This document shows, piece after piece, positions 1-52,656 of a stretch of DNA of 52,656 bases (within the stretch, counting starts at the first letter, position 1; each line of letters begins with the position of its first letter). The DNA comes from an uncultured Clostridia bacterium (lineage in GTDB: Bacteria > Bacillota > Clostridia > Christensenellales > Borkfalkiaceae). The position numbers were made by a program, and so were the translations under genes. The notes below the pieces were generated by a model that saw nothing but the letters and a program-made list of their open reading frames with translations, did no database searches and had not been told where the DNA came from. Location: the NCBI GenBank assembly GCA_964393805.1, contig CAYMUQ010000001.1:1-52656 (forward strand), written 5' to 3'.

Positions 1-60
1 TGGTAGCGCGTATGGTTCGGGACGATAAGGTCGTGGGTTCAAATCCCGTCGCCTCGACCA
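1..60 (+). tRNA. tRNA-Pro (anticodon CGG), 3' portion only; 5' end lies left of the window
   Basis: D-loop/stem TGGTAGCGC. Anticodon loop TTCGGGA at 16-22, with CGG at 18-20. T-arm GTGGG-TTCAAAT-CCCGT. Acceptor 3' strand CGCCTCG, discriminator A and encoded CCA ending at 60. Collinear with canonical bacterial tRNA-Pro(CGG). One G14/G24 mismatch in the anticodon stem. A terminator follows. Confidence 0.8.
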
Positions 61-68
61 AAATAAAG

Positions 69-100
69 ACACCCCTACAAGGGGTGTTTTTGTTTTGTTT
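69..100. terminator. Rho-independent terminator, usable in both directions (tRNA on +, 235..762 gene on -)
   Basis: Stem ACACCCC (69-75) / GGGGTGT (81-87), loop TACAA. Followed by TTTTTGTTTTGTTT on +. On the minus strand the same hairpin is followed by CTTTATTTT. Confidence 0.7.
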
Positions 101-165
101 ATGACGGGTAAACAAAACCCGCGCGGTTCACCCCACCGTAAGGTGGCACGGAGCGTTAGCAGAGT

Positions 166-179
166 AATCCCGTCGCCTC
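166..179 (+). repeat. Exact 14-nt copy of the tRNA-Pro T-loop/acceptor 3' segment (copy of 42-55)
   Basis: AATCCCGTCGCCTC is identical at 42-55 and 166-179. The flanks diverge (GACCA vs AACAA). Confidence 0.7.
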
Positions 180-196
180 AACAAATTTTGCGACGA

Positions 197-224
197 GGTT
201 CGGGACCATAAGGTCGTGAGTTCA
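197..224 (+). repeat. 28-nt degenerate copy of the tRNA-Pro anticodon-loop to T-loop segment (copy of 14-41, 26/28 identical)
   Basis: GGTTCGGGACCATAAGGTCGTGAGTTCA vs tRNA GGTTCGGGACGATAAGGTCGTGGGTTCA. The C at 207 would restore pairing with G14, which the resident tRNA lacks. Confidence 0.7.
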
Positions 225-234
225 CCAAGATAAA

Positions 235-762
235 TTACTTCTTTGCCCGCACGAATTTTGTGCCGAGATTAGTAAGTAATAAACCGTTCAGCTCTTCAAC
301 CGTTCCCTCCGTAATCGAAGCCTTCGGAAGAACGTGGCACTGAGCTTTGGATATATACAGATAGTAATGCGTCGCAGTTTCCTTCACCTGGTAAAAATAC
401 GCGTACTTTGCAGTCAGGTTCGAATTGAATTGCGCGTTGGTCTGTATAATGGATACTTTCTCATCGTCGAAAGCGTAGACCTCGTCGGTATCTCCGCTTA
501 TAAAGGCGGCAGACTTGTCCAGTCCGCGCTGAATTAGACGGGTCAAAAGCCAGCTTAAAGGAGTGATAAGAACGGCTACTACTATAAGCGCGATGCCCAT
601 AGTCCTGTCAGCCTCGTCTTCACCGAACACTATTCCGCCGAAAATGCCGCACAAGGCTAGTAAAACCGAAAATAAAATTATGAGCCATAAATATTTTTTC
701 ATCGAAAATTTATTGAGCTGTTTGGTCGTATCGGAATTTAGTTTCGTTTCGAATCTTACCAT
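235..762 (-). CDS. Small membrane protein, YcxB-like (two TM helices plus a C-terminal domain); function unknown
   Basis: 175 aa. Two hydrophobic helices (LWLIILFSVLLALCGIFGGIVF, IALIVVAVLITPLSWLL). The C-terminal part resembles my recollection of the YcxB-like domain. RBS AGAGGGG lies upstream of the ATG at 762. Confidence 0.45.
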   Translation of the reverse strand: MVRFETKLNSDTTKQLNKFSMKKYLWLIILFSVLLALCGIFGGIVFGEDEADRTMGIALIVVAVLITPLSWLLTRLIQRGLDKSAAFISGDTDEVYAFDDEKVSIIQTNAQFNSNLTAKYAYFYQVKETATHYYLYISKAQCHVLPKASITEGTVEELNGLLLTNLGTKFVRAKK

Positions 763-783
763 TTCACACCCCTCTTTTAAGCG

Positions 784-809
784 AAAAAGCGGCAGAGTAT
801 ACCTGCCGC
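784..809 (-). terminator. Hairpin plus T-run after aspartate kinase
   Basis: Minus strand reads GCGGCAG-GTATACT-CTGCCGC followed by TTTTT. It sits only about 20 nt upstream of the next start codon, so it may be leaky. Confidence 0.5.
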
Positions 810-816
810 CTTATAG

Positions 817-2136
817 TTAATTAAAAAATTCGTGATAGATTGCCGCTATACACTTTTCGCAGTCTTCGTTTTTTACACCGACTATAATATTGAGCTCGCT
901 CGAGCCCTGGTCTATCATTTTGGCGTTTATCTTCGCCTCCGACATAGCCTTGAACAGTCTTGCCGACGTACCGATAGACGAGGACATTCCGTGTCCCACC
1001 GTCGCAATCAGGGCAACGTTATCCATTACTCTTATGACGTCGGGCTCCGCATCGTATTTTATACCTTCTATAATTCTTTCGAGTTTGTATCCCGCTATCT
1101 CTTCGCTGTCGAGAACCACAGACATAGTATCTATTCCCGAAGGTATGTGTTCGACCGAGACACCCTCTCTTTCGAGTACGGTGAGAACCTTACGGACGAA
1201 ACCTATTTCGGTATTCATATGGTTCTTTTCAATTAAAATTACGGTAAAGTTTTTCTTACCAGCAATGCCCGTTACGACGTTGCCGTCGGGTTTGTACTGC
1301 GAAATGGGTAAAATCGCCGTACCCACGTCCTCGGGACGGAAAGTGTTTTTTATGACAATCGGAATATTCGCCTTGCGCACGGGGAAAATACTCTCCGAGT
1401 GCAGAACGTTTGCTCCCATATACGAAAGCTCGCGCAGTTCCCTGTACGAGAGCGCCTTAATGCGCTTGGGGTTATTGACTATTCTGGGGTCGCAGGCTAA
1501 AAAGCCCGAAACGTCCGTCCAGTTTTCGTAGACGGTAGCGTTCACTGCACGCGCCACTATCGCTCCCGATATATCCGAACCGCCGCGAGAGAAAGTTTTG
1601 ACCTTACCGTCCGCGCCCGTTCCGTAGAAACCGGGGAACACCGCAAGCTTTGCGCCCGAAACCGCCGCCGCTATCTCTTTGTAGGTCTTCTCGTCGTCAA
1701 GCTGACCGTCCTCTCTGAAATAGACAATATCCTCTGCGTCGATAAACTTTGCGTCGAGTACCTTCGCCATTATGCGCGCGGAAAGATATTCTCCGCGTGA
1801 CGCGGTAAAATCCTTGCTCTTCTCTTTTTCAAGACGCTGTTCGGTCTCGTCGAGTACCGACTTTACGTCCATATCGAGATTTAATTCCTTGACTATGCTT
1901 TCAAATCTTGAACGAATTTTTGCAAACGCCTGCTTGCAAGAGCCCGTTTGGACTATTTCGTCGTAGCAGGCGTATAAAAGGTCGGTAACCTTTATATCTC
2001 CGCCGAACCTTTTACCGGGTGCGGAGACAACTATGAACCTTCTCGACGGGTCCGAAGTTATTATCTTTTTTACGGCGTTCATTACGTTGCCGTCCGCCAT
2101 AGACGTTCCGCCGAATTTACATACTTTTAATGACAT
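817..2136 (-). CDS. Aspartate kinase (monofunctional, YclM-like class)
   Basis: 439 aa. Amino-acid-kinase N-terminus MSLKVCKFGGTSMADG, then VVSAPGK. C-terminal ACT-like regulatory region. The start lies 3 nt after the upstream stop. Confidence 0.85.
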   Translation of the reverse strand: MSLKVCKFGGTSMADGNVMNAVKKIITSDPSRRFIVVSAPGKRFGGDIKVTDLLYACYDEIVQTGSCKQAFAKIRSRFESIVKELNLDMDVKSVLDETEQRLEKEKSKDFTASRGEYLSARIMAKVLDAKFIDAEDIVYFREDGQLDDEKTYKEIAAAVSGAKLAVFPGFYGTGADGKVKTFSRGGSDISGAIVARAVNATVYENWTDVSGFLACDPRIVNNPKRIKALSYRELRELSYMGANVLHSESIFPVRKANIPIVIKNTFRPEDVGTAILPISQYKPDGNVVTGIAGKKNFTVILIEKNHMNTEIGFVRKVLTVLEREGVSVEHIPSGIDTMSVVLDSEEIAGYKLERIIEGIKYDAEPDVIRVMDNVALIATVGHGMSSSIGTSARLFKAMSEAKINAKMIDQGSSELNIIVGVKNEDCEKCIAAIYHEFFN

Positions 2137-2139
2137 AAT

Positions 2140-3330
2140 TTATAGTTTTGTTATAGCCTTAGCTTCTACGTAATATCTCTTTTCGTTGCCCTCTCCCATT
2201 GAGAAGGTCTTTCTGGGCAGATTGCCTCCCGTTACGATAAGGCGGAAGAAATCGCCCTTATCTATGGACGGAAGTATAATTCCCACACCCTGCCCCGACA
2301 GCTTGGTTAAATCCTCTTCGCCGTGGATATAGTCCACCTCTCCGCCGTATTCGTTTATGAAATCGGAGACGTACGCGTCGAGTTTTCTTATACCCTCGGG
2401 AACGTCCGCAGAGAAATCTATTAGTGTTTTCTTACCGTTTGATACCGCGTAAGCGGTACCCTCGCCGTTAAGGGCGAGCCCTTTTACAAACTCCTCGGGA
2501 TTTTTCGTCTTTACAAGTCTGTGAATAGGCTCGAAACAGAGCGCGGGGTCGAAAATGTTTACCGCTTCGACAAGTGCGTATCTTGCGGGGTGTTCCGCCC
2601 TCTCCGCTTCCGTCAAATTGCGCTTAATATTTTCCCAGCAGGTCTTTGCAGTCGCAAGCGAATGATTACCGTCACCGACTGCAAAAAGAAGCTTTTCGCC
2701 GTTGCCGTAGTCGTTGCGCTCTGCAAGCGCGTAGAAGGCGTTTTCGACCTCTTCGGCGTTTTTGATAAAGGTACCCTTTACTTTGCCGCCGTTCATATTC
2801 AAATCGAAATCGTACAAAACTTCCCCGCGGCAAACCTTTTTAAGTACGTCGCCCTCTTTATCGTCGTAAAGAAGCATTATGTGAGGAAGCTCTATGGGGG
2901 CGTTCTCCCTTATTCTGACACGGGGAGGTATTCTTTCGAGAATGGTCGCCTCGGTAGAGCGTATAAGAGCCTTGCTGCCTACGGCAAAATCGTAGTCTTC
3001 GAGGTCTATCGCAAGGACTATGCCCGTGCGGGTGCCCGACGCGGTCGTTCTCTCTACGAGGATAAAACCGCCCTCTACTTTTTTAAATATGCCGCCGTCG
3101 AGATATTCGTGCATATTGGCGTTTATCTTAGCTATCCTCTGCTCGGGGTTATCTTTGAGATAAATCTCGGGATAAATTAGGTTCAGCGTAGACGGAGCGC
3201 TTCCGACAAGCCTTTCGAGAGTATGCCAGTACCCGTGATCGGAGGTGTACTGGTCGCAGGCGTTTACCGCCCAAAGGGTCATATCAGCCGAACGCGGCAA
3301 TAAAATTTCGGGAATTTTAATAGATTTCAT
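2140..3330 (-). CDS. DUF1015 family protein (function unknown)
   Basis: 396 aa. Size and the motifs ACDQYTS and GDGNHSLATAK match my recollection of DUF1015. Translationally coupled on both sides. Confidence 0.6.
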   Translation of the reverse strand: MKSIKIPEILLPRSADMTLWAVNACDQYTSDHGYWHTLERLVGSAPSTLNLIYPEIYLKDNPEQRIAKINANMHEYLDGGIFKKVEGGFILVERTTASGTRTGIVLAIDLEDYDFAVGSKALIRSTEATILERIPPRVRIRENAPIELPHIMLLYDDKEGDVLKKVCRGEVLYDFDLNMNGGKVKGTFIKNAEEVENAFYALAERNDYGNGEKLLFAVGDGNHSLATAKTCWENIKRNLTEAERAEHPARYALVEAVNIFDPALCFEPIHRLVKTKNPEEFVKGLALNGEGTAYAVSNGKKTLIDFSADVPEGIRKLDAYVSDFINEYGGEVDYIHGEEDLTKLSGQGVGIILPSIDKGDFFRLIVTGGNLPRKTFSMGEGNEKRYYVEAKAITKL

Positions 3331-3331
3331 A

Positions 3332-3439
3332 TCAGATATTTATAAACACAACCGCAAGAATAGCCAAAGCTACGGCAAGGAGCTTTAAAGGGATATTTTT
3401 AGTAAACAGGTTTTTCAAAAATTTTCCGAAGTTTTTCAT
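3332..3439 (-). CDS. Unannotated 35-aa single-pass membrane peptide (MKNFGKFLKNLFTKNIPLKLLAVALAILAVVFINI)
   Basis: Not in the ORF track because it is too short. The ATG at 3439 lies 1 nt after the cdaA TAA, with the strong SD GAGGAGG 9 nt upstream. Its TGA (3334-3332) lies 1 nt before the DUF1015 ATG. Basic amphipathic N-terminus followed by one hydrophobic helix. Confidence 0.5.
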   Translation of the reverse strand: MKNFGKFLKNLFTKNIPLKLLAVALAILAVVFINI

Positions 3440-3440
3440 T

Positions 3441-4283
3441 TTACTTTGCCTCCTCGCCCGTAAGGTCGGTCCAGTAGTAATCGCTCAATGCGTTCTTGAG
3501 ATCTGCGTCGCTTGCGTATTTCTTCTTGACTTCGCCGTTGCGGACGATGGAAATAACGCCCGTCTCCTCGGATACGACTATCGAAGTTACCGAAGCTACC
3601 GTAGTTACGCCGAGAGCCGCACGGTGACGCGAGCCGACTTCCTGGGGAAGATTGTCATTCTGTATGAGGGGCAAGAAGCAGCCTGCGGCGTGTATTTTGT
3701 CGCCCTCTATAACCATTGCGCCGTCGTGAAGGGGCGCTTTGGGATAGAATACCGCCTCTATCATAGCGGTGTTTATATCGGCGTTTATTACCGTTCCGCT
3801 GGAAATAATGCCCTCGGGAAGGTTCTCGTTAGAAAGAACTATCAACGCGCCTACGTTCTGCTTGGACATATGTTGTACCGCGTGAATTATTTCGTCGATG
3901 ATAAACTCTATATCCTTTACGGTCATTCCGTCCCTCTTCGCGTGCTTTTTGGAACCCGAATCGAGAACCGAACGCTTGATTTCCGTGTTGAACATCAGTA
4001 CCACGCAAATATCTGCGAGCAAGATAATGAACACGAGCGTATACGACGGCAACTTGTCTGACGCCGAGAACGCAAACCCGAACGCGATAACAGCGACCGA
4101 AATCAGCGCTATAAGCTTGCCGACCTTGTTATCCTTCAATATCTTGAACACAAGATAAAAAGATACGGCAAAAACTATAAACTCGAGGATATAGCTGAAA
4201 TCCGCGTTAAGCGCCATATTCTTGATTTTGTCCCAATAGGACAACCAGAACTCCGCGCCCATATTTACTGCCAAAGTACCCAT
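3441..4283 (-). CDS. cdaA: Diadenylate cyclase CdaA (membrane-anchored c-di-AMP synthase)
   Basis: 280 aa. Three N-terminal TM helices, then a DAC/DisA_N domain with the hallmark motifs LHDGAMVI and GSRHRAALG. Confidence 0.9.
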   Translation of the reverse strand: MGTLAVNMGAEFWLSYWDKIKNMALNADFSYILEFIVFAVSFYLVFKILKDNKVGKLIALISVAVIAFGFAFSASDKLPSYTLVFIILLADICVVLMFNTEIKRSVLDSGSKKHAKRDGMTVKDIEFIIDEIIHAVQHMSKQNVGALIVLSNENLPEGIISSGTVINADINTAMIEAVFYPKAPLHDGAMVIEGDKIHAAGCFLPLIQNDNLPQEVGSRHRAALGVTTVASVTSIVVSEETGVISIVRNGEVKKKYASDADLKNALSDYYWTDLTGEEAK

Positions 4284-4418
4284 AGATACAAACTCCGTAA
4301 ATTTATTATAAGTAAAATAGTATTATTTAACTCTATTATATTAGTTTGTACAAAAAAAATAAAGCGTTTTAAAGCCCGCTTAATTTTTTTTAACGATTTT
4401 TTTTGTTTTTTGATACGG

Positions 4419-5396
4419 CTATGAAAAGAATATCTCTGCGATAACCCATTCGAGCGCGCCGTCGGCGGTTATAAGGCCGCTTTTTAAGGACGACGCGAGC
4501 GAGTAAAGCCTGCCGACGTATTCCGCCAGTTTTTCTTTGCCGACGGCGCGCGCCTGCTGTCTGTTCTTACCGACGATATACTCGGTAGTTTTCAGCGACG
4601 AAGCGATTTCAGCGTCGGAAAGATTGCTTGTCGCCACGAACAACAGAGTTTTGAAATAATTCAAAAGCGAAGCTATGACCGCGTTTACGTCGAAGCCCTT
4701 TAAAACGAGTTCGGATAAAATTACGGTGAAGGTTGAAAAATCTCTCCGCGCGACCGCGTTGGTCATCTGGTATATGCGGTAGTCCGCATCCTTGTAGACG
4801 AGCGCGTCGACGTCGGACAGAGTTATTTTTCCCGCATCCTTCCCCCACTCTATAAGCTTTTCGGTTTCGCGGCTTACCCTCGCCATATCGCAAAGACAGT
4901 AGTCCGCTATCGCCTCGCACGCCTCAACGGGAGCCGCAACGCCCGCTCTCTTCAAAGTCAGATACGCCCACCTTGCGACGGTCTCGCGGTCGGCACGGTT
5001 GCAGTCGATATAGGTCACGCACTTTTTGCGCTTTAAATCCACGCCCTTTTTAGATTGAGAATTTACTATCAGAAGTATTGCGCTTTCGGGAAAATTTTCA
5101 AAAATCGGTTTGAGGTAATTTTCGTACTCGCTTTCGGTGGGATAAAATTCGGAAATTTTTACTATGCGCTTTTCCGACATAAAGGGAAACGCCGCAAGCG
5201 CGGACAGGGCTTCGTTTATTGCCGCACCTTTTAAAGACGCGCCGTCCAAAGCCGAAAAGTTCAATTCGGGCATACTCAAAAAAGCCGCCTTTATCTGCTC
5301 TTCCGTCTTGGTGCGGAAATACGCGTCGTCGCCCTCCGCGAGATATATCGAACGCGCCCCCTGCGCGATATCTTCTTTAAGCTGAGTAAATTTCAT
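4419..5396 (-). CDS. holA: DNA polymerase III delta subunit
   Basis: 325 aa. Delta-subunit-like N-terminus (IYLAEGDDAYF). Sits directly downstream of comEC, the position conserved in Bacillus-type genomes. Abuts the comEC stop with no gap. Confidence 0.75.
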   Translation of the reverse strand: MKFTQLKEDIAQGARSIYLAEGDDAYFRTKTEEQIKAAFLSMPELNFSALDGASLKGAAINEALSALAAFPFMSEKRIVKISEFYPTESEYENYLKPIFENFPESAILLIVNSQSKKGVDLKRKKCVTYIDCNRADRETVARWAYLTLKRAGVAAPVEACEAIADYCLCDMARVSRETEKLIEWGKDAGKITLSDVDALVYKDADYRIYQMTNAVARRDFSTFTVILSELVLKGFDVNAVIASLLNYFKTLLFVATSNLSDAEIASSLKTTEYIVGKNRQQARAVGKEKLAEYVGRLYSLASSLKSGLITADGALEWVIAEIFFS

Positions 5397-7457
5397 CTAA
5401 GGTTCCTTGGGTACGGTACCGTTTAATAGATACCTGCCGCCTACAAAAGTATAACTCATTCTGCCGCCGTAAGTCAAGCTGAAACTGTTGCCCGAAGTTT
5501 CAAACAACACGGCAGGCTCGTCGTCGTAGCAGTACAGATTGAACTGCACGGTTTCGGGCATTTCGCCGTAAATATTTCCCTTCTCTTCGGTTACGAGCGC
5601 AACGCTTACTCCCTCTGCTTTAACATACAGCGCGTTGCCGTCGAACCTGAAATCAACACCGTAAAGAGTAAACTCGTCGGAGCAGACAATTTGCGTATCT
5701 TCGATATCTTCAAAGTGTATGGTGCCGCCTCTTAAATATACTTCCTTGAAGGTGTAGCCGAGAGAGTGTATAGCGGAAATACCTTTATCTCCGCCGAGAA
5801 CTACCAGCGCGTCGATTTCGCCGGAGTAATCTATATATCCGCTGTAATTTTCGGTTATTGCAAGTACCGTACCGCCGTCGCCGTCAATAATTACCGAGCC
5901 GCCCGAAAAGCCCGCATCGAAAATAACTACCGTTCGGTTTGGCCTGAGATATATTGAAGCCAACAGAGAGAACACCGCAACGACGGCAAATGCGGGAACT
6001 ATCCTGAAAAGCGGTCTGAAATTGAATTTATCGCTGACCGCAACGGTTGCGAATATAAACGGAACGAAAATCCATATTCCAAAGTCGGCTTTTATTAAAG
6101 CTTTCTCAAAACCGCAAGCGTCTATGGTGCTTATGAGAAATTCGACGGGTAAAGCCGCAACCGGCATTACGGCGGACGCCGCGGGAGGAATTATAAGACT
6201 GAAAGCGGTAAACGCAAGCAACACTACGTAAAACGCGGATACAAGCGGTATCAGAATTATATTGAGAATAAGTCCCGCGGCGGAGACGTAACCGAACTTA
6301 TAAATGAGCGCGGGAAAGGTCGCAAACTGTGCCGACCAGCCCGTCGAGAGCGGCGAACGCAATCTTTCGGGAAGAAATTTAAGGGCGTGCGAAATATTGT
6401 GACTTAAAAGTATAACTCCCAAAACCGCGGAAAAGGACAACAGGAAACCCGTATCGAAGAGGTTTGCGGGATTTATCAAAAGCAGTATTATTGCGGCTAT
6501 CGAAAGTGAATTAAGTCTGTCGTTCTTTCGGTACAGACACGCCGACAACGAAGAGACCGAACACATTATCACCGCTCTTACGGACGAAGGAGTGAAATTG
6601 CATACGCCCGCATAGAGAGTAATTACGGCAATCTTTATCGCGGTTGCGACGAAACGGTTGACACGCGTGAGCTTGCAGAAAACCGTAACCACACCGTATA
6701 TCACGCCTATATGCAGACCTGAAACGGCGAATATATGAGCAACTCCGCCGTAACGGAACGCACTGAGGACTTCGCGCGAAATGCCCGACGTGTTACCAGT
6801 AAGTAGGGCGAAACAGACCGCCGCCGTCTCGCTTCCGAGGTTATCGTAAAGAGTGTTTTCTATCGAATAGTTTATTTTACCGAACAGTGAAAAACCGCTC
6901 TTTGCTTCCAGCGCGGACGCCGTGCAATAATATCGTATACCGTCTATGACGCGGTTGTTTATTTCACCGTCCGAAAAGAATTTTTCCTTGGTGATATAAG
7001 CGTAAAAGCTTACCGTATAACCCTTTTGGCAGTAATCTCCCGACTTGTCGGTTATGTACGCTATCACCTTGCCTTTGAGCTTGGTACCGTACGCGTCGGC
7101 GTTTCCCACCACTATATATCTGCTTCCGCCCGAAGTTACGACTAAGTCTTCTACTTTACCGCTTATCTTTACGAATATACCGTCCGTTATTTCTTTTGCG
7201 CAGTAGCTTTCGTAAACGGCGAAAAGATAAATAGCACCTATTAAAAATATCACCGCCGCAATAAAATACGCCGCCGTCCTTTTAAGATTTTTAGTGACGG
7301 CGAGATAAATCGTACACGCAGTTATGAAAATTGCCGCGGGGATCAGAAGAAAAATTCCGTCCGCGGCAAAATATGCGAGTATTGCCGAATATAAAATTCC
7401 GAGCGCAAGCGACGCCGCATATAGTACGGGCAATCGCAGATTAAATGGTTTTTTCAT
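5397..7457 (-). CDS. comEC: ComEC/Rec2 family DNA internalisation channel protein
   Basis: 686 aa polytopic membrane protein. Competence-domain motif GVAHIFAVSGLHIG. The N-terminal OB/DUF4131-like region lies after 2 TM helices. The C-terminal ~180 aa are metallo-beta-lactamase-like but lack the His/Asp metal motifs (see findings). Confidence 0.8.
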   Translation of the reverse strand: MKKPFNLRLPVLYAASLALGILYSAILAYFAADGIFLLIPAAIFITACTIYLAVTKNLKRTAAYFIAAVIFLIGAIYLFAVYESYCAKEITDGIFVKISGKVEDLVVTSGGSRYIVVGNADAYGTKLKGKVIAYITDKSGDYCQKGYTVSFYAYITKEKFFSDGEINNRVIDGIRYYCTASALEAKSGFSLFGKINYSIENTLYDNLGSETAAVCFALLTGNTSGISREVLSAFRYGGVAHIFAVSGLHIGVIYGVVTVFCKLTRVNRFVATAIKIAVITLYAGVCNFTPSSVRAVIMCSVSSLSACLYRKNDRLNSLSIAAIILLLINPANLFDTGFLLSFSAVLGVILLSHNISHALKFLPERLRSPLSTGWSAQFATFPALIYKFGYVSAAGLILNIILIPLVSAFYVVLLAFTAFSLIIPPAASAVMPVAALPVEFLISTIDACGFEKALIKADFGIWIFVPFIFATVAVSDKFNFRPLFRIVPAFAVVAVFSLLASIYLRPNRTVVIFDAGFSGGSVIIDGDGGTVLAITENYSGYIDYSGEIDALVVLGGDKGISAIHSLGYTFKEVYLRGGTIHFEDIEDTQIVCSDEFTLYGVDFRFDGNALYVKAEGVSVALVTEEKGNIYGEMPETVQFNLYCYDDEPAVLFETSGNSFSLTYGGRMSYTFVGGRYLLNGTVPKEP

Positions 7458-7536
7458 AAGTGAAATCGGTTTAAAAAGGTTTTCTCGTTAATAATACAGA
7501 GTTTTTCACTTAGAACAATCAGTGAGATATTTTCGT

Positions 7537-9693
7537 CTATGCCTGTTTTTTATTCACCTGCTTTATAGAAAGTCCTATTCTCTGCTTTTTGACGTCGAGG
7601 TTTATTATTACCGCCTTTACTCTCTGTCCGACTTTGAGAACGTCCGAGGGATGCTTTATGTATCTGTCGGTTATTTCCGAGACGTGAACAAGTCCGTCCT
7701 GATGTACTCCTATGTCGATAAACGCGCCGAAATCTATGACGTTTCTTACCGAGCCTTCCACTACCATACCTACGGACAAGTCCTCTATGGTAAGAATATC
7801 TCTTCTGAGAACGGGAGCGGGCAGACTGTCTCTTATGTCCCTGCCGGGCTTTAAAAGCTCGGAAACTATATCGTTCATCGTCGCTTTATCGAGCGAACAG
7901 TACTCCGCCGCCTTACTCTCGCCGAACTCCTTAATCTTCTGCGGCAAATCTTTGATATTGCCGTCTTTGACGTCGTCTTCGGTATAGCCGAACAGACCCA
8001 AAAGCTTTTCGGCTTTTTCATAGCTCTCGGGGTGTACAGCCGTATTGTCGAATATGTTTTTACCTTCGGGTATACGCAAAAAGCCCGCGCACTGCTCGTA
8101 CGCCTTCGCACCTAACTTGGGTACTTTGAGAAGCTGACGCCTCTCCTTGAATTTTCCGTTTTCCTCGCGGTAGGCAACAATATTTTTTGCAACGCCCATA
8201 TTGAGACCTGCGACGTACTTCAAAAGATACGCACTTGCGGTATTGAGGTCGACGCCGACGCTGTTTACGCAGTCCTCCAAAACGCCGCCTAAAACGGCGT
8301 CAAGGCGCTTTTTATCCATATCGTGCTGATACTGTCCGACGCCTATGGACTTGGGGTCTATCTTGATAAGCTCGGCAAGAGGGTCCTGCAACCTTCTTGC
8401 AATGGAAATTGCCGAACGCTTTGTAAGGTCGTAATCGGGAAATTCCTCTACGGCTATCGGGCTTGCCGAATAGACGCTGGCGCCCGCCTCGCTGACTACT
8501 GCGTACGCAACGGGGCGTTCAACTTCTTTCAGAAGTTCGGCAACGAATATTTCGGTCTCCTTACCCGCCGTACCGTTGCCTATGGATATAACGTCCACCG
8601 AGTGCTTTTTAATCAAGTCTTTTATTATCTTTTTGCTCTCATCTATTTTGTTATGAGGGGGCACGGGATAGATAACCGAAGTATCCAAAACCTTGCCCGT
8701 ATCGTCGACTACCGCCACCTTACAGCCGGTGCGGTAACCGGGGTCCAAGCCCAAAGTTACCTTGCCCTTTACGGGGGGCTGTAACAAAAGGGGACGAAGA
8801 TTGACCTCGAACATCTTTATCGCCTGCTCGCTTGCTTTGTCGGTCATAATAGCGCGCACCTCGCGCTCGACCGACGGCTGTATAAGTCTGTCGTAACCGT
8901 CGCTGACCGCCTCCGTAATAAGGTCGGCGCAGGCACCCTTGCTCTTTACGTATTTGACGGCGCATACGCGCTTTGCCATATCCGCGTCAAAAGCGATTTT
9001 TACGCGCAGACACTCCTCTTTTTCACCGCGGTTGATTGCGAGTATTCTGTGATTTTTGATTTCGGAAATAAGCTCGGAATGATCGGCGTACATATCGTAA
9101 GTGCCCTTGCCGTCATCCTTTATGAGTTTGACCTGTATCTCGCCGTGGTTTTCAAATAGAGAACGGAGCTTTTTGCGAAGTTCCGCGTTATCGGAAACTA
9201 TTTCGGCTATTATATCCTTCGCGCCCTGAATAGCGTCCGCGGCGCTTCCCACCTCTTTTTCTTCGCTTACGTATTTTTCAGCCTCTACGTAAGGGTCGCC
9301 GTTCTGAGCTAAAATAAAGTCGGCGAGAGGCTGTAAGCCCTTTGCAATAGCAACCGAGGCTCTCGTCTTTTTCTTCTGCTTATAGGGGCGGTACACGTCC
9401 TCGACTTCGGTCATCGTGACGCAAGCCGAGATAGCATCAGCTATCTCCTCAGTCATTTTACCCTGCTCCTCTATTGCGGACGCAACCTCCGCCTTGCGCT
9501 TTTCGAGGTTCTTTAAGTACTCGTACCTATCGGCAAACGAACGCAGAACCTGATCGTCTATCGCTCCCGTCATCTCCTTGCGGTAACGGGCGATAAAGGG
9601 TATCGTGTTGCCCTCGTCCAAAAGGTTTACCACGTTGTTTGCGTGGTCGCCTCTTAACTGAAATTCTTCCGTAAGCTTTGCAACTATGTCCAT
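7537..9693 (-). CDS. tex: Tex-like transcription accessory protein (S1 RNA-binding domain protein)
   Basis: 718 aa. N-terminal IPFIARYRKE motif. Central YqgF/RuvC-like and HhH regions. C-terminal S1 domain (GSVRNVIDFGAFIDIG...GLVHVSE). Confidence 0.9.
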   Translation of the reverse strand: MDIVAKLTEEFQLRGDHANNVVNLLDEGNTIPFIARYRKEMTGAIDDQVLRSFADRYEYLKNLEKRKAEVASAIEEQGKMTEEIADAISACVTMTEVEDVYRPYKQKKKTRASVAIAKGLQPLADFILAQNGDPYVEAEKYVSEEKEVGSAADAIQGAKDIIAEIVSDNAELRKKLRSLFENHGEIQVKLIKDDGKGTYDMYADHSELISEIKNHRILAINRGEKEECLRVKIAFDADMAKRVCAVKYVKSKGACADLITEAVSDGYDRLIQPSVEREVRAIMTDKASEQAIKMFEVNLRPLLLQPPVKGKVTLGLDPGYRTGCKVAVVDDTGKVLDTSVIYPVPPHNKIDESKKIIKDLIKKHSVDVISIGNGTAGKETEIFVAELLKEVERPVAYAVVSEAGASVYSASPIAVEEFPDYDLTKRSAISIARRLQDPLAELIKIDPKSIGVGQYQHDMDKKRLDAVLGGVLEDCVNSVGVDLNTASAYLLKYVAGLNMGVAKNIVAYREENGKFKERRQLLKVPKLGAKAYEQCAGFLRIPEGKNIFDNTAVHPESYEKAEKLLGLFGYTEDDVKDGNIKDLPQKIKEFGESKAAEYCSLDKATMNDIVSELLKPGRDIRDSLPAPVLRRDILTIEDLSVGMVVEGSVRNVIDFGAFIDIGVHQDGLVHVSEITDRYIKHPSDVLKVGQRVKAVIINLDVKKQRIGLSIKQVNKKQA

Positions 9694-10373
9694 TATCTTT
9701 TTAAACCTCTGAGATAATTTTTCTTATCGTCTGTAATTCTAAAGCTTTCACAAGCTTTTACTATCGCCTTGTTTACCGTTTTTTTACCGATTGCGGTATT
9801 TTGCAAAAATTCCACGCCTTTATCGTAATGCTTTACGAGCACCTCGGCAATCAGCCACGCCGCCGCCATATGGACGTAATAATAGTCCGTATTTGCTCTT
9901 TCGACAAAGTCGAAAATTACGCCTAAATACTGCTCCTCTACGTAAAACTGTAATAAAGTCGTGAGTGCGTACCGCTGATAAAATTCCCTGCCGTCCGCCA
10001 TAAATTTTTGAATATAATTCAAAAAATCTTCCCTGTTACTCTTTATGCACTTTGCCGAGAAGCAGTCGCACAACGCCCAGTTGTCGATAAGGGCTACGCA
10101 GTCCTCTACTTCCGCTTTAAAGCTTTCGTACGGAAGGAGCGCGGCAGCCGAGAGCTTGATAAACTTTACTTCGTAATACTCGTCGGCGAAGGTTTTGACC
10201 TCGTCGAAGTAGGGGAAATATTTTTTGGCAAGCTTGCGCAAGGTCGGTACTCTTACTCCCAAAACACGGAAGTCACCCTCGCCCAAAAGTCTTGAATGAA
10301 ACCGAGCGTATTCGGCTTCCGAATATGTATTCAAATCATTTAAAAGCTCTTCGTAGAGCGTCGTACCATTCAT
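9693..10373 (-). CDS. DNA alkylation repair protein (AlkD-like HEAT-repeat family)
   Basis: 226 aa, all-helical. The pattern ...FHSRLL...LGVRVPTLRKLAK... is typical of the DNA_alkylation family. The ATG at 10373 overlaps the upstream gene by 38 nt. An alternative TTG at 10334 would remove the overlap. Confidence 0.65.
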   Translation of the reverse strand: MNGTTLYEELLNDLNTYSEAEYARFHSRLLGEGDFRVLGVRVPTLRKLAKKYFPYFDEVKTFADEYYEVKFIKLSAAALLPYESFKAEVEDCVALIDNWALCDCFSAKCIKSNREDFLNYIQKFMADGREFYQRYALTTLLQFYVEEQYLGVIFDFVERANTDYYYVHMAAAWLIAEVLVKHYDKGVEFLQNTAIGKKTVNKAIVKACESFRITDDKKNYLRGLKR

Positions 10374-10815
10374 CGTCTTTTCTTCTCGCGTTGGCGGGGC
10401 TTGTGGAAGGTAGTTTTAAATAAGGCAGACCAATTCCGCCGTAATGCTTTTCGAAAATAGTAAAAGCCCGTCCGCCGTTTATAATTATACACGAAACGGA
10501 CGAGTTTTGCAAGACTTCCGACAAATTTGCCACCTTATAATTTTTAATGGTTTCATCGCGGCTGCCGACTATTTCGCACTCGGTGACAATATCCCAAAGC
10601 GCGACTTTATTGCGCAATAAAAACGCCTTCTTTTCCTCAACGTCCGAGGGCTTATCCTCGCCGAAAAACGTAGACAGTATCCGCCAGAACGCGTTTTGCG
10701 GGTGTCCGTAGTAAAAGCTCTGCTCGCGGCTCTTTACCGACGGAAAACTGCCGAGAATAAGCACCCTGCTTTCCCGGTCGAAGAACGGCTCGAAGCCCTT
10801 TACAAGCCCGCTCAT
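10336..10815 (-). CDS. DNA-deoxyinosine (hypoxanthine) glycosylase, UDG superfamily
   Basis: 159 aa. The motif LILGSFPSVKS...YYGHPQNAFW is characteristic of this small UDG-family branch. 4-nt overlap with the upstream M16 gene. Confidence 0.7.
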   Translation of the reverse strand: MSGLVKGFEPFFDRESRVLILGSFPSVKSREQSFYYGHPQNAFWRILSTFFGEDKPSDVEEKKAFLLRNKVALWDIVTECEIVGSRDETIKNYKVANLSEVLQNSSVSCIIINGGRAFTIFEKHYGGIGLPYLKLPSTSPANARRKDDEWYDALRRAFK

Positions 10816-12047
10816 TTTATCGGCTTGTCCACGTTGCCGACGACTGCGGTCGCCTTATATTTATCGTCGAAATTGTACTTAATCGCCTCGTAGACGTCGT
10901 CCAAAGTCACGGCGTTGAGCTCGTTCATACGCCTTTCAAAATCATAGATTTTGCCCGTGTATATAAGCTCCTTGCCGTACAAGAGCATCTGCGAGCTGGT
11001 ATTTTCCTGTGCAAAGACCAAAGAAGCCGTGAGCTGTTCCTTGCCGCGTCTGAACTCCTCGTTCGAAATATTTTTCTTTTTAACGCCCTCGATACACTCG
11101 TAAATAGCGTCCACCGACTTTTGGTAGTTTTCGGCGTTTACTCCGGCGTAGACGGTCAGCGCGCCCGACTGCTCGTACGACGAAAGATATGAATAGACCG
11201 TGTATGCAAGTCCGAGCTTTTCGCGCACGGTCTGGAACAGCCGCGACGACATACTGCCGCCCAAAACGGCGTTCATTATCTGTGTCGCGTCGGACAGCTT
11301 TTCGTACCTTTTGAACGAAGGGTATGCAATAGCGATATGCACCTGCTCTATATCTTTCTTTTTGAATAAATTGCCAGACTTTAAGCTGACGTTCAAGGGG
11401 CGCGGTTCGAGTTCTCTTGCCGGCATTTCCGAAAAATATTTGATTACCAGCTTTTCGGCAAGCTCGAAGCTTATATTTCCCGCCATTGAAATGACTATAT
11501 TATCGGGAGTGTAGCGCGAGGACAGGTAAGCTTTTATATCATTTTTGGTAAAGCCTTTGACGTTGCTCTTCGTGCCGAGTATGTTTCTGCCGTAGTTCTC
11601 CTCGCCGAAAAACGCCCTTGAAAGAAGGTCGAGACACAAATCGTCGGGGGTGTCCTCGTTCATAGAAATTTCTTCGATAACCACTCCCTTTTCACGCTCC
11701 ATTTCATCGTCGGGGAAGGTACTGTTCAAAAACAGGTCAGAAAGAATTTCAAAAGCTTCCTCCGCGTGATTGGAAGTAGACTTTGCATAATAACAGGTTA
11801 AATCCTTACTCGTAAAAGCGTTTACCTGAGCGCCGATTGCGTCCATAGAATCGGATATCTGAAAAGCGGTACGCTTGTCCGTACCCTTGAACATCATATG
11901 TTCGATAAAGTGCGATATGCCGTCCTCTTCGGCGGTTTCATAGCACGCGCCCGTACCCGCGATTATACCCATTGAAACGGACAAAAGTCCGCTCATTTCC
12001 TTAACTATCAGTCTTACTCCGTTTTCAAGCTTTTTAAAGTGTACCAT
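10812..12047 (-). CDS. M16 family zinc peptidase (pitrilysin-like; MlpA/YmxG-like)
   Basis: HxxEH zinc motif HFIEHMMFKG. The ORF-track start at 12281 adds 78 junk residues that overlap the upstream gene. The ATG at 12047 (MVHFKKLENG...) has the RBS GAGAGGAAA. Pairing with a deacetylase mirrors B. subtilis ylxY-mlpA synteny. Confidence 0.85.
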   Translation of the reverse strand: MVHFKKLENGVRLIVKEMSGLLSVSMGIIAGTGACYETAEEDGISHFIEHMMFKGTDKRTAFQISDSMDAIGAQVNAFTSKDLTCYYAKSTSNHAEEAFEILSDLFLNSTFPDDEMEREKGVVIEEISMNEDTPDDLCLDLLSRAFFGEENYGRNILGTKSNVKGFTKNDIKAYLSSRYTPDNIVISMAGNISFELAEKLVIKYFSEMPARELEPRPLNVSLKSGNLFKKKDIEQVHIAIAYPSFKRYEKLSDATQIMNAVLGGSMSSRLFQTVREKLGLAYTVYSYLSSYEQSGALTVYAGVNAENYQKSVDAIYECIEGVKKKNISNEEFRRGKEQLTASLVFAQENTSSQMLLYGKELIYTGKIYDFERRMNELNAVTLDDVYEAIKYNFDDKYKATAVVGNVDKPIK

Positions 12048-12082
12048 ATATTTCCTCTCGGTTTCTTCAAGAAGAAGGGCTC

Positions 12083-12784
12083 TTATTCTCCAATATTTGC
12101 GGATACCGTAACTGCGGATAAGCCGTTCTTCTCTATGTATTTCAATATCTCGGGAAGCGCCTTTACGCTGACTTCCATAGGATGCATTAAAATAAACTCG
12201 CCGCTTTCGAGGTTTTGCGTTGCGCGTTTGGTTATGGTTGCAACGTCCTTGTCGCGCCAGTCTATCGTGTCCCTGCTCCACATAATAGTTTTGAGGTTCA
12301 GCGAAGCGGCGGCGGTAACGGTGGCATCGCAGTACGCGCCAGAGGGCGGCGCAAACAGAGAAATCTCTTCGCCGAGTACCGCATTTAAAAATTTAACCGA
12401 CGGTCTGATTTCGGCGAGGTTCTCCTCGTAATTCATCTTCGAGTGATCCTTATGGAAATAGCCATGGGAACCTATTCCGTGTCCGCGCTTATGAATTTCG
12501 CGTACGCAGTCGACGTTGTCGTCCGCCCAGCAACCGCCGAGAAAAAAGGTCGCCTTTGCGGAGTGTTCGTCGAGAATATCCAAAATTTTATACACGTTAT
12601 CGGTGTTCTGATAGACGTTGAACATCAAACTTACGCCGTTTGCCTTTTCGGATTTGTAATAGACGTTTTCACCGTCCGAAGTGACCTGGGTCGCCTCTCC
12701 CTTGACGAACCCTACGAGACACACGCAAGCTATTACGGCGCACAGCGCCACGTTTACTATAATCGATACGACTTTGCCTTTCAA
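12083..12784 (-). CDS. Polysaccharide deacetylase (NodB homology; YlxY/PdaB-like)
   Basis: 233 aa. N-terminal TM/signal anchor. NodB-type motifs FFLGGCWADDN and HGIGSHGYFH. TTG start at 12784 with RBS AAGGGG. Confidence 0.8.
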   Translation of the reverse strand: MKGKVVSIIVNVALCAVIACVCLVGFVKGEATQVTSDGENVYYKSEKANGVSLMFNVYQNTDNVYKILDILDEHSAKATFFLGGCWADDNVDCVREIHKRGHGIGSHGYFHKDHSKMNYEENLAEIRPSVKFLNAVLGEEISLFAPPSGAYCDATVTAAASLNLKTIMWSRDTIDWRDKDVATITKRATQNLESGEFILMHPMEVSVKALPEILKYIEKNGLSAVTVSANIGE

Positions 12785-12876
12785 CAGTTTGCCCCTTAAA
12801 ATAAAATACTATTACTATTTTATTGAAGGCATTTCCCTATAATGACCGTAAAAAACAATCGCCGCGTTTAATTTTA

Positions 12877-15252
12877 TTATCTTAGCGTGACTATGGTTAC
12901 TCCGCTTTCGCCCTCTCCGTACGCGCCGAGGCGGTACTCCTTTACGCCCCTGTGACTTTTAAGTCTCTGCGCTATGGCGGAACGGAGCTTGCCCGTACCC
13001 ATTCCGTGAATTATTTTGACCTGCTCTAAATTATCGGTTATGGCTTTGTCGAGGAAATTTTCAACCTCGTATAAAGCTTCTTCCACGGTCATACCTATGA
13101 CGTTAATTTCGAGCTCGGGCGCGGATGGCGCGAACCTTTTATTTACCTTTACGTTTTTCGCCGTCTTCTTTGATATTTGGTTACGGGGGGCTTGCGGCGC
13201 GTACTTTAACAGAGATGCTTTAACGTGCATTTTGACGTTTCCGCAGAGGACTTCCGCCTCACCCTTGTTTTTATTGTAAGATAATACCGTGCCGTTACTT
13301 TGTAAGCTTTCGACGAAAACCTGCTGTCCGACTTTGAGTTTGTCGGGCTCGACGGGCGCGTAGGTAACAGGGATGTTTTCCTCGTCGAGAAGGTACGCCT
13401 CGTCTTTAAGCTTATTTTTAAGCGTACGCGCCTTTATTAAATCGGACTGCGAAATTTCCTCTTTTTTAAAGATTTCCTCAATCTCCGTAAGAAGCTGCTC
13501 GGCACGTTCCGTGCGCTCGTTTACTATTCTGCGCGTTTCGGCGCGGGCGGAGACGGTAAGCGACTTTCTCTCCTTCTCCAAAGCGGCGAGATTTTTCTTT
13601 ACCTCCTCGCTCTTCTCGCTCCATTCGCGCTCGGACTTTTCAGCTCTCGCCCTCGCCTCGTCTGCGGCGATGCGGCTCTCTTCGGCACGCTTTAAAATAT
13701 TGTCGTAGGCGCGACCCTCGTCGGAGAGGAATCCCTCGGCTTTTTCGAGTATGTCGGAAGGCATACCCAATCTGCGCGAAATGGCGAGCGCGTTGCTTGC
13801 GCCCGCAAGACCTATCTTTATCGAATACAGCGGCTTTAAGGTTGCGCCGTCGAACTGCATCGCGGCATTTTCCATACCTTTAAGCGAGTATGCAAATTCC
13901 TTTAAAGTCGTAAAATGGGTGGTAACTATGCCGTGGCTATTGACGTTTATAAGGTGTTCGCACACCGCCTTTGCAATTGCCTGCCCCTCGTCGGGATTGG
14001 TACCGCCGCCCAACTCGTCGATAAGCACGAGGCTGTCATTATCCGCTTCTTCGCAGATTGAAACGACGTTGGTCATATGGCTTGAAAAGGTCGATAAACT
14101 CTCCTCTATACTCTGGCTGTCGCCGACGTCGCAAAAGACTTTGGAAAAGGCGCAGACCTCGCTTCCGCTTGCCGCGGGAATAAACAGTCCGCACTCCGCC
14201 ATGAGACAGAAAAGTCCGACCATTTTCAAAGTTACAGTCTTGCCGCCCGTGTTCGCGCCGCTCAAAAGTAAATAGGTATAGTCCTTGCCAAGCTGTACAG
14301 AAACAGGCACTACTTTGTCCTTGTCTATAAGAGGGTGACGCCCTTTTATAATGTCGATATATCCGCGTTTATTTACCTGCGGGCAAGTCGCTTTTATCGA
14401 ATAGCCGTACTCGGCTCTTGCAAAGTAAGTGTCCATTTGCGTGAGCACTTCGGCGTCCGCTTCAAGTCTTTCGCGCATTGCGCCAACCCTTGCCGACAGC
14501 GCCTTTAATATGCGCTCGACTTCTTCCTTTTCGTCTATGGATAGAGCGATAAGTTCGTTGTTGAGATTGAGTATATATTCGGGCTCTATAAAGAAGGTCG
14601 CGCCCGACTGGGAACGGTCGTGGACGAAGCCTTTGACCCTTCCTTTATATTCGGCTTTGACGGGTATTACGTACCTGTCGTTTCTTATGGTGACGATACC
14701 TTCCTGCAAGTACTCCTTATCCTTTCCCGAGGCGTACTCGGAAAGGCTCGCCCTTATTTTTTCGTTGAGATTTTTTATCCTCGATCGAATTGAAAACAGA
14801 GCGTCGCTCGCATAGTCGCTGACCTGCTCGGAGGAGATAATTTTACTTTGAATGTCCTCTTCTAAATTTTCGTCGAAGTACAGCTTTGAAGCAAGCTCCT
14901 TCATTCCCGAAACTTCGCCGTCGTCGACACCCGATATAGATTGATACGCAGACCGCGCGGAACGCAAAAGGCAGTTGACGTCCAAAAGCTCCCCGCACGA
15001 GAGCGCCGCGCCTTTTGACGCGCGGATTAAGTTATCGGTAACGTCGGGGAAATACTCCACCTTGCCCACGCCGAGTTTAAAGAGCAGTCTGTCGCACTCC
15101 GATGTAAGCGCAAGCCGCGCACGCACTTCCTTTAACTCGCCCGTCGGCTTCAACGAAATTATCGCATCTTTCGAGGAATTGAGAACCGCAAAGGACGCGC
15201 ACAGAGCGAGTATTTTATTCAGTTCGAGTTTTACAATGCTGTCTTCGTTCAT
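12877..15252 (-). CDS. mutS2: Endonuclease MutS2 (MutS-family ATPase with C-terminal Smr domain)
   Basis: 791 aa. Walker A GANTGGKT. A long coiled-coil follows. C-terminal Smr domain (IIHGMGTGKLR). The ATG abuts the upstream stop. Confidence 0.9.
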   Translation of the reverse strand: MNEDSIVKLELNKILALCASFAVLNSSKDAIISLKPTGELKEVRARLALTSECDRLLFKLGVGKVEYFPDVTDNLIRASKGAALSCGELLDVNCLLRSARSAYQSISGVDDGEVSGMKELASKLYFDENLEEDIQSKIISSEQVSDYASDALFSIRSRIKNLNEKIRASLSEYASGKDKEYLQEGIVTIRNDRYVIPVKAEYKGRVKGFVHDRSQSGATFFIEPEYILNLNNELIALSIDEKEEVERILKALSARVGAMRERLEADAEVLTQMDTYFARAEYGYSIKATCPQVNKRGYIDIIKGRHPLIDKDKVVPVSVQLGKDYTYLLLSGANTGGKTVTLKMVGLFCLMAECGLFIPAASGSEVCAFSKVFCDVGDSQSIEESLSTFSSHMTNVVSICEEADNDSLVLIDELGGGTNPDEGQAIAKAVCEHLINVNSHGIVTTHFTTLKEFAYSLKGMENAAMQFDGATLKPLYSIKIGLAGASNALAISRRLGMPSDILEKAEGFLSDEGRAYDNILKRAEESRIAADEARARAEKSEREWSEKSEEVKKNLAALEKERKSLTVSARAETRRIVNERTERAEQLLTEIEEIFKKEEISQSDLIKARTLKNKLKDEAYLLDEENIPVTYAPVEPDKLKVGQQVFVESLQSNGTVLSYNKNKGEAEVLCGNVKMHVKASLLKYAPQAPRNQISKKTAKNVKVNKRFAPSAPELEINVIGMTVEEALYEVENFLDKAITDNLEQVKIIHGMGTGKLRSAIAQRLKSHRGVKEYRLGAYGEGESGVTIVTLR

Positions 15253-17385
15253 TTACAAAACCGGCTTTTCGCCGTGTCCTTTCGTAGTATTGTTTGAGGT
15301 CGCCGTGCGCTCTAAAAGAACGCCGGTAAAATTATTGTTTAAATTGAGTTCCGCGCAGTTGAAAATTTCAAAGCGGCAGAACTCGCCTAACCTGTATCTT
15401 CTGAGATTGAACCCCCTCTTATTCTCGTCGGTTAAAACGTAGCTTGCGCGCATATCGCAGTTTTTACACGACCTGCCGAACTGACAGTAAATTAAATCCA
15501 TAACCTGTACCGCGCCGCACGTCAGATAGAAGGTGTTGTTTCGCGCGAGCGGCTTTGCCTCGTTTACCGTCAGCTCCTTGGAAAGAGCGATATAATCGGC
15601 TGTACATTTTGCAAGCGAGATATAGTTGAATATATTGAAGCCCGTGCCCGCGAACACTTTTTTATTCAGCTCTTTTGCAAGGGGTATTGCGTAGTACCCG
15701 CCGCTATATATGCCGTCGAAACGGCTTATTACGGGTTTCAGCCTTTTAATTTCGTCACCCGTGATAAAGGGAGGCAAATACAGAAGTTTTACGCCGTTGA
15801 AACCTTCGACCAAGCTTTGCAAATCAGCAAAATAGTCGTCGGGCTTAAGTACGCCGAGGTCGGCTTTTACGCCCTTTAAACTGCGTGCAATAACGCAAGT
15901 TTTGTTATTGTTTACAGCCGCTTCGGGCGCTTCGGGAAGGAGTAAAATTTTTTCTATTATTTTGTTGTTGTTTTTTGTAAGCCGCTCGTAAAAGTCCGCG
16001 TAAGCCTTGCGTCTGAACGCATTCAGAAGCGAGACGGGAACGAACGCGTTACGCCCCGTATTTATTTTTTCGTAGGTTACCGAAAACGGGTATTTGTCGA
16101 CCTTATCGAAACAGGTCTTAAAGTCCTGTTCGCTCATTGGTCTGCCGCTCGCCTCTTCGGCGGTAAAATCGGCAATAAATTCAATTCCGTTTACCGTCAC
16201 TTTGGGCGGTGCGCCGACCGCAAAATCTGCGGAAACGGTCACTTCGAACAGACGCTTTTTTTCGAGCAAAAGCTTGTTTGTGCGGGCGTCGGTTGTTATA
16301 AAAACCTTGTCGCCGTTTTTAAGCCTTGTAGAGCTTTTGATATAAAATCCGCCCTTGGCTACCCCGCCGTAAACCGCGCCGCAGAGCTCTGTTCCTTCGC
16401 GCAGAATTTTAAAGCCGTCACCCTCTCCGCAGGGCTTGTCGGTTCGGCAGAAATACTTGGAATTTACGACCGAGACCGCGCCGACGAACTCGCCTATGTG
16501 TCCCTGCACGGCGGAGGAGATAAAGCTCTTATCCTGCCCGAAGGCAAGACCTTTCGTATAATTACCTCTGTTATAGGTGCGCTTCAATGCGCTTAACTCT
16601 TTAACCGAGTTGCCGCCCGAGAGTATCTTTTTATAGTATCCCACCGCCGCGGAAACGTACTCGGGTCGTCTCATTCTGCCCTCGATTTTAAACGAGGTTA
16701 CCCCCGCATCTTTGAGCGCTTTTATATCCTCTCCCACCGACAAATCGGCAAGCGAAAGACGGTACGCATAATCTTTATAGCCGTCCCTGTCTATCGAGTA
16801 TTTTTTGCGGCAGGGCTGTTTGCATTTTCCGCGGTTGCCCGAGTTGCCGCCCGCAAAGGACGACAGATAGCACTGCCCCGAAAAACAGGTGCAGAGTGCG
16901 CCTTGAACGAACACCTCGGTCTCTATGATTTTTGCGATTTCCGCAATATCCTTTAAAGGCGTTTCGCGGGCAAGTATCACGCGGGAAAAGCCCAAGTCCT
17001 TTGCATACCTCGCGCCGTACGCGTTGCATACTCCCGCCTGCGTGGAAAGGTGCAGACAAATTTCGGGGTAATTCTCTTTGAGATACGCGCCGAGATAAAT
17101 GTCCTGTATTATGAGCGCGTCCGCGCCTAAGTTGTGAACCTTGACTGCGTTTTCGACAAATGATTTCAGCTCTCCGTCCTTGACGAGAGTATTCATCGCA
17201 ACGTAAATTTTTACACCGAAAAGGTGTGCGAAAGAGATGAGTTTTTCAAGCGCTTCGAACCCGAAATTTTCCGCACTGCTCCTCGCGGAAAAGGCGGTAA
17301 GTCCGAGATATACCGCGTCCGCTCCAGAATTTATTGCGGCGTACGCGCTTTTTTCGTCGCCTGCCGGCGCAAGTATTTCAGTCAT
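15253..17385 (-). CDS. Peptidase U32 family protein (long form with C-terminal extension)
   Basis: 710 aa. The U32 signature E-x-F-x2-G-A-L-C-x4-G-x-C-x-L-S is present as EVFVQGALCTCFSGQCYLSS. N-terminal EILAPAGD...AVYLG. Confidence 0.8.
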   Translation of the reverse strand: MTEILAPAGDEKSAYAAINSGADAVYLGLTAFSARSSAENFGFEALEKLISFAHLFGVKIYVAMNTLVKDGELKSFVENAVKVHNLGADALIIQDIYLGAYLKENYPEICLHLSTQAGVCNAYGARYAKDLGFSRVILARETPLKDIAEIAKIIETEVFVQGALCTCFSGQCYLSSFAGGNSGNRGKCKQPCRKKYSIDRDGYKDYAYRLSLADLSVGEDIKALKDAGVTSFKIEGRMRRPEYVSAAVGYYKKILSGGNSVKELSALKRTYNRGNYTKGLAFGQDKSFISSAVQGHIGEFVGAVSVVNSKYFCRTDKPCGEGDGFKILREGTELCGAVYGGVAKGGFYIKSSTRLKNGDKVFITTDARTNKLLLEKKRLFEVTVSADFAVGAPPKVTVNGIEFIADFTAEEASGRPMSEQDFKTCFDKVDKYPFSVTYEKINTGRNAFVPVSLLNAFRRKAYADFYERLTKNNNKIIEKILLLPEAPEAAVNNNKTCVIARSLKGVKADLGVLKPDDYFADLQSLVEGFNGVKLLYLPPFITGDEIKRLKPVISRFDGIYSGGYYAIPLAKELNKKVFAGTGFNIFNYISLAKCTADYIALSKELTVNEAKPLARNNTFYLTCGAVQVMDLIYCQFGRSCKNCDMRASYVLTDENKRGFNLRRYRLGEFCRFEIFNCAELNLNNNFTGVLLERTATSNNTTKGHGEKPVL

Positions 17386-18208
17386 TTTTATATCCGTATT
17401 CCTCTATGACTTTCGCAACGGCACCCTCGTCGTTGGTGACGGTTATAAGCTTTACTTTCTTTTTCAGTTCGTTTGACGCGTTGCCCACCGCCACGCCGCA
17501 GCCTGCGGTTTCGAGCATACTCAAGTCGTTTAAATTGTCGCCTACTGCGCAGGTTTTATCCATCGGAACGCCGTAATAGTCGGCAAGAAATTTGAGCGCC
17601 GCGCCCTTTGTCTCGCCGTATTGGGAGACCTCGATTAAAACGTTCGCACTGCAAGTGACGTCGTACCTGTCCCCGAGCATTTTTGAGATTTTTGCGTATA
17701 GTTCTTCCCTGTCGGCGGGTGCGCAAAGAGTGGCGAATTTACTGCATCTGAAATCGGAGCTTTTAAGAAAATCCGACAGCTTTTTTTCGCTATGTAAAGC
17801 CTTAACGCCTATAATGCTTTCGTACAGATTGAGATACTTGTCGTCTGCGGGCAGGTCGCTGTAAAAGTCGTAGTTGCCATACGCCTGAACGTTAATTCCA
17901 AGGCTCTCCAAGCCCTCGCATATTTCAGCCGCCTGACTGCGCGTAAAGCAAGTATCCTTTACAATCTTGCCGCTATCTATATCGGCGATTACCGAACCCT
18001 GCCCCGCTACGACAAGTCCTTTCAAATTCAGCTCGCGCAGTCTGTAAATTATCGCGCCTAATATTCGACCCGTGCATACGGCGAAAATTCCGCCGTCGCG
18101 TTCGTAGCGGTATATTGCATCCAAAACCTCGGGATTTATTTGGTTTTGCGAATTTGCGAGTGTTCCGTCGAAGTCCGAAACTATCAGTCTGCAATTCAAT
18201 TTCTTCAT
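17378..18208 (-). CDS. Cof-type HAD-IIB phosphatase
   Basis: HAD motif I is LIVSDFDGTL and motif IV is VGDNLNDLSM. The start is re-set to ATG 18208 (MKKLNCRL...), which forms an ATGA overlap with the uvrC stop. The ORF-track start at 18268 lies inside uvrC. Confidence 0.8.
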   Translation of the reverse strand: MKKLNCRLIVSDFDGTLANSQNQINPEVLDAIYRYERDGGIFAVCTGRILGAIIYRLRELNLKGLVVAGQGSVIADIDSGKIVKDTCFTRSQAAEICEGLESLGINVQAYGNYDFYSDLPADDKYLNLYESIIGVKALHSEKKLSDFLKSSDFRCSKFATLCAPADREELYAKISKMLGDRYDVTCSANVLIEVSQYGETKGAALKFLADYYGVPMDKTCAVGDNLNDLSMLETAGCGVAVGNASNELKKKVKLITVTNDEGAVAKVIEEYGYKND

Positions 18209-20016
18209 AAGTTTTCTTTGAGATACGCCTGTATTTTCGCGGCGAGAACGGGTCCTATTCCCTCGCACTCGGCAAGCTCGTTTAAACTGGCGGTCATAAT
18301 CTTTTCTATGTTCGAGAACTTCTTCATAAGTGCGATTTTTTTCTGCTTACCGACTCCGTCTATGCCGTCGAGAATACTCGACAAACTGTTTTTGGAGTGC
18401 AGGTTTCTAAAATAGGTTACCGCAAATCTGTGCGCCTCGTCGCGGATGCGCTGTACGAGTTGAAGAGAATAATCGCTTCTCGGAATTTTTATACTTTCGG
18501 AAGAGTTCAGAGTAAAAATTTCCTCTTCCTGCTTGGCAATGGATATGAGGTCTATGTCCTCGACTTTGAGTTCGTCGAATATGAGCTTTACCGAAGAGAG
18601 CTGTCCCTTGCCTCCGTCTATAACTATAAGGTCGGGCTTGGGGAACCTGTCCTCTTCCTCGGTGCCGAGCTTTGCAAGTCTTCTTGACAGCACTTCTTTA
18701 AGCGAAGCGAAGTCGTCCGCGCCCTCAACCGTCTTTATTCTGAAACGGCGGTAGGAATTCTTTTCCGCCTCGCCGTCTATAAACACAACCATCGAGCCGA
18801 CCTTGTCCACGCCCGAAACGTCGGAAATATCGTAACACTCCATACGCCTCGGATAGCGGCTGAGCCCCAGTTTTTCCTGCAATTTTTTGCAGGCGTTGAC
18901 GGTCATATCGTCCTTGTGCTTTATTCTGTCCACCGACTTTTCGAGGTAGTCCTCCGCATTGGCCTTCGCCATTTCCAGAAGGCGGGCTTTAATACCCTGC
19001 TTTGCAAGCGTGACAGTAACGTTTTTAAAGAGTTTCTCTTTAAAAAACTGCTCCAAAACTTCCTTCTCGCAATAGCTCTCCGCAATAATTTCGGGGGGCG
19101 GTTCGTGTACCGTGTAGTACTGCGTTATAAACGAAGTCAGAGCCTCGGCGTCGTCTCCGTGCGCGTCGTCTAACGCAAACGAAGTACCGCCCTGCATTAT
19201 GCCTTTTCGGGTTATTAAAAGGTTGACCGCCGAATACAGTCCGTTACCCGCATACGCAACGATATCAGCGTCTATCGGCTTGTTTATCGAAGTAATTCTC
19301 TTGGCTTCGAGCTTGGAGAGCATCGACAGTTTTTCTTTGTAATCGAGAGCCAGCTCGAACGCCTCGTTCTCCGCCGCGGCGAGCATCTTTTCAGTAAGAA
19401 TTTCTCTTGCGCCCGCATAGTTGCCTTCAAGGAAATTGAGTGCGTTTTTCACGCTCTCTGAATACTGCTCTTTCGTTACCTTATGAGCGCAGGGCGCGAG
19501 GCACTTGCCTATGTGATAGTTGAGGCACTCCCTCTTGGGTTTTACGCCTATCGCCGTCGTGCAAAGGCGAACCGAAAATAAAAGTTGACAGCACTCCAAA
19601 ACGTCGCGGTAGCTTATGCCGCCCATAAACGGACCGAAGTACTTGCAACCGTCCTTTCTTATCTTTCTCGTGACCGTAAAATTGGGAAACTCCTGCCGCA
19701 TATCGACTTTGATATACGGATAAGTTTTATCGTCCTTTAAAAGTATATTGTACTTGGGCTTGTACTTCTTAATAAGATTGTTTTCAAGCGCAAGCGCGTC
19801 TATCTCGGTAGCGGTTATAATATAGTTGAAATCGGCGACGTTAGTCACCATTTTCATAACCTTTTCGGGCTTCGGCGAATTATGGAAATACTGGCGCACC
19901 CTGTTTTTGAGTACGCGCGCTTTGCCGACGTAAATTACGTTGCCGTACTTATCGAGCATTATATATACGCCCGGACTGTCGGGCAGAAGTTTGAGTTTTT
20001 CTCTTATTACGTCCAT
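18205..20016 (-). CDS. uvrC: Excinuclease ABC subunit C
   Basis: GIY-YIG N-terminus (LPDSPGVYIM...GNVIYVGKARVLKNRV) aligns from residue 1 of Bacillus UvrC. C-terminal endonuclease and HhH region. The start is re-set to ATG 20016. The 35-aa ORF-track extension runs through the promoter and terminator. Confidence 0.95.
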   Translation of the reverse strand: MDVIREKLKLLPDSPGVYIMLDKYGNVIYVGKARVLKNRVRQYFHNSPKPEKVMKMVTNVADFNYIITATEIDALALENNLIKKYKPKYNILLKDDKTYPYIKVDMRQEFPNFTVTRKIRKDGCKYFGPFMGGISYRDVLECCQLLFSVRLCTTAIGVKPKRECLNYHIGKCLAPCAHKVTKEQYSESVKNALNFLEGNYAGAREILTEKMLAAAENEAFELALDYKEKLSMLSKLEAKRITSINKPIDADIVAYAGNGLYSAVNLLITRKGIMQGGTSFALDDAHGDDAEALTSFITQYYTVHEPPPEIIAESYCEKEVLEQFFKEKLFKNVTVTLAKQGIKARLLEMAKANAEDYLEKSVDRIKHKDDMTVNACKKLQEKLGLSRYPRRMECYDISDVSGVDKVGSMVVFIDGEAEKNSYRRFRIKTVEGADDFASLKEVLSRRLAKLGTEEEDRFPKPDLIVIDGGKGQLSSVKLIFDELKVEDIDLISIAKQEEEIFTLNSSESIKIPRSDYSLQLVQRIRDEAHRFAVTYFRNLHSKNSLSSILDGIDGVGKQKKIALMKKFSNIEKIMTASLNELAECEGIGPVLAAKIQAYLKENL

Positions 20017-20032
20017 AAAGCTATATGGTATT

Positions 20033-20061
20033 ATTATAACACCCTGCGCATAATTTTGCAA
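20033..20061 (-). promoter_or_regulatory. Sigma-A-type promoter for uvrC (TTGCAA-17-TGtTATAAT)
   Basis: -35 TTGCAA at 20061-20056, a 17-nt spacer, and extended -10 TGTTATAAT (TATAAT at 20038-20033). The predicted TSS is about 10 nt before the ATG, with no SD in between. Confidence 0.6.
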
Positions 20062-20080
20062 CGGCGGACGGCAAAATAGT

Positions 20081-20118
20081 AAAAAAATCCCCGACGACCG
20101 TCTTACGGTTGTCGGGGA
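20081..20118 (-). terminator. Rho-independent terminator after the zinc-ribbon membrane protein gene
   Basis: Minus strand reads TCCCCGACAACCG-TAAGA-CGGTCGTCGGGGA (13-bp stem, 1 mismatch) followed by TTTTTTT. Confidence 0.8.
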
Positions 20119-20145
20119 CAACTTTTCGTCTTAAAACTTAACTCT

Positions 20146-20550
20146 CTAAAAAGCTGAAAAAAGCGCAAGAAAACCAAGCAGGCTGGCAATTAAGCCTATG
20201 TAAAATACGCATATTGCTATCGCGGATAAAACAACAATCCCGATTATTACCGATGAGATTATTATACCTGCCAAAGCTAATTTCGCGGACTTTACACTGC
20301 CCGTTTTTTTCTTCGCTTCGTGGAATGCAACTATGCTGAGCACAAGCCCCGCGATAGAATTTAAAAAAGCAAATACGAAGCCGAGTATGCTCAAAACGGA
20401 GCATTTATCGGCCGCCGAATTGACGGGCGGAACGTTTTGCCTTTGATTTGTGTTTGCCCTATTGTTTTCATATTGCACGCTACAACCGCAGGCGGGGCAG
20501 ATTATGGCGTCGTCCAGACACTCCTTTCCGCAATGAACACAAAATTTCAC
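20146..20550 (-). CDS. Zinc-ribbon domain membrane protein (DUF4190-like C-terminus)
   Basis: 134 aa. N-terminal CxxC...CxxC zinc ribbon (FCVHCGKEC...ICPACGC). Two or three C-terminal TM helices. GTG start with GGAGG 7 nt upstream. Confidence 0.6.
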   Translation of the reverse strand: MKFCVHCGKECLDDAIICPACGCSVQYENNRANTNQRQNVPPVNSAADKCSVLSILGFVFAFLNSIAGLVLSIVAFHEAKKKTGSVKSAKLALAGIIISSVIIGIVVLSAIAICVFYIGLIASLLGFLALFSAF

Positions 20551-20577
20551 CGTTAGACCTCCGGAATATTTATTCGT

Positions 20578-22005
20578 TTAATACGCTCTCGCAAAATAAA
20601 CCGAGTGCTTTGCGGGCTTACCGCACACCGCGCAGATTTCGTGTTGAAGCTCCTCGCAGATAACTCTTGCCGAAGCGGCGGTTTTTTCTTTGATTTTGTC
20701 CTCGCATTCGCGGCAACCGCACCAGCCTGCCTTGACGAAATTTCCGCCCTCGACACCGCTTAATATGCCGTCTAAGTCGTTTGCGTTTACTATTCTCTCG
20801 TCGCGGCGCGCTCTTGCGCTTTCAAGCATATCTCGCTGTACGGTAGTAAGAAGCGAAATCACGCCGTCAATCGCGCCGTCTAACGCGCACTCACTCTTTT
20901 CAAGAGTGTCGCGTCTGAACAGCATTATTTTTCCCGCCTCCAAATCGCGGGGACCTACCTCTATTCTTACGGGAACTCCGCGCATCTCCCACTCGTTGAA
21001 TTTCCAACCCGTGGAGTTGTCGCTCTCGTCGATTATGACGCGCACGCCCGCCTTTTCGAGTTTGTCTTTCAAATCGCGGCAAGCCTCGGTAACGCCGCCC
21101 TTTTTCGCGGCTATGGGAATTATTACAGCCTGATAGGGAGCAACCTTGGGAGGAAGCACGAGCCCCCTCGCGTCGCCGTGAGCCATTATTACCGCGCCTA
21201 TCATACGGGTCGAGGTGCCCCAGCTCGTAGTGTAGGCGTATTTCTGGACGCCGTCTTTATCCAAAAACTTTATGTCGAACGCCTTTGAAAAGTTCTGTCC
21301 GAGGTAATGCGACGTTCCCGACTGAAGCGACTTTCCGTCCTTCATCATCGCCTCCATACCGAAGGTTGCAACGGCGCCCGCGAACTTTTCCTTTTCGGTC
21401 TTTCTGCCGCATATTACGGGTATGGCGAGAACGTTTTCGGCAAACTCTTTATAGACCGCCAGCATTTTCATCGTCTCTTCCATAGCCTCTTCTTCGCTTG
21501 CGTGGCAGGTATGACCCTCCTGCCATAAAAATTCAGAGGTTCTCAAAAAAGGACGTGTGGTCTTTTCCCATCTCATAACGTTTGCCCACTGATTGATTAA
21601 AATTGGCAAATCGCGGTAAGATTGGAGCCACTTCGAGTACATATTGCCGATTATCGTCTCCGAGGTGGGGCGGATTGCAAGAGGTTCGGCAAGTTCCTCG
21701 CCGCCTGCGTGCGTTACCACCGCGACTTCGGGCGCAAACCCTTCGACGTGCTCCGCCTCCTTGGTGAAAAAGCTCATAGGTATGAGCATAGGGAAATACG
21801 CGTTGCTGTGACCCGTCGCCTTGAACCTTGCGTCCATTTCGTGCTGTATGTTCTCCCATACGGCATAGCCGTAAGGGCGAATGACCATCGTTCCCTTTAC
21901 GGGTCCGTAGTCTACGAGCTGGGTCTTTTTTACCACGTCGGTGTACCACTGCGCGAAATCGGTTTCGATGTCGGCTATATTTTCAACGAAATTGTCCTTT
22001 GCCAT
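20578..22005 (-). CDS. proS: Proline--tRNA ligase (archaeal/eukaryote-like short type)
   Basis: 475 aa from ATG 22005 (MAKDNFVENI..., RBS AAAGGA). Class II aaRS core. C-terminal Cys-rich zinc domain ending in the conserved terminal Tyr (...VYFARAY). The ORF-track start at 22053 has no RBS. Confidence 0.95.
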   Translation of the reverse strand: MAKDNFVENIADIETDFAQWYTDVVKKTQLVDYGPVKGTMVIRPYGYAVWENIQHEMDARFKATGHSNAYFPMLIPMSFFTKEAEHVEGFAPEVAVVTHAGGEELAEPLAIRPTSETIIGNMYSKWLQSYRDLPILINQWANVMRWEKTTRPFLRTSEFLWQEGHTCHASEEEAMEETMKMLAVYKEFAENVLAIPVICGRKTEKEKFAGAVATFGMEAMMKDGKSLQSGTSHYLGQNFSKAFDIKFLDKDGVQKYAYTTSWGTSTRMIGAVIMAHGDARGLVLPPKVAPYQAVIIPIAAKKGGVTEACRDLKDKLEKAGVRVIIDESDNSTGWKFNEWEMRGVPVRIEVGPRDLEAGKIMLFRRDTLEKSECALDGAIDGVISLLTTVQRDMLESARARRDERIVNANDLDGILSGVEGGNFVKAGWCGCRECEDKIKEKTAASARVICEELQHEICAVCGKPAKHSVYFARAY

Positions 22006-22055
22006 AAATAATCCTTTCCGCGGCGTAAAAGCCGCTAAACGTTTATTTAACAAAA

Positions 22056-22107
22056 ATTATATCATAACGCTTTTCAAAAATAAAGTATTTAACGGCACAT
22101 TATACCA
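22056..22107 (-). promoter_or_regulatory. Two candidate extended -10 promoters upstream of proS
   Basis: Minus strand has TGATATAAT (22064-22056) and TGGTATAAT (22107-22099). The -35 elements are weak. The leader is at most ~90 nt and has no T-box-like specifier or terminator architecture. Confidence 0.35.
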
Positions 22108-22150
22108 AAATTATGGCTCGTAAAATTTTAAAGCGATTGCGTGTAAATAC

Positions 22151-22179
22151 TTGTAATTAAAAATTACTTATTGTATAAT
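22151..22179 (+). promoter_or_regulatory. Sigma-A-type promoter (TTGTAA-17-TATAAT) giving an essentially leaderless phosphohexomutase mRNA
   Basis: -35 TTGTAA at 22151-22156, a 17-nt spacer, and -10 TATAAT at 22174-22179. The ATG at 22189 is 10 nt after the -10, with no SD. Confidence 0.55.
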
Positions 22180-22188
22180 GTTGTTACT

Positions 22189-23709
22189 ATGAAGACTAAA
22201 TCTTATTCGGCTCTTAAAAGCGGCAGCGATATTCGCGGCGTTGCAATCCAGACGGCAGATACGGACATCACTTTGACCATCGAAGCGGTGTACGACATTT
22301 CGGGGGCGTTTTTTAAATGGCTTTCGGAAAAATGCGGCAAGCAGGAACTTACCGTTGCGGTAGGTTACGACGTCCGCCTTTCGTGTCCCGCGATTTTACA
22401 GGCTATCCAGCAGACGGCAATTTCCTGCGGTTGCAAGATAATCAACTGCGGAATGTCCACCACTCCTTCGATGTTCCTTCTCTTAAAAGAAGAGGGTTGG
22501 AACTGCGACGCTTCGATTATGATTACGGCTTCGCATCTTCCCTACGAGAGAAACGGACTTAAATTCTTTACTCCCGAAGGCGGACTTGAAGGCTCGGACA
22601 TAACCGAAATACTTCAGATGGCGGAGAAGAGCCAAAAGCTTCCCGCCGCAAGCGGAAGCAGCGAGGACCGTCCTTTTATGGACGAGTATATAAGAAAACT
22701 CGTAACTCTTGTAAGAAGCGCTACGGGTAAGACGGCGCCCCTCTTCGGTAAGCGCATAATAGTCGACGCAAGCAACGGCGTCGGCGGCTTCTTCGCAAAG
22801 AGAGTTTTACAGCAACTCGGCGCAATAACCGACGGCAGTATTAATTTAGAGCCCGACGGCAATTTCCCCGCCCACGCTCCCAATCCCGAAAATCCCGAAG
22901 CTATACGCGCTCTCTCGGAAGTCGTACTCGCTTCGCGCGCCGACCTCGGCATAATCTTCGACACCGACGTTGACAGAGCGGCTTTGGTCGACGGTAACGG
23001 CAGACCTATCAACAGAGACAGTCTCATTGCCCTTACCGCCACTACCATTCTTTCGGAGAAACAGGCAACCATCGTCACCGACAGCGTAACCTGCGACGGT
23101 CTTACCGATTTTATCGAGAGCTACGGCGGCAAGCACGTTCGCTTTAAGCGCGGATACAAGAACGTAATTAACGAAGCTAAACGCAGAAACGCGGAGGGCG
23201 AATACTGTCCCCTCGCCATAGAGACGAGCGGTCACGCCGCTTTCCTCGATAACTATTTCCTTGACGACGGCGCGTATCTCGTATGCAAGCTTTTAGTCGC
23301 ATACGCGGCGCAGTCGCAAAAGCGCGAAAAGCTTTCCGACCTTATTTCGACTTTAAATCTTCCCGTCGAGGAGAACGAAGTACGCGTAAGCTTCAACGAA
23401 AATTCGGTCAATTTCAGACTTGAAGGACAGCGTGTTATGACAGAGCTTAAACACTTTGCCCAATTCGATAAAAACGTCTGGGTTTCGCAGAACTGCTACG
23501 AGGGCGTAAGACTTAATTACGCTAACGGCTACGGCGACGGCTGGACGCTTGTAAGACTGAGCGTTCACGACCCCGTGCTCCCCATTAATTTTGCAAGCAA
23601 CGCAGAAGGCGGAAACCTGAAAATGGCGAAGGATTTATTCTATATACTCGACAAGTACCCCTTCCTCGACGTTACCAATCTCAGAAATTTCATAAGAAGG
23701 AAAAGTTAA
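22189..23709 (+). CDS. Alpha-D-phosphohexomutase family protein (phosphomannomutase/phosphoglucomutase-like)
   Basis: Active-site Ser loop ITASHLPYERNG. Mg loop FDTDVDRAALVD. Sugar-binding ETSGHAAF. The start is set to ATG 22189 (MKTKSYSALKSGSDIRG), because the ORF-track TTG at 22171 lies inside the -10 box. Confidence 0.8.
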   Translation: MKTKSYSALKSGSDIRGVAIQTADTDITLTIEAVYDISGAFFKWLSEKCGKQELTVAVGYDVRLSCPAILQAIQQTAISCGCKIINCGMSTTPSMFLLLKEEGWNCDASIMITASHLPYERNGLKFFTPEGGLEGSDITEILQMAEKSQKLPAASGSSEDRPFMDEYIRKLVTLVRSATGKTAPLFGKRIIVDASNGVGGFFAKRVLQQLGAITDGSINLEPDGNFPAHAPNPENPEAIRALSEVVLASRADLGIIFDTDVDRAALVDGNGRPINRDSLIALTATTILSEKQATIVTDSVTCDGLTDFIESYGGKHVRFKRGYKNVINEAKRRNAEGEYCPLAIETSGHAAFLDNYFLDDGAYLVCKLLVAYAAQSQKREKLSDLISTLNLPVEENEVRVSFNENSVNFRLEGQRVMTELKHFAQFDKNVWVSQNCYEGVRLNYANGYGDGWTLVRLSVHDPVLPINFASNAEGGNLKMAKDLFYILDKYPFLDVTNLRNFIRRKS

Positions 23710-23767
23710 GGCGGAAAAGCCCGTACTTTCCCGAATAAATCATACTTAAAATAAAAGGAGAAAAATT

Positions 23768-25759
23768 ATGTCAGTTCAGCAGAAAAGCGTTGACACGATC
23801 AGAGTACTCTCGGCAGAAGCCATAGAGAAAGCAAAGTCCGGTCACCCCGGGATATGTCTCGGCGCGGCGCCCATCGGTTATGAGTTGTTCGCAGACTTCC
23901 TCTCGTTCAGCTATAAAAATCCCAAGTGGGATAACCGCGACAGGTTTATTCTTTCGGCGGGACACGGCTCGATGCTCTTATACTCCCTCCTGCACCTTTT
24001 CGGTTACAATATCAGCAAAGACGATATAGAGAGCTTCCGTCAGCTCGGTTCTATCACCCCCGGTCACCCCGAATACGGCAAGACCGACGGCGTCGAAACC
24101 TCGACGGGTCCCCTCGGTCAGGGACTTGCAAACGCGGTAGGCTTTGCGGTTGCCGAGGAACACCTCGCCGCTCTTTTCAACAGACCCGGCTATCCCGTCG
24201 TTGACCACTTTACATACGTATTAACAGGTGACGGTTGCCTCGAAGAGGGTATCGGCTACGAAGCTTGCTCGTTTGCTGGCAACCAGAAACTCGGTAAACT
24301 CATCCTTCTCTACGATAACAACGACGTCACCATAGAAGGCGATATGAAGACGACCTTCTCCGAGGACGCCGCAACGCGCTTTATGGCGCAGGGCTGGCAG
24401 GTTATCCGCGTAAACGACGCCAATAATTTAAACGCTTTAAAGACGGCGATAGAGCGCGCGAAGAGCGACCTTACGAGACCCTCCGTAATTATTTGCAAGA
24501 CTACGATAGGTTACGGCTCTCCCCTTGCGGGAAGCGCGGACTGTCACGGCGCGCCTCTCGGTGAGCAGAACGTCGCTAAACTTAAAGAGAACCTCGGCTG
24601 GACCCAGCCTGTTTTCGAGGCTCCCGAGGACGTAAAGGAACACTGCCTTGCAATCGCGGAAGAGAGAAGCAACAACGAAGAGCGCTGGAAGGCAATGTTC
24701 TCAAGATACGAACAGGCTTATCCCCTGCTCGCGGCTCAGTACAAGCAGTTTATGTTAGGCGAACCCGACTTCCAGTCCATTCCCAACCTCTACGATTTCA
24801 ACACCCCCGAAGCTACGAGAAGCTGCGGCGGTAAAATACTTAATGCAATCGCTAAGAATATGCCCAACGTCATGAGCGGCTCCGCCGACCTCGCTCCTTC
24901 CACCAAGACGGAGATTAAGGGCAGTAACTATTTCTCGCCCGAACACAGAGAAGGTTGCAACATTCATTTCGGCATACGCGAGCACGCGATGAGCGCAATC
25001 TGCAACGGTATTCAGCTCCACGGCGGACTTAAAGCGGTATGCTCGACGTTCTTCTCGTTCGCGGATTATATGAAGCCCGGTATGAGAATGAGCGGACTTA
25101 TGAAGTTGCCCGTCGTGTACGTTATGACGCACGACTCTATCGGCGTAGGCGAGGACGGTCCCACCCACCAGCCTATGGAACAGCTTATTATGGTACGTTC
25201 CATACCCAACGTAAACGTATTCCGTCCCTGCGACGGCAAGGAGACCGCCGCGGCGTTCGTTTCGGCGTTCACCTCTCATAACCCCACGGTAATAGTCGAA
25301 ACCAGACAGAACCTTCCCGCTTACGAAAATTCGGGTAAGGACGCGTTAAAGGGCGGATATATCCTCTCCGATTGCTTCGGCGACCCCGACGTGCTTTTAA
25401 TCGGTACGGGTTCGGAAATCGAATGTTGTATGGGCGCGCAGAAGATACTTGCGGACGAGGGCATAAAGGCGAGAGTTGTTTCCCTCCCCTGTATGGAAAT
25501 TTTCGAAAAGCAGAGCGAAGAATACAAGGACAGCGTTATTCCCAAGTCGGTCAAGGCACGCGTTTGCGTCGAGGCGGCAAGCCACTACGCCTGGTACAAG
25601 TACTGCCGCGACTACGGCGAGCTCGTTACGATGACGGGCTTCGGCGTGTCCGGTCCCGCTAAACAGCTTTTCGCTTACTTCGGCTTTACCGCAGAGGACG
25701 TTGCAAGAAAAGCAAGAACCTCTATGGAAAACGTAAAGCAAAATAGATACAGTCATTAA
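23768..25759 (+). CDS. tkt: Transketolase
   Basis: 663 aa. ThDP-binding motifs (SGHPG, GDGCLEEG...NN). C-terminal transketolase domain. RBS AAAGGAGAA. Confidence 0.95.
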   Translation: MSVQQKSVDTIRVLSAEAIEKAKSGHPGICLGAAPIGYELFADFLSFSYKNPKWDNRDRFILSAGHGSMLLYSLLHLFGYNISKDDIESFRQLGSITPGHPEYGKTDGVETSTGPLGQGLANAVGFAVAEEHLAALFNRPGYPVVDHFTYVLTGDGCLEEGIGYEACSFAGNQKLGKLILLYDNNDVTIEGDMKTTFSEDAATRFMAQGWQVIRVNDANNLNALKTAIERAKSDLTRPSVIICKTTIGYGSPLAGSADCHGAPLGEQNVAKLKENLGWTQPVFEAPEDVKEHCLAIAEERSNNEERWKAMFSRYEQAYPLLAAQYKQFMLGEPDFQSIPNLYDFNTPEATRSCGGKILNAIAKNMPNVMSGSADLAPSTKTEIKGSNYFSPEHREGCNIHFGIREHAMSAICNGIQLHGGLKAVCSTFFSFADYMKPGMRMSGLMKLPVVYVMTHDSIGVGEDGPTHQPMEQLIMVRSIPNVNVFRPCDGKETAAAFVSAFTSHNPTVIVETRQNLPAYENSGKDALKGGYILSDCFGDPDVLLIGTGSEIECCMGAQKILADEGIKARVVSLPCMEIFEKQSEEYKDSVIPKSVKARVCVEAASHYAWYKYCRDYGELVTMTGFGVSGPAKQLFAYFGFTAEDVARKARTSMENVKQNRYSH

Positions 25760-25778
25760 TTACACATAACAAAAAGAA

Positions 25779-25808
25779 AAGCCGCGCGGCAATCTTGCCG
25801 CGCGGCTT
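25779..25808. terminator. Bidirectional terminator between convergent tkt and the HgdB-like gene
   Basis: AAGCCGCGCGGCAA/TTGCCGCGCGGCTT, a 12-14 bp GC-rich stem. The T-run TTTTCTTTTT is strong on the minus strand, and the T-rich tail on plus is weaker. Confidence 0.8.
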
Positions 25809-25823
25809 TAATCATTCATTATT

Positions 25824-27086
25824 TTACTTTTTTAAATTTTCCCTTGCCGTTGCAAGCATAAGCTTTATACGGTTTTCCTGGTTTACCTTGGTTGCGGACG
25901 GGTCGTAGTCCACCGCCACCACGTTCTCGTCGGCGTAGAAGCCTTTAAGCGTTCTTATGACGCCCTTACCCGCTACGTGGTTGGGAAGACACCCAAAAGG
26001 CTGTGCGCAGACGATATTCGGTACTCCCGTTTCCGCAAGAGCCGCCATCTCCGCGCCTATCAGCCAGCCTTCGCCCATCTTTACGCCCTGGTTGAGAACC
26101 TTGTCGCCGCATTTCCTTAAATGCTCGAAGCCGTGAATAGGCTCGAACGAGCCCTCCTCTTCAAACAGCTTTCTAATCGCGTTCTGCTTCTTTAAAAGCA
26201 TTTTATAGATTACCTTATTACCGAACCAAAAAACGCCCTTTCTGTTATAGAAATAGCCGTCGTTTACGTTGTTTACTATACAGTACAGCACGAAGTCCAT
26301 AAGGGCGGGAACTACGGGTTCGCAGTCCTCGGATAAGAGAAATTTTTCAAGGTCGTTGTTTCCGAGGTATGCGTACTTGACGTAAATTTCGCCGACTATA
26401 CCCACCTTAACCTTGTCCTCTTTGCGGCGCTCTATCGAAGCAAACGCCGAAATTATATCTTTATTTATGCGCTTGAATTTCTTATATTTTCCCGACTTGA
26501 AGGTTTCCGCTATCGAGTTTATAAGCTCGTCGCGCACCCTGTCGGTTATGCCCTTTTCCTTTTCGTACGGCTTGGTCTGATTGTAACACCACATTATTGT
26601 ATCGCCGTAGAAAATAGCGTAGACGATTTTTAATACGCCGCTTACGCCTATATGTATAGACGAATCCTTTTCAAGTCCGTTGAAATTAAAGGATATGACG
26701 GGTACTTTTGGAAATTCAGCCTTTAAAGCTCTGCGGATAAGCGGAACGTAGTTTGACGCTCTGCAACCGCCTCCCGACTGGGTTATGAGAACGGCGGTAT
26801 GCTCCAAATCGTACTTTCCCGACTTTAAGGCATCGATGTACTGTCCCGTCACGCACAGACAGGGATAACACGTGTCGTTGTGAACGTGCTTCAAACCCTC
26901 GTCTATGACCGCGCGGGAGGAATTTTTGAGTATCTCGACGTCGTACCCTTCCTGCCTCAATATGCGCTCTATAAGCATAAAGTGCCACGGGAGCATATCT
27001 GGGATGAGTATCTTGTGCGTCTTTTTATACTCGTCTTTCCATTTGGGATAGTTTTCGGTGTAGTCTACCGTCTTTCTCTCTTCCAT
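25824..27086 (-). CDS. 2-hydroxyacyl-CoA dehydratase (HgdB/D-component)-like protein, substrate unknown
   Basis: 420 aa. Conserved Cys clusters DTCYPCLC, GGGCRASNY and CAQPFGCLPNH. The start lies 3 nt after the activase stop. Confidence 0.6.
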   Translation of the reverse strand: MEERKTVDYTENYPKWKDEYKKTHKILIPDMLPWHFMLIERILRQEGYDVEILKNSSRAVIDEGLKHVHNDTCYPCLCVTGQYIDALKSGKYDLEHTAVLITQSGGGCRASNYVPLIRRALKAEFPKVPVISFNFNGLEKDSSIHIGVSGVLKIVYAIFYGDTIMWCYNQTKPYEKEKGITDRVRDELINSIAETFKSGKYKKFKRINKDIISAFASIERRKEDKVKVGIVGEIYVKYAYLGNNDLEKFLLSEDCEPVVPALMDFVLYCIVNNVNDGYFYNRKGVFWFGNKVIYKMLLKKQNAIRKLFEEEGSFEPIHGFEHLRKCGDKVLNQGVKMGEGWLIGAEMAALAETGVPNIVCAQPFGCLPNHVAGKGVIRTLKGFYADENVVAVDYDPSATKVNQENRIKLMLATARENLKK

Positions 27087-27089
27087 AGT

Positions 27090-30023
27090 TTAGCTATTAC
27101 TCTGTCTGCGCTTACCCTCTTCTATTGCGGCAAGCATACTCCTCAGTCTGATTTTTACTACGCCGAGGTTGTTTATTTCGTCTATCTTTATCTGCGTGTA
27201 CAGCTTTCCGTTCTTTTCCATAATCGTGCGCACCTCGTCGGTTGTTATCGCGTCGATGCCGCACCCGAATGAAACAAGCTGAACGAGGTTGAAGTTTTCG
27301 TGCTCGCAACAGTACTGCGCCGCTCTGTAAAGACGGGCGTGATAAGTCCACTGATTGAGAACGTTTACCTTTACCTCCTCCGCCTTGTCAAACACTGCGT
27401 CCTCGGATAAGACCGCGATATTCAAAGAGGTTAAAAGTTTATTTATTCCGTGATTGATTTCCGCGTCTAAATGATAGGGTCTGCCCGCAAGCACTATTAT
27501 CTGTTTACCCTCTTTCTGCGCTTTCTCTATTATATAATCGGCGCGTTCGCGGACGTCGGAATGGTAATAATCGAGCCGCTTAAAGCCCTCTTTCAACGCC
27601 TTTGCAATCTGCTTCTTTTTTATCTTGAAGCGAGCAAGCGCGTTATACAGAGAGTTTACCGCACTGTCGGTCGAATTAAGGTCGAGATAAGGCATTATGA
27701 AATTGTCGTCGGTCAGCCTTTCGTTGTTTGCTTTCAAAAGCTCCGAATAATATGCGACGATAGGGCAGTTATAATGATTTACCGAACAATGCTCGTCCAA
27801 ATTATAGCTTTCGCAGGGCAGGAAAATGAAGTCGACGCCCTTGTCCAAAAGGCTCTCTATATGCCCGTGCATAAGCTTGGCGGGATAACACGCGGTATCA
27901 CTTGCAACCGTGTGCTGACCGAGGAAATAGAGCTGACGCGAAGACTTATCGCTTAATACCACCTCGAACCCGAGGAACTCGAAAAAGCCCGTCCAAAGAG
28001 GAAGCTGTTCGTACATTACGAGCTGTAAAGGTATCCCCACCTTCGCTTTTGCGTTCTTTACGTCGTTTACGTAATCTAAAAGCCTGTCCTGCTTATAAGC
28101 GTAAATGTCGAGGTCGGTTGACGCGGGCTTTAATCCTGCGCCCCTCTCACACTTGTTGCCCGATATGTAGCGGCGGTTATCACCGAAGGTTATTATATTT
28201 ACACTGCAATTGGACGTACAGCCGTGACAGTTGGTGGATTTCGAAACGTAGGAAAAATCCGCAAGCTCCTTTTCGTCCATCGTAGTACTGTCGCCGCTAA
28301 TATTTTCTTTTGCGTACAGAGCCGCGCCGAACGCGCCCATAAGACCCGCAATACCGGGGCGTATTACCTTTTTACCCGTCTCCTTTTCGAACGAACGGAG
28401 CACCGCGTCGTTCAAGAACGTGCCGCCCTGCACTACTATGTTGTCGCCGAGCTCGTCCGCACTCTGCGCGCGGATAACCTTATAAATGGCATTTTTGACT
28501 ATCGATGAGGACAGTCCCGCCGAAATGTCGTCGACTGTTGCGCCCTCTTTCTGTGCCTGTTTTACCGCGCTGTTCATAAATACCGTACAGCGTGAACCGA
28601 GCTCTACGGGGTGCTTTGCATACAAGCCGCACTGCGAGAACTTGTCTATTTCCATACCCATTGCTCTCGCAAAGGTCTGAATGAACGAACCGCAACCCGA
28701 AGAACACGCTTCGTTTAACATTATCGAGTCTATCGCGCCATTCTTTATCTTAAAGCATTTAATATCCTGTCCGCCGATGTCTATAATAAAGTCGACGTCG
28801 GGGTTGAAATGGAGTGCCGCCTTGAAATGCGCGACCGTCTCGACTATGCCGAAATCGGCTTTAATTGCGGACTTTATCAAGTCCTCGCCGTAGCCCGTTA
28901 CCGCGCTTCCGAGTATTTTTATTCTGCCTTCCGAAATTTTGAAAATTTCTTTAAGACGTTCTATTACTATGTCGAGGGGTTGTCCGTTGTTGGACTGATA
29001 GTGCGAATAGAGTATGCGGCTGTCGGGAGTAATCAATATCAGTTTGGTAGTCGTTGAACCGCTGTCTATGCCGAGGTAAGCTCCGCCCTCATAGTTTTTA
29101 ATATCGCAGAACTGCAAGTCGGTTGCACGGTGGCGTGCAACGAACTCCGTGTACTCCTCTTTGCTCGCAAATAAGGGCTCGCCCGTGACTATCTCGTCAC
29201 TGCCCTTCGCCGCCTTTACGCGCTCTATTATATCTTTCAGATTTTCGGGACGAACCAAAGTCGAGTGAAGTGCCGCGCCTATTGCCATAAACGCCGGTGC
29301 ATCGTCGGGGAAAACCGCATTTTCGTCCGAGAGCTTCAAAGTAGTTTTAAACGCTTTTTTAAGCCCTTCGAGGAAATGTAAGGGACCGCCTAAGAAAAGA
29401 ACCTTGCCCTTTATTCTTCTGCCCTGCGCAAGACCCGAGACGGTCTGATCCACTACCGCCTGGAAAATCGAAGCGGAAATGTCCGCTTTGCTTGCGCCCT
29501 GATTTAATAGGGGCTGAATGTCCGACTTTGCGAACACGCCGCAACGCGAAGCTATGGAATATACCCTCTCAGCTTGCATCGAAAGCTTGTCCATTTCCTG
29601 CACGGTGACGTTTAAAAGGGTCGCCATCTGGTCGATGAAAGCGCCCGTACCGCCCGCACAGCTTCCGTTCATACGCTGTTCTGTGCCGCCCGTAACGAAG
29701 ATTATTTTCGCGTCCTCGCCGCCGAGCTCTACCGCCGCGTCAACGTCGGGATAATACTTGCGTATAGCGGTAAACGCGGCCTGAACCTCTTGAACGAAGG
29801 CAAGTCCGCTACGCTGTGAAAGTCCCAGTCCCGCACTTCCCGTAATCGAAGCAGAGTACTGCCCCGGAAACTTTGAAAGTACGTTTTCAAGCTCCGAAAG
29901 CACCGTCTCCTTGACCTGCGCGAAGTGGCGCACGTAGGATTTATATAAAATTTTTCCCTCTTCGTCTATTGCGACTACCTTGACGGTCGTCGAACCGACG
30001 TCTATTCCCAAAAGCCTTGACAT
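27090..30023 (-). CDS. Acyl-CoA dehydratase activase-related protein (two BcrA/BadF/HgdC-type ATPase modules plus a DUF2229-like C-terminal region)
   Basis: Two ASKHA phosphate-1 motifs, LLGIDVGSTTVKVV and YLGIDSGSTTTKLI. Cys-rich linker NCHGCTSNCS. The start is set to ATG 30023 (MSRLLGID...), and upstream in-frame codons run into the promoter. Confidence 0.7.
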   Translation of the reverse strand: MSRLLGIDVGSTTVKVVAIDEEGKILYKSYVRHFAQVKETVLSELENVLSKFPGQYSASITGSAGLGLSQRSGLAFVQEVQAAFTAIRKYYPDVDAAVELGGEDAKIIFVTGGTEQRMNGSCAGGTGAFIDQMATLLNVTVQEMDKLSMQAERVYSIASRCGVFAKSDIQPLLNQGASKADISASIFQAVVDQTVSGLAQGRRIKGKVLFLGGPLHFLEGLKKAFKTTLKLSDENAVFPDDAPAFMAIGAALHSTLVRPENLKDIIERVKAAKGSDEIVTGEPLFASKEEYTEFVARHRATDLQFCDIKNYEGGAYLGIDSGSTTTKLILITPDSRILYSHYQSNNGQPLDIVIERLKEIFKISEGRIKILGSAVTGYGEDLIKSAIKADFGIVETVAHFKAALHFNPDVDFIIDIGGQDIKCFKIKNGAIDSIMLNEACSSGCGSFIQTFARAMGMEIDKFSQCGLYAKHPVELGSRCTVFMNSAVKQAQKEGATVDDISAGLSSSIVKNAIYKVIRAQSADELGDNIVVQGGTFLNDAVLRSFEKETGKKVIRPGIAGLMGAFGAALYAKENISGDSTTMDEKELADFSYVSKSTNCHGCTSNCSVNIITFGDNRRYISGNKCERGAGLKPASTDLDIYAYKQDRLLDYVNDVKNAKAKVGIPLQLVMYEQLPLWTGFFEFLGFEVVLSDKSSRQLYFLGQHTVASDTACYPAKLMHGHIESLLDKGVDFIFLPCESYNLDEHCSVNHYNCPIVAYYSELLKANNERLTDDNFIMPYLDLNSTDSAVNSLYNALARFKIKKKQIAKALKEGFKRLDYYHSDVRERADYIIEKAQKEGKQIIVLAGRPYHLDAEINHGINKLLTSLNIAVLSEDAVFDKAEEVKVNVLNQWTYHARLYRAAQYCCEHENFNLVQLVSFGCGIDAITTDEVRTIMEKNGKLYTQIKIDEINNLGVVKIRLRSMLAAIEEGKRRQSNS

Positions 30024-30039
30024 TTTTTTACCTTTTAGC

Positions 30040-30068
30040 ATTATAACATGTATCAATTAATTTTTCAA
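30040..30068 (-). promoter_or_regulatory. Sigma-A-type promoter for the activase operon (TTGAAA-17-TGtTATAAT)
   Basis: -35 TTGAAA at 30068-30063, a 17-nt spacer, and TGTTATAAT (TATAAT at 30045-30040). The predicted leader is only about 10 nt (AGGTAAAAAA). Confidence 0.55.
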
Positions 30069-30103
30069 TTATATAATGCGTGTAAATTTAATGAAAATTT
30101 TGG

Positions 30104-30367
30104 CTATTTTGCCCTGCGCTCCGACAGAGTAAGGTACTTATGTCTGGTCGCCAGACCGCCCCTTATGTGGCGTTCGGACAGATTTTTGTCAAGCACCTGT
30201 CTGACCTCTTCATATAAGCCTTTGTCGATTTCCGCGAGACGCTCGGTCACGTCCTTATGTACGCTGGACTTCGAAATACCGAAGTGCTCCGCCGCGGCGC
30301 GCACGGTGCTTCCCGTGTTTACTATGTATTCGCCCTCTTCAAGTATGCGCATATGAATATCCAACAT
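30104..30367 (-). CDS. spoIIID: Sporulation transcriptional regulator SpoIIID
   Basis: 87 aa. The HTH region GEYIVNTGSTVRAAAEHFGISKSSVHKDVTERL and the downstream ERHIRGG closely parallel B. subtilis SpoIIID. RBS GGGGTG lies 5 nt upstream of ATG 30367. Confidence 0.9.
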   Translation of the reverse strand: MLDIHMRILEEGEYIVNTGSTVRAAAEHFGISKSSVHKDVTERLAEIDKGLYEEVRQVLDKNLSERHIRGGLATRHKYLTLSERRAK

Positions 30368-30387
30368 AACGTCACCCCTATGTGGAT

Positions 30388-30416
30388 AATATATGTTTAA
30401 ATTTGTCGAATTATGA
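30388..30416 (-). promoter_or_regulatory. Possible sigma-E-type (mother-cell) promoter for spoIIID
   Basis: Minus strand reads TCATAATT (30416-30409), 13 nt, then CATATATT (30395-30388). The Bacillus sigma-E consensus is roughly ATATT-14-CATACAxT. Match by eye only. Confidence 0.3.
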
Positions 30417-30432
30417 GTTGATTTGTAAGAGT

Positions 30433-30464
30433 AAAAAAGACAGGAACATTAGAATTCCTGTCTT
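30433..30464 (-). terminator. Rho-independent terminator after the metallophosphoesterase gene (end of glycan cluster)
   Basis: Minus strand reads AAGACAGGA-loop-TCCTGTCTT (9 bp) followed by TTTTTA. Confidence 0.75.
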
Positions 30465-30494
30465 AGTCGATTTTTATTTATTTGACCGCTTTGT

Positions 30495-31484
30495 TCAGTC
30501 GGCGAGAGCAACCACTCTGTTTTCTCCGTTACCTACTCTTATTAGCTTTATAGTACCTTCCGAATAGTTGACGTTTACCAGATCGAAATTGACCTTCCCG
30601 CCTTTCAGAAGATTGCACGTTCCGATTACGGGTAAATTGATCGTATTTTCCGCTATAGTGGTAAAATCTTCGTGCATATGTCCCGCAAGAATAAATCTGA
30701 CTTTACCTTGGCACTCCGAATAATCATAGTTCTTTTCTTTGAATTCGTACGTTGTACGCGTATTAAACGCCTGACAAATCTTAACCAATTCCTTGCTCAG
30801 AGTACCTACTCTTTCTCCGAGAAAATAGTACATATGAACGATGATAGCCACGTTGCCTTCGTCTTCTTTCACCTTTTCGGCAAACCATTCTATCTGCTCG
30901 ATCCATTCCTCGGTCATTTTCCAATTATCCCAGTCCGAACCGCTATCGAAAACGTAAAAGTGCGTATTTCTGCCGTTGAAGTCGTAATACGTCTTACCCT
31001 GTTCATAGCACGCCGACTGCGCTATCTCATCGGTTGTTAACCTATCAGCACCCAGATAATATTCACCTTGATAATTGGTGTCGTGGTTGCCGACTACGGG
31101 GTAGTATCTGTCAAAATTGTCGTACATATAATCGGCGGCGAATTTCAACTTTTCCTTAGCGACGTCAGCTTCCGCTTCACCGTCGTACCAATCACCGCCG
31201 CAGACTATAAAATCCAAAGGTAAGCGCTCGTAAAATCCTTTTATATATTTCAACTTCCCCTTTACGTAGTCGCGTTCTATAACGTTCTCCTTCTCCATAA
31301 GATGAGGGTCGGTAAAAAACAAAAAAGCTTCGTCAGCATCACTGTCAAGCTGACTTGCGAACTGAGAATATACAAAGGTTGCGCTATATTTATCGGAACC
31401 GCAACCGCAGACCGAAAAGCACAATGCCGCCGTAAAAATTATTGCCGCGAGCGGTTTTATAATTTTGCTGAGTTTGTTTCTCAT
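30495..31484 (-). CDS. Metallophosphoesterase lipoprotein (calcineurin-like)
   Basis: 329 aa. Signal peptide with lipobox (FSVCGC). Phosphoesterase motifs FTDPH, GGDWYD, VVGNHD and AGHMHED. Confidence 0.75.
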   Translation of the reverse strand: MRNKLSKIIKPLAAIIFTAALCFSVCGCGSDKYSATFVYSQFASQLDSDADEAFLFFTDPHLMEKENVIERDYVKGKLKYIKGFYERLPLDFIVCGGDWYDGEAEADVAKEKLKFAADYMYDNFDRYYPVVGNHDTNYQGEYYLGADRLTTDEIAQSACYEQGKTYYDFNGRNTHFYVFDSGSDWDNWKMTEEWIEQIEWFAEKVKEDEGNVAIIVHMYYFLGERVGTLSKELVKICQAFNTRTTYEFKEKNYDYSECQGKVRFILAGHMHEDFTTIAENTINLPVIGTCNLLKGGKVNFDLVNVNYSEGTIKLIRVGNGENRVVALAD

Positions 31485-31529
31485 TTTTGTTGATTTATAA
31501 AGGCGGTAATCTCCGAAACGGGTACGGGC

Positions 31530-32339
31530 TTAATTCTCAATTTTATATGATTTTATTCCGTGCGTAACCTGCTTGTCTTTCGGCGGCAACTTCATATAGT
31601 CGCCGTAAGTTTGTTTAAGATACCTCTCCCAATTTTCTATTACTGAGAAGGAATGACCCTCGAACTCCATTGAATTATAGTTTTCATAGGTGTCGGGGGG
31701 CATACGCATTTTTACCCCGAAAGAAGACCACATAACGGGTCCTACGCACTCTGCGCCGAGATAGGGGTATTTTTCTTTAAGCCTGTCCAATTTTTTAATT
31801 GCTTTGGAAACGCCGTACGTCTTTGCATATACCGAAAACAGCTTTACCGCTATCTTTTTAAGTCCTCTTTTTCTACTGCCATCGTTATAATTGTAGAGAA
31901 TTATTCTATGGTATTTATGGACCTTCTTCCAGAACTTTAAAGCCTTTTTATAGTCCGCAGGATAGCCGTCAACGGGAAAAACGTCTATCCACAAGTTATC
32001 CGTAATATCTCCCGCTTCGGATTTTAGCTTAGTATTTTTATCGACCAATTTTAAAAAAGGTATTCGTGCGTTTTTGCCCCTGTCGGAAATAAGCTCTAAA
32101 TTATCGGGCAAAACGTCTTTATTTTCGGTTACCAATTTGTAAAACTTTTCGTAGTCGGGACGGGGCATCGCCACGTCTATATCGTCATCCCAAGGAATAA
32201 ATCCTTTATGTCTTACAGCGCCCAACAGCGTTCCGCTGTCGAGAGAATAATTTATGCCGTTTGATTTACAGATCTTATCGAAAGCGATAAGAATATCCAA
32301 TTCGGCAAACTGCATCTCTCTTAAAGTTAGCTCTTTCAT
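31530..32339 (-). CDS. LicD family phosphotransferase (phosphocholine/phospho-alditol transfer to glycans)
   Basis: 269 aa. LicD core motif LDSGTLLGAVRHKGFIPWDDDIDVAMPR. 4-nt overlap with the upstream flippase gene. Confidence 0.8.
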   Translation of the reverse strand: MKELTLREMQFAELDILIAFDKICKSNGINYSLDSGTLLGAVRHKGFIPWDDDIDVAMPRPDYEKFYKLVTENKDVLPDNLELISDRGKNARIPFLKLVDKNTKLKSEAGDITDNLWIDVFPVDGYPADYKKALKFWKKVHKYHRIILYNYNDGSRKRGLKKIAVKLFSVYAKTYGVSKAIKKLDRLKEKYPYLGAECVGPVMWSSFGVKMRMPPDTYENYNSMEFEGHSFSVIENWERYLKQTYGDYMKLPPKDKQVTHGIKSYKIEN

Positions 32340-33901
32340 TGCTGACTATCCTCTCCCGATTGCTCGGTTATATTTTCTTCTAACGTTTGCTCGGTTATTA
32401 CTTCTTCCCCTGTCGACTGCTCGGTTTCGTCTTCGCTTTGAGTTCCTTCGGGCTCTGCCGAAGTAGCTTCACCCTGTGCGCTCTCAACCACCGCCACCGT
32501 CTTACGCTTTGTAAATTTATCCTTTATCATAGTTACAAACAGTTTGATTGAACGGATATTTGCCAGTAAAAACAAAGCCAAGGCACACGAAGAGACGATA
32601 TAAATATTGAAGCCTAACGCAACTAATATTGTCTGCGCCAAAACTATCGCTCCGTTCAGACAGAACTCCAAAAGTCCGATTTTGAATTTAATGAACTTTC
32701 GCGTATCAATCATTCTTAAAACCGCGATAACGACGTAGGCGGCAACAGTACCGATGACCGCGCCCCATATGTTGTACATTTTTATAAAGAAATAATTGAG
32801 TACTATATTGACGACGGCGGCTATTATCGTAGTTACCATCGAACTCAAATTGCGTTTGAATGCACCGTACAAAGAGCCGTAAAATGCCGATACTGCCGAA
32901 AACGACGCACTTGCGAGAAGCAGAGGAACGTATTGCCACGAACCCGTAAAGTCAGAACCGACGTAAATTCTCATAAAGTCTTTGATTATCAAAGTCAAAA
33001 ACACCGTCGCTCCGAACGCAAGAAATGAATATGCCCTGAATATATTGGAATAAAATTTGGGGTCGTTGGTTGATTCGTTCTCCAATATGGAAGAAACTCC
33101 CCACGCCTGGGAAAAAATCGATATAATAACGTTGATTAGCGCGGGTATCTTGGTAGCTACCGTATAAAGTCCCAGATCCGCATTGCTCACCATATATTGT
33201 ATCATTACTTTATCCGTGGAGTGTATGAGCCACCAGGATAAATCGTTGAATATGATGGGCGCCGAAAAGGCTACCATTCTTTTGACGACTTTAAAATCTA
33301 ACTTGCCTCTTTTTAAAGCTCCGATTATATTGCTTGCAAAAAAGCCTACTATAATTGCAACGCAAACGGATATTATATTTGATAAAAGATAACCTTTTAT
33401 ACCGACTTTAAATCCGACAAGTAAAGCGATATTGGATAAAGCCAAAAACAACGTCTGAATTATACTGATAGCCGCATAGAGCTTGTTTTTGCCTAAAACT
33501 TTAATATAATTCAAAATCATTGAGTTCAGAATGCTGAGCGTGACGTAAGTCGTTAAATACCATTTCCACTCTGAAAGGGGCGCATACAAACTGAATATAG
33601 GCGTTATCGCAAGACAGAGTGCCGAACCTATGCCGAAGATAAAAAATCCCGCTACTAAAACGTTTTCTTTCTGCTCGCTTTTCGAAATACCGAACCTTAA
33701 AACGGCGTTGTAAATAGTAAGCGAAAATACGGGAATAAGCAGTTGGGAGAAAGTAAATACAAGATCCGATATGCCGTAGTCCGCCTGAGTAAGATAGTTC
33801 GTGTACAGCGGCACGAGAAAAAACAAAATAAGTTTGGAGCCGAAACCGCCTATTGCGAATATTAAAGTGTCTTTCAGGAGCCTTGAGTATTTCTTATTCA
33901 T
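32336..33901 (-). CDS. Wzx-type oligosaccharide flippase (MOP superfamily) with an acidic low-complexity C-terminal tail
   Basis: 521 aa with about 12-14 TM helices. The N-terminus is typical of polysaccharide biosynthesis (PST) proteins. The last ~50 aa are E/T/Q/S-rich. Confidence 0.75.
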   Translation of the reverse strand: MNKKYSRLLKDTLIFAIGGFGSKLILFFLVPLYTNYLTQADYGISDLVFTFSQLLIPVFSLTIYNAVLRFGISKSEQKENVLVAGFFIFGIGSALCLAITPIFSLYAPLSEWKWYLTTYVTLSILNSMILNYIKVLGKNKLYAAISIIQTLFLALSNIALLVGFKVGIKGYLLSNIISVCVAIIVGFFASNIIGALKRGKLDFKVVKRMVAFSAPIIFNDLSWWLIHSTDKVMIQYMVSNADLGLYTVATKIPALINVIISIFSQAWGVSSILENESTNDPKFYSNIFRAYSFLAFGATVFLTLIIKDFMRIYVGSDFTGSWQYVPLLLASASFSAVSAFYGSLYGAFKRNLSSMVTTIIAAVVNIVLNYFFIKMYNIWGAVIGTVAAYVVIAVLRMIDTRKFIKFKIGLLEFCLNGAIVLAQTILVALGFNIYIVSSCALALFLLANIRSIKLFVTMIKDKFTKRKTVAVVESAQGEATSAEPEGTQSEDETEQSTGEEVITEQTLEENITEQSGEDSQQ

Positions 33902-35010
33902 TATATTTGACCCCAGAACTCATACGGCCAGAGATTGTTCCACTCGGGTCTCAAATAACAGGTTACTATGAAGTACACTAACAGTAAAACGCATAAAACG
34001 GCAAGCCAGTACTTCTTCGGACTGCGGTTGTTTTCATAGAATGCGTTCGGAAGCTCCGACAGGCACGGCAACGCGAAATATACGCACGCACGCGAGAACA
34101 GGTTAACCGTAAAGCTCAGACACGAGAATATCAAAAGAATAAACGCGCTGGCGTAGGTCACCCTGTCCTTTCTCGTTTTGCCGACCGAATAAACTCTGTG
34201 CAATATCAAGAATATAAAGAAATTTCTTACAAGCTCTACACTTATTCCCAGATATCCGGTTTGCGCGTATTTGCTGTTAAAGTAATTCTGATATTCGGTA
34301 ATCAGGTTGCCGAGAATACTGTTGAGGACGCCCGACACCGAAAGCACCAATACGAACGCCGCAATAAGCAGACTTATTAACAGATTGCGGGGATACAGTT
34401 TGTACAGGAAATATAATAAAGCCACGTACGCAGAAGTATGGAACTGCGCCGCAAGCATAATAAGCAGGAACGCCACGAAACCGTGCTTGTGCTTTATAAG
34501 CTGATATGCGTAAAGCACGATTATCATAGCCAGATCCTGTCTTAAAATATTGACGAAATTCGAGAAACAGAAATAAAATACGAGAACTAAGGAAATCGCC
34601 TTGTTCTTTGAAAACTTGAAAATATAAATTCCGATGCTTACGTAACAGATAGTTGCTACTATTATCAAGAAAACGTGCGGGTCGTCGGTAATATAGCTTA
34701 TAAGAAGATTGAGATACTGATAACCGAGCTCTATTACGTAGCCCGAATCGACGCCGCCGCTGTTTATTGAATTGAAATATTTTACGTAATTTGCAGTATC
34801 GTTACCGATATTTATTCCTCTGAACGCAGTAAAAAACCACATTAAAATGAGGAAAAACAGAATAAAGAGATTATAACCGTGCTCGTAACCGAATTTTGCG
34901 GACAGCAAATTACCGTAACGACCCGCATAAATGCGCCTCGTCACGGTGCGCGAAGTTGCAAATAACGCAACCGCTATCAATACCGCCACTAAAACCCAGT
35001 ATAAACCCAT
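33901..35010 (-). CDS. EpsG-family membrane protein (Wzy-like repeat-unit polymerase)
   Basis: 369 aa, polytopic and AT-rich. The N-terminal region (...GINIGNDTANYVKYF...) resembles the EpsG family. Confidence 0.6.
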   Translation of the reverse strand: MGLYWVLVAVLIAVALFATSRTVTRRIYAGRYGNLLSAKFGYEHGYNLFILFFLILMWFFTAFRGINIGNDTANYVKYFNSINSGGVDSGYVIELGYQYLNLLISYITDDPHVFLIIVATICYVSIGIYIFKFSKNKAISLVLVFYFCFSNFVNILRQDLAMIIVLYAYQLIKHKHGFVAFLLIMLAAQFHTSAYVALLYFLYKLYPRNLLISLLIAAFVLVLSVSGVLNSILGNLITEYQNYFNSKYAQTGYLGISVELVRNFFIFLILHRVYSVGKTRKDRVTYASAFILLIFSCLSFTVNLFSRACVYFALPCLSELPNAFYENNRSPKKYWLAVLCVLLLVYFIVTCYLRPEWNNLWPYEFWGQI

Positions 35011-35012
35011 AT

Positions 35013-36083
35013 TTAACCTTTGACTATCTGTTCATAGCTTGCAACGGCGTCCGCCGCAATCTTACTCCACGAAAATTTATCGGTAACAACTTTCACTGCA
35101 TTTGCGGACTTTATCTTTAATTCTTCCCTTTCCGCAAGTATTTTTTCAAATGCGCGGCACACGTCGTCCGCATTCGTATCGGCTCCCCAACCCGCGTCGC
35201 AGTCTTCGATTACGCTTCTTAAAGTCGTCCCCTCCGTCACAAGACAGGGAACGCCGTACGAAAGCGCCTCCAAAATTCCGAGGGGCATACCTTCGAAACG
35301 CGAGGTCTGTACGAAGACGTCCGCCTCCATCAGCTTTTCAATCTTTTCCTCTTTGAATATCTCGTGGTGAAGGGTTACCACTTCCCGAACGTCATTCTCT
35401 TTGACGAGCTCCTCGAGATGCGCGAACCTTCCGTTATAATCGGGTCCGTAGATATCGAGAGTTACACCGAAATCGAGAAATTTTTGTTTCGCCTTACCTA
35501 CCGCCTCTAAAAGAATATCCAACCCCTTATGGAAGGCGTCAAGTCTGCCTATATACAAAAGCTTAAGTCCGTCGGAAGAAAAATTATTTTTCCGTATCTG
35601 CGGCACTTCTACTCCGTTTGTTCCGACAAATCTCTTTTTACCGAATTTAGTCGTCGTAAGTTCTCTGTCGGAAAGACACTGTATGGCCGCCGCACCGCTT
35701 GTGAAACGGTTAAAAAATAATATATTTGCAACCAACTTTTTAAAGTGCTTTTTCTTCTGGGCTTCGCTCGAAAGTTCGCCGTGCGGTAAAATTATATACG
35801 GCACCTTTATTTTTCTTAACTGTTTTGCTATTTTGAGATACTCAAAGCGGTAACACTCGTGAAAAACGACAACGTCGGGTTTATTGAAGGGTGACGGCAA
35901 ATTTTTAATCTCGAAGTCATCACCGTAGTCGAATTGCCGTACCCCGCCGCAAAGTTTTACGTTGGTCAGATTGACGCAACCGACCGTCGCAAATTCACTC
36001 TGCGCTTTTATATGCTGAGGTACGACGACGTGCACGCCGTTACATAAATTACCCGTCGTTCTTGCAATATGCAAAATCGTCAT
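35013..36083 (-). CDS. Glycosyltransferase family 4 (GT-B fold)
   Basis: 356 aa. C-terminal E-x7-E region RFEGMPLGILEALSYGVPCLVT. Confidence 0.8.
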   Translation of the reverse strand: MTILHIARTTGNLCNGVHVVVPQHIKAQSEFATVGCVNLTNVKLCGGVRQFDYGDDFEIKNLPSPFNKPDVVVFHECYRFEYLKIAKQLRKIKVPYIILPHGELSSEAQKKKHFKKLVANILFFNRFTSGAAAIQCLSDRELTTTKFGKKRFVGTNGVEVPQIRKNNFSSDGLKLLYIGRLDAFHKGLDILLEAVGKAKQKFLDFGVTLDIYGPDYNGRFAHLEELVKENDVREVVTLHHEIFKEEKIEKLMEADVFVQTSRFEGMPLGILEALSYGVPCLVTEGTTLRSVIEDCDAGWGADTNADDVCRAFEKILAEREELKIKSANAVKVVTDKFSWSKIAADAVASYEQIVKG

Positions 36084-36171
36084 AGTTTAATTTCCTTTAA
36101 ATGCCGTAAACTCCCGAACAGATACTTATTTAAGTATCTACGAAACCGCCCCGCGCTTCGGGCTTGTCTAC

Positions 36172-36990
36172 TTACTCTCTTACAAACTTTTTAAACGCCC
36201 ATTCGCGCATACGGTTGGTCATTAAAACGTAAACGATATAGCGTTTGAAGCGCTCTTTGTTGTACTCGTTCAGACTTATTATCTTGTTTTTACGCATAAA
36301 CCTTAAAAGGTCGCGTTCGGATTTATAGTACTTCCTGCCGCCGCGGCGTCTGAACGTCTGCGCGTCTATTCTCGCATATACGAGGACGTCCTGCAAATTG
36401 TAGAATTTACAGCCAGCAAGGTACATTCTTACCCAAAGATAGCTGTCCTCGTTATAGTGCCAGTCGAGGTACCCTCCCGCCTTTTCGACCTCGCTCTTTT
36501 TGAACATTACGGTCATATGATTGAACGGACAGCGGGATTTCAAAAATTTGCACAACTCTTCGTGCGTTTCGGGTACGTTTCTGCGGGAGGTTATATTTTC
36601 GACGCTTCCCTCAAATTCGGCGATATTTCCGCCGCAAATACTTAAATTTTCGTCCTCTTTAAAGCATTTGAGCTGTTTTTCGAAGCGGTCAGTCGCGGCG
36701 ATATCGTCTGTATCCATACGCGCCACAAGCTCGAATTTGCAGTATTTCATACCCTCGCGCAGAGCAAGTCCAAGTCCGTGATTTGTTTCAAGCGGAACAA
36801 CGTCGAGCTCCTTTATTTGGGTTTTAAGCTGCTCTATCTTTTCGGTCAGTTCTTCGGGTACCGGTCCGTCGATAACCAAAACGTACTGCGAAGCCTTTAC
36901 CGTCTGATTTAAAAGACTGTCCAGACACTGAGCAAGCTCGTCCGCTTGGGTATTTTTATAAACCGACATTAAAACGCTGAACTCTTCCAT
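36172..36990 (-). CDS. Glycosyltransferase family 2
   Basis: 272 aa. N-terminal FSVLMSVYKN...LDSLLNQT, and the DxD-type motif MDTDD. Confidence 0.8.
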   Translation of the reverse strand: MEEFSVLMSVYKNTQADELAQCLDSLLNQTVKASQYVLVIDGPVPEELTEKIEQLKTQIKELDVVPLETNHGLGLALREGMKYCKFELVARMDTDDIAATDRFEKQLKCFKEDENLSICGGNIAEFEGSVENITSRRNVPETHEELCKFLKSRCPFNHMTVMFKKSEVEKAGGYLDWHYNEDSYLWVRMYLAGCKFYNLQDVLVYARIDAQTFRRRGGRKYYKSERDLLRFMRKNKIISLNEYNKERFKRYIVYVLMTNRMREWAFKKFVRE

Positions 36991-36991
36991 T

Positions 36992-37675
36992 TTACCTCTT
37001 TAATACGGCGCCTACCGTCTTGAACATTATGCCTATATCCCGCCAGAAGCCGAACTTTTTTAAAGCTTTGAGATTGTATTCCATCTTTGCGGGCAAAACT
37101 TCGTTTATATAGACCTCGTCCGCGTTCTCCGCGCTCTCCATAAGTTCCGCCTCGTCCTTATAGTTTATGCTTGCAAGGCTGGTAACTCCCGCAGGCATCA
37201 GTAAGGTTGCGTACATTTCGGGCGTATAGCACTCAACGTACTTGGGAACTTCGGGGCGGGTACCGACGAAGCTCATCGTGCCGCGGAATATATCCAAAAG
37301 CTGGGGAAGCTCGTCTAACCTGCACTTTCTCAAAAACTTACCGACCTTAGTAACTCTCGCGTCGCCCTTGGACGTGACCTGCGCGCCCAGCTTTTCGGCG
37401 TTTGCGACCATGGTTCTGAATTTGAATATTCTGAAATGCCTGTTATAGCGCGTAACGCGCTCCTGCCTGAAAAAAACCGGTCCGCGGGAATCTATCTTGA
37501 TTATTATCGCAAGTATTAAAAACACGGGCGATAAAATTATAAGCATAAGAAAAGATACGAAAATATCGAACGCGCGTTTGAAAAATCTTCCGCACTTATG
37601 CTTTTTTAAAATATCGTAATATTTTCGCACCTCTTCGGTCTGCATTTCCGAGGGCAGTTTTTCCCATTTTCTCAT
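36992..37675 (-). CDS. Small monotopic phosphoglycosyl transferase (bacterial sugar transferase, PglC/EpsL-like)
   Basis: 227 aa. KRAFD, a re-entrant helix, then GPVFFRQERV...FKFRTM...LDELPQL...MSFVG. Confidence 0.85.
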   Translation of the reverse strand: MRKWEKLPSEMQTEEVRKYYDILKKHKCGRFFKRAFDIFVSFLMLIILSPVFLILAIIIKIDSRGPVFFRQERVTRYNRHFRIFKFRTMVANAEKLGAQVTSKGDARVTKVGKFLRKCRLDELPQLLDIFRGTMSFVGTRPEVPKYVECYTPEMYATLLMPAGVTSLASINYKDEAELMESAENADEVYINEVLPAKMEYNLKALKKFGFWRDIGIMFKTVGAVLKR

Positions 37676-38877
37676 TAAATATATTCCTTGACCGCGTCAA
37701 TAAAATTCTCTATTACGTATTCTACTTCCTCATCCGTCAGTTTAGTAGTAAGCGGCAAAGTTATTTCGTCGACGTACTGCGAATACGCATTGGGATAATT
37801 ATTTATATCGAAGCCGAGGCTTTTATATGCCGTCATCATAGGAAGCGGTTTGTAATGCACGTTGCACGCCACGCCGTTTTCCGCCATTTTAATTATTATC
37901 TGATTGCGCTGTTCTACCGTAATTCCTGGTACGCGGCAGATATAGAGATGACCCGACGAACAAGCGTCTTTGGTGTAATGCTTCAAAGGCTTTATACCCA
38001 GAGGAACAAACGCCTTATCGTACCGCTCCACAATCTCCTTGCGGCGCTTCAACATCTGAGGATACCTTTCGAGTTGTGCAAGTCCTATCGCCGCCATTAT
38101 ATCCGTCATATTGCACTTGTACCAAGGGGCAACAATATCGTATTCCCAGGAACCGAGTTTGGTCTTTGCCAAAGCGTCCTTATTCTGTCCGTGCAAAGAA
38201 AGAAGCTGTACCGTTTTGTAAATTTCCTCGCCGTCGATACCCTCTATATTATTCCAGGTGAGAGCGCCGCCCTCGCCCGTGGTGAGGTTCTTTACGGCGT
38301 GGAAGGAAAATGCGGAAAAGTCGGCAATCGAACCCGCCGTCTTACCCTTATAGGTTGCGCCGAAAGAGTGCGCCGTATCCGCGCAGACCGCTATTCTTCC
38401 CATAGCCTTCTGTATGGCGTTGGCAGGCTTGAACAAACTCTTTTTTGCGTTGACTATCTCGAAAATTCTGTCGTAGTCGCAACAAACGCCGCCGATATCG
38501 ACGGGTATAATCGCCTTGGTCGCGGGAGTTATCGCCTTTTCGAGCGCGTCGTAGTCCATTTCAAGATTGTCTTTCTGCGTATCGATAAGCACGGGTTTTG
38601 CGCCAACGTGGCAAATAACCGACGCCGACGCCGTATAGGTGTAAGCCGAGGTTATCACCTCGTCCCCCTCGCCTATACCGAGAACGCGTAGCGCCATTTC
38701 CGCGCAAGCCGTCTGTGAATTAAGGCAGACCGCCCTGTCCGTGCCGCAATAGCTTGCTATTTGTCTTTCAAACTCCTTGGTCTTGGGTCCGGTCGTTATC
38801 CAGCCCGAACGCAAAACTTCGGTTACCGCCTGTATTTCCTTGTCCGAAATGTCGGGGGGAGAAAAAGGTATTTTCAT
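37675..38877 (-). CDS. DegT/DnrJ/EryC1-family sugar aminotransferase (PglE/EpsN-like)
   Basis: Start re-set to ATG 38877 (MKIPFSPPDISDKEI...). PLP-lysine region SFHAVKNLTTGEGG. The ORF-track start at 38946 lies in the promoter region. Confidence 0.85.
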   Translation of the reverse strand: MKIPFSPPDISDKEIQAVTEVLRSGWITTGPKTKEFERQIASYCGTDRAVCLNSQTACAEMALRVLGIGEGDEVITSAYTYTASASVICHVGAKPVLIDTQKDNLEMDYDALEKAITPATKAIIPVDIGGVCCDYDRIFEIVNAKKSLFKPANAIQKAMGRIAVCADTAHSFGATYKGKTAGSIADFSAFSFHAVKNLTTGEGGALTWNNIEGIDGEEIYKTVQLLSLHGQNKDALAKTKLGSWEYDIVAPWYKCNMTDIMAAIGLAQLERYPQMLKRRKEIVERYDKAFVPLGIKPLKHYTKDACSSGHLYICRVPGITVEQRNQIIIKMAENGVACNVHYKPLPMMTAYKSLGFDINNYPNAYSQYVDEITLPLTTKLTDEEVEYVIENFIDAVKEYI

Positions 38878-38929
38878 ATGCTCTCTGTCTTCTCTTCTAA
38901 AAAAATGTGCAGTTTTACTATTATAATAT

Positions 38930-38959
38930 AGTATATCACTAAGCAAGGAAATAAGTCAA
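38930..38959 (-). promoter_or_regulatory. Internal sigma-A-type promoter of the glycan cluster (TTGACT-18-TGaTATACT)
   Basis: -35 TTGACT at 38959-38954, an 18-nt spacer, and TGATATACT (TATACT at 38935-38930). It sits in a 230-nt gap directly after a terminator. Confidence 0.5.
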
Positions 38960-39050
38960 GAAATTGTATTATTTTGTCAGGGCGGAATATATAGCTTTTG
39001 CATTTTATCGGTTTGTGTCCGAAATAGTCGTTTAAGCCCGTAAAACGCCG

Positions 39051-39080
39051 CAAAATAAAAATACCGCTTCAAAGCGGTAT
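39051..39080 (-). terminator. Rho-independent terminator after the CapD/PglF-like gene
   Basis: Minus strand reads ATACCGC-TTTGAA-GCGGTAT followed by TTTTTATTTT. Confidence 0.7.
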
Positions 39081-39107
39081 TTTCAAATTTATATTCACTT
39101 TAATTGA

Positions 39108-40958
39108 TTATTCCTGCGGTTTATAGGTGGTGACAAGCTCGGAAACCAGGTGTTTCATATCGTCGGTTTCGGCGTACGCCGCCTTATAGAGCTCGTCGAG
39201 TTTTTTCCAGAGGAACGCCTCGTCCAAAGCTATGGGATTGGCGATATTTATAAGTCCGTTCGGCGTGGTCTGAAGCCCCTCTTCGTCCATAAGTCTTTCC
39301 TCGTACAGCTTTTCGCCCGGGCGGAGACCTACGCACTTGATTTCTATATCGACGTTGGGTTCGAGACCCGAAAGCTTGATAAGATTATAAGCAAGGTCGT
39401 AAATTTTTACGGGCTCGCCCATATCGAGGACGAATATCTGTCCTCCCTTTGCGTACGCTCCCGCCTGAAGAACGAGAGAAACCGCTTCGGGGATGGTCAT
39501 AAAGTATCTTATTATATCCTTGTGGGTTACGGTAACGGGTCCGCCCTCGGCTATCTGTTTTTCAAACAGAGGAATGACCGAACCGTTGGAACCTAAAACG
39601 TTTCCGAAACGCACGGCGACGAACTTGGTGTTTTTGCTGTTTCTGCCTATGGTCTGGATAATCATCTCGCAGATACGCTTGGTGGCGCCCATTATGTTCG
39701 TCGGATTTACCGCCTTGTCCGTGGAAATCTGTACGAATACCTTTACGCCGTACTTATCCGCGCACTTTGCGACGTTCAAAGTTCCGAAAACGTTGTTCTT
39801 GACCGCTTCGTTGGGGCTGGTCTCCATTAAGGGAACGTGCTTGTGCGCCGCGGCGTTAAACACTATGTCTGGCTTGTATTCCTTGAACACGTCCTCCATC
39901 TTGCCTTTATCCCTGACGCTTGCGATAAGCGCCGTAAGATTGAGCTCGGGACGGTTTCTCTTCAATTCCTGCTCTATGTCGTAAGTACTGTTTTCGTAGA
40001 TATCAAGAATAATCAGACGCTTGGGACTATGGGTAGCAATCTGACGGCACAGTTCGCTTCCGATAGAGCCGCCTCCGCCCGTAACCATTACGGTCTGACC
40101 TTCGATATATCCCATTATTTCGTCGAGATTTACCTGTATCTGTTCTCTTCCCAAAAGGTCGGTTATCCGCACCTCGCGAAGAGCGCCCATAGTCGCCTCG
40201 CCGCTGACTATCTGATAGATACCGGGCAGGGTTTTTACCTTGCACTTCGTGGTCTTGCAGATTTCGTAAATGCGTTTAAGTTCCACTTTCTTTGCGGAAG
40301 GTATGGCGATAATTATCTCGTCGATTGCGTACTTTTCGGAAAACTTTTTAATCTCATCGGTGTCGCCGACAACCTTTACGTCGTTTATTCTCTTACCGTA
40401 TTTCGAAGGGTCGTCGTCCACGACGCAGACGGGAACGTAGTCGATTTTGTCGGTCGTCTGCATTTCCCTTATAATGGTTGCGCCGGCGTTGCCTCCGCCC
40501 ACTATCATAGCCCTTATCTTACCCTTGTTACGCTTGGTAACCGAATATTTGACCATCAGATAGATACGCTTGGAGAAGCGAATAGTTAAAGTGAGCGCAA
40601 ACAGGGTTATGCAGTAATAGAACTGCTGCCATACCTCCTGCTCCTTGGGAAGAAGGAAGAAAACGTATGCAAAGCCGAAACAGAATACCAAAACGGTAGC
40701 GCCTATAAGCTTTAAAGTATCTACAAGTCCTACCGTATCGAACAGGAAATAATACATTCTGAAAAGCAGGAAGAAAACGTATGTTATACCTATATTTGCA
40801 AGACACCACCAGAGCTGGTTGATATCTTGCGGGATACACTTATTGGCGGAAGCCATCGCTATAAGCAACGCCAAACAAATAGCCGCCAAGTCCAGTAAAG
40901 CGACTATCAAAATACCCGTAAACTTATAGTTATACTTTTTAACCTTTTTCACTTGCAC
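39108..40958 (-). CDS. Membrane-anchored UDP-GlcNAc 4,6-dehydratase (CapD/PglF-like polysaccharide biosynthesis protein)
   Basis: 616 aa. Four N-terminal TM helices. Two Rossmann regions (GGGNAG, GGGGSIGSEL). SDR catalytic region STDKAVNPTNIMGATKR. GTG start. Confidence 0.85.
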   Translation of the reverse strand: MQVKKVKKYNYKFTGILIVALLDLAAICLALLIAMASANKCIPQDINQLWWCLANIGITYVFFLLFRMYYFLFDTVGLVDTLKLIGATVLVFCFGFAYVFFLLPKEQEVWQQFYYCITLFALTLTIRFSKRIYLMVKYSVTKRNKGKIRAMIVGGGNAGATIIREMQTTDKIDYVPVCVVDDDPSKYGKRINDVKVVGDTDEIKKFSEKYAIDEIIIAIPSAKKVELKRIYEICKTTKCKVKTLPGIYQIVSGEATMGALREVRITDLLGREQIQVNLDEIMGYIEGQTVMVTGGGGSIGSELCRQIATHSPKRLIILDIYENSTYDIEQELKRNRPELNLTALIASVRDKGKMEDVFKEYKPDIVFNAAAHKHVPLMETSPNEAVKNNVFGTLNVAKCADKYGVKVFVQISTDKAVNPTNIMGATKRICEMIIQTIGRNSKNTKFVAVRFGNVLGSNGSVIPLFEKQIAEGGPVTVTHKDIIRYFMTIPEAVSLVLQAGAYAKGGQIFVLDMGEPVKIYDLAYNLIKLSGLEPNVDIEIKCVGLRPGEKLYEERLMDEEGLQTTPNGLINIANPIALDEAFLWKKLDELYKAAYAETDDMKHLVSELVTTYKPQE

Positions 40959-41022
40959 ACCACTCTTTAAAATTCTCTCTGAAATTTTTCCGTCGTAATT
41001 ATTGTTTATTTATTCGGACGTT

Positions 41023-42861
41023 TTATTCAACCGTAACGCACTTTGCAAGGTTTCGGGGTTTGTCCACGTCAAGTCCCTTGTACAGCGAAACGTAATAACT
41101 TAAAAGTTGCAAAGGTATCACCGAAAGACTGGGCATAAAATAGCTGTCCGTATGCGGCACGTAGACCGTAAACCCGCAGTCCTTTCTTATACCGTAATTG
41201 CCCTTTACAGTAACGCACATACAGTATGCGCCACGCGACTTAACCTCTTCGAGGTTAGATTTGGTTTTGTCCGCAAGTCCCGACTGTGTAACCAGTGCAA
41301 CCACTAAAGTATCCTTTTCGATTAAGCTTATCGTGCCGTGCTTAAGCTCGCCCGCCGCATAAGCTTCTGAATGAATGTAGGTTATCTCTTTTAACTTTAA
41401 ACTGCCTTCGAGGCAGACCGCGTAATCCAAGCCGCGTCCGATAAAGAAAACGTCGCGTTTATTGGTCAACCCGTTTGCGAACTTTTTAATGTCGTCCTCG
41501 CATTTGAGAACCGAAGCCACCTTGGAAGGAAGAGAGTTAAGCTCTGCAATCAGCTCCTTATACCTCTCCCCGTCTATCGTGCCCCGAACGTATGCAAGCT
41601 TTACCGCCAACATATAGCACACGACGAGTTGCGCGCTGTACGCTTTCGTGGTGGCAACCGATATTTCGGGACCCGCCTGCGTATAGATGACCTTGTCCGA
41701 GCATCTCGGAATTGCCGAGTCGTGAACGTTTACTATCGCAAGCGTAGCCGCGCCCTCCGCCTTAGCCTGATTTAAAGCCTCGAACGTGTCCGCCGTTTCA
41801 CCCGACTGACTTATTAAAATAACCAAATCGTTCTTGTTTAGTATCGGTTCTCTGTATCTGAATTCCGAGGCTATATCCACGTCCACCGGAACGCGGGCAA
41901 GTCCCTCTATGACGTATTTGCCGACCACGCCTGCGTGGTACGCCGAACCGCAAGCAACGAAATGAATTCTGCCGACCGACTTCAAAAAACTGTCGGAAAG
42001 CTTAGCTTGTGAAAAATCTATACCGTCTTCCTTGACGAAACACGCGAGCGTCTTTTTTATGACTTCGGGCTGTTCTTTTATCTCCTTCATCATAAAGAAC
42101 TCGTAACCGCCCTTTTCCGCCGCGTCCATATCCCAGTCGATTTTTATGCGTCTCTTCTTTACTACGTTGCTGTCCACGTCGTAGAAAGTCGCCTTGCCGT
42201 TTTCGAGGCAGGCTATCTGCATATTGTCGAGATAGTACACTTCTCTCGTATATTTTAAAATTGCGGGAACGTCGGATGCGCAGAAGGCGCCGTCTTCGGA
42301 AATTCCTACTATTAAAGGGCTGTCCTTTCTGGCAACGAAAATTTTACCCGGGTGGTCTTTGAACATTACCGCAAATGCGTACGAGCCGCGCACGCGCAGA
42401 GTAAAGCTGACCATTGCCTTGAGGGGGTCCTTACCCCACTTGTTGTAATAGTAGTCGACGAGCTTGGTTGCAATCTCGGTATCGGTTTTCGAATAAAAGC
42501 TGTAGCCCTTACCTAAGAGCTTGTCCTTTAATTTTCCGTAATTTTCGATAATGCCGTTGTGTACGGCTACGATAGATTTATCGTCGTTGTAATGGGGATG
42601 GGCGTTTATTTCGTTAGGCTCGCCGTGAGTAGCCCAGCGGGTATGACCTATGCCGCAGGTGCCTTTAAGCGCCGCGCCGCCGTCCACCATATCCGAAAGC
42701 GTGCTGAGCTTGCCCTTTGCCTTTACTATCTCGTGATTGCCGTCGGGCGTTCTTACAGCCACGCCCGCAGAATCGTATCCTCTGTATTCAAGTTTTGAAA
42801 GTCCGTCCAAAAGTATGGGCGCGACCTGTTTTTTACCGGTATATCCTACTATTCCGCACAT
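41023..42861 (-). CDS. glmS: Glutamine--fructose-6-phosphate aminotransferase
   Basis: 612 aa. N-terminal nucleophile MCGIVGY. Two SIS domains. C-terminus ...KPRNLAKCVTVE. Only 20 nt (with GGAGA RBS) separate it from glmM. Confidence 0.95.
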   Translation of the reverse strand: MCGIVGYTGKKQVAPILLDGLSKLEYRGYDSAGVAVRTPDGNHEIVKAKGKLSTLSDMVDGGAALKGTCGIGHTRWATHGEPNEINAHPHYNDDKSIVAVHNGIIENYGKLKDKLLGKGYSFYSKTDTEIATKLVDYYYNKWGKDPLKAMVSFTLRVRGSYAFAVMFKDHPGKIFVARKDSPLIVGISEDGAFCASDVPAILKYTREVYYLDNMQIACLENGKATFYDVDSNVVKKRRIKIDWDMDAAEKGGYEFFMMKEIKEQPEVIKKTLACFVKEDGIDFSQAKLSDSFLKSVGRIHFVACGSAYHAGVVGKYVIEGLARVPVDVDIASEFRYREPILNKNDLVILISQSGETADTFEALNQAKAEGAATLAIVNVHDSAIPRCSDKVIYTQAGPEISVATTKAYSAQLVVCYMLAVKLAYVRGTIDGERYKELIAELNSLPSKVASVLKCEDDIKKFANGLTNKRDVFFIGRGLDYAVCLEGSLKLKEITYIHSEAYAAGELKHGTISLIEKDTLVVALVTQSGLADKTKSNLEEVKSRGAYCMCVTVKGNYGIRKDCGFTVYVPHTDSYFMPSLSVIPLQLLSYYVSLYKGLDVDKPRNLAKCVTVE

Positions 42862-42881
42862 TTTAAACTATCTCCGAAAAT

Positions 42882-44264
42882 TCAATCGCGGGCGGCATAG
42901 CCCTTCGCCCTGATAACCGAAACTATACCGTCGGTTATCTTTGCACACTCTTCCTGCGACTCCGCCTCAGCCATAACTCTTATCAAAGGCTCGGTACCCG
43001 ACGCTCTCACAAGCACTCTGCCCTTACTTTCGAGCGCCTGCTCGGCTTCCTTAACCGCCGCGGTCACGTCCTCGTCTGAAAGAGCCGCCTCTTTATCTTT
43101 TACTTTGACGTTGACGAGCGTCTGCGGGAAATCCTTGACGAAAGATGAAAGCTTCGATAACTTCTCGCCCTTTTCTATCATAACTTCGAGCATTTTGATA
43201 CTCGTAAGTATGCCGTCGCCCGTGGTCGCGTATTTTGAAAAAATTATATGTCCCGACTGCTCGCCGCCGATAGAGTTGCCGTGCGCCTGCATATACTCGT
43301 GCACGAACCTGTCGCCGACCGCAGTCTTAACAGATTTTATTCCGATTTCTTCGAACGCCTTGTAAAGCCCGAAATTGGACATAACGGTTGTTACGACCGT
43401 ATCGCCCGCAAGCTCGCCTTTTTCCTTTAAGTATCTGCCGTAGATATAGAGTATTTTGTCGCCGTTTACGACTTCTCCGTTCTCGTCCACGCAGATACAT
43501 CTGTCGGCGTCGCCGTCGTAGGCAAAGCCCACGTCCAGTCCGTTCTTTTTTACGAACGCGCACAATCCCTCGATATGGGTTGAGCCCGCGTTGTCGTTTA
43601 TGTTACAGCCGTCTGGGGAACAGTTAATTACGTAAGTGGTTGCGCCGAGCGCGTCGAACACCGACTTTGCGATATTCCAGCTCGCGCCGTTAGCGCAGTC
43701 CAGTCCCACTCTCTTGCCTCTGAACGAGCAAACGCCCAAAGACAGAAGATAGGCAATGTATCTGTTCCTGCCCTCTTCATAGTCGTGCGTACGACCGACG
43801 CGGTAGCGCGTTGCAAAAGGCAACGATTTTACTCCGCACACGGGCAGTCCGTCGATGTAGTCCTCGATAAGCGAAACGGTGTCTTCGTCCATCTTTTCGC
43901 CCTGACCGTTAAAGAGCTTTATGCCGTTGTCGTAATACGGATTATGACTTGCGGATATCATTATTCCGCAGTCGAAGTTCTCAACTCTCGTAACGTGCGC
44001 AACCGACGGAGTGGTCGTGACGTGCATTACGTATGCGTCCGCGCCCGAAGCGGTGATACCCGAAGCAAGCGCGTACTCGAGCATATAGCCCGAACGGCGC
44101 GTGTCCTTGCCGATTACTATTTTTGCGGCATCGCTTTTTCCCTCGTCCTGTTTCCTTCTGCCGAAATACCAGCCGAGAAATCTGCCGACTTTATAAGCGT
44201 GTTCGGCGGTAAGCGTTACGCCCGCCTCTCCGCGAAATCCGTCCGTTCCGAAATATTTACCCAT
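42882..44264 (-). CDS. glmM: Phosphoglucosamine mutase
   Basis: 460 aa. MGKYFGTDGFRG N-terminus. Phosphoserine loop ISASHNPYYDNGIK. Mg loop YDGDADR. Confidence 0.95.
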   Translation of the reverse strand: MGKYFGTDGFRGEAGVTLTAEHAYKVGRFLGWYFGRRKQDEGKSDAAKIVIGKDTRRSGYMLEYALASGITASGADAYVMHVTTTPSVAHVTRVENFDCGIMISASHNPYYDNGIKLFNGQGEKMDEDTVSLIEDYIDGLPVCGVKSLPFATRYRVGRTHDYEEGRNRYIAYLLSLGVCSFRGKRVGLDCANGASWNIAKSVFDALGATTYVINCSPDGCNINDNAGSTHIEGLCAFVKKNGLDVGFAYDGDADRCICVDENGEVVNGDKILYIYGRYLKEKGELAGDTVVTTVMSNFGLYKAFEEIGIKSVKTAVGDRFVHEYMQAHGNSIGGEQSGHIIFSKYATTGDGILTSIKMLEVMIEKGEKLSKLSSFVKDFPQTLVNVKVKDKEAALSDEDVTAAVKEAEQALESKGRVLVRASGTEPLIRVMAEAESQEECAKITDGIVSVIRAKGYAARD

Positions 44265-44265
44265 A

Positions 44266-44919
44266 TCAAACTCTTTTTGAAATTTTGCCCGCCGCCTTGA
44301 CTATGCTGTCCGCAGGCACGACGCCGCGGACGCAGGTTAAAGGATATACGCTCGTTCTTGCGCCGATTACCGTACCCGGGTTGAGTACGCAGTTACAACC
44401 TATTTCGGCGTTGTCGCCGACAAAGGCGCCCACCTTTTTAAGTCCAGTACCCATCTCGTTTTCGCCGTGGATTATAACGTTGGTTTTGTCCGCCTTGACG
44501 TTGGAGGTTATCGCCCCCGCACCCATATGAGCCTTGTAGCCGAGGATACTGTCGCCGACGTAGTTGTAGTGGGGAACCTGTACCCCGTCGAATAAGATTA
44601 CGTTCTTAAGTTCGGTCGAGTTGCCGACCACGCAGTTTGCGCCGACGAGCGCAGAGCCTCTGATAAACGCGCAGTGTCTTACCTCGGTATCCGCTCCTAT
44701 AATGCAGGGTGCGCCGATAAACGCGGTGGGCGCGACCTTAGCGGTGCGGTGTACCCAGACGTCCTTTTTAACCTCTTCGTACTCTTCGCCAAGGCTCTCT
44801 CCGAGAGAAACGATAAGTTCGCCTATACCCTTCAAAGCCTGCCAGGGATAAGTAAAACCGTTGAGATATTTGTCCGCCAGCGTGCGGTTTAAATCGAAAA
44901 GAGCTTTAATCGTTACCAA
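44266..44919 (-). CDS. Stand-alone left-handed beta-helix (hexapeptide) acetyltransferase resembling the GlmU C-terminal domain
   Basis: 217 aa. Hexapeptide repeats plus the segment PHYNYVGDSILGYKAHMGAGAITSNVK, which parallels the GlmU acetyltransferase site (H-x-x-Y-x-GD...GAGTIT-N-Y-DG). TTG start with GAGGA 6 nt upstream. 1-nt gap to glmM. Confidence 0.6.
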   Translation of the reverse strand: MVTIKALFDLNRTLADKYLNGFTYPWQALKGIGELIVSLGESLGEEYEEVKKDVWVHRTAKVAPTAFIGAPCIIGADTEVRHCAFIRGSALVGANCVVGNSTELKNVILFDGVQVPHYNYVGDSILGYKAHMGAGAITSNVKADKTNVIIHGENEMGTGLKKVGAFVGDNAEIGCNCVLNPGTVIGARTSVYPLTCVRGVVPADSIVKAAGKISKRV

Positions 44920-44964
44920 GGTCAGTCCTCTGTATCTTTCTGTTAAATATTTCCAGCATAGTAT

Positions 44965-44993
44965 ATTATACTATGGGCGACGGCGCATTGCAA
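44965..44993 (-). promoter_or_regulatory. Sigma-A-type promoter of the acetyltransferase-glmM-glmS operon (TTGCAA-17-TATAAT)
   Basis: -35 TTGCAA at 44993-44988, a 17-nt spacer, and TATAAT at 44970-44965. The predicted leader is about 39 nt. Confidence 0.6.
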
Positions 44994-45021
44994 GTATTTT
45001 CGACATTTTTCGCGCTCCGTC

Positions 45022-45059
45022 AAAAAGGCGGGCAAAACTGCTCCAAACCGCGTTTGCCC
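45022..45059 (-). terminator. Second terminator-like hairpin downstream of the giant helicase gene
   Basis: Minus strand reads GGGCAAA, a 16-nt loop, then TTTGCCC followed by GCCTTTTT. Confidence 0.4.
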
Positions 45060-45143
45060 CCGTAATATGCCGTCGTTAATCGCCCTTACAGTTAAATTAT
45101 ATGCAAAACCGCGCAAAAAATTTTTTTCGTCTGAAATCGTTAA

Positions 45144-45180
45144 GGCGTTATCCGCGCCCGTTACGCGCGCGGATAACGCC
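45144..45180 (-). terminator. Perfect 14-bp GC-rich hairpin immediately after the giant helicase stop codon (terminator or mRNA-stabilising stem)
   Basis: GGCGTTATCCGCGC, a 9-nt loop, then GCGCGGATAACGCC. There is no clean T-run on the minus strand (TTAACGATTTC). Confidence 0.5.
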
Positions 45181-45185
45181 CTGTT

Positions 45186-48100
45186 TCAGCTTAGAGAAAT
45201 TTTGTCGGAAGCGCTCCTAATAAACATTCCGGAGGTCACCCCCTCGTCTATGCAGTCGCTTAAAAACGCCTCGAACTTTGTCGGAAGTTTTTTGATTTTC
45301 AGCTCCGCGACCGCCGCGGACACCAGCTCGTCGCGGTACATTCCCACGTTGCGGATAAGAAGCGCTCTTATGAGCGCAAGCATATCGAACGGCGAGTAGT
45401 CCGACTTTGAAGTACGCAGGGTACTACCCTCCTCCACGCGGAATTTGCGGAAGTCGACAGCTCTGCCGCTCTTATAGTAGTGTGTTTGTCCGAGCATATC
45501 CGCCGACTTGAACGCACACGAGGAAATGAGCGAACCAACCTTGTTTTCCAGTCTCGCGCCGTACTTGGTTATCCCGTACTCGGCGAGTACGCGCTTAATT
45601 AGAAACGCGCGCGAAATAGGCTCCTCCGCCGAGACCACCGACTTCAAAGTCTTAACTATTTCCTCGTCCATATCTCCGCCCGAGAGAGCGTCGGCGCTCA
45701 CGCGGCTTACCTGCGTATCGGCGGCTTTGTAGACTTTTTTGTAGCTTGCCTCCGCGTTGCCGCCAGACGAGGTCAGTCTGTCGAGAAGGTCTTTAATCTT
45801 TTTGATTTCCCTCTTCGGGTTATTGAAGAAATTGACCGAGTAAAGTCTTACCACGTTCCAGTTACCGCGCTTTAAGGCGTTGACCTGCATAACGAATTTA
45901 TCCTTTACCGAAAAGCCCGCGTCGCCGTCGCACAGTACTGCCAAAATGAAGTTCTTTCTGTTTGACGGGTCGAGCACGGCAACATCGATTTTAAAGTCGG
46001 AAGCGCCGACGTCGCACCTGCATTCGTAGCCGTATAAGCTGAGCTCCTTTGCAATATACTTGCCTATCCCCGCTCTGTCCAAAGCCGTTTCGTCGCTTTG
46101 CGAAGCGAGACCCAATCTGCCCTTTTCGGCAAACTCTAAAAAGGCTTTGAGCCCCGCAACACCCTTCGAGGTGGTACGCGACAGGTCGGTCTGCGTATAG
46201 CGCATAGATGAGAAAACCAACATTTCTTCCCTTGCGCGGGAGACCGCAACGTTAAGTCTGCGCCAGCCGCCCACCTGATTTAAAGGTCCGAAATTCAAGG
46301 ATATTTTACCTGCGCGGTCGGGTCCGTAGCACACCGAAAATAGTATGACGTCGCGCTCGTCGCCCTGAACGTTTTCGAGGTTCTTTACAAACAGCGGCTC
46401 TTCCCCGCCGTACGCAAATTCGTCCAGTCCCTTTTCGGCTATTTTCTTATACAGCAGTTTCTCTATATACGCCTGCTGAGGCGTCGAGAAGGTCACCACT
46501 CCAAGAGAAGACTTTCGCAAAATCGGGTCGGATAATCTTCTTATAACCTCGTCGCACAAATCCTCCGCCTCTTTCTTGTTACACTTGGACGCACCTCTTT
46601 CGTACACGCCGCCTTCGACGTATTTCAACCTTACTTTGGAATCTGCAGCGTCGGGCGACGGGAAGGTACAGAGCCTCGATGAATAGTAAGTTATATTTGA
46701 AAACGCTATCAAACTTTCGTGCTTGGAGCGGTAATGCCATATAAGATGCTTTTCGGGTATCCCAAGGGCGAGGCAGTCGTCCAAAACGCTCTCCAAGTCG
46801 TCTGCTTCGGGGTTGTCCTCGTCCGCGCCGACAGACATAAAGAACGAGGTCGGCGGCATCTGTTTGGGGTCGCCCACTATTACCGCGCTCTTGGCTCTCG
46901 CAAGAGACGGAACCGCCTCGCATGTCGGAAGCTGGGAAGCCTCGTCGAAAATTGCCAAGTCGAACAAATCGGACTGCGCGGGCAGGTACTGCGAGACGGT
47001 GAACGGACTCATCAGCATACACGGCGCGGCAACTTTTAAAAGCTCTGGTACGGACGCAAAGAGATTTCTGAGATTAAGTCCTCTTAAATTTGAACCCGTC
47101 TGCCTTTTGAAGCTTAAAAGCTCTAAGGCAAGTGCGCCCTCAGTCCCCTCTGCGGGAAGCCTTGAAATCAAATCTTTTCTAATCTTTAACCGCGTAAGAC
47201 GGATAAATTCGTCGTAGAGCTTTGTTAGATTGCTTGCCGCCTCGTCGATGACCGTAGCCGAAAAATCGGCAAGGCGCAAATCTGCGGGAACGTGATTTTT
47301 GACGAAATTGCCGAACACGTTTTTGCGGAACGCCGACAGAATTTTTTCACCGCTTATCCGTCCGCTTTCCAAAGCGTCGGTAATAAAGGTAAGACCGCTT
47401 TCGTTGAGTTTTTTCGCCGTCGCCTTGTACGTACACCACGCGGGAAGCATATCGATATTTTCTATGAGATAAGAACACTTATTGCCGTAATAGTCGAATA
47501 TATCCTCGTCCGAAACGGCTTTTATGTCGCATTCGGTTATCTCGTTAAAGCTTCCGCTCGCATCGTAAAACGCGGACGCCGCCGATATAAAGCCGTCGAA
47601 AAGAGGCTTAAATCTTTTGTCCTTCGCTTTGACGCAGACGGCGTTGAACGCGTCGGCGTTATAGTCCATAAATACCGAGGTGCAAAGCGCGTGAAAGGCG
47701 TAGAAAGGCTTTAAAAACTCCTCGCGCTTTTTGTCGTTTATTCCGCCCGTAAGACCGAGGAAATTGTCCGAAAGCGCGGTATTATCCGCAATCTTCCGCC
47801 TCTCCTTTTCGATGGCGGCAGCCTCTTTTATAACGCCGAGTTTCTCCTCGTCTTTAATCGGAGTTTTAGCTAAACGGCTTATCTTTTTAATTGCAACGGT
47901 CAGTGCGTGAGACGAAGAAAAATCACCGTTGAAGTTTTCGATTTCTTCGTCCAGCTCGTCGAATAATTTACCGAGCTCGGCAAGTCCCTTAAAGCGCGTC
48001 AGCCAGTTTTTAACCGCCGCGTCGTATCTTAAATTGGCGTTGTAAAAGTTACGGAGTTCCCGCTCGTCGCAGGCGTAAAAAACGTCTAAAGTTCCCTTGG

Positions 48101-50816
48101 CGAGTAACTTTATTATCTCAACCAAAGTGTTGAGTTTTTTGACGGTGAAAGTACCCGTCTTCTGACCGAAGGTTTCCAGAAACAGCGACAGGTAATTTTT
48201 AAGGTGTTTAATCTCCGCGCAGGTCACTTCCGCAGAGCACAACACCGAACGCTTGAACTTGTCGTCGCAATAGGTCGCGTTGACGTTCGAAAAGGGCGAA
48301 CGGCAAACTCCGCCGCACTCCCTCGCCGCCGCCTGTGCGGATAAGAGCATACCTTCGTACTCGGCAAGCTTTTGTGCGGTCAGATTGTCGTAGAAGACGC
48401 TTTCCACGTTAACAAGCTCGGGTGCGGAGAAATTTTTGAAATAGCTTAAAATTCCCTCGTAGACAGAAACGCCCGTACCGCGCTTTTCGTGCATAGCGCT
48501 CATAGGATTTTTTATGGTTTCCCGAAGAGTTTTGATTGCCTCTGCGTCGGCAATAAACTTGCTCTCGTCGAAGGTACTTTTTAATTCCAGTGCATTTTCG
48601 ATCGAGCGCACTATCTCGCCCTTATCCGCAGTCTTGCCGCTGTGCAGTTCGAGACAGAACTCGCCTATACCTATCTCGCCGAGGCGCTTTTTAACGACGT
48701 TCAGCGCCGCCTGCTTTTCGGCGACGAACAGTACTCTTTTGCCTCTGTCGAGAGCGTTTGCAATAATATTCGTAATAGTCTGACTTTTGCCCGTTCCCGG
48801 GGGACCGTGCAGTACGAAGGTTTTACCTGCCGCCGCCTCGGCAACCGCGGCGTACTGCGAGCTATCACAGGCAAGCGGCGTTAGAATTTCGGCGGGGTCG
48901 TCCGTGTCCTCGTCCGCACCTATTAACGTGTTGTCAGCAAGCCTTCCTTTATTTTCGAGAAGTCCGCAGATTAAGGGGTTCTTTTTATACTCGTCCATAT
49001 TGTCGCGGACGTCGCGCCATATAGCGTAGCCAGCGAACGTGAACTGCGCGAGATACGCGTCCTCGAAAACCAGCCAGTCCTTCATATGCGCCGTCTTTGA
49101 ACGCACTACCGCGAGCATTTTCGAAGGCGCAAATTTGTTGTCCTGCAAGCCCCTTAAATCCAACCCGAATTCCTGTTTCAGAAATTCGAGCAAAGTTGTA
49201 TTTACCGAAAACTCTTCGGAAGGTACGATTTCCGTACCCTGCGTTTTGTTGTTTTTTATTCTTACGGGAAGGAGTGCAATCGGCGCGTATTTATACTCCT
49301 TGTCCTCCGCGTGCTTCCACCTCAAAAATCCGAGGGCGAGATAGAGAGTGTTTGCACCCGTCTCCTCCTCGGATGATTTACCCTTTCTTATTAGCGCACG
49401 CACCGCCTCTTTTAAAACACTTTCCGAAAAACAGGCGCGTACTATGCCCGAGTTAAGCTCTAAATTTATGAGTTCGGATAAATTACCTACACTGCGGTTC
49501 AAGCCGAAATTCTGCCCCTCTTCGAGCTTGGCGACGTTGGGTAAAAGGTTAAAGCTTTCCTTTGCCGTGAGCTTTTCCGCAAACCCGTCCGTGTCGCTTA
49601 TTAGAAGATGAACGCAGTCCCTCTCGTATCTGAAATTCAGAAGATTGTTCTTCTGCGATAAATCCAGTAGCCGCCTTTCCCAGTTGCCGTTCCTCGTGGA
49701 CTTGCGCTCTAAGGTCACGTCGTTTGCGTTAATAAGCTTTTCGGGCTTTGCGTCGTACGAGTAGCGGTCGCCCTCGAGTATCTCGTAAGACGAACCGCTT
49801 TCTATCTTGATGGGCATAGAAAACACGCCGCCTATTCGGCACCTTTTGACGTCTATGCACAAATCGTATCTGCCCGCCTGTAAAAGCGAAGAAAAATGCG
49901 CGGCGGAGGTCGCGTAGCTTGCGTTTTTGTGAGCAAACAAATCGTCGACATCGACTATCGCAAGACTGTTTACACCCGAAGATATATAGCGTTCGATATA
50001 AGTTAAGTCGTCCATTACGGGCGCATTGAAGCAACTTTCGACAAGCCATACACCCACCGCTATTTTATTTGCACCCACGACTATGACGGGGTTGAGCTTA
50101 GCCGCTTCCAGACACGAAGCCGTAAAGACCGCCATAGCAAGGGGCGTTGCTTTGCGGTCGAACAATATTTCCGTAAGATTGCCGACGGATACCGTATCGG
50201 TCATTACGCCGCCGTCTTCGCGCTCCAATCCCAGATTTCTGACGGCGGAAAATATCGACGCAAACGCAAAGTTTACGGCGTTTTTGTCGTTGCCTGTATA
50301 TCCGCTCCACTCCCTCGAATAGCCCCAGGTTTTAAGCTGTAAGCCCGCCTCCGCGAGTATTTTTTTGCAGTCCGACAGACGGGGGCGCACGAACGCCGAC
50401 AGCATTTCGGCGTTGCCCGAAAGTCCCGACCAACTATCCATGGGAAGAGCCGTAACGGTTGCCGAAATAGTGCATACGGTTATTTTTCCGCACGACACGC
50501 AGACGGTTACGGTGCAGTCCTTTTTATCCTTTATCTCAGCAAGAAATTTGGGGTTTAAAAGGGGCGGCGTCTTGACTTCGGTGCCGCTCTCGGCAGGCAC
50601 TTTTTTTACGCTTATCTGCGAGGACAAAACGAGTTTATCCGAGCCCGTTACGGTCACGGTAAGCTCCTCTATATCCTCCGCCCCGTTGTTTATCAGACGG
50701 AAAGAAGTAAACAGCGGAATTCTGTTGTAATAGGTTGCATACGAAACGCAGTTTAAAAGCTCGCCTTCAAGGTCGAGCGCTTCGAGTTTTTGTACGGTTT
50801 TTTTGTCAACTGCCAT
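45186..50816 (-). CDS. Giant (~1876 aa) DUF4011 / Upf1-like SF1 helicase (AAA_11+AAA_12) / restriction-endonuclease-like / DUF3320-like protein
   Basis: DUF4011-type signature NWERRLLDLSQKNNLLNF (49632-49676 region). Walker A LHGPPGTGKSQT (48783-48806). Motif II FDLAIFDEASQ (46932-46946). Further helicase motifs VIVGDPKQMPP, WHYRSKHESLI, VQGDERDVILFS and LNVAVSRAREE. Vsr/DUF559-like block ...DFKIDVAV...LAVLCDG...RLYS. The start is set to ATG 50816 (GAGGA 7 nt upstream), because the ORF-track TTG at 50903 lacks an RBS and lies in a terminator. Confidence 0.85.
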   Translation of the reverse strand: MAVDKKTVQKLEALDLEGELLNCVSYATYYNRIPLFTSFRLINNGAEDIEELTVTVTGSDKLVLSSQISVKKVPAESGTEVKTPPLLNPKFLAEIKDKKDCTVTVCVSCGKITVCTISATVTALPMDSWSGLSGNAEMLSAFVRPRLSDCKKILAEAGLQLKTWGYSREWSGYTGNDKNAVNFAFASIFSAVRNLGLEREDGGVMTDTVSVGNLTEILFDRKATPLAMAVFTASCLEAAKLNPVIVVGANKIAVGVWLVESCFNAPVMDDLTYIERYISSGVNSLAIVDVDDLFAHKNASYATSAAHFSSLLQAGRYDLCIDVKRCRIGGVFSMPIKIESGSSYEILEGDRYSYDAKPEKLINANDVTLERKSTRNGNWERRLLDLSQKNNLLNFRYERDCVHLLISDTDGFAEKLTAKESFNLLPNVAKLEEGQNFGLNRSVGNLSELINLELNSGIVRACFSESVLKEAVRALIRKGKSSEEETGANTLYLALGFLRWKHAEDKEYKYAPIALLPVRIKNNKTQGTEIVPSEEFSVNTTLLEFLKQEFGLDLRGLQDNKFAPSKMLAVVRSKTAHMKDWLVFEDAYLAQFTFAGYAIWRDVRDNMDEYKKNPLICGLLENKGRLADNTLIGADEDTDDPAEILTPLACDSSQYAAVAEAAAGKTFVLHGPPGTGKSQTITNIIANALDRGKRVLFVAEKQAALNVVKKRLGEIGIGEFCLELHSGKTADKGEIVRSIENALELKSTFDESKFIADAEAIKTLRETIKNPMSAMHEKRGTGVSVYEGILSYFKNFSAPELVNVESVFYDNLTAQKLAEYEGMLLSAQAAARECGGVCRSPFSNVNATYCDDKFKRSVLCSAEVTCAEIKHLKNYLSLFLETFGQKTGTFTVKKLNTLVEIIKLLAKGTLDVFYACDERELRNFYNANLRYDAAVKNWLTRFKGLAELGKLFDELDEEIENFNGDFSSSHALTVAIKKISRLAKTPIKDEEKLGVIKEAAAIEKERRKIADNTALSDNFLGLTGGINDKKREEFLKPFYAFHALCTSVFMDYNADAFNAVCVKAKDKRFKPLFDGFISAASAFYDASGSFNEITECDIKAVSDEDIFDYYGNKCSYLIENIDMLPAWCTYKATAKKLNESGLTFITDALESGRISGEKILSAFRKNVFGNFVKNHVPADLRLADFSATVIDEAASNLTKLYDEFIRLTRLKIRKDLISRLPAEGTEGALALELLSFKRQTGSNLRGLNLRNLFASVPELLKVAAPCMLMSPFTVSQYLPAQSDLFDLAIFDEASQLPTCEAVPSLARAKSAVIVGDPKQMPPTSFFMSVGADEDNPEADDLESVLDDCLALGIPEKHLIWHYRSKHESLIAFSNITYYSSRLCTFPSPDAADSKVRLKYVEGGVYERGASKCNKKEAEDLCDEVIRRLSDPILRKSSLGVVTFSTPQQAYIEKLLYKKIAEKGLDEFAYGGEEPLFVKNLENVQGDERDVILFSVCYGPDRAGKISLNFGPLNQVGGWRRLNVAVSRAREEMLVFSSMRYTQTDLSRTTSKGVAGLKAFLEFAEKGRLGLASQSDETALDRAGIGKYIAKELSLYGYECRCDVGASDFKIDVAVLDPSNRKNFILAVLCDGDAGFSVKDKFVMQVNALKRGNWNVVRLYSVNFFNNPKREIKKIKDLLDRLTSSGGNAEASYKKVYKAADTQVSRVSADALSGGDMDEEIVKTLKSVVSAEEPISRAFLIKRVLAEYGITKYGARLENKVGSLISSCAFKSADMLGQTHYYKSGRAVDFRKFRVEEGSTLRTSKSDYSPFDMLALIRALLIRNVGMYRDELVSAAVAELKIKKLPTKFEAFLSDCIDEGVTSGMFIRSASDKISLS

Positions 50817-50849
50817 TTTAATATCCTCGGACGGGCTTATCTTTTCCTT

Positions 50850-50858
50850 ATTATAACA
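50850..50858 (-). promoter_or_regulatory. Extended -10 promoter element (TGTTATAAT) upstream of the giant helicase gene
   Basis: Minus strand has TGTTATAAT at 50858-50850, about 34 nt upstream of ATG 50816. There is no good -35. Confidence 0.4.
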
Positions 50859-50906
50859 GTTGGAAATACCCGCTCCGGGTATATTATTGACGAATTTGCT
50901 CAAATT

Positions 50907-50937
50907 AAAAGGGGCGACTGCATTATTACAGCCGCCC
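50907..50937 (-). terminator. Rho-independent terminator after the UvrD-like gene
   Basis: Minus strand reads GGGCGGCTG-TAATAATG-CAGTCGCCC (9 bp, one G-U) followed by CTTTTAATTT. Confidence 0.6.
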
Positions 50938-50954
50938 TTTATCTATTAATCCGT

Positions 50955-52637
50955 TTATCTGATTATTGCCAAATCTTTCAATGCCCTCGTATATGCGATA
51001 TATTTTTCGTTGTCGGTCATATCCTCGTCCGCCACGGCGACCGCGGTAAATTCGAGCCCCTTGCTTTCGTAAACGGTCAGAAGGTTTATTTTATTCTTCG
51101 AGATTACGCCGCTGTCGCGTACTAAGTTATAGCTTTTGCGTGTGAAAGCTTGTAAGTTTGCTTCCGAAGTTATTACCGCACGCAGTCCCGCCTTGTCGCT
51201 AAGATATGAAGAAACGCCTCTTGCATTAATGGTTTTTACCGCCTCTCCTTCAAGACCTATTGTCTGCATTTTGACGTTCAGATTATCCGAAACGAATGAA
51301 ACTATCATATTGGTATTGCGGTAGTTCAAGTCCAGTTCGTAGAGTTGCATATTAAGATGCGACCAGTCCTCCACGCCCCTATACCCCGTAATATTCTGCT
51401 TCAAATCGCCGAACAGGTTGAAGCAGGCTTCCGAGTTTATCTGTTTTAAAAGCCCGTACTCGGTCGGCGAAATATCCTGCGCTTCGTCTACGAAAACGAA
51501 CGAATATGCGGGAGTGAGGTTATAACCCAACCGTTTCAAAAGAAGGCACAGCGCGAACGCGTCGCTTCTAATAAGCTTTTTGGTCTGTAACCCGTATTTA
51601 CTTTTTACGGGCTTGACTATTTCGCGGTAAAAGTACCGCGCAAGCTCTACGCCGTTCCCGCACGACCCTATCTTTACAAGATTTTTCTCGCCCCTTACAA
51701 CCTCGTAAAAGTCCGATAAATACGCGAACTTTTCGGAAATTTCAGAAACACTCTTCTTTGTCCTTTCAATCTCGCGCTTGGTCTCTTCGCGCTTAGCTAT
51801 CCTGTCGGGATAGGTGTATTCCACCTTATCGCCGATATGCTGTTTATACCGCTTTAAGTCCTCTATCTCCTTGTCTATCACTTTGTAAAGAGTACTCAAA
51901 TCGTTTTCCGCATCCCTGCAAATCTTCTGTCCGCCGACGCAGGCAGACTTCAAAGATTTATAGAACGAGAGAAGCTGACGGTAAAAATAGTAATATCCGT
52001 CCATCTTGGCGTCGGTGCGGTTTACGCAGAGAAACTCTTTAATCTCGTTTATACAGTTAAAGAGATTTCTCATCTGTTTGGTGTAGTAGAGACCGCCGTC
52101 GGGCTTTTCCTTTATTTCGCCCAGCACGCAACGCCTGACACGCGTTCCTGCGTTCTTGATTTTTTCGTATTCGCTCTGCTGTAAATTAATCGCTTTGAGT
52201 ATAGAGGCGACGAATTCGTCGCCTCTGTCCGAGGGCAACATACCTCTGACGTCCGAATAAATTTTTGTGAGCTTTTTATCGACGTACTCCGCAAACTGCG
52301 GCGAATAGATATACTTTAAATAATCCTCGTCGACGGGCGAGAGATAGTCCACCCTGCCCTCCAAATCTATCCCCGCGCTCTTTAAAAGACGCGCGTAATA
52401 ATTTTCCAAAGTGACAGTCTTTACCCTCTCAAGTTCGAGGATCTGCGCAAGCTCGTCGATAAAGGCGTTGAAGCTGTCCGACGGCGTTATAACGAGTACC
52501 TGCGAGGGCTTGATATTCTCGTTGTTATACATAAGGTAGGACAGTCTGTGCAGAAGTATCATAGTCTTGCCGCTTCCCGCAACGCCCTGTACTATAAATT
52601 CCTTGTCCTGTTGTTGTGTTTTCTGCCATATAAGCAA
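50955..52637 (-). CDS. UvrD/Rep-like superfamily 1 helicase/ATPase (start uncertain, at window edge)
   Basis: 560 aa. Walker A GVAGSGKT at residues 18-25 (52563-52586). Motif Ia VLVITPSD. Motif II FVFVDEAQDISPTEY. Motif III FGDLKQNI. Motif IV LNYRNT. Motif V LLTVYESKGLEF. Motif VI AYTRALKDLAII. A ~300-aa helical insertion lies between motifs Ia and II. TTG start 3 nt after an in-frame TGA. Confidence 0.8.
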   Translation of the reverse strand: MLIWQKTQQQDKEFIVQGVAGSGKTMILLHRLSYLMYNNENIKPSQVLVITPSDSFNAFIDELAQILELERVKTVTLENYYARLLKSAGIDLEGRVDYLSPVDEDYLKYIYSPQFAEYVDKKLTKIYSDVRGMLPSDRGDEFVASILKAINLQQSEYEKIKNAGTRVRRCVLGEIKEKPDGGLYYTKQMRNLFNCINEIKEFLCVNRTDAKMDGYYYFYRQLLSFYKSLKSACVGGQKICRDAENDLSTLYKVIDKEIEDLKRYKQHIGDKVEYTYPDRIAKREETKREIERTKKSVSEISEKFAYLSDFYEVVRGEKNLVKIGSCGNGVELARYFYREIVKPVKSKYGLQTKKLIRSDAFALCLLLKRLGYNLTPAYSFVFVDEAQDISPTEYGLLKQINSEACFNLFGDLKQNITGYRGVEDWSHLNMQLYELDLNYRNTNMIVSFVSDNLNVKMQTIGLEGEAVKTINARGVSSYLSDKAGLRAVITSEANLQAFTRKSYNLVRDSGVISKNKINLLTVYESKGLEFTAVAVADEDMTDNEKYIAYTRALKDLAIIR

Positions 52638-52640
52638 AAT

Positions 52641-52656
52641 TCACCAACTGGTCGTT
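52641..52656 (-). other. Possible 3' end (…TTSW-TGA) of a further upstream minus-strand ORF cut by the window edge
   Basis: The frame is open from the window edge to the TGA at 52643-52641, and it is the same frame as the UvrD-like gene. Only 5 codons are visible, so this is tentative. Confidence 0.25.

Follow-up and report, generated by a model that had tools for sequence, protein, structure and literature searches.

The giant gene at the right end of the window (the whole stretch of 52,656 nucleotides that was analysed) is, judged by profile and domain matches, a divergent Clostridia-branch member of the Hhe/ProA family of single-protein helicase-nucleases. Tested members of this family block phages, and by analogy with them an anti-phage role of the giant is the most likely one. 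We therefore favour, with a confidence slightly better than even, the reading that the giant is a stand-alone defence-type Hhe/ProA-family helicase-nuclease and that its neighbour is an independent HelD-like gene truncated by the contig end. An earlier note on this DNA had pointed to two adjacent same-strand genes at the right edge, and indeed both lie on the minus strand; it had also regarded the family of the giant as one with no assigned function, which does not hold, since the NCBIfam equivalogs ProA and Hhe and the PADLOC profile PDC-S37 all match strongly. The family already has curated anti-phage models, and the apparent orphan is a divergent branch of it.

The giant ORF spans 45186..50903, and an ATG at 50816, preceded by a GAGGA ribosome-binding site, gives a protein of 1876 aa; its orthologues (n = 112 full-length, identity 59-80%) are 1871-1878 aa long. 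An exact look-up in public assemblies gave no record of the giant. The following features were placed on the giant:

45186..50816 (stop included), minus strand: giant CDS, 1876 aa, Hhe/ProA-family DUF4011-SF1B helicase-MTES_1575 nuclease protein
50448..50777, minus strand: probable N-terminal beta-sandwich domain, aa 14-123 (AF2 and Foldseek, weak)
49776..50429, minus strand: likely transglutaminase/PNGase/Rad4-like alpha/beta domain, aa 130-347 (AF2 and Foldseek, weak)
49179..49673, minus strand: DUF4011 region, aa 382-546 (Pfam PF13195, 1.2e-29, full profile covered)
48612..48899, minus strand: N-terminal part of helicase domain 1A, aa 640-735 (Pfam AAA_11/AAA_30/AAA_19)
47037..48611, minus strand: ~525-aa insertion from Walker A to motif II, aa 736-1260 (orthologue conservation)
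46182..47036, minus strand: remaining helicase core, aa 1261-1545 (Pfam AAA_12 and Viral_helicase1)
45789..46055, minus strand: Vsr/DUF559-like REase domain MTES_1575, aa 1588-1676 (Pfam PF18741, 2e-13)
45189..45719, minus strand: C-terminal region, aa 1700-1876; 45546..45665 within it is DUF3320-like

All motifs quoted earlier for the two ORFs were present. In the giant, RLLDLSQKNNLLNF (aa 382-395) lies inside the DUF4011 region and is followed by the Walker A motif GPPGTGKS (aa 671-678, 48783..48806), DEASQ (aa 1291-1295, 46932..46946), GDPKQMPP (aa 1315-1322, 46851..46874) and VAVSRAR (aa 1523-1529, 46230..46250), and the helicase-motif residues were invariant among 24 diverse members in the family alignment. 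The ~525-aa insertion, in which Pfam recognised no domain, is conserved within the subclade, and an unbroken alignment of it was obtained only with the closer representatives. Pfam recovered DUF4011, AAA_11/AAA_12 and MTES_1575 from the domain set that had been proposed, while DUF3320 (PF11784) stayed sub-threshold at 22.2 bits against a cut-off of 25 bits; PF11784 is present in the precomputed annotation of several giant orthologues. The description of the giant as a Upf1-like helicase of defence type that carries a Vsr-like nuclease is supported by Pfam as well as by the ProA, Hhe and PDC-S37 matches.

The strongest of these matches was to NCBIfam ProA (NF058533, 'anti-phage protein ProA', an equivalog model of 1903 positions), on which the giant scored 1411.2 bits over aa 25-1686, below the curated cut-off of 1500 bits. 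Two relatives from its subclade scored 1461 and 1495 bits (P0124, P0134), and two ProA-proper representatives 2145 and 2043 bits (P0146, P0165), above the cut-off. Representatives that pass this cut-off share 29-31% identity and the same architecture with the giant, in which the full ProA arrangement was found (a ~380-aa N-terminal domain, DUF4011, a split SF1 helicase, MTES_1575 and a C-terminal region), and its aa 1-1200 align in a single stretch with ~1900-aa representatives. On NCBIfam Hhe (NF042953) the giant reached 659.6 bits, matching best over aa 967-1706 and staying far under the 2000-bit cut-off, and PADLOC Hhe matched the C-terminal half at 1.3e-139. PADLOC PDC-S37 gave 912 bits (E 1.9e-274, profile positions 12-1536 of 1550 on aa 378-1863), and the clade-B proteins (~1670 aa), N-terminally shorter than the giant, have exactly the PDC-S37 architecture. 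The profile-HMM searches that the earlier note had proposed connect the giant with two anti-phage models and one phage-defence candidate, at scores below the cut-offs of ProA and Hhe. E. coli Hhe has been described as a single-gene defence (DUF4011 helicase plus Vsr endonuclease) against lambda, T3, T7 and PhiV-1 whose activity is abolished by the nuclease mutation E1731A, and a second paper likewise handles Hhe as one helicase-nuclease gene. Our literature search found no paper defining ProA (a candidate RNA-phage preprint does not mention it) and none mentioning PDC-S37.

When modelling the N-terminus (AF2, aa 1-385, pLDDT 86, pTM 0.81), we obtained an all-beta region at aa 14-123, and Foldseek with the two-domain model returned only weak matches, to glycosidase/transglutaminase beta-sandwiches (TM at most 0.23). 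For the isolated domain at aa 126-350 (pLDDT 90.8) the top 12 Foldseek matches were all of transglutaminase fold (3kd4, PNGase, XPC/Rad4, 3isr), consistent but weak (E 0.015-1, TM 0.25-0.35), and Pfam gave no match when run on the first 350-380 aa of the giant and of two ProA-proper proteins. These models suggest that the N-terminus is probably a beta-sandwich followed by a transglutaminase/Rad4-like domain. In ProA proper the N-terminal domain carries a Cys/His/Asp signature, GTCLDL...HAF...DD, which we noted ourselves in sampled members scoring above the cut-off and which is no published criterion. The family alignment of the giant and its subclade has ATPLAMA in place of GTCLDL and KIA in place of HAF, and DD alone is kept; judged by these residues, the domain seems fit for catalysis in ProA proper but degenerate in the giant's subclade. 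In MTES_1575 of the giant D1611, D1630 and D1639 are conserved and the canonical ExDG Glu is Leu1628, a position that varies across the ProA family alignment. Because of this Glu-to-Leu replacement and the loss of the N-terminal Cys/His, catalysis by the giant is only putative.

The neighbouring gene and the region between the two genes contain these features:

50955..52637, minus strand: 3' ~70% (560 codons) of a contig-truncated gene for a HelD-like UvrD-family ATPase (ORF and orthologue comparison)
52605..52656, minus strand: terminal ~52 nt of the window, unaligned with the orthologous gene (DNA alignment with L001)
50912..50937, minus strand: terminator-like hairpin, 11 bp, 7 GC, then CTTTTAATTT, right after the HelD-like stop (consensus scan)
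50850..50858, minus strand: extended -10 box TGTTATAAT (TGnTATAAT type), likely the giant's own promoter (consensus match only)

This neighbour had been read as a complete 560-aa gene of the UvrD family with its P-loop 18 residues from the start. We agree on the family (GSGKT at 52563..52577, DEAQD at 51474..51488, together with YRNT, YESKGLEF and YTRALKDL) and attribute the short N-terminus to the edge: every orthologous locus carries an ORF of 788-849 aa at this position (annotated as 790-794 aa), and the fragment is 82% identical to the 791-aa protein of locus L001. The window seems to comprise one complete contig, its end cutting a HelD-like gene of ~790 aa. The terminal ~52 nt, with an in-frame TGA at 52643..52641, reflect either an artefact at the contig end or a genuine interruption of the gene; a check of the last 70 nt for an IS element or repeat found no further copy in the window or the fetched loci.

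On the NCBIfam HelR/HelD models a full-length orthologue of the neighbour scored 110-111 bits, in alignments beginning at aa 75-98, and the window fragment 76.6 bits. The equivalog cut-offs are 419-1100 bits (HelD_BACSU at least 419, HelR at least 750), and therefore the protein is not an orthologue of characterised HelD or HelR. In the PDB the orthologue matched B. subtilis HelD (6WVK_H, 1e-23; aa 102-311 aligned to chain residues 95-297, aa 584-768 to 515-725) and M. smegmatis HelD (6YXU, 7e-17), and for the distant homologue at L122 the nearest annotated plasmid relatives are named helD. HelD and HelR are RNA polymerase recycling motors, and the characterised members bind RNA polymerase. 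As far as its sequence goes, the neighbour is a HelD-like UvrD-family ATPase with a putative RNA polymerase association.

The terminator and promoter noticed earlier between the two genes were found again (hairpin 50937..50912, TGnTATAAT box). The hairpin has a fold z-score of -4.0, an equivalent hairpin with T-run is present in L001, L003, L005, L006, L007, L013 and L030, and intergenic regions of orthologous loci have TATAAT-type boxes at the corresponding position. Most orthologous loci have both a terminator hairpin and a -10 box between the genes. By these predicted signals the giant and the HelD-like gene are separately transcribed. Downstream of the giant follow a hexapeptide transferase gene, glmM and glmS, which bears out the housekeeping flanks that had been described, and we likewise found native base composition around the giant and saw no mobile-element genes near it.

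Whether the two genes form a module, as had been supposed, depends on where else they meet. Roughly half of the close Clostridia lineage has a HelD-like gene at most 6 kb upstream of the giant. Adjacency was seen from both sampling directions, in 12 of 25 species-level genome loci and in 16 of the 18 metagenome loci with a HelD-like gene of 52% identity or more. The pair is kept through at least four flank arrangements (upstream/downstream combinations), and in the orthologous loci the surroundings of the HelD-like gene are the giant plus guaA, SpoU or SpoIIE-type genes. Moreover, six distant HelD-like loci, all on metagenomic contigs, lie downstream of other helicase-MTES_1575 nucleases from two further clades, in an order that is reversed, with the helicase-MTES_1575 gene upstream. 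In L119, L122, L123 and L136 a DUF4011-helicase-MTES_1575 gene (1682 aa in L122) precedes a HelD-like gene of 921-1150 aa, the two overlapping in L123, 34 nt apart in L122 and separated by one to three genes in L119 and L136; in L138 and L159 a helicase-MTES_1575 protein of 1632 and 1449 aa, respectively, is followed by the HelD-like gene after 93 and 8 nt (this gene is 860 aa long in L159, and in L138 the contig stops within it).

Survival of the pair through at least four flank rearrangements, together with HelD-like genes beside two other clades, makes a facultative link possible, namely a two-component module for transcription-coupled surveillance or defence, in which the HelD-like protein, having engaged RNA polymerase or some other complex stalled on DNA, would bring in the helicase-nuclease, license it or clear its path. 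L122 and L136 have DUF4011 proteins that share 52% identity and HelD-like partners that share only ~32%, which fits repeated pairing. The g1.4-g2 block of T7 includes gp2, an inhibitor of the host RNA polymerase. Class II genes of this block, g1.4-g2, are the T7 trigger candidates for Hhe, which would also suit such a module. However, a HelD-like neighbour was found in none of the 47 distant ProA-like loci, none of the 3 clade-B loci and neither of the 2 inspected plasmids with giant relatives, and each gene occurs alone in sister lineages (giants at 48-60% identity in L010, L015, L019-21, L026-28, L055 and others; HelD-like genes at 42-54% identity in L100 and L103-L114). Against it also stand the terminator that separates the genes in this lineage and the sufficiency of Hhe as a single gene. 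In addition, clades B and C have HNH, GmrSD and DUF2201 genes as neighbours, so ordinary defence-island clustering could explain the HelD-like adjacency, as in Halomonas, where the Gabija gene GajB and Hhe are 1 kb apart. We consider the two-component module possible but unlikely. The broader claim that HelD-like ATPases pair recurrently and exchangeably with Upf1-like helicase-MTES_1575 nucleases (those of a ProA-like, a PDC-S37-like and a third clade), forming a new transcription-coupled surveillance module that became a fixed chromosomal pair in this Clostridia lineage, is less probable again and in our view doubtful; if true, an RNA polymerase-engaging factor and a helicase-nuclease would jointly sense or destroy foreign or conflict-generating nucleic acids. 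Apart from the giant, no gene cluster was recurrent outside the close lineage in the 85 loci, and the two genes do not make up a conserved two-gene system of the family. The HelD-like gene is most likely an independent gene and not an obligate partner of the giant, and the adjacency is a trait of this Clostridia lineage and no requirement of the Hhe/ProA family.

Across species at 48-80% identity the giant is lodged in a guaA...ComEC-holA or glmM-glmS backbone, a synteny that looks vertically inherited in the Clostridia branch and is atypical for a defence gene. This stability suits another explanation, that the giant in this lineage is a housekeeping Sen1/Upf1-like helicase-nuclease which resolves R-loops or transcription-replication conflicts and is not immune in function. 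Such a role would fit its place beside a HelD-like, putatively RNA polymerase-removing factor, its native base composition with no mobile-element genes seen nearby, and the closest solved relatives of its helicase core (IGHMBP2, the best for domain 1A, Sen1 and Nam7/Upf1). The N-terminal catalytic residues are lost as in the DNA-binding transglutaminase-like domain of Rad4/XPC, and in P. aeruginosa a large DUF4011 gene beside the defence hotspot cDHS1 is core, at a fixed position in every isolate. However, both of the nearest curated families are anti-phage, and relatives of the giant are common on conjugative plasmids and beside Abi or McrBC genes. Plasmids with such relatives numbered 491, of which the two inspected carried solitary, IS-flanked copies, and the clade-B loci are solitary and adjoin McrBC/WYL, AbiEii or integrase genes. 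The family is also patchy over phyla, with ~52% identity between Clostridia, Prevotellaceae, Synergistota and Verrucomicrobiae, which indicates horizontal transfer. We therefore rate a housekeeping role as improbable, below both of the paired readings. Among 148 neighbours of distant ProA-like genes, a heterogeneous, descriptive tally with no background control, Cas2 (two), RT (two), mad3 (three) and AAA_21 (two) occurred, and most belonged to housekeeping families. In a phage collection, a giant relative was present on one unannotated 11-kb record.

A known multi-gene system of Gabija or Mokosh type deserves almost no credence: the comparison of the neighbour with GajB concerned what is the 3' 70% of a HelD-like gene whose best relatives are HelD and HelR, the PADLOC GajB matches of this fragment are weak, local and limited to ~70-90 residues at motif II (around aa 373-460, best 5.5e-16), the MkoA and MkoC matches of the giant are weak and partial (E 1e-26 to 1e-29, 90-100 bits), all of them are confined to generic helicase motifs, and no GajA (ATPase-TOPRIM), PLD or other Mokosh partner is adjacent in the window or the orthologous loci.

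Under the stand-alone reading that we favour, the giant would work alone. Its beta-sandwich would act together with DUF4011 and the apparently inactive transglutaminase/Rad4-like domain to detect a nucleic acid in a foreign or abnormal state, or to gate on that state. Translocation along the substrate would fall to the helicase, driven by ATP, and the C-terminal nuclease would cut it, so that phage or plasmid DNA would be restricted as by E. coli Hhe. If so, the result is mostly a correction, in which an orphan giant is placed and an odd helicase with an N-terminal P-loop becomes a truncated HelD-like gene. A defence-type helicase-nuclease in a stable housekeeping location in many gut Clostridia invites the question whether immunity can be "domesticated" or core, and the transglutaminase/Rad4-like N-terminus offers a concrete handle on how Hhe/ProA-type proteins may sense their trigger. 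Further, should the HelD-like genes beside three helicase-MTES_1575 clades go beyond island clustering, RNA polymerase handling would be tied to this defence class.

Compared with known systems, the neighbour resembles GajB as a UvrD-family ATPase that can adjoin other defence genes, but the N-terminal domain of the full-length partner is of HelD type. It shares with HelD an alignable N-terminal domain (PYFARMD...YYIG...DWRAP) running through the Q motif and Walker A, then domain 2A, as well as a long insertion in domain 1A and the overall length (~790 aa against 774 aa in B. subtilis), whereas the window carries only its C-terminal 560 codons. The P. aeruginosa DUF4011 gene beside cDHS1 has a stable chromosomal position like that of the giant, a likeness by description only, and belongs to another phylum. 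PDC-S37, the single-gene phage-defence candidate under which PADLOC lists the family, is matched by the giant over nearly the full profile, but the giant has an extra N-terminal module of ~380 aa (beta-sandwich and transglutaminase-like domain). Like Hhe, which needs its nuclease residue E1731, the giant joins DUF4011, a Upf1-like helicase and a Vsr-like nuclease in a single polypeptide, but only its C-terminal ~740 aa align well with the Hhe model, and it has Leu in place of the canonical ExDG Glu. It differs from ProA in the last ~190 model positions, which are unaligned, in its ~30% identity to ProA-proper representatives, in its conserved housekeeping context and in having no N-terminal Cys/His signature, but it matches ProA in overall length and architecture, with the N-terminal domain, DUF4011, helicase motifs and MTES_1575 all alignable.

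The giant, a helicase-nuclease gene on the minus strand of the window, adds a divergent member to an already known group, the Hhe/ProA type. An ATG at 50816 behind a GAGGA ribosome-binding site gives a product of 1876 aa, the same length as in its orthologues (n = 112, 1871-1878 aa). All motifs that the earlier note quoted for this protein and for its upstream neighbour, the HelD-like gene, were found in the translated ORFs, and Pfam recovered the proposed DUF4011, helicase and MTES_1575 REase domains, while the proposed DUF3320 stayed below threshold.

50955..52637, minus strand: upstream HelD-like ORF, 560 aa, TTG start
45186..50903, minus strand: giant ORF, longest open frame (ORF call)
Giant aa 382-546: DUF4011 (Pfam, 1e-29)
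Giant aa 651-714: AAA_11 (Pfam)
Giant aa 1360-1537: AAA_12 (Pfam)
Giant aa 1588-1676: REase MTES_1575 (Pfam, 2e-13)
Giant aa 1718-1757: DUF3320 (Pfam, sub-threshold, 22.2 vs 25 bits)

The view that this family had no assigned function is outdated, because curated anti-phage models match the giant and Hhe defence has been published.

NCBIfam NF058533, "anti-phage protein ProA": giant aa 25-1686, 1411 bits (cut-off 1500)
NCBIfam NF042953, Hhe: best stretch aa 967-1706, 660 bits (cut-off 2000)
PADLOC PDC-S37: giant aa 378-1863, 912 bits, E 1.9e-274 (cut-off not given)
PADLOC Hhe: best stretch aa 1120-1695, E 1.3e-139 (cut-off not given)

Previous work presented Hhe as a defence encoded by one gene, with a helicase domain and a Vsr-nuclease domain; it acts against lambda, T3, T7 and PhiV-1 and is abolished by the nuclease mutation E1731A. 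A second paper likewise handled it as a single gene and reported candidate triggers, the T7 class II genes g1.4-g2 and g2.8, with Bas63 g40 toxic in hhe cells only (bioRxiv 10.1101/2024.10.10.617714). When aa 1-1200 of the giant were searched against 1.84 billion representatives, 4406 proteins matched (E <= 1e-30), many of them ~1900-2000 aa long and aligned from residue ~15. Representatives 29-31% identical to the giant pass the ProA cut-off (2043 and 2145 bits), and the giant and its nearer relatives score 1411-1546 bits, just at or below it. Identity is highest (59-80%) to proteins from MAGs of gut Clostridia, which carry the labels Candidatus Coproplasma, Christensenella/Christensenellaceae or plain Clostridia. 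A literature search found no paper behind the name ProA, and its anti-phage role is taken here from the NCBIfam label. The PDB search returned no solved structure of the family, the nearest solved helicase cores being IGHMBP2, Sen1 and Upf1/Nam7.

Relatives of ~29-33% identity also occur on 491 plasmid records in PLSDB (Klebsiella 238, Ralstonia 108; for example NZ_CP063864.1 27082..32973), many of the plasmids conjugative; around the inspected Klebsiella copy lie IS1, IS3 and Tn3 elements together with an AbiJ-NTD4 gene. Another relative (33.7% identity, 84% of the giant covered) lies at 5679..11315 of MT836269.1, a "Bacteriophage sp." record of 11.4 kb from human faeces that carries no annotation; it may be a bacterial fragment that was misbinned, or else a copy carried by a phage.

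Pfam recognises nothing in the first 380 aa, either of the giant or of ProA proper, the members that pass the NCBIfam cut-off. The AF2 model of this N-terminal module (pLDDT 86, pTM 0.81) places a beta-sandwich (aa 14-123) ahead of an alpha/beta domain (aa 130-347; pLDDT 90.8 in isolation), and the top 12 PDB matches of the latter are all transglutaminase-fold proteins, including BDI_1141 (3kd4), PNGase, XPC/Rad4 and 3isr, at weak values (E 0.015-1, TM 0.25-0.35). The model thus suggests a likely transglutaminase/Rad4-like fold. In the 24-sequence family alignment A2, ProA proper carries GQRVR...GTCLDL...HAF...DD, a Cys/His/Asp arrangement, in the columns for window aa 215-275, and the domain is probably catalytic, or at least Cys/His-equipped, there. 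The window subclade has ATPLAMA and KIA at the Cys and His positions and keeps DD alone, which we read as a degenerate domain that has lost both residues; such a degenerate sensor-like domain is of moderate interest. The whole family keeps D1611, D1630 and D1639 of the nuclease domain. In place of the canonical ExDG Glu the giant has Leu, at a position where ProA family members differ.

The giant's database record gives 52656 nt as its longest contig, the exact window length; the window is thus apparently a complete contig, which ends within the HelD-like gene. In all orthologous loci, the ORF upstream of the giant is 788-849 aa (annotated 790-794 aa), and the 560-aa window ORF shares 82% identity with the last 560 residues of the 791-aa protein of L001, a related locus. 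The reported 560-aa length, and the placing of the P-loop 18 residues into the protein, are therefore artefacts of the contig end, which cuts a ~790-aa gene. The terminal ~52 nt (52605..52656) do not align to L001, carry an in-frame TGA at 52643..52641 and leave another frame open up to the contig end; neither the window nor the fetched loci yielded another copy, and this stretch could reflect either a faulty assembly end or a gene that is truly disrupted. The NCBIfam HelR and HelD models match the full-length orthologue from residue ~75 (110-111 bits), its best solved relative is B. subtilis HelD (6WVK_H, 1e-23), followed by M. smegmatis HelD (6YXU_H, 7e-17), and the PDB HelD alignment takes in the N-terminal PYFaRmD...YYIG...DWRAP region. 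Judged by sequence, what was called "UvrD-like" is part of a HelD-like gene that the contig end truncates: the UvrD-family motifs are real, but the analogy to GajB of Gabija fails, since PADLOC gave only local GajB-type matches around motif II and the best relatives are HelD/HelR. At the other contig end, window 1..~60 holds an apparent tRNA 3' end (GGTTCAAATCCC T-arm) and then a hairpin with a T-run, so the contig probably breaks in a tRNA there.

The terminator and promoter placed earlier between the two genes are supported by a strong hairpin with a T-run directly 3' of the HelD-like stop codon and a TATAAT-type box upstream of the giant, in the window and most loci of the close lineage (the Clostridia relatives). 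A GTCAATAAT motif recurs upstream of the TATAAT box in this intergenic region of many related loci (window ~50880..50900, minus strand, L001, L006, L008, L012, L013 and L030), with ATACCC after it in several; ATACCCGGAGCGGGTAT in the window is a palindrome, and the motif may serve the giant as an operator or as part of its promoter. Downstream of the giant, in the same orientation, are a hexapeptide acyltransferase, glmM, glmS and then a polysaccharide-biosynthesis cluster, and base composition is even over this region, in agreement with the housekeeping flank and native composition described previously. The cluster itself (30495..40958) is a low-GC stretch (0.41) with LicD, EpsG, flippase, GT1/GT2/GT4 glycosyltransferases, sugar transferase, DegT aminotransferase and PseB-like dehydratase genes, and looks like a variable surface-glycan locus.

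Synteny was followed in 80 species-level genome loci and 5 assemblies centred on the giant. A HelD-like gene lay <=6 kb upstream in 12 of 25 informative close-lineage genome loci (giant 48-67% identical) and in all 5 assembly loci; it was absent at the giants of L010, L015, L019-21, L026-28, L048, L055, L056, L069 and L070 and at all 47 distant ProA-like loci, whose neighbours are heterogeneous. No other recurrent neighbour was found outside the lineage among the 85 loci. Inside it, the gene order around the giant follows a backbone such as guaB-guaA...giant-ComEC-holA, and the pair is kept in at least four flank combinations (guaA...pair...glmM-glmS, SpoIIE...pair...dapB-dapA-asd, guaA-SpoU-pair-ComEC and guaA-pair-dapB), with one to three genes inserted between the two in L018 and L022. 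Among 80 metagenome loci centred on the HelD-like gene, the giant followed in 16 of 18 informative ones (HelD-like >=52% identical), with a gap of 61-1158 nt in 15 and 3.8 kb in one, and followed neither HelD-like genes of 42-51% identity nor that of L100. Solitary copies are also seen at three further loci of clade B, the ~1670-aa PDC-S37-like proteins (55-73% identity), with McrBC/WYL, AbiEii or an integrase beside them, and on two inspected plasmids that carry relatives of the giant. The pair is not established as the uncharacterised module once proposed.

Another large helicase-MTES_1575 gene lies a short way upstream of the HelD-like gene at six distant HelD-like loci, directly beside it at four. 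In L119, L122, L123 and L136 its product is a DUF4011-helicase-MTES_1575 protein (in L122, of 1682 aa) that has ~30% identity to the giant and no N-terminal module; the gene overlaps the HelD-like one in L123, is 34 nt from it in L122 and is separated by one to three genes in L119 and L136. In L138 and L159 the proteins have 1632 and 1449 aa and ~25% identity to the giant, and the HelD-like gene begins after 93 and 8 nt. In the four metagenomic contigs listed next, complete HelD-like copies are 860-1128 aa; that of L138 is cut by the contig end.

L122, 429..11156: helicase-MTES_1575, then HelD-like gene
L136, 12..10580: same order
L138, 2806..8570: same order
L159, 197..7136: same order

These four stretches look like compact defence-island operons, with a DUF2201 metallopeptidase/VWA protein and an HNH endonuclease in L122 and a split GmrSD in L136, and the recurrence of HelD-like genes beside helicase-nucleases is of moderate interest.

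On balance, we favour the giant as a stand-alone Hhe/ProA-type helicase-nuclease, a stable chromosomal gene of this Clostridia lineage with an independently transcribed HelD-like gene beside it. The chief rival, a facultative module of both genes, draws on the survival of the pair through flank rearrangements and on the HelD-like genes beside two other helicase-MTES_1575 clades; we consider it doubtful, as sister lineages have each gene by itself, a terminator stands between the two, Hhe needs no partner, and clustering in defence islands can yield such neighbours, as with GajB 1 kb from Hhe in Halomonas. T7 gp2 is an inhibitor of host RNA polymerase, which speculatively bridges the Hhe triggers to a HelD-like neighbour. 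A transcription-coupled module of HelD-like protein and helicase-nuclease seems unlikely. That the giant is a housekeeping Sen1-like enzyme in this lineage fits the stable synteny and the P. aeruginosa precedent, where a DUF4011 gene is a core gene, but we hold it quite unlikely; the fixed, core-like location is itself moderately interesting.

For a stand-alone helicase-nuclease, domain logic and the Hhe precedent suggest a division of labour in which the N-terminal module and DUF4011 would act as sensor or gate, ATP would power translocation by the SF1 helicase, and cleavage would fall to the MTES_1575 domain. Compared with known systems, the giant shares the DUF4011/helicase/Vsr-like organization of Hhe but, at 660 bits, lies far under its cut-off of 2000, and it aligns with ProA proper in the N-terminal domain too while scoring 1411 bits, under 1500. 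Likewise, the full-length orthologue of its neighbour is alignable to HelD/HelR through the N-terminal region, although its 110-111 bits are far below the equivalog cut-offs.
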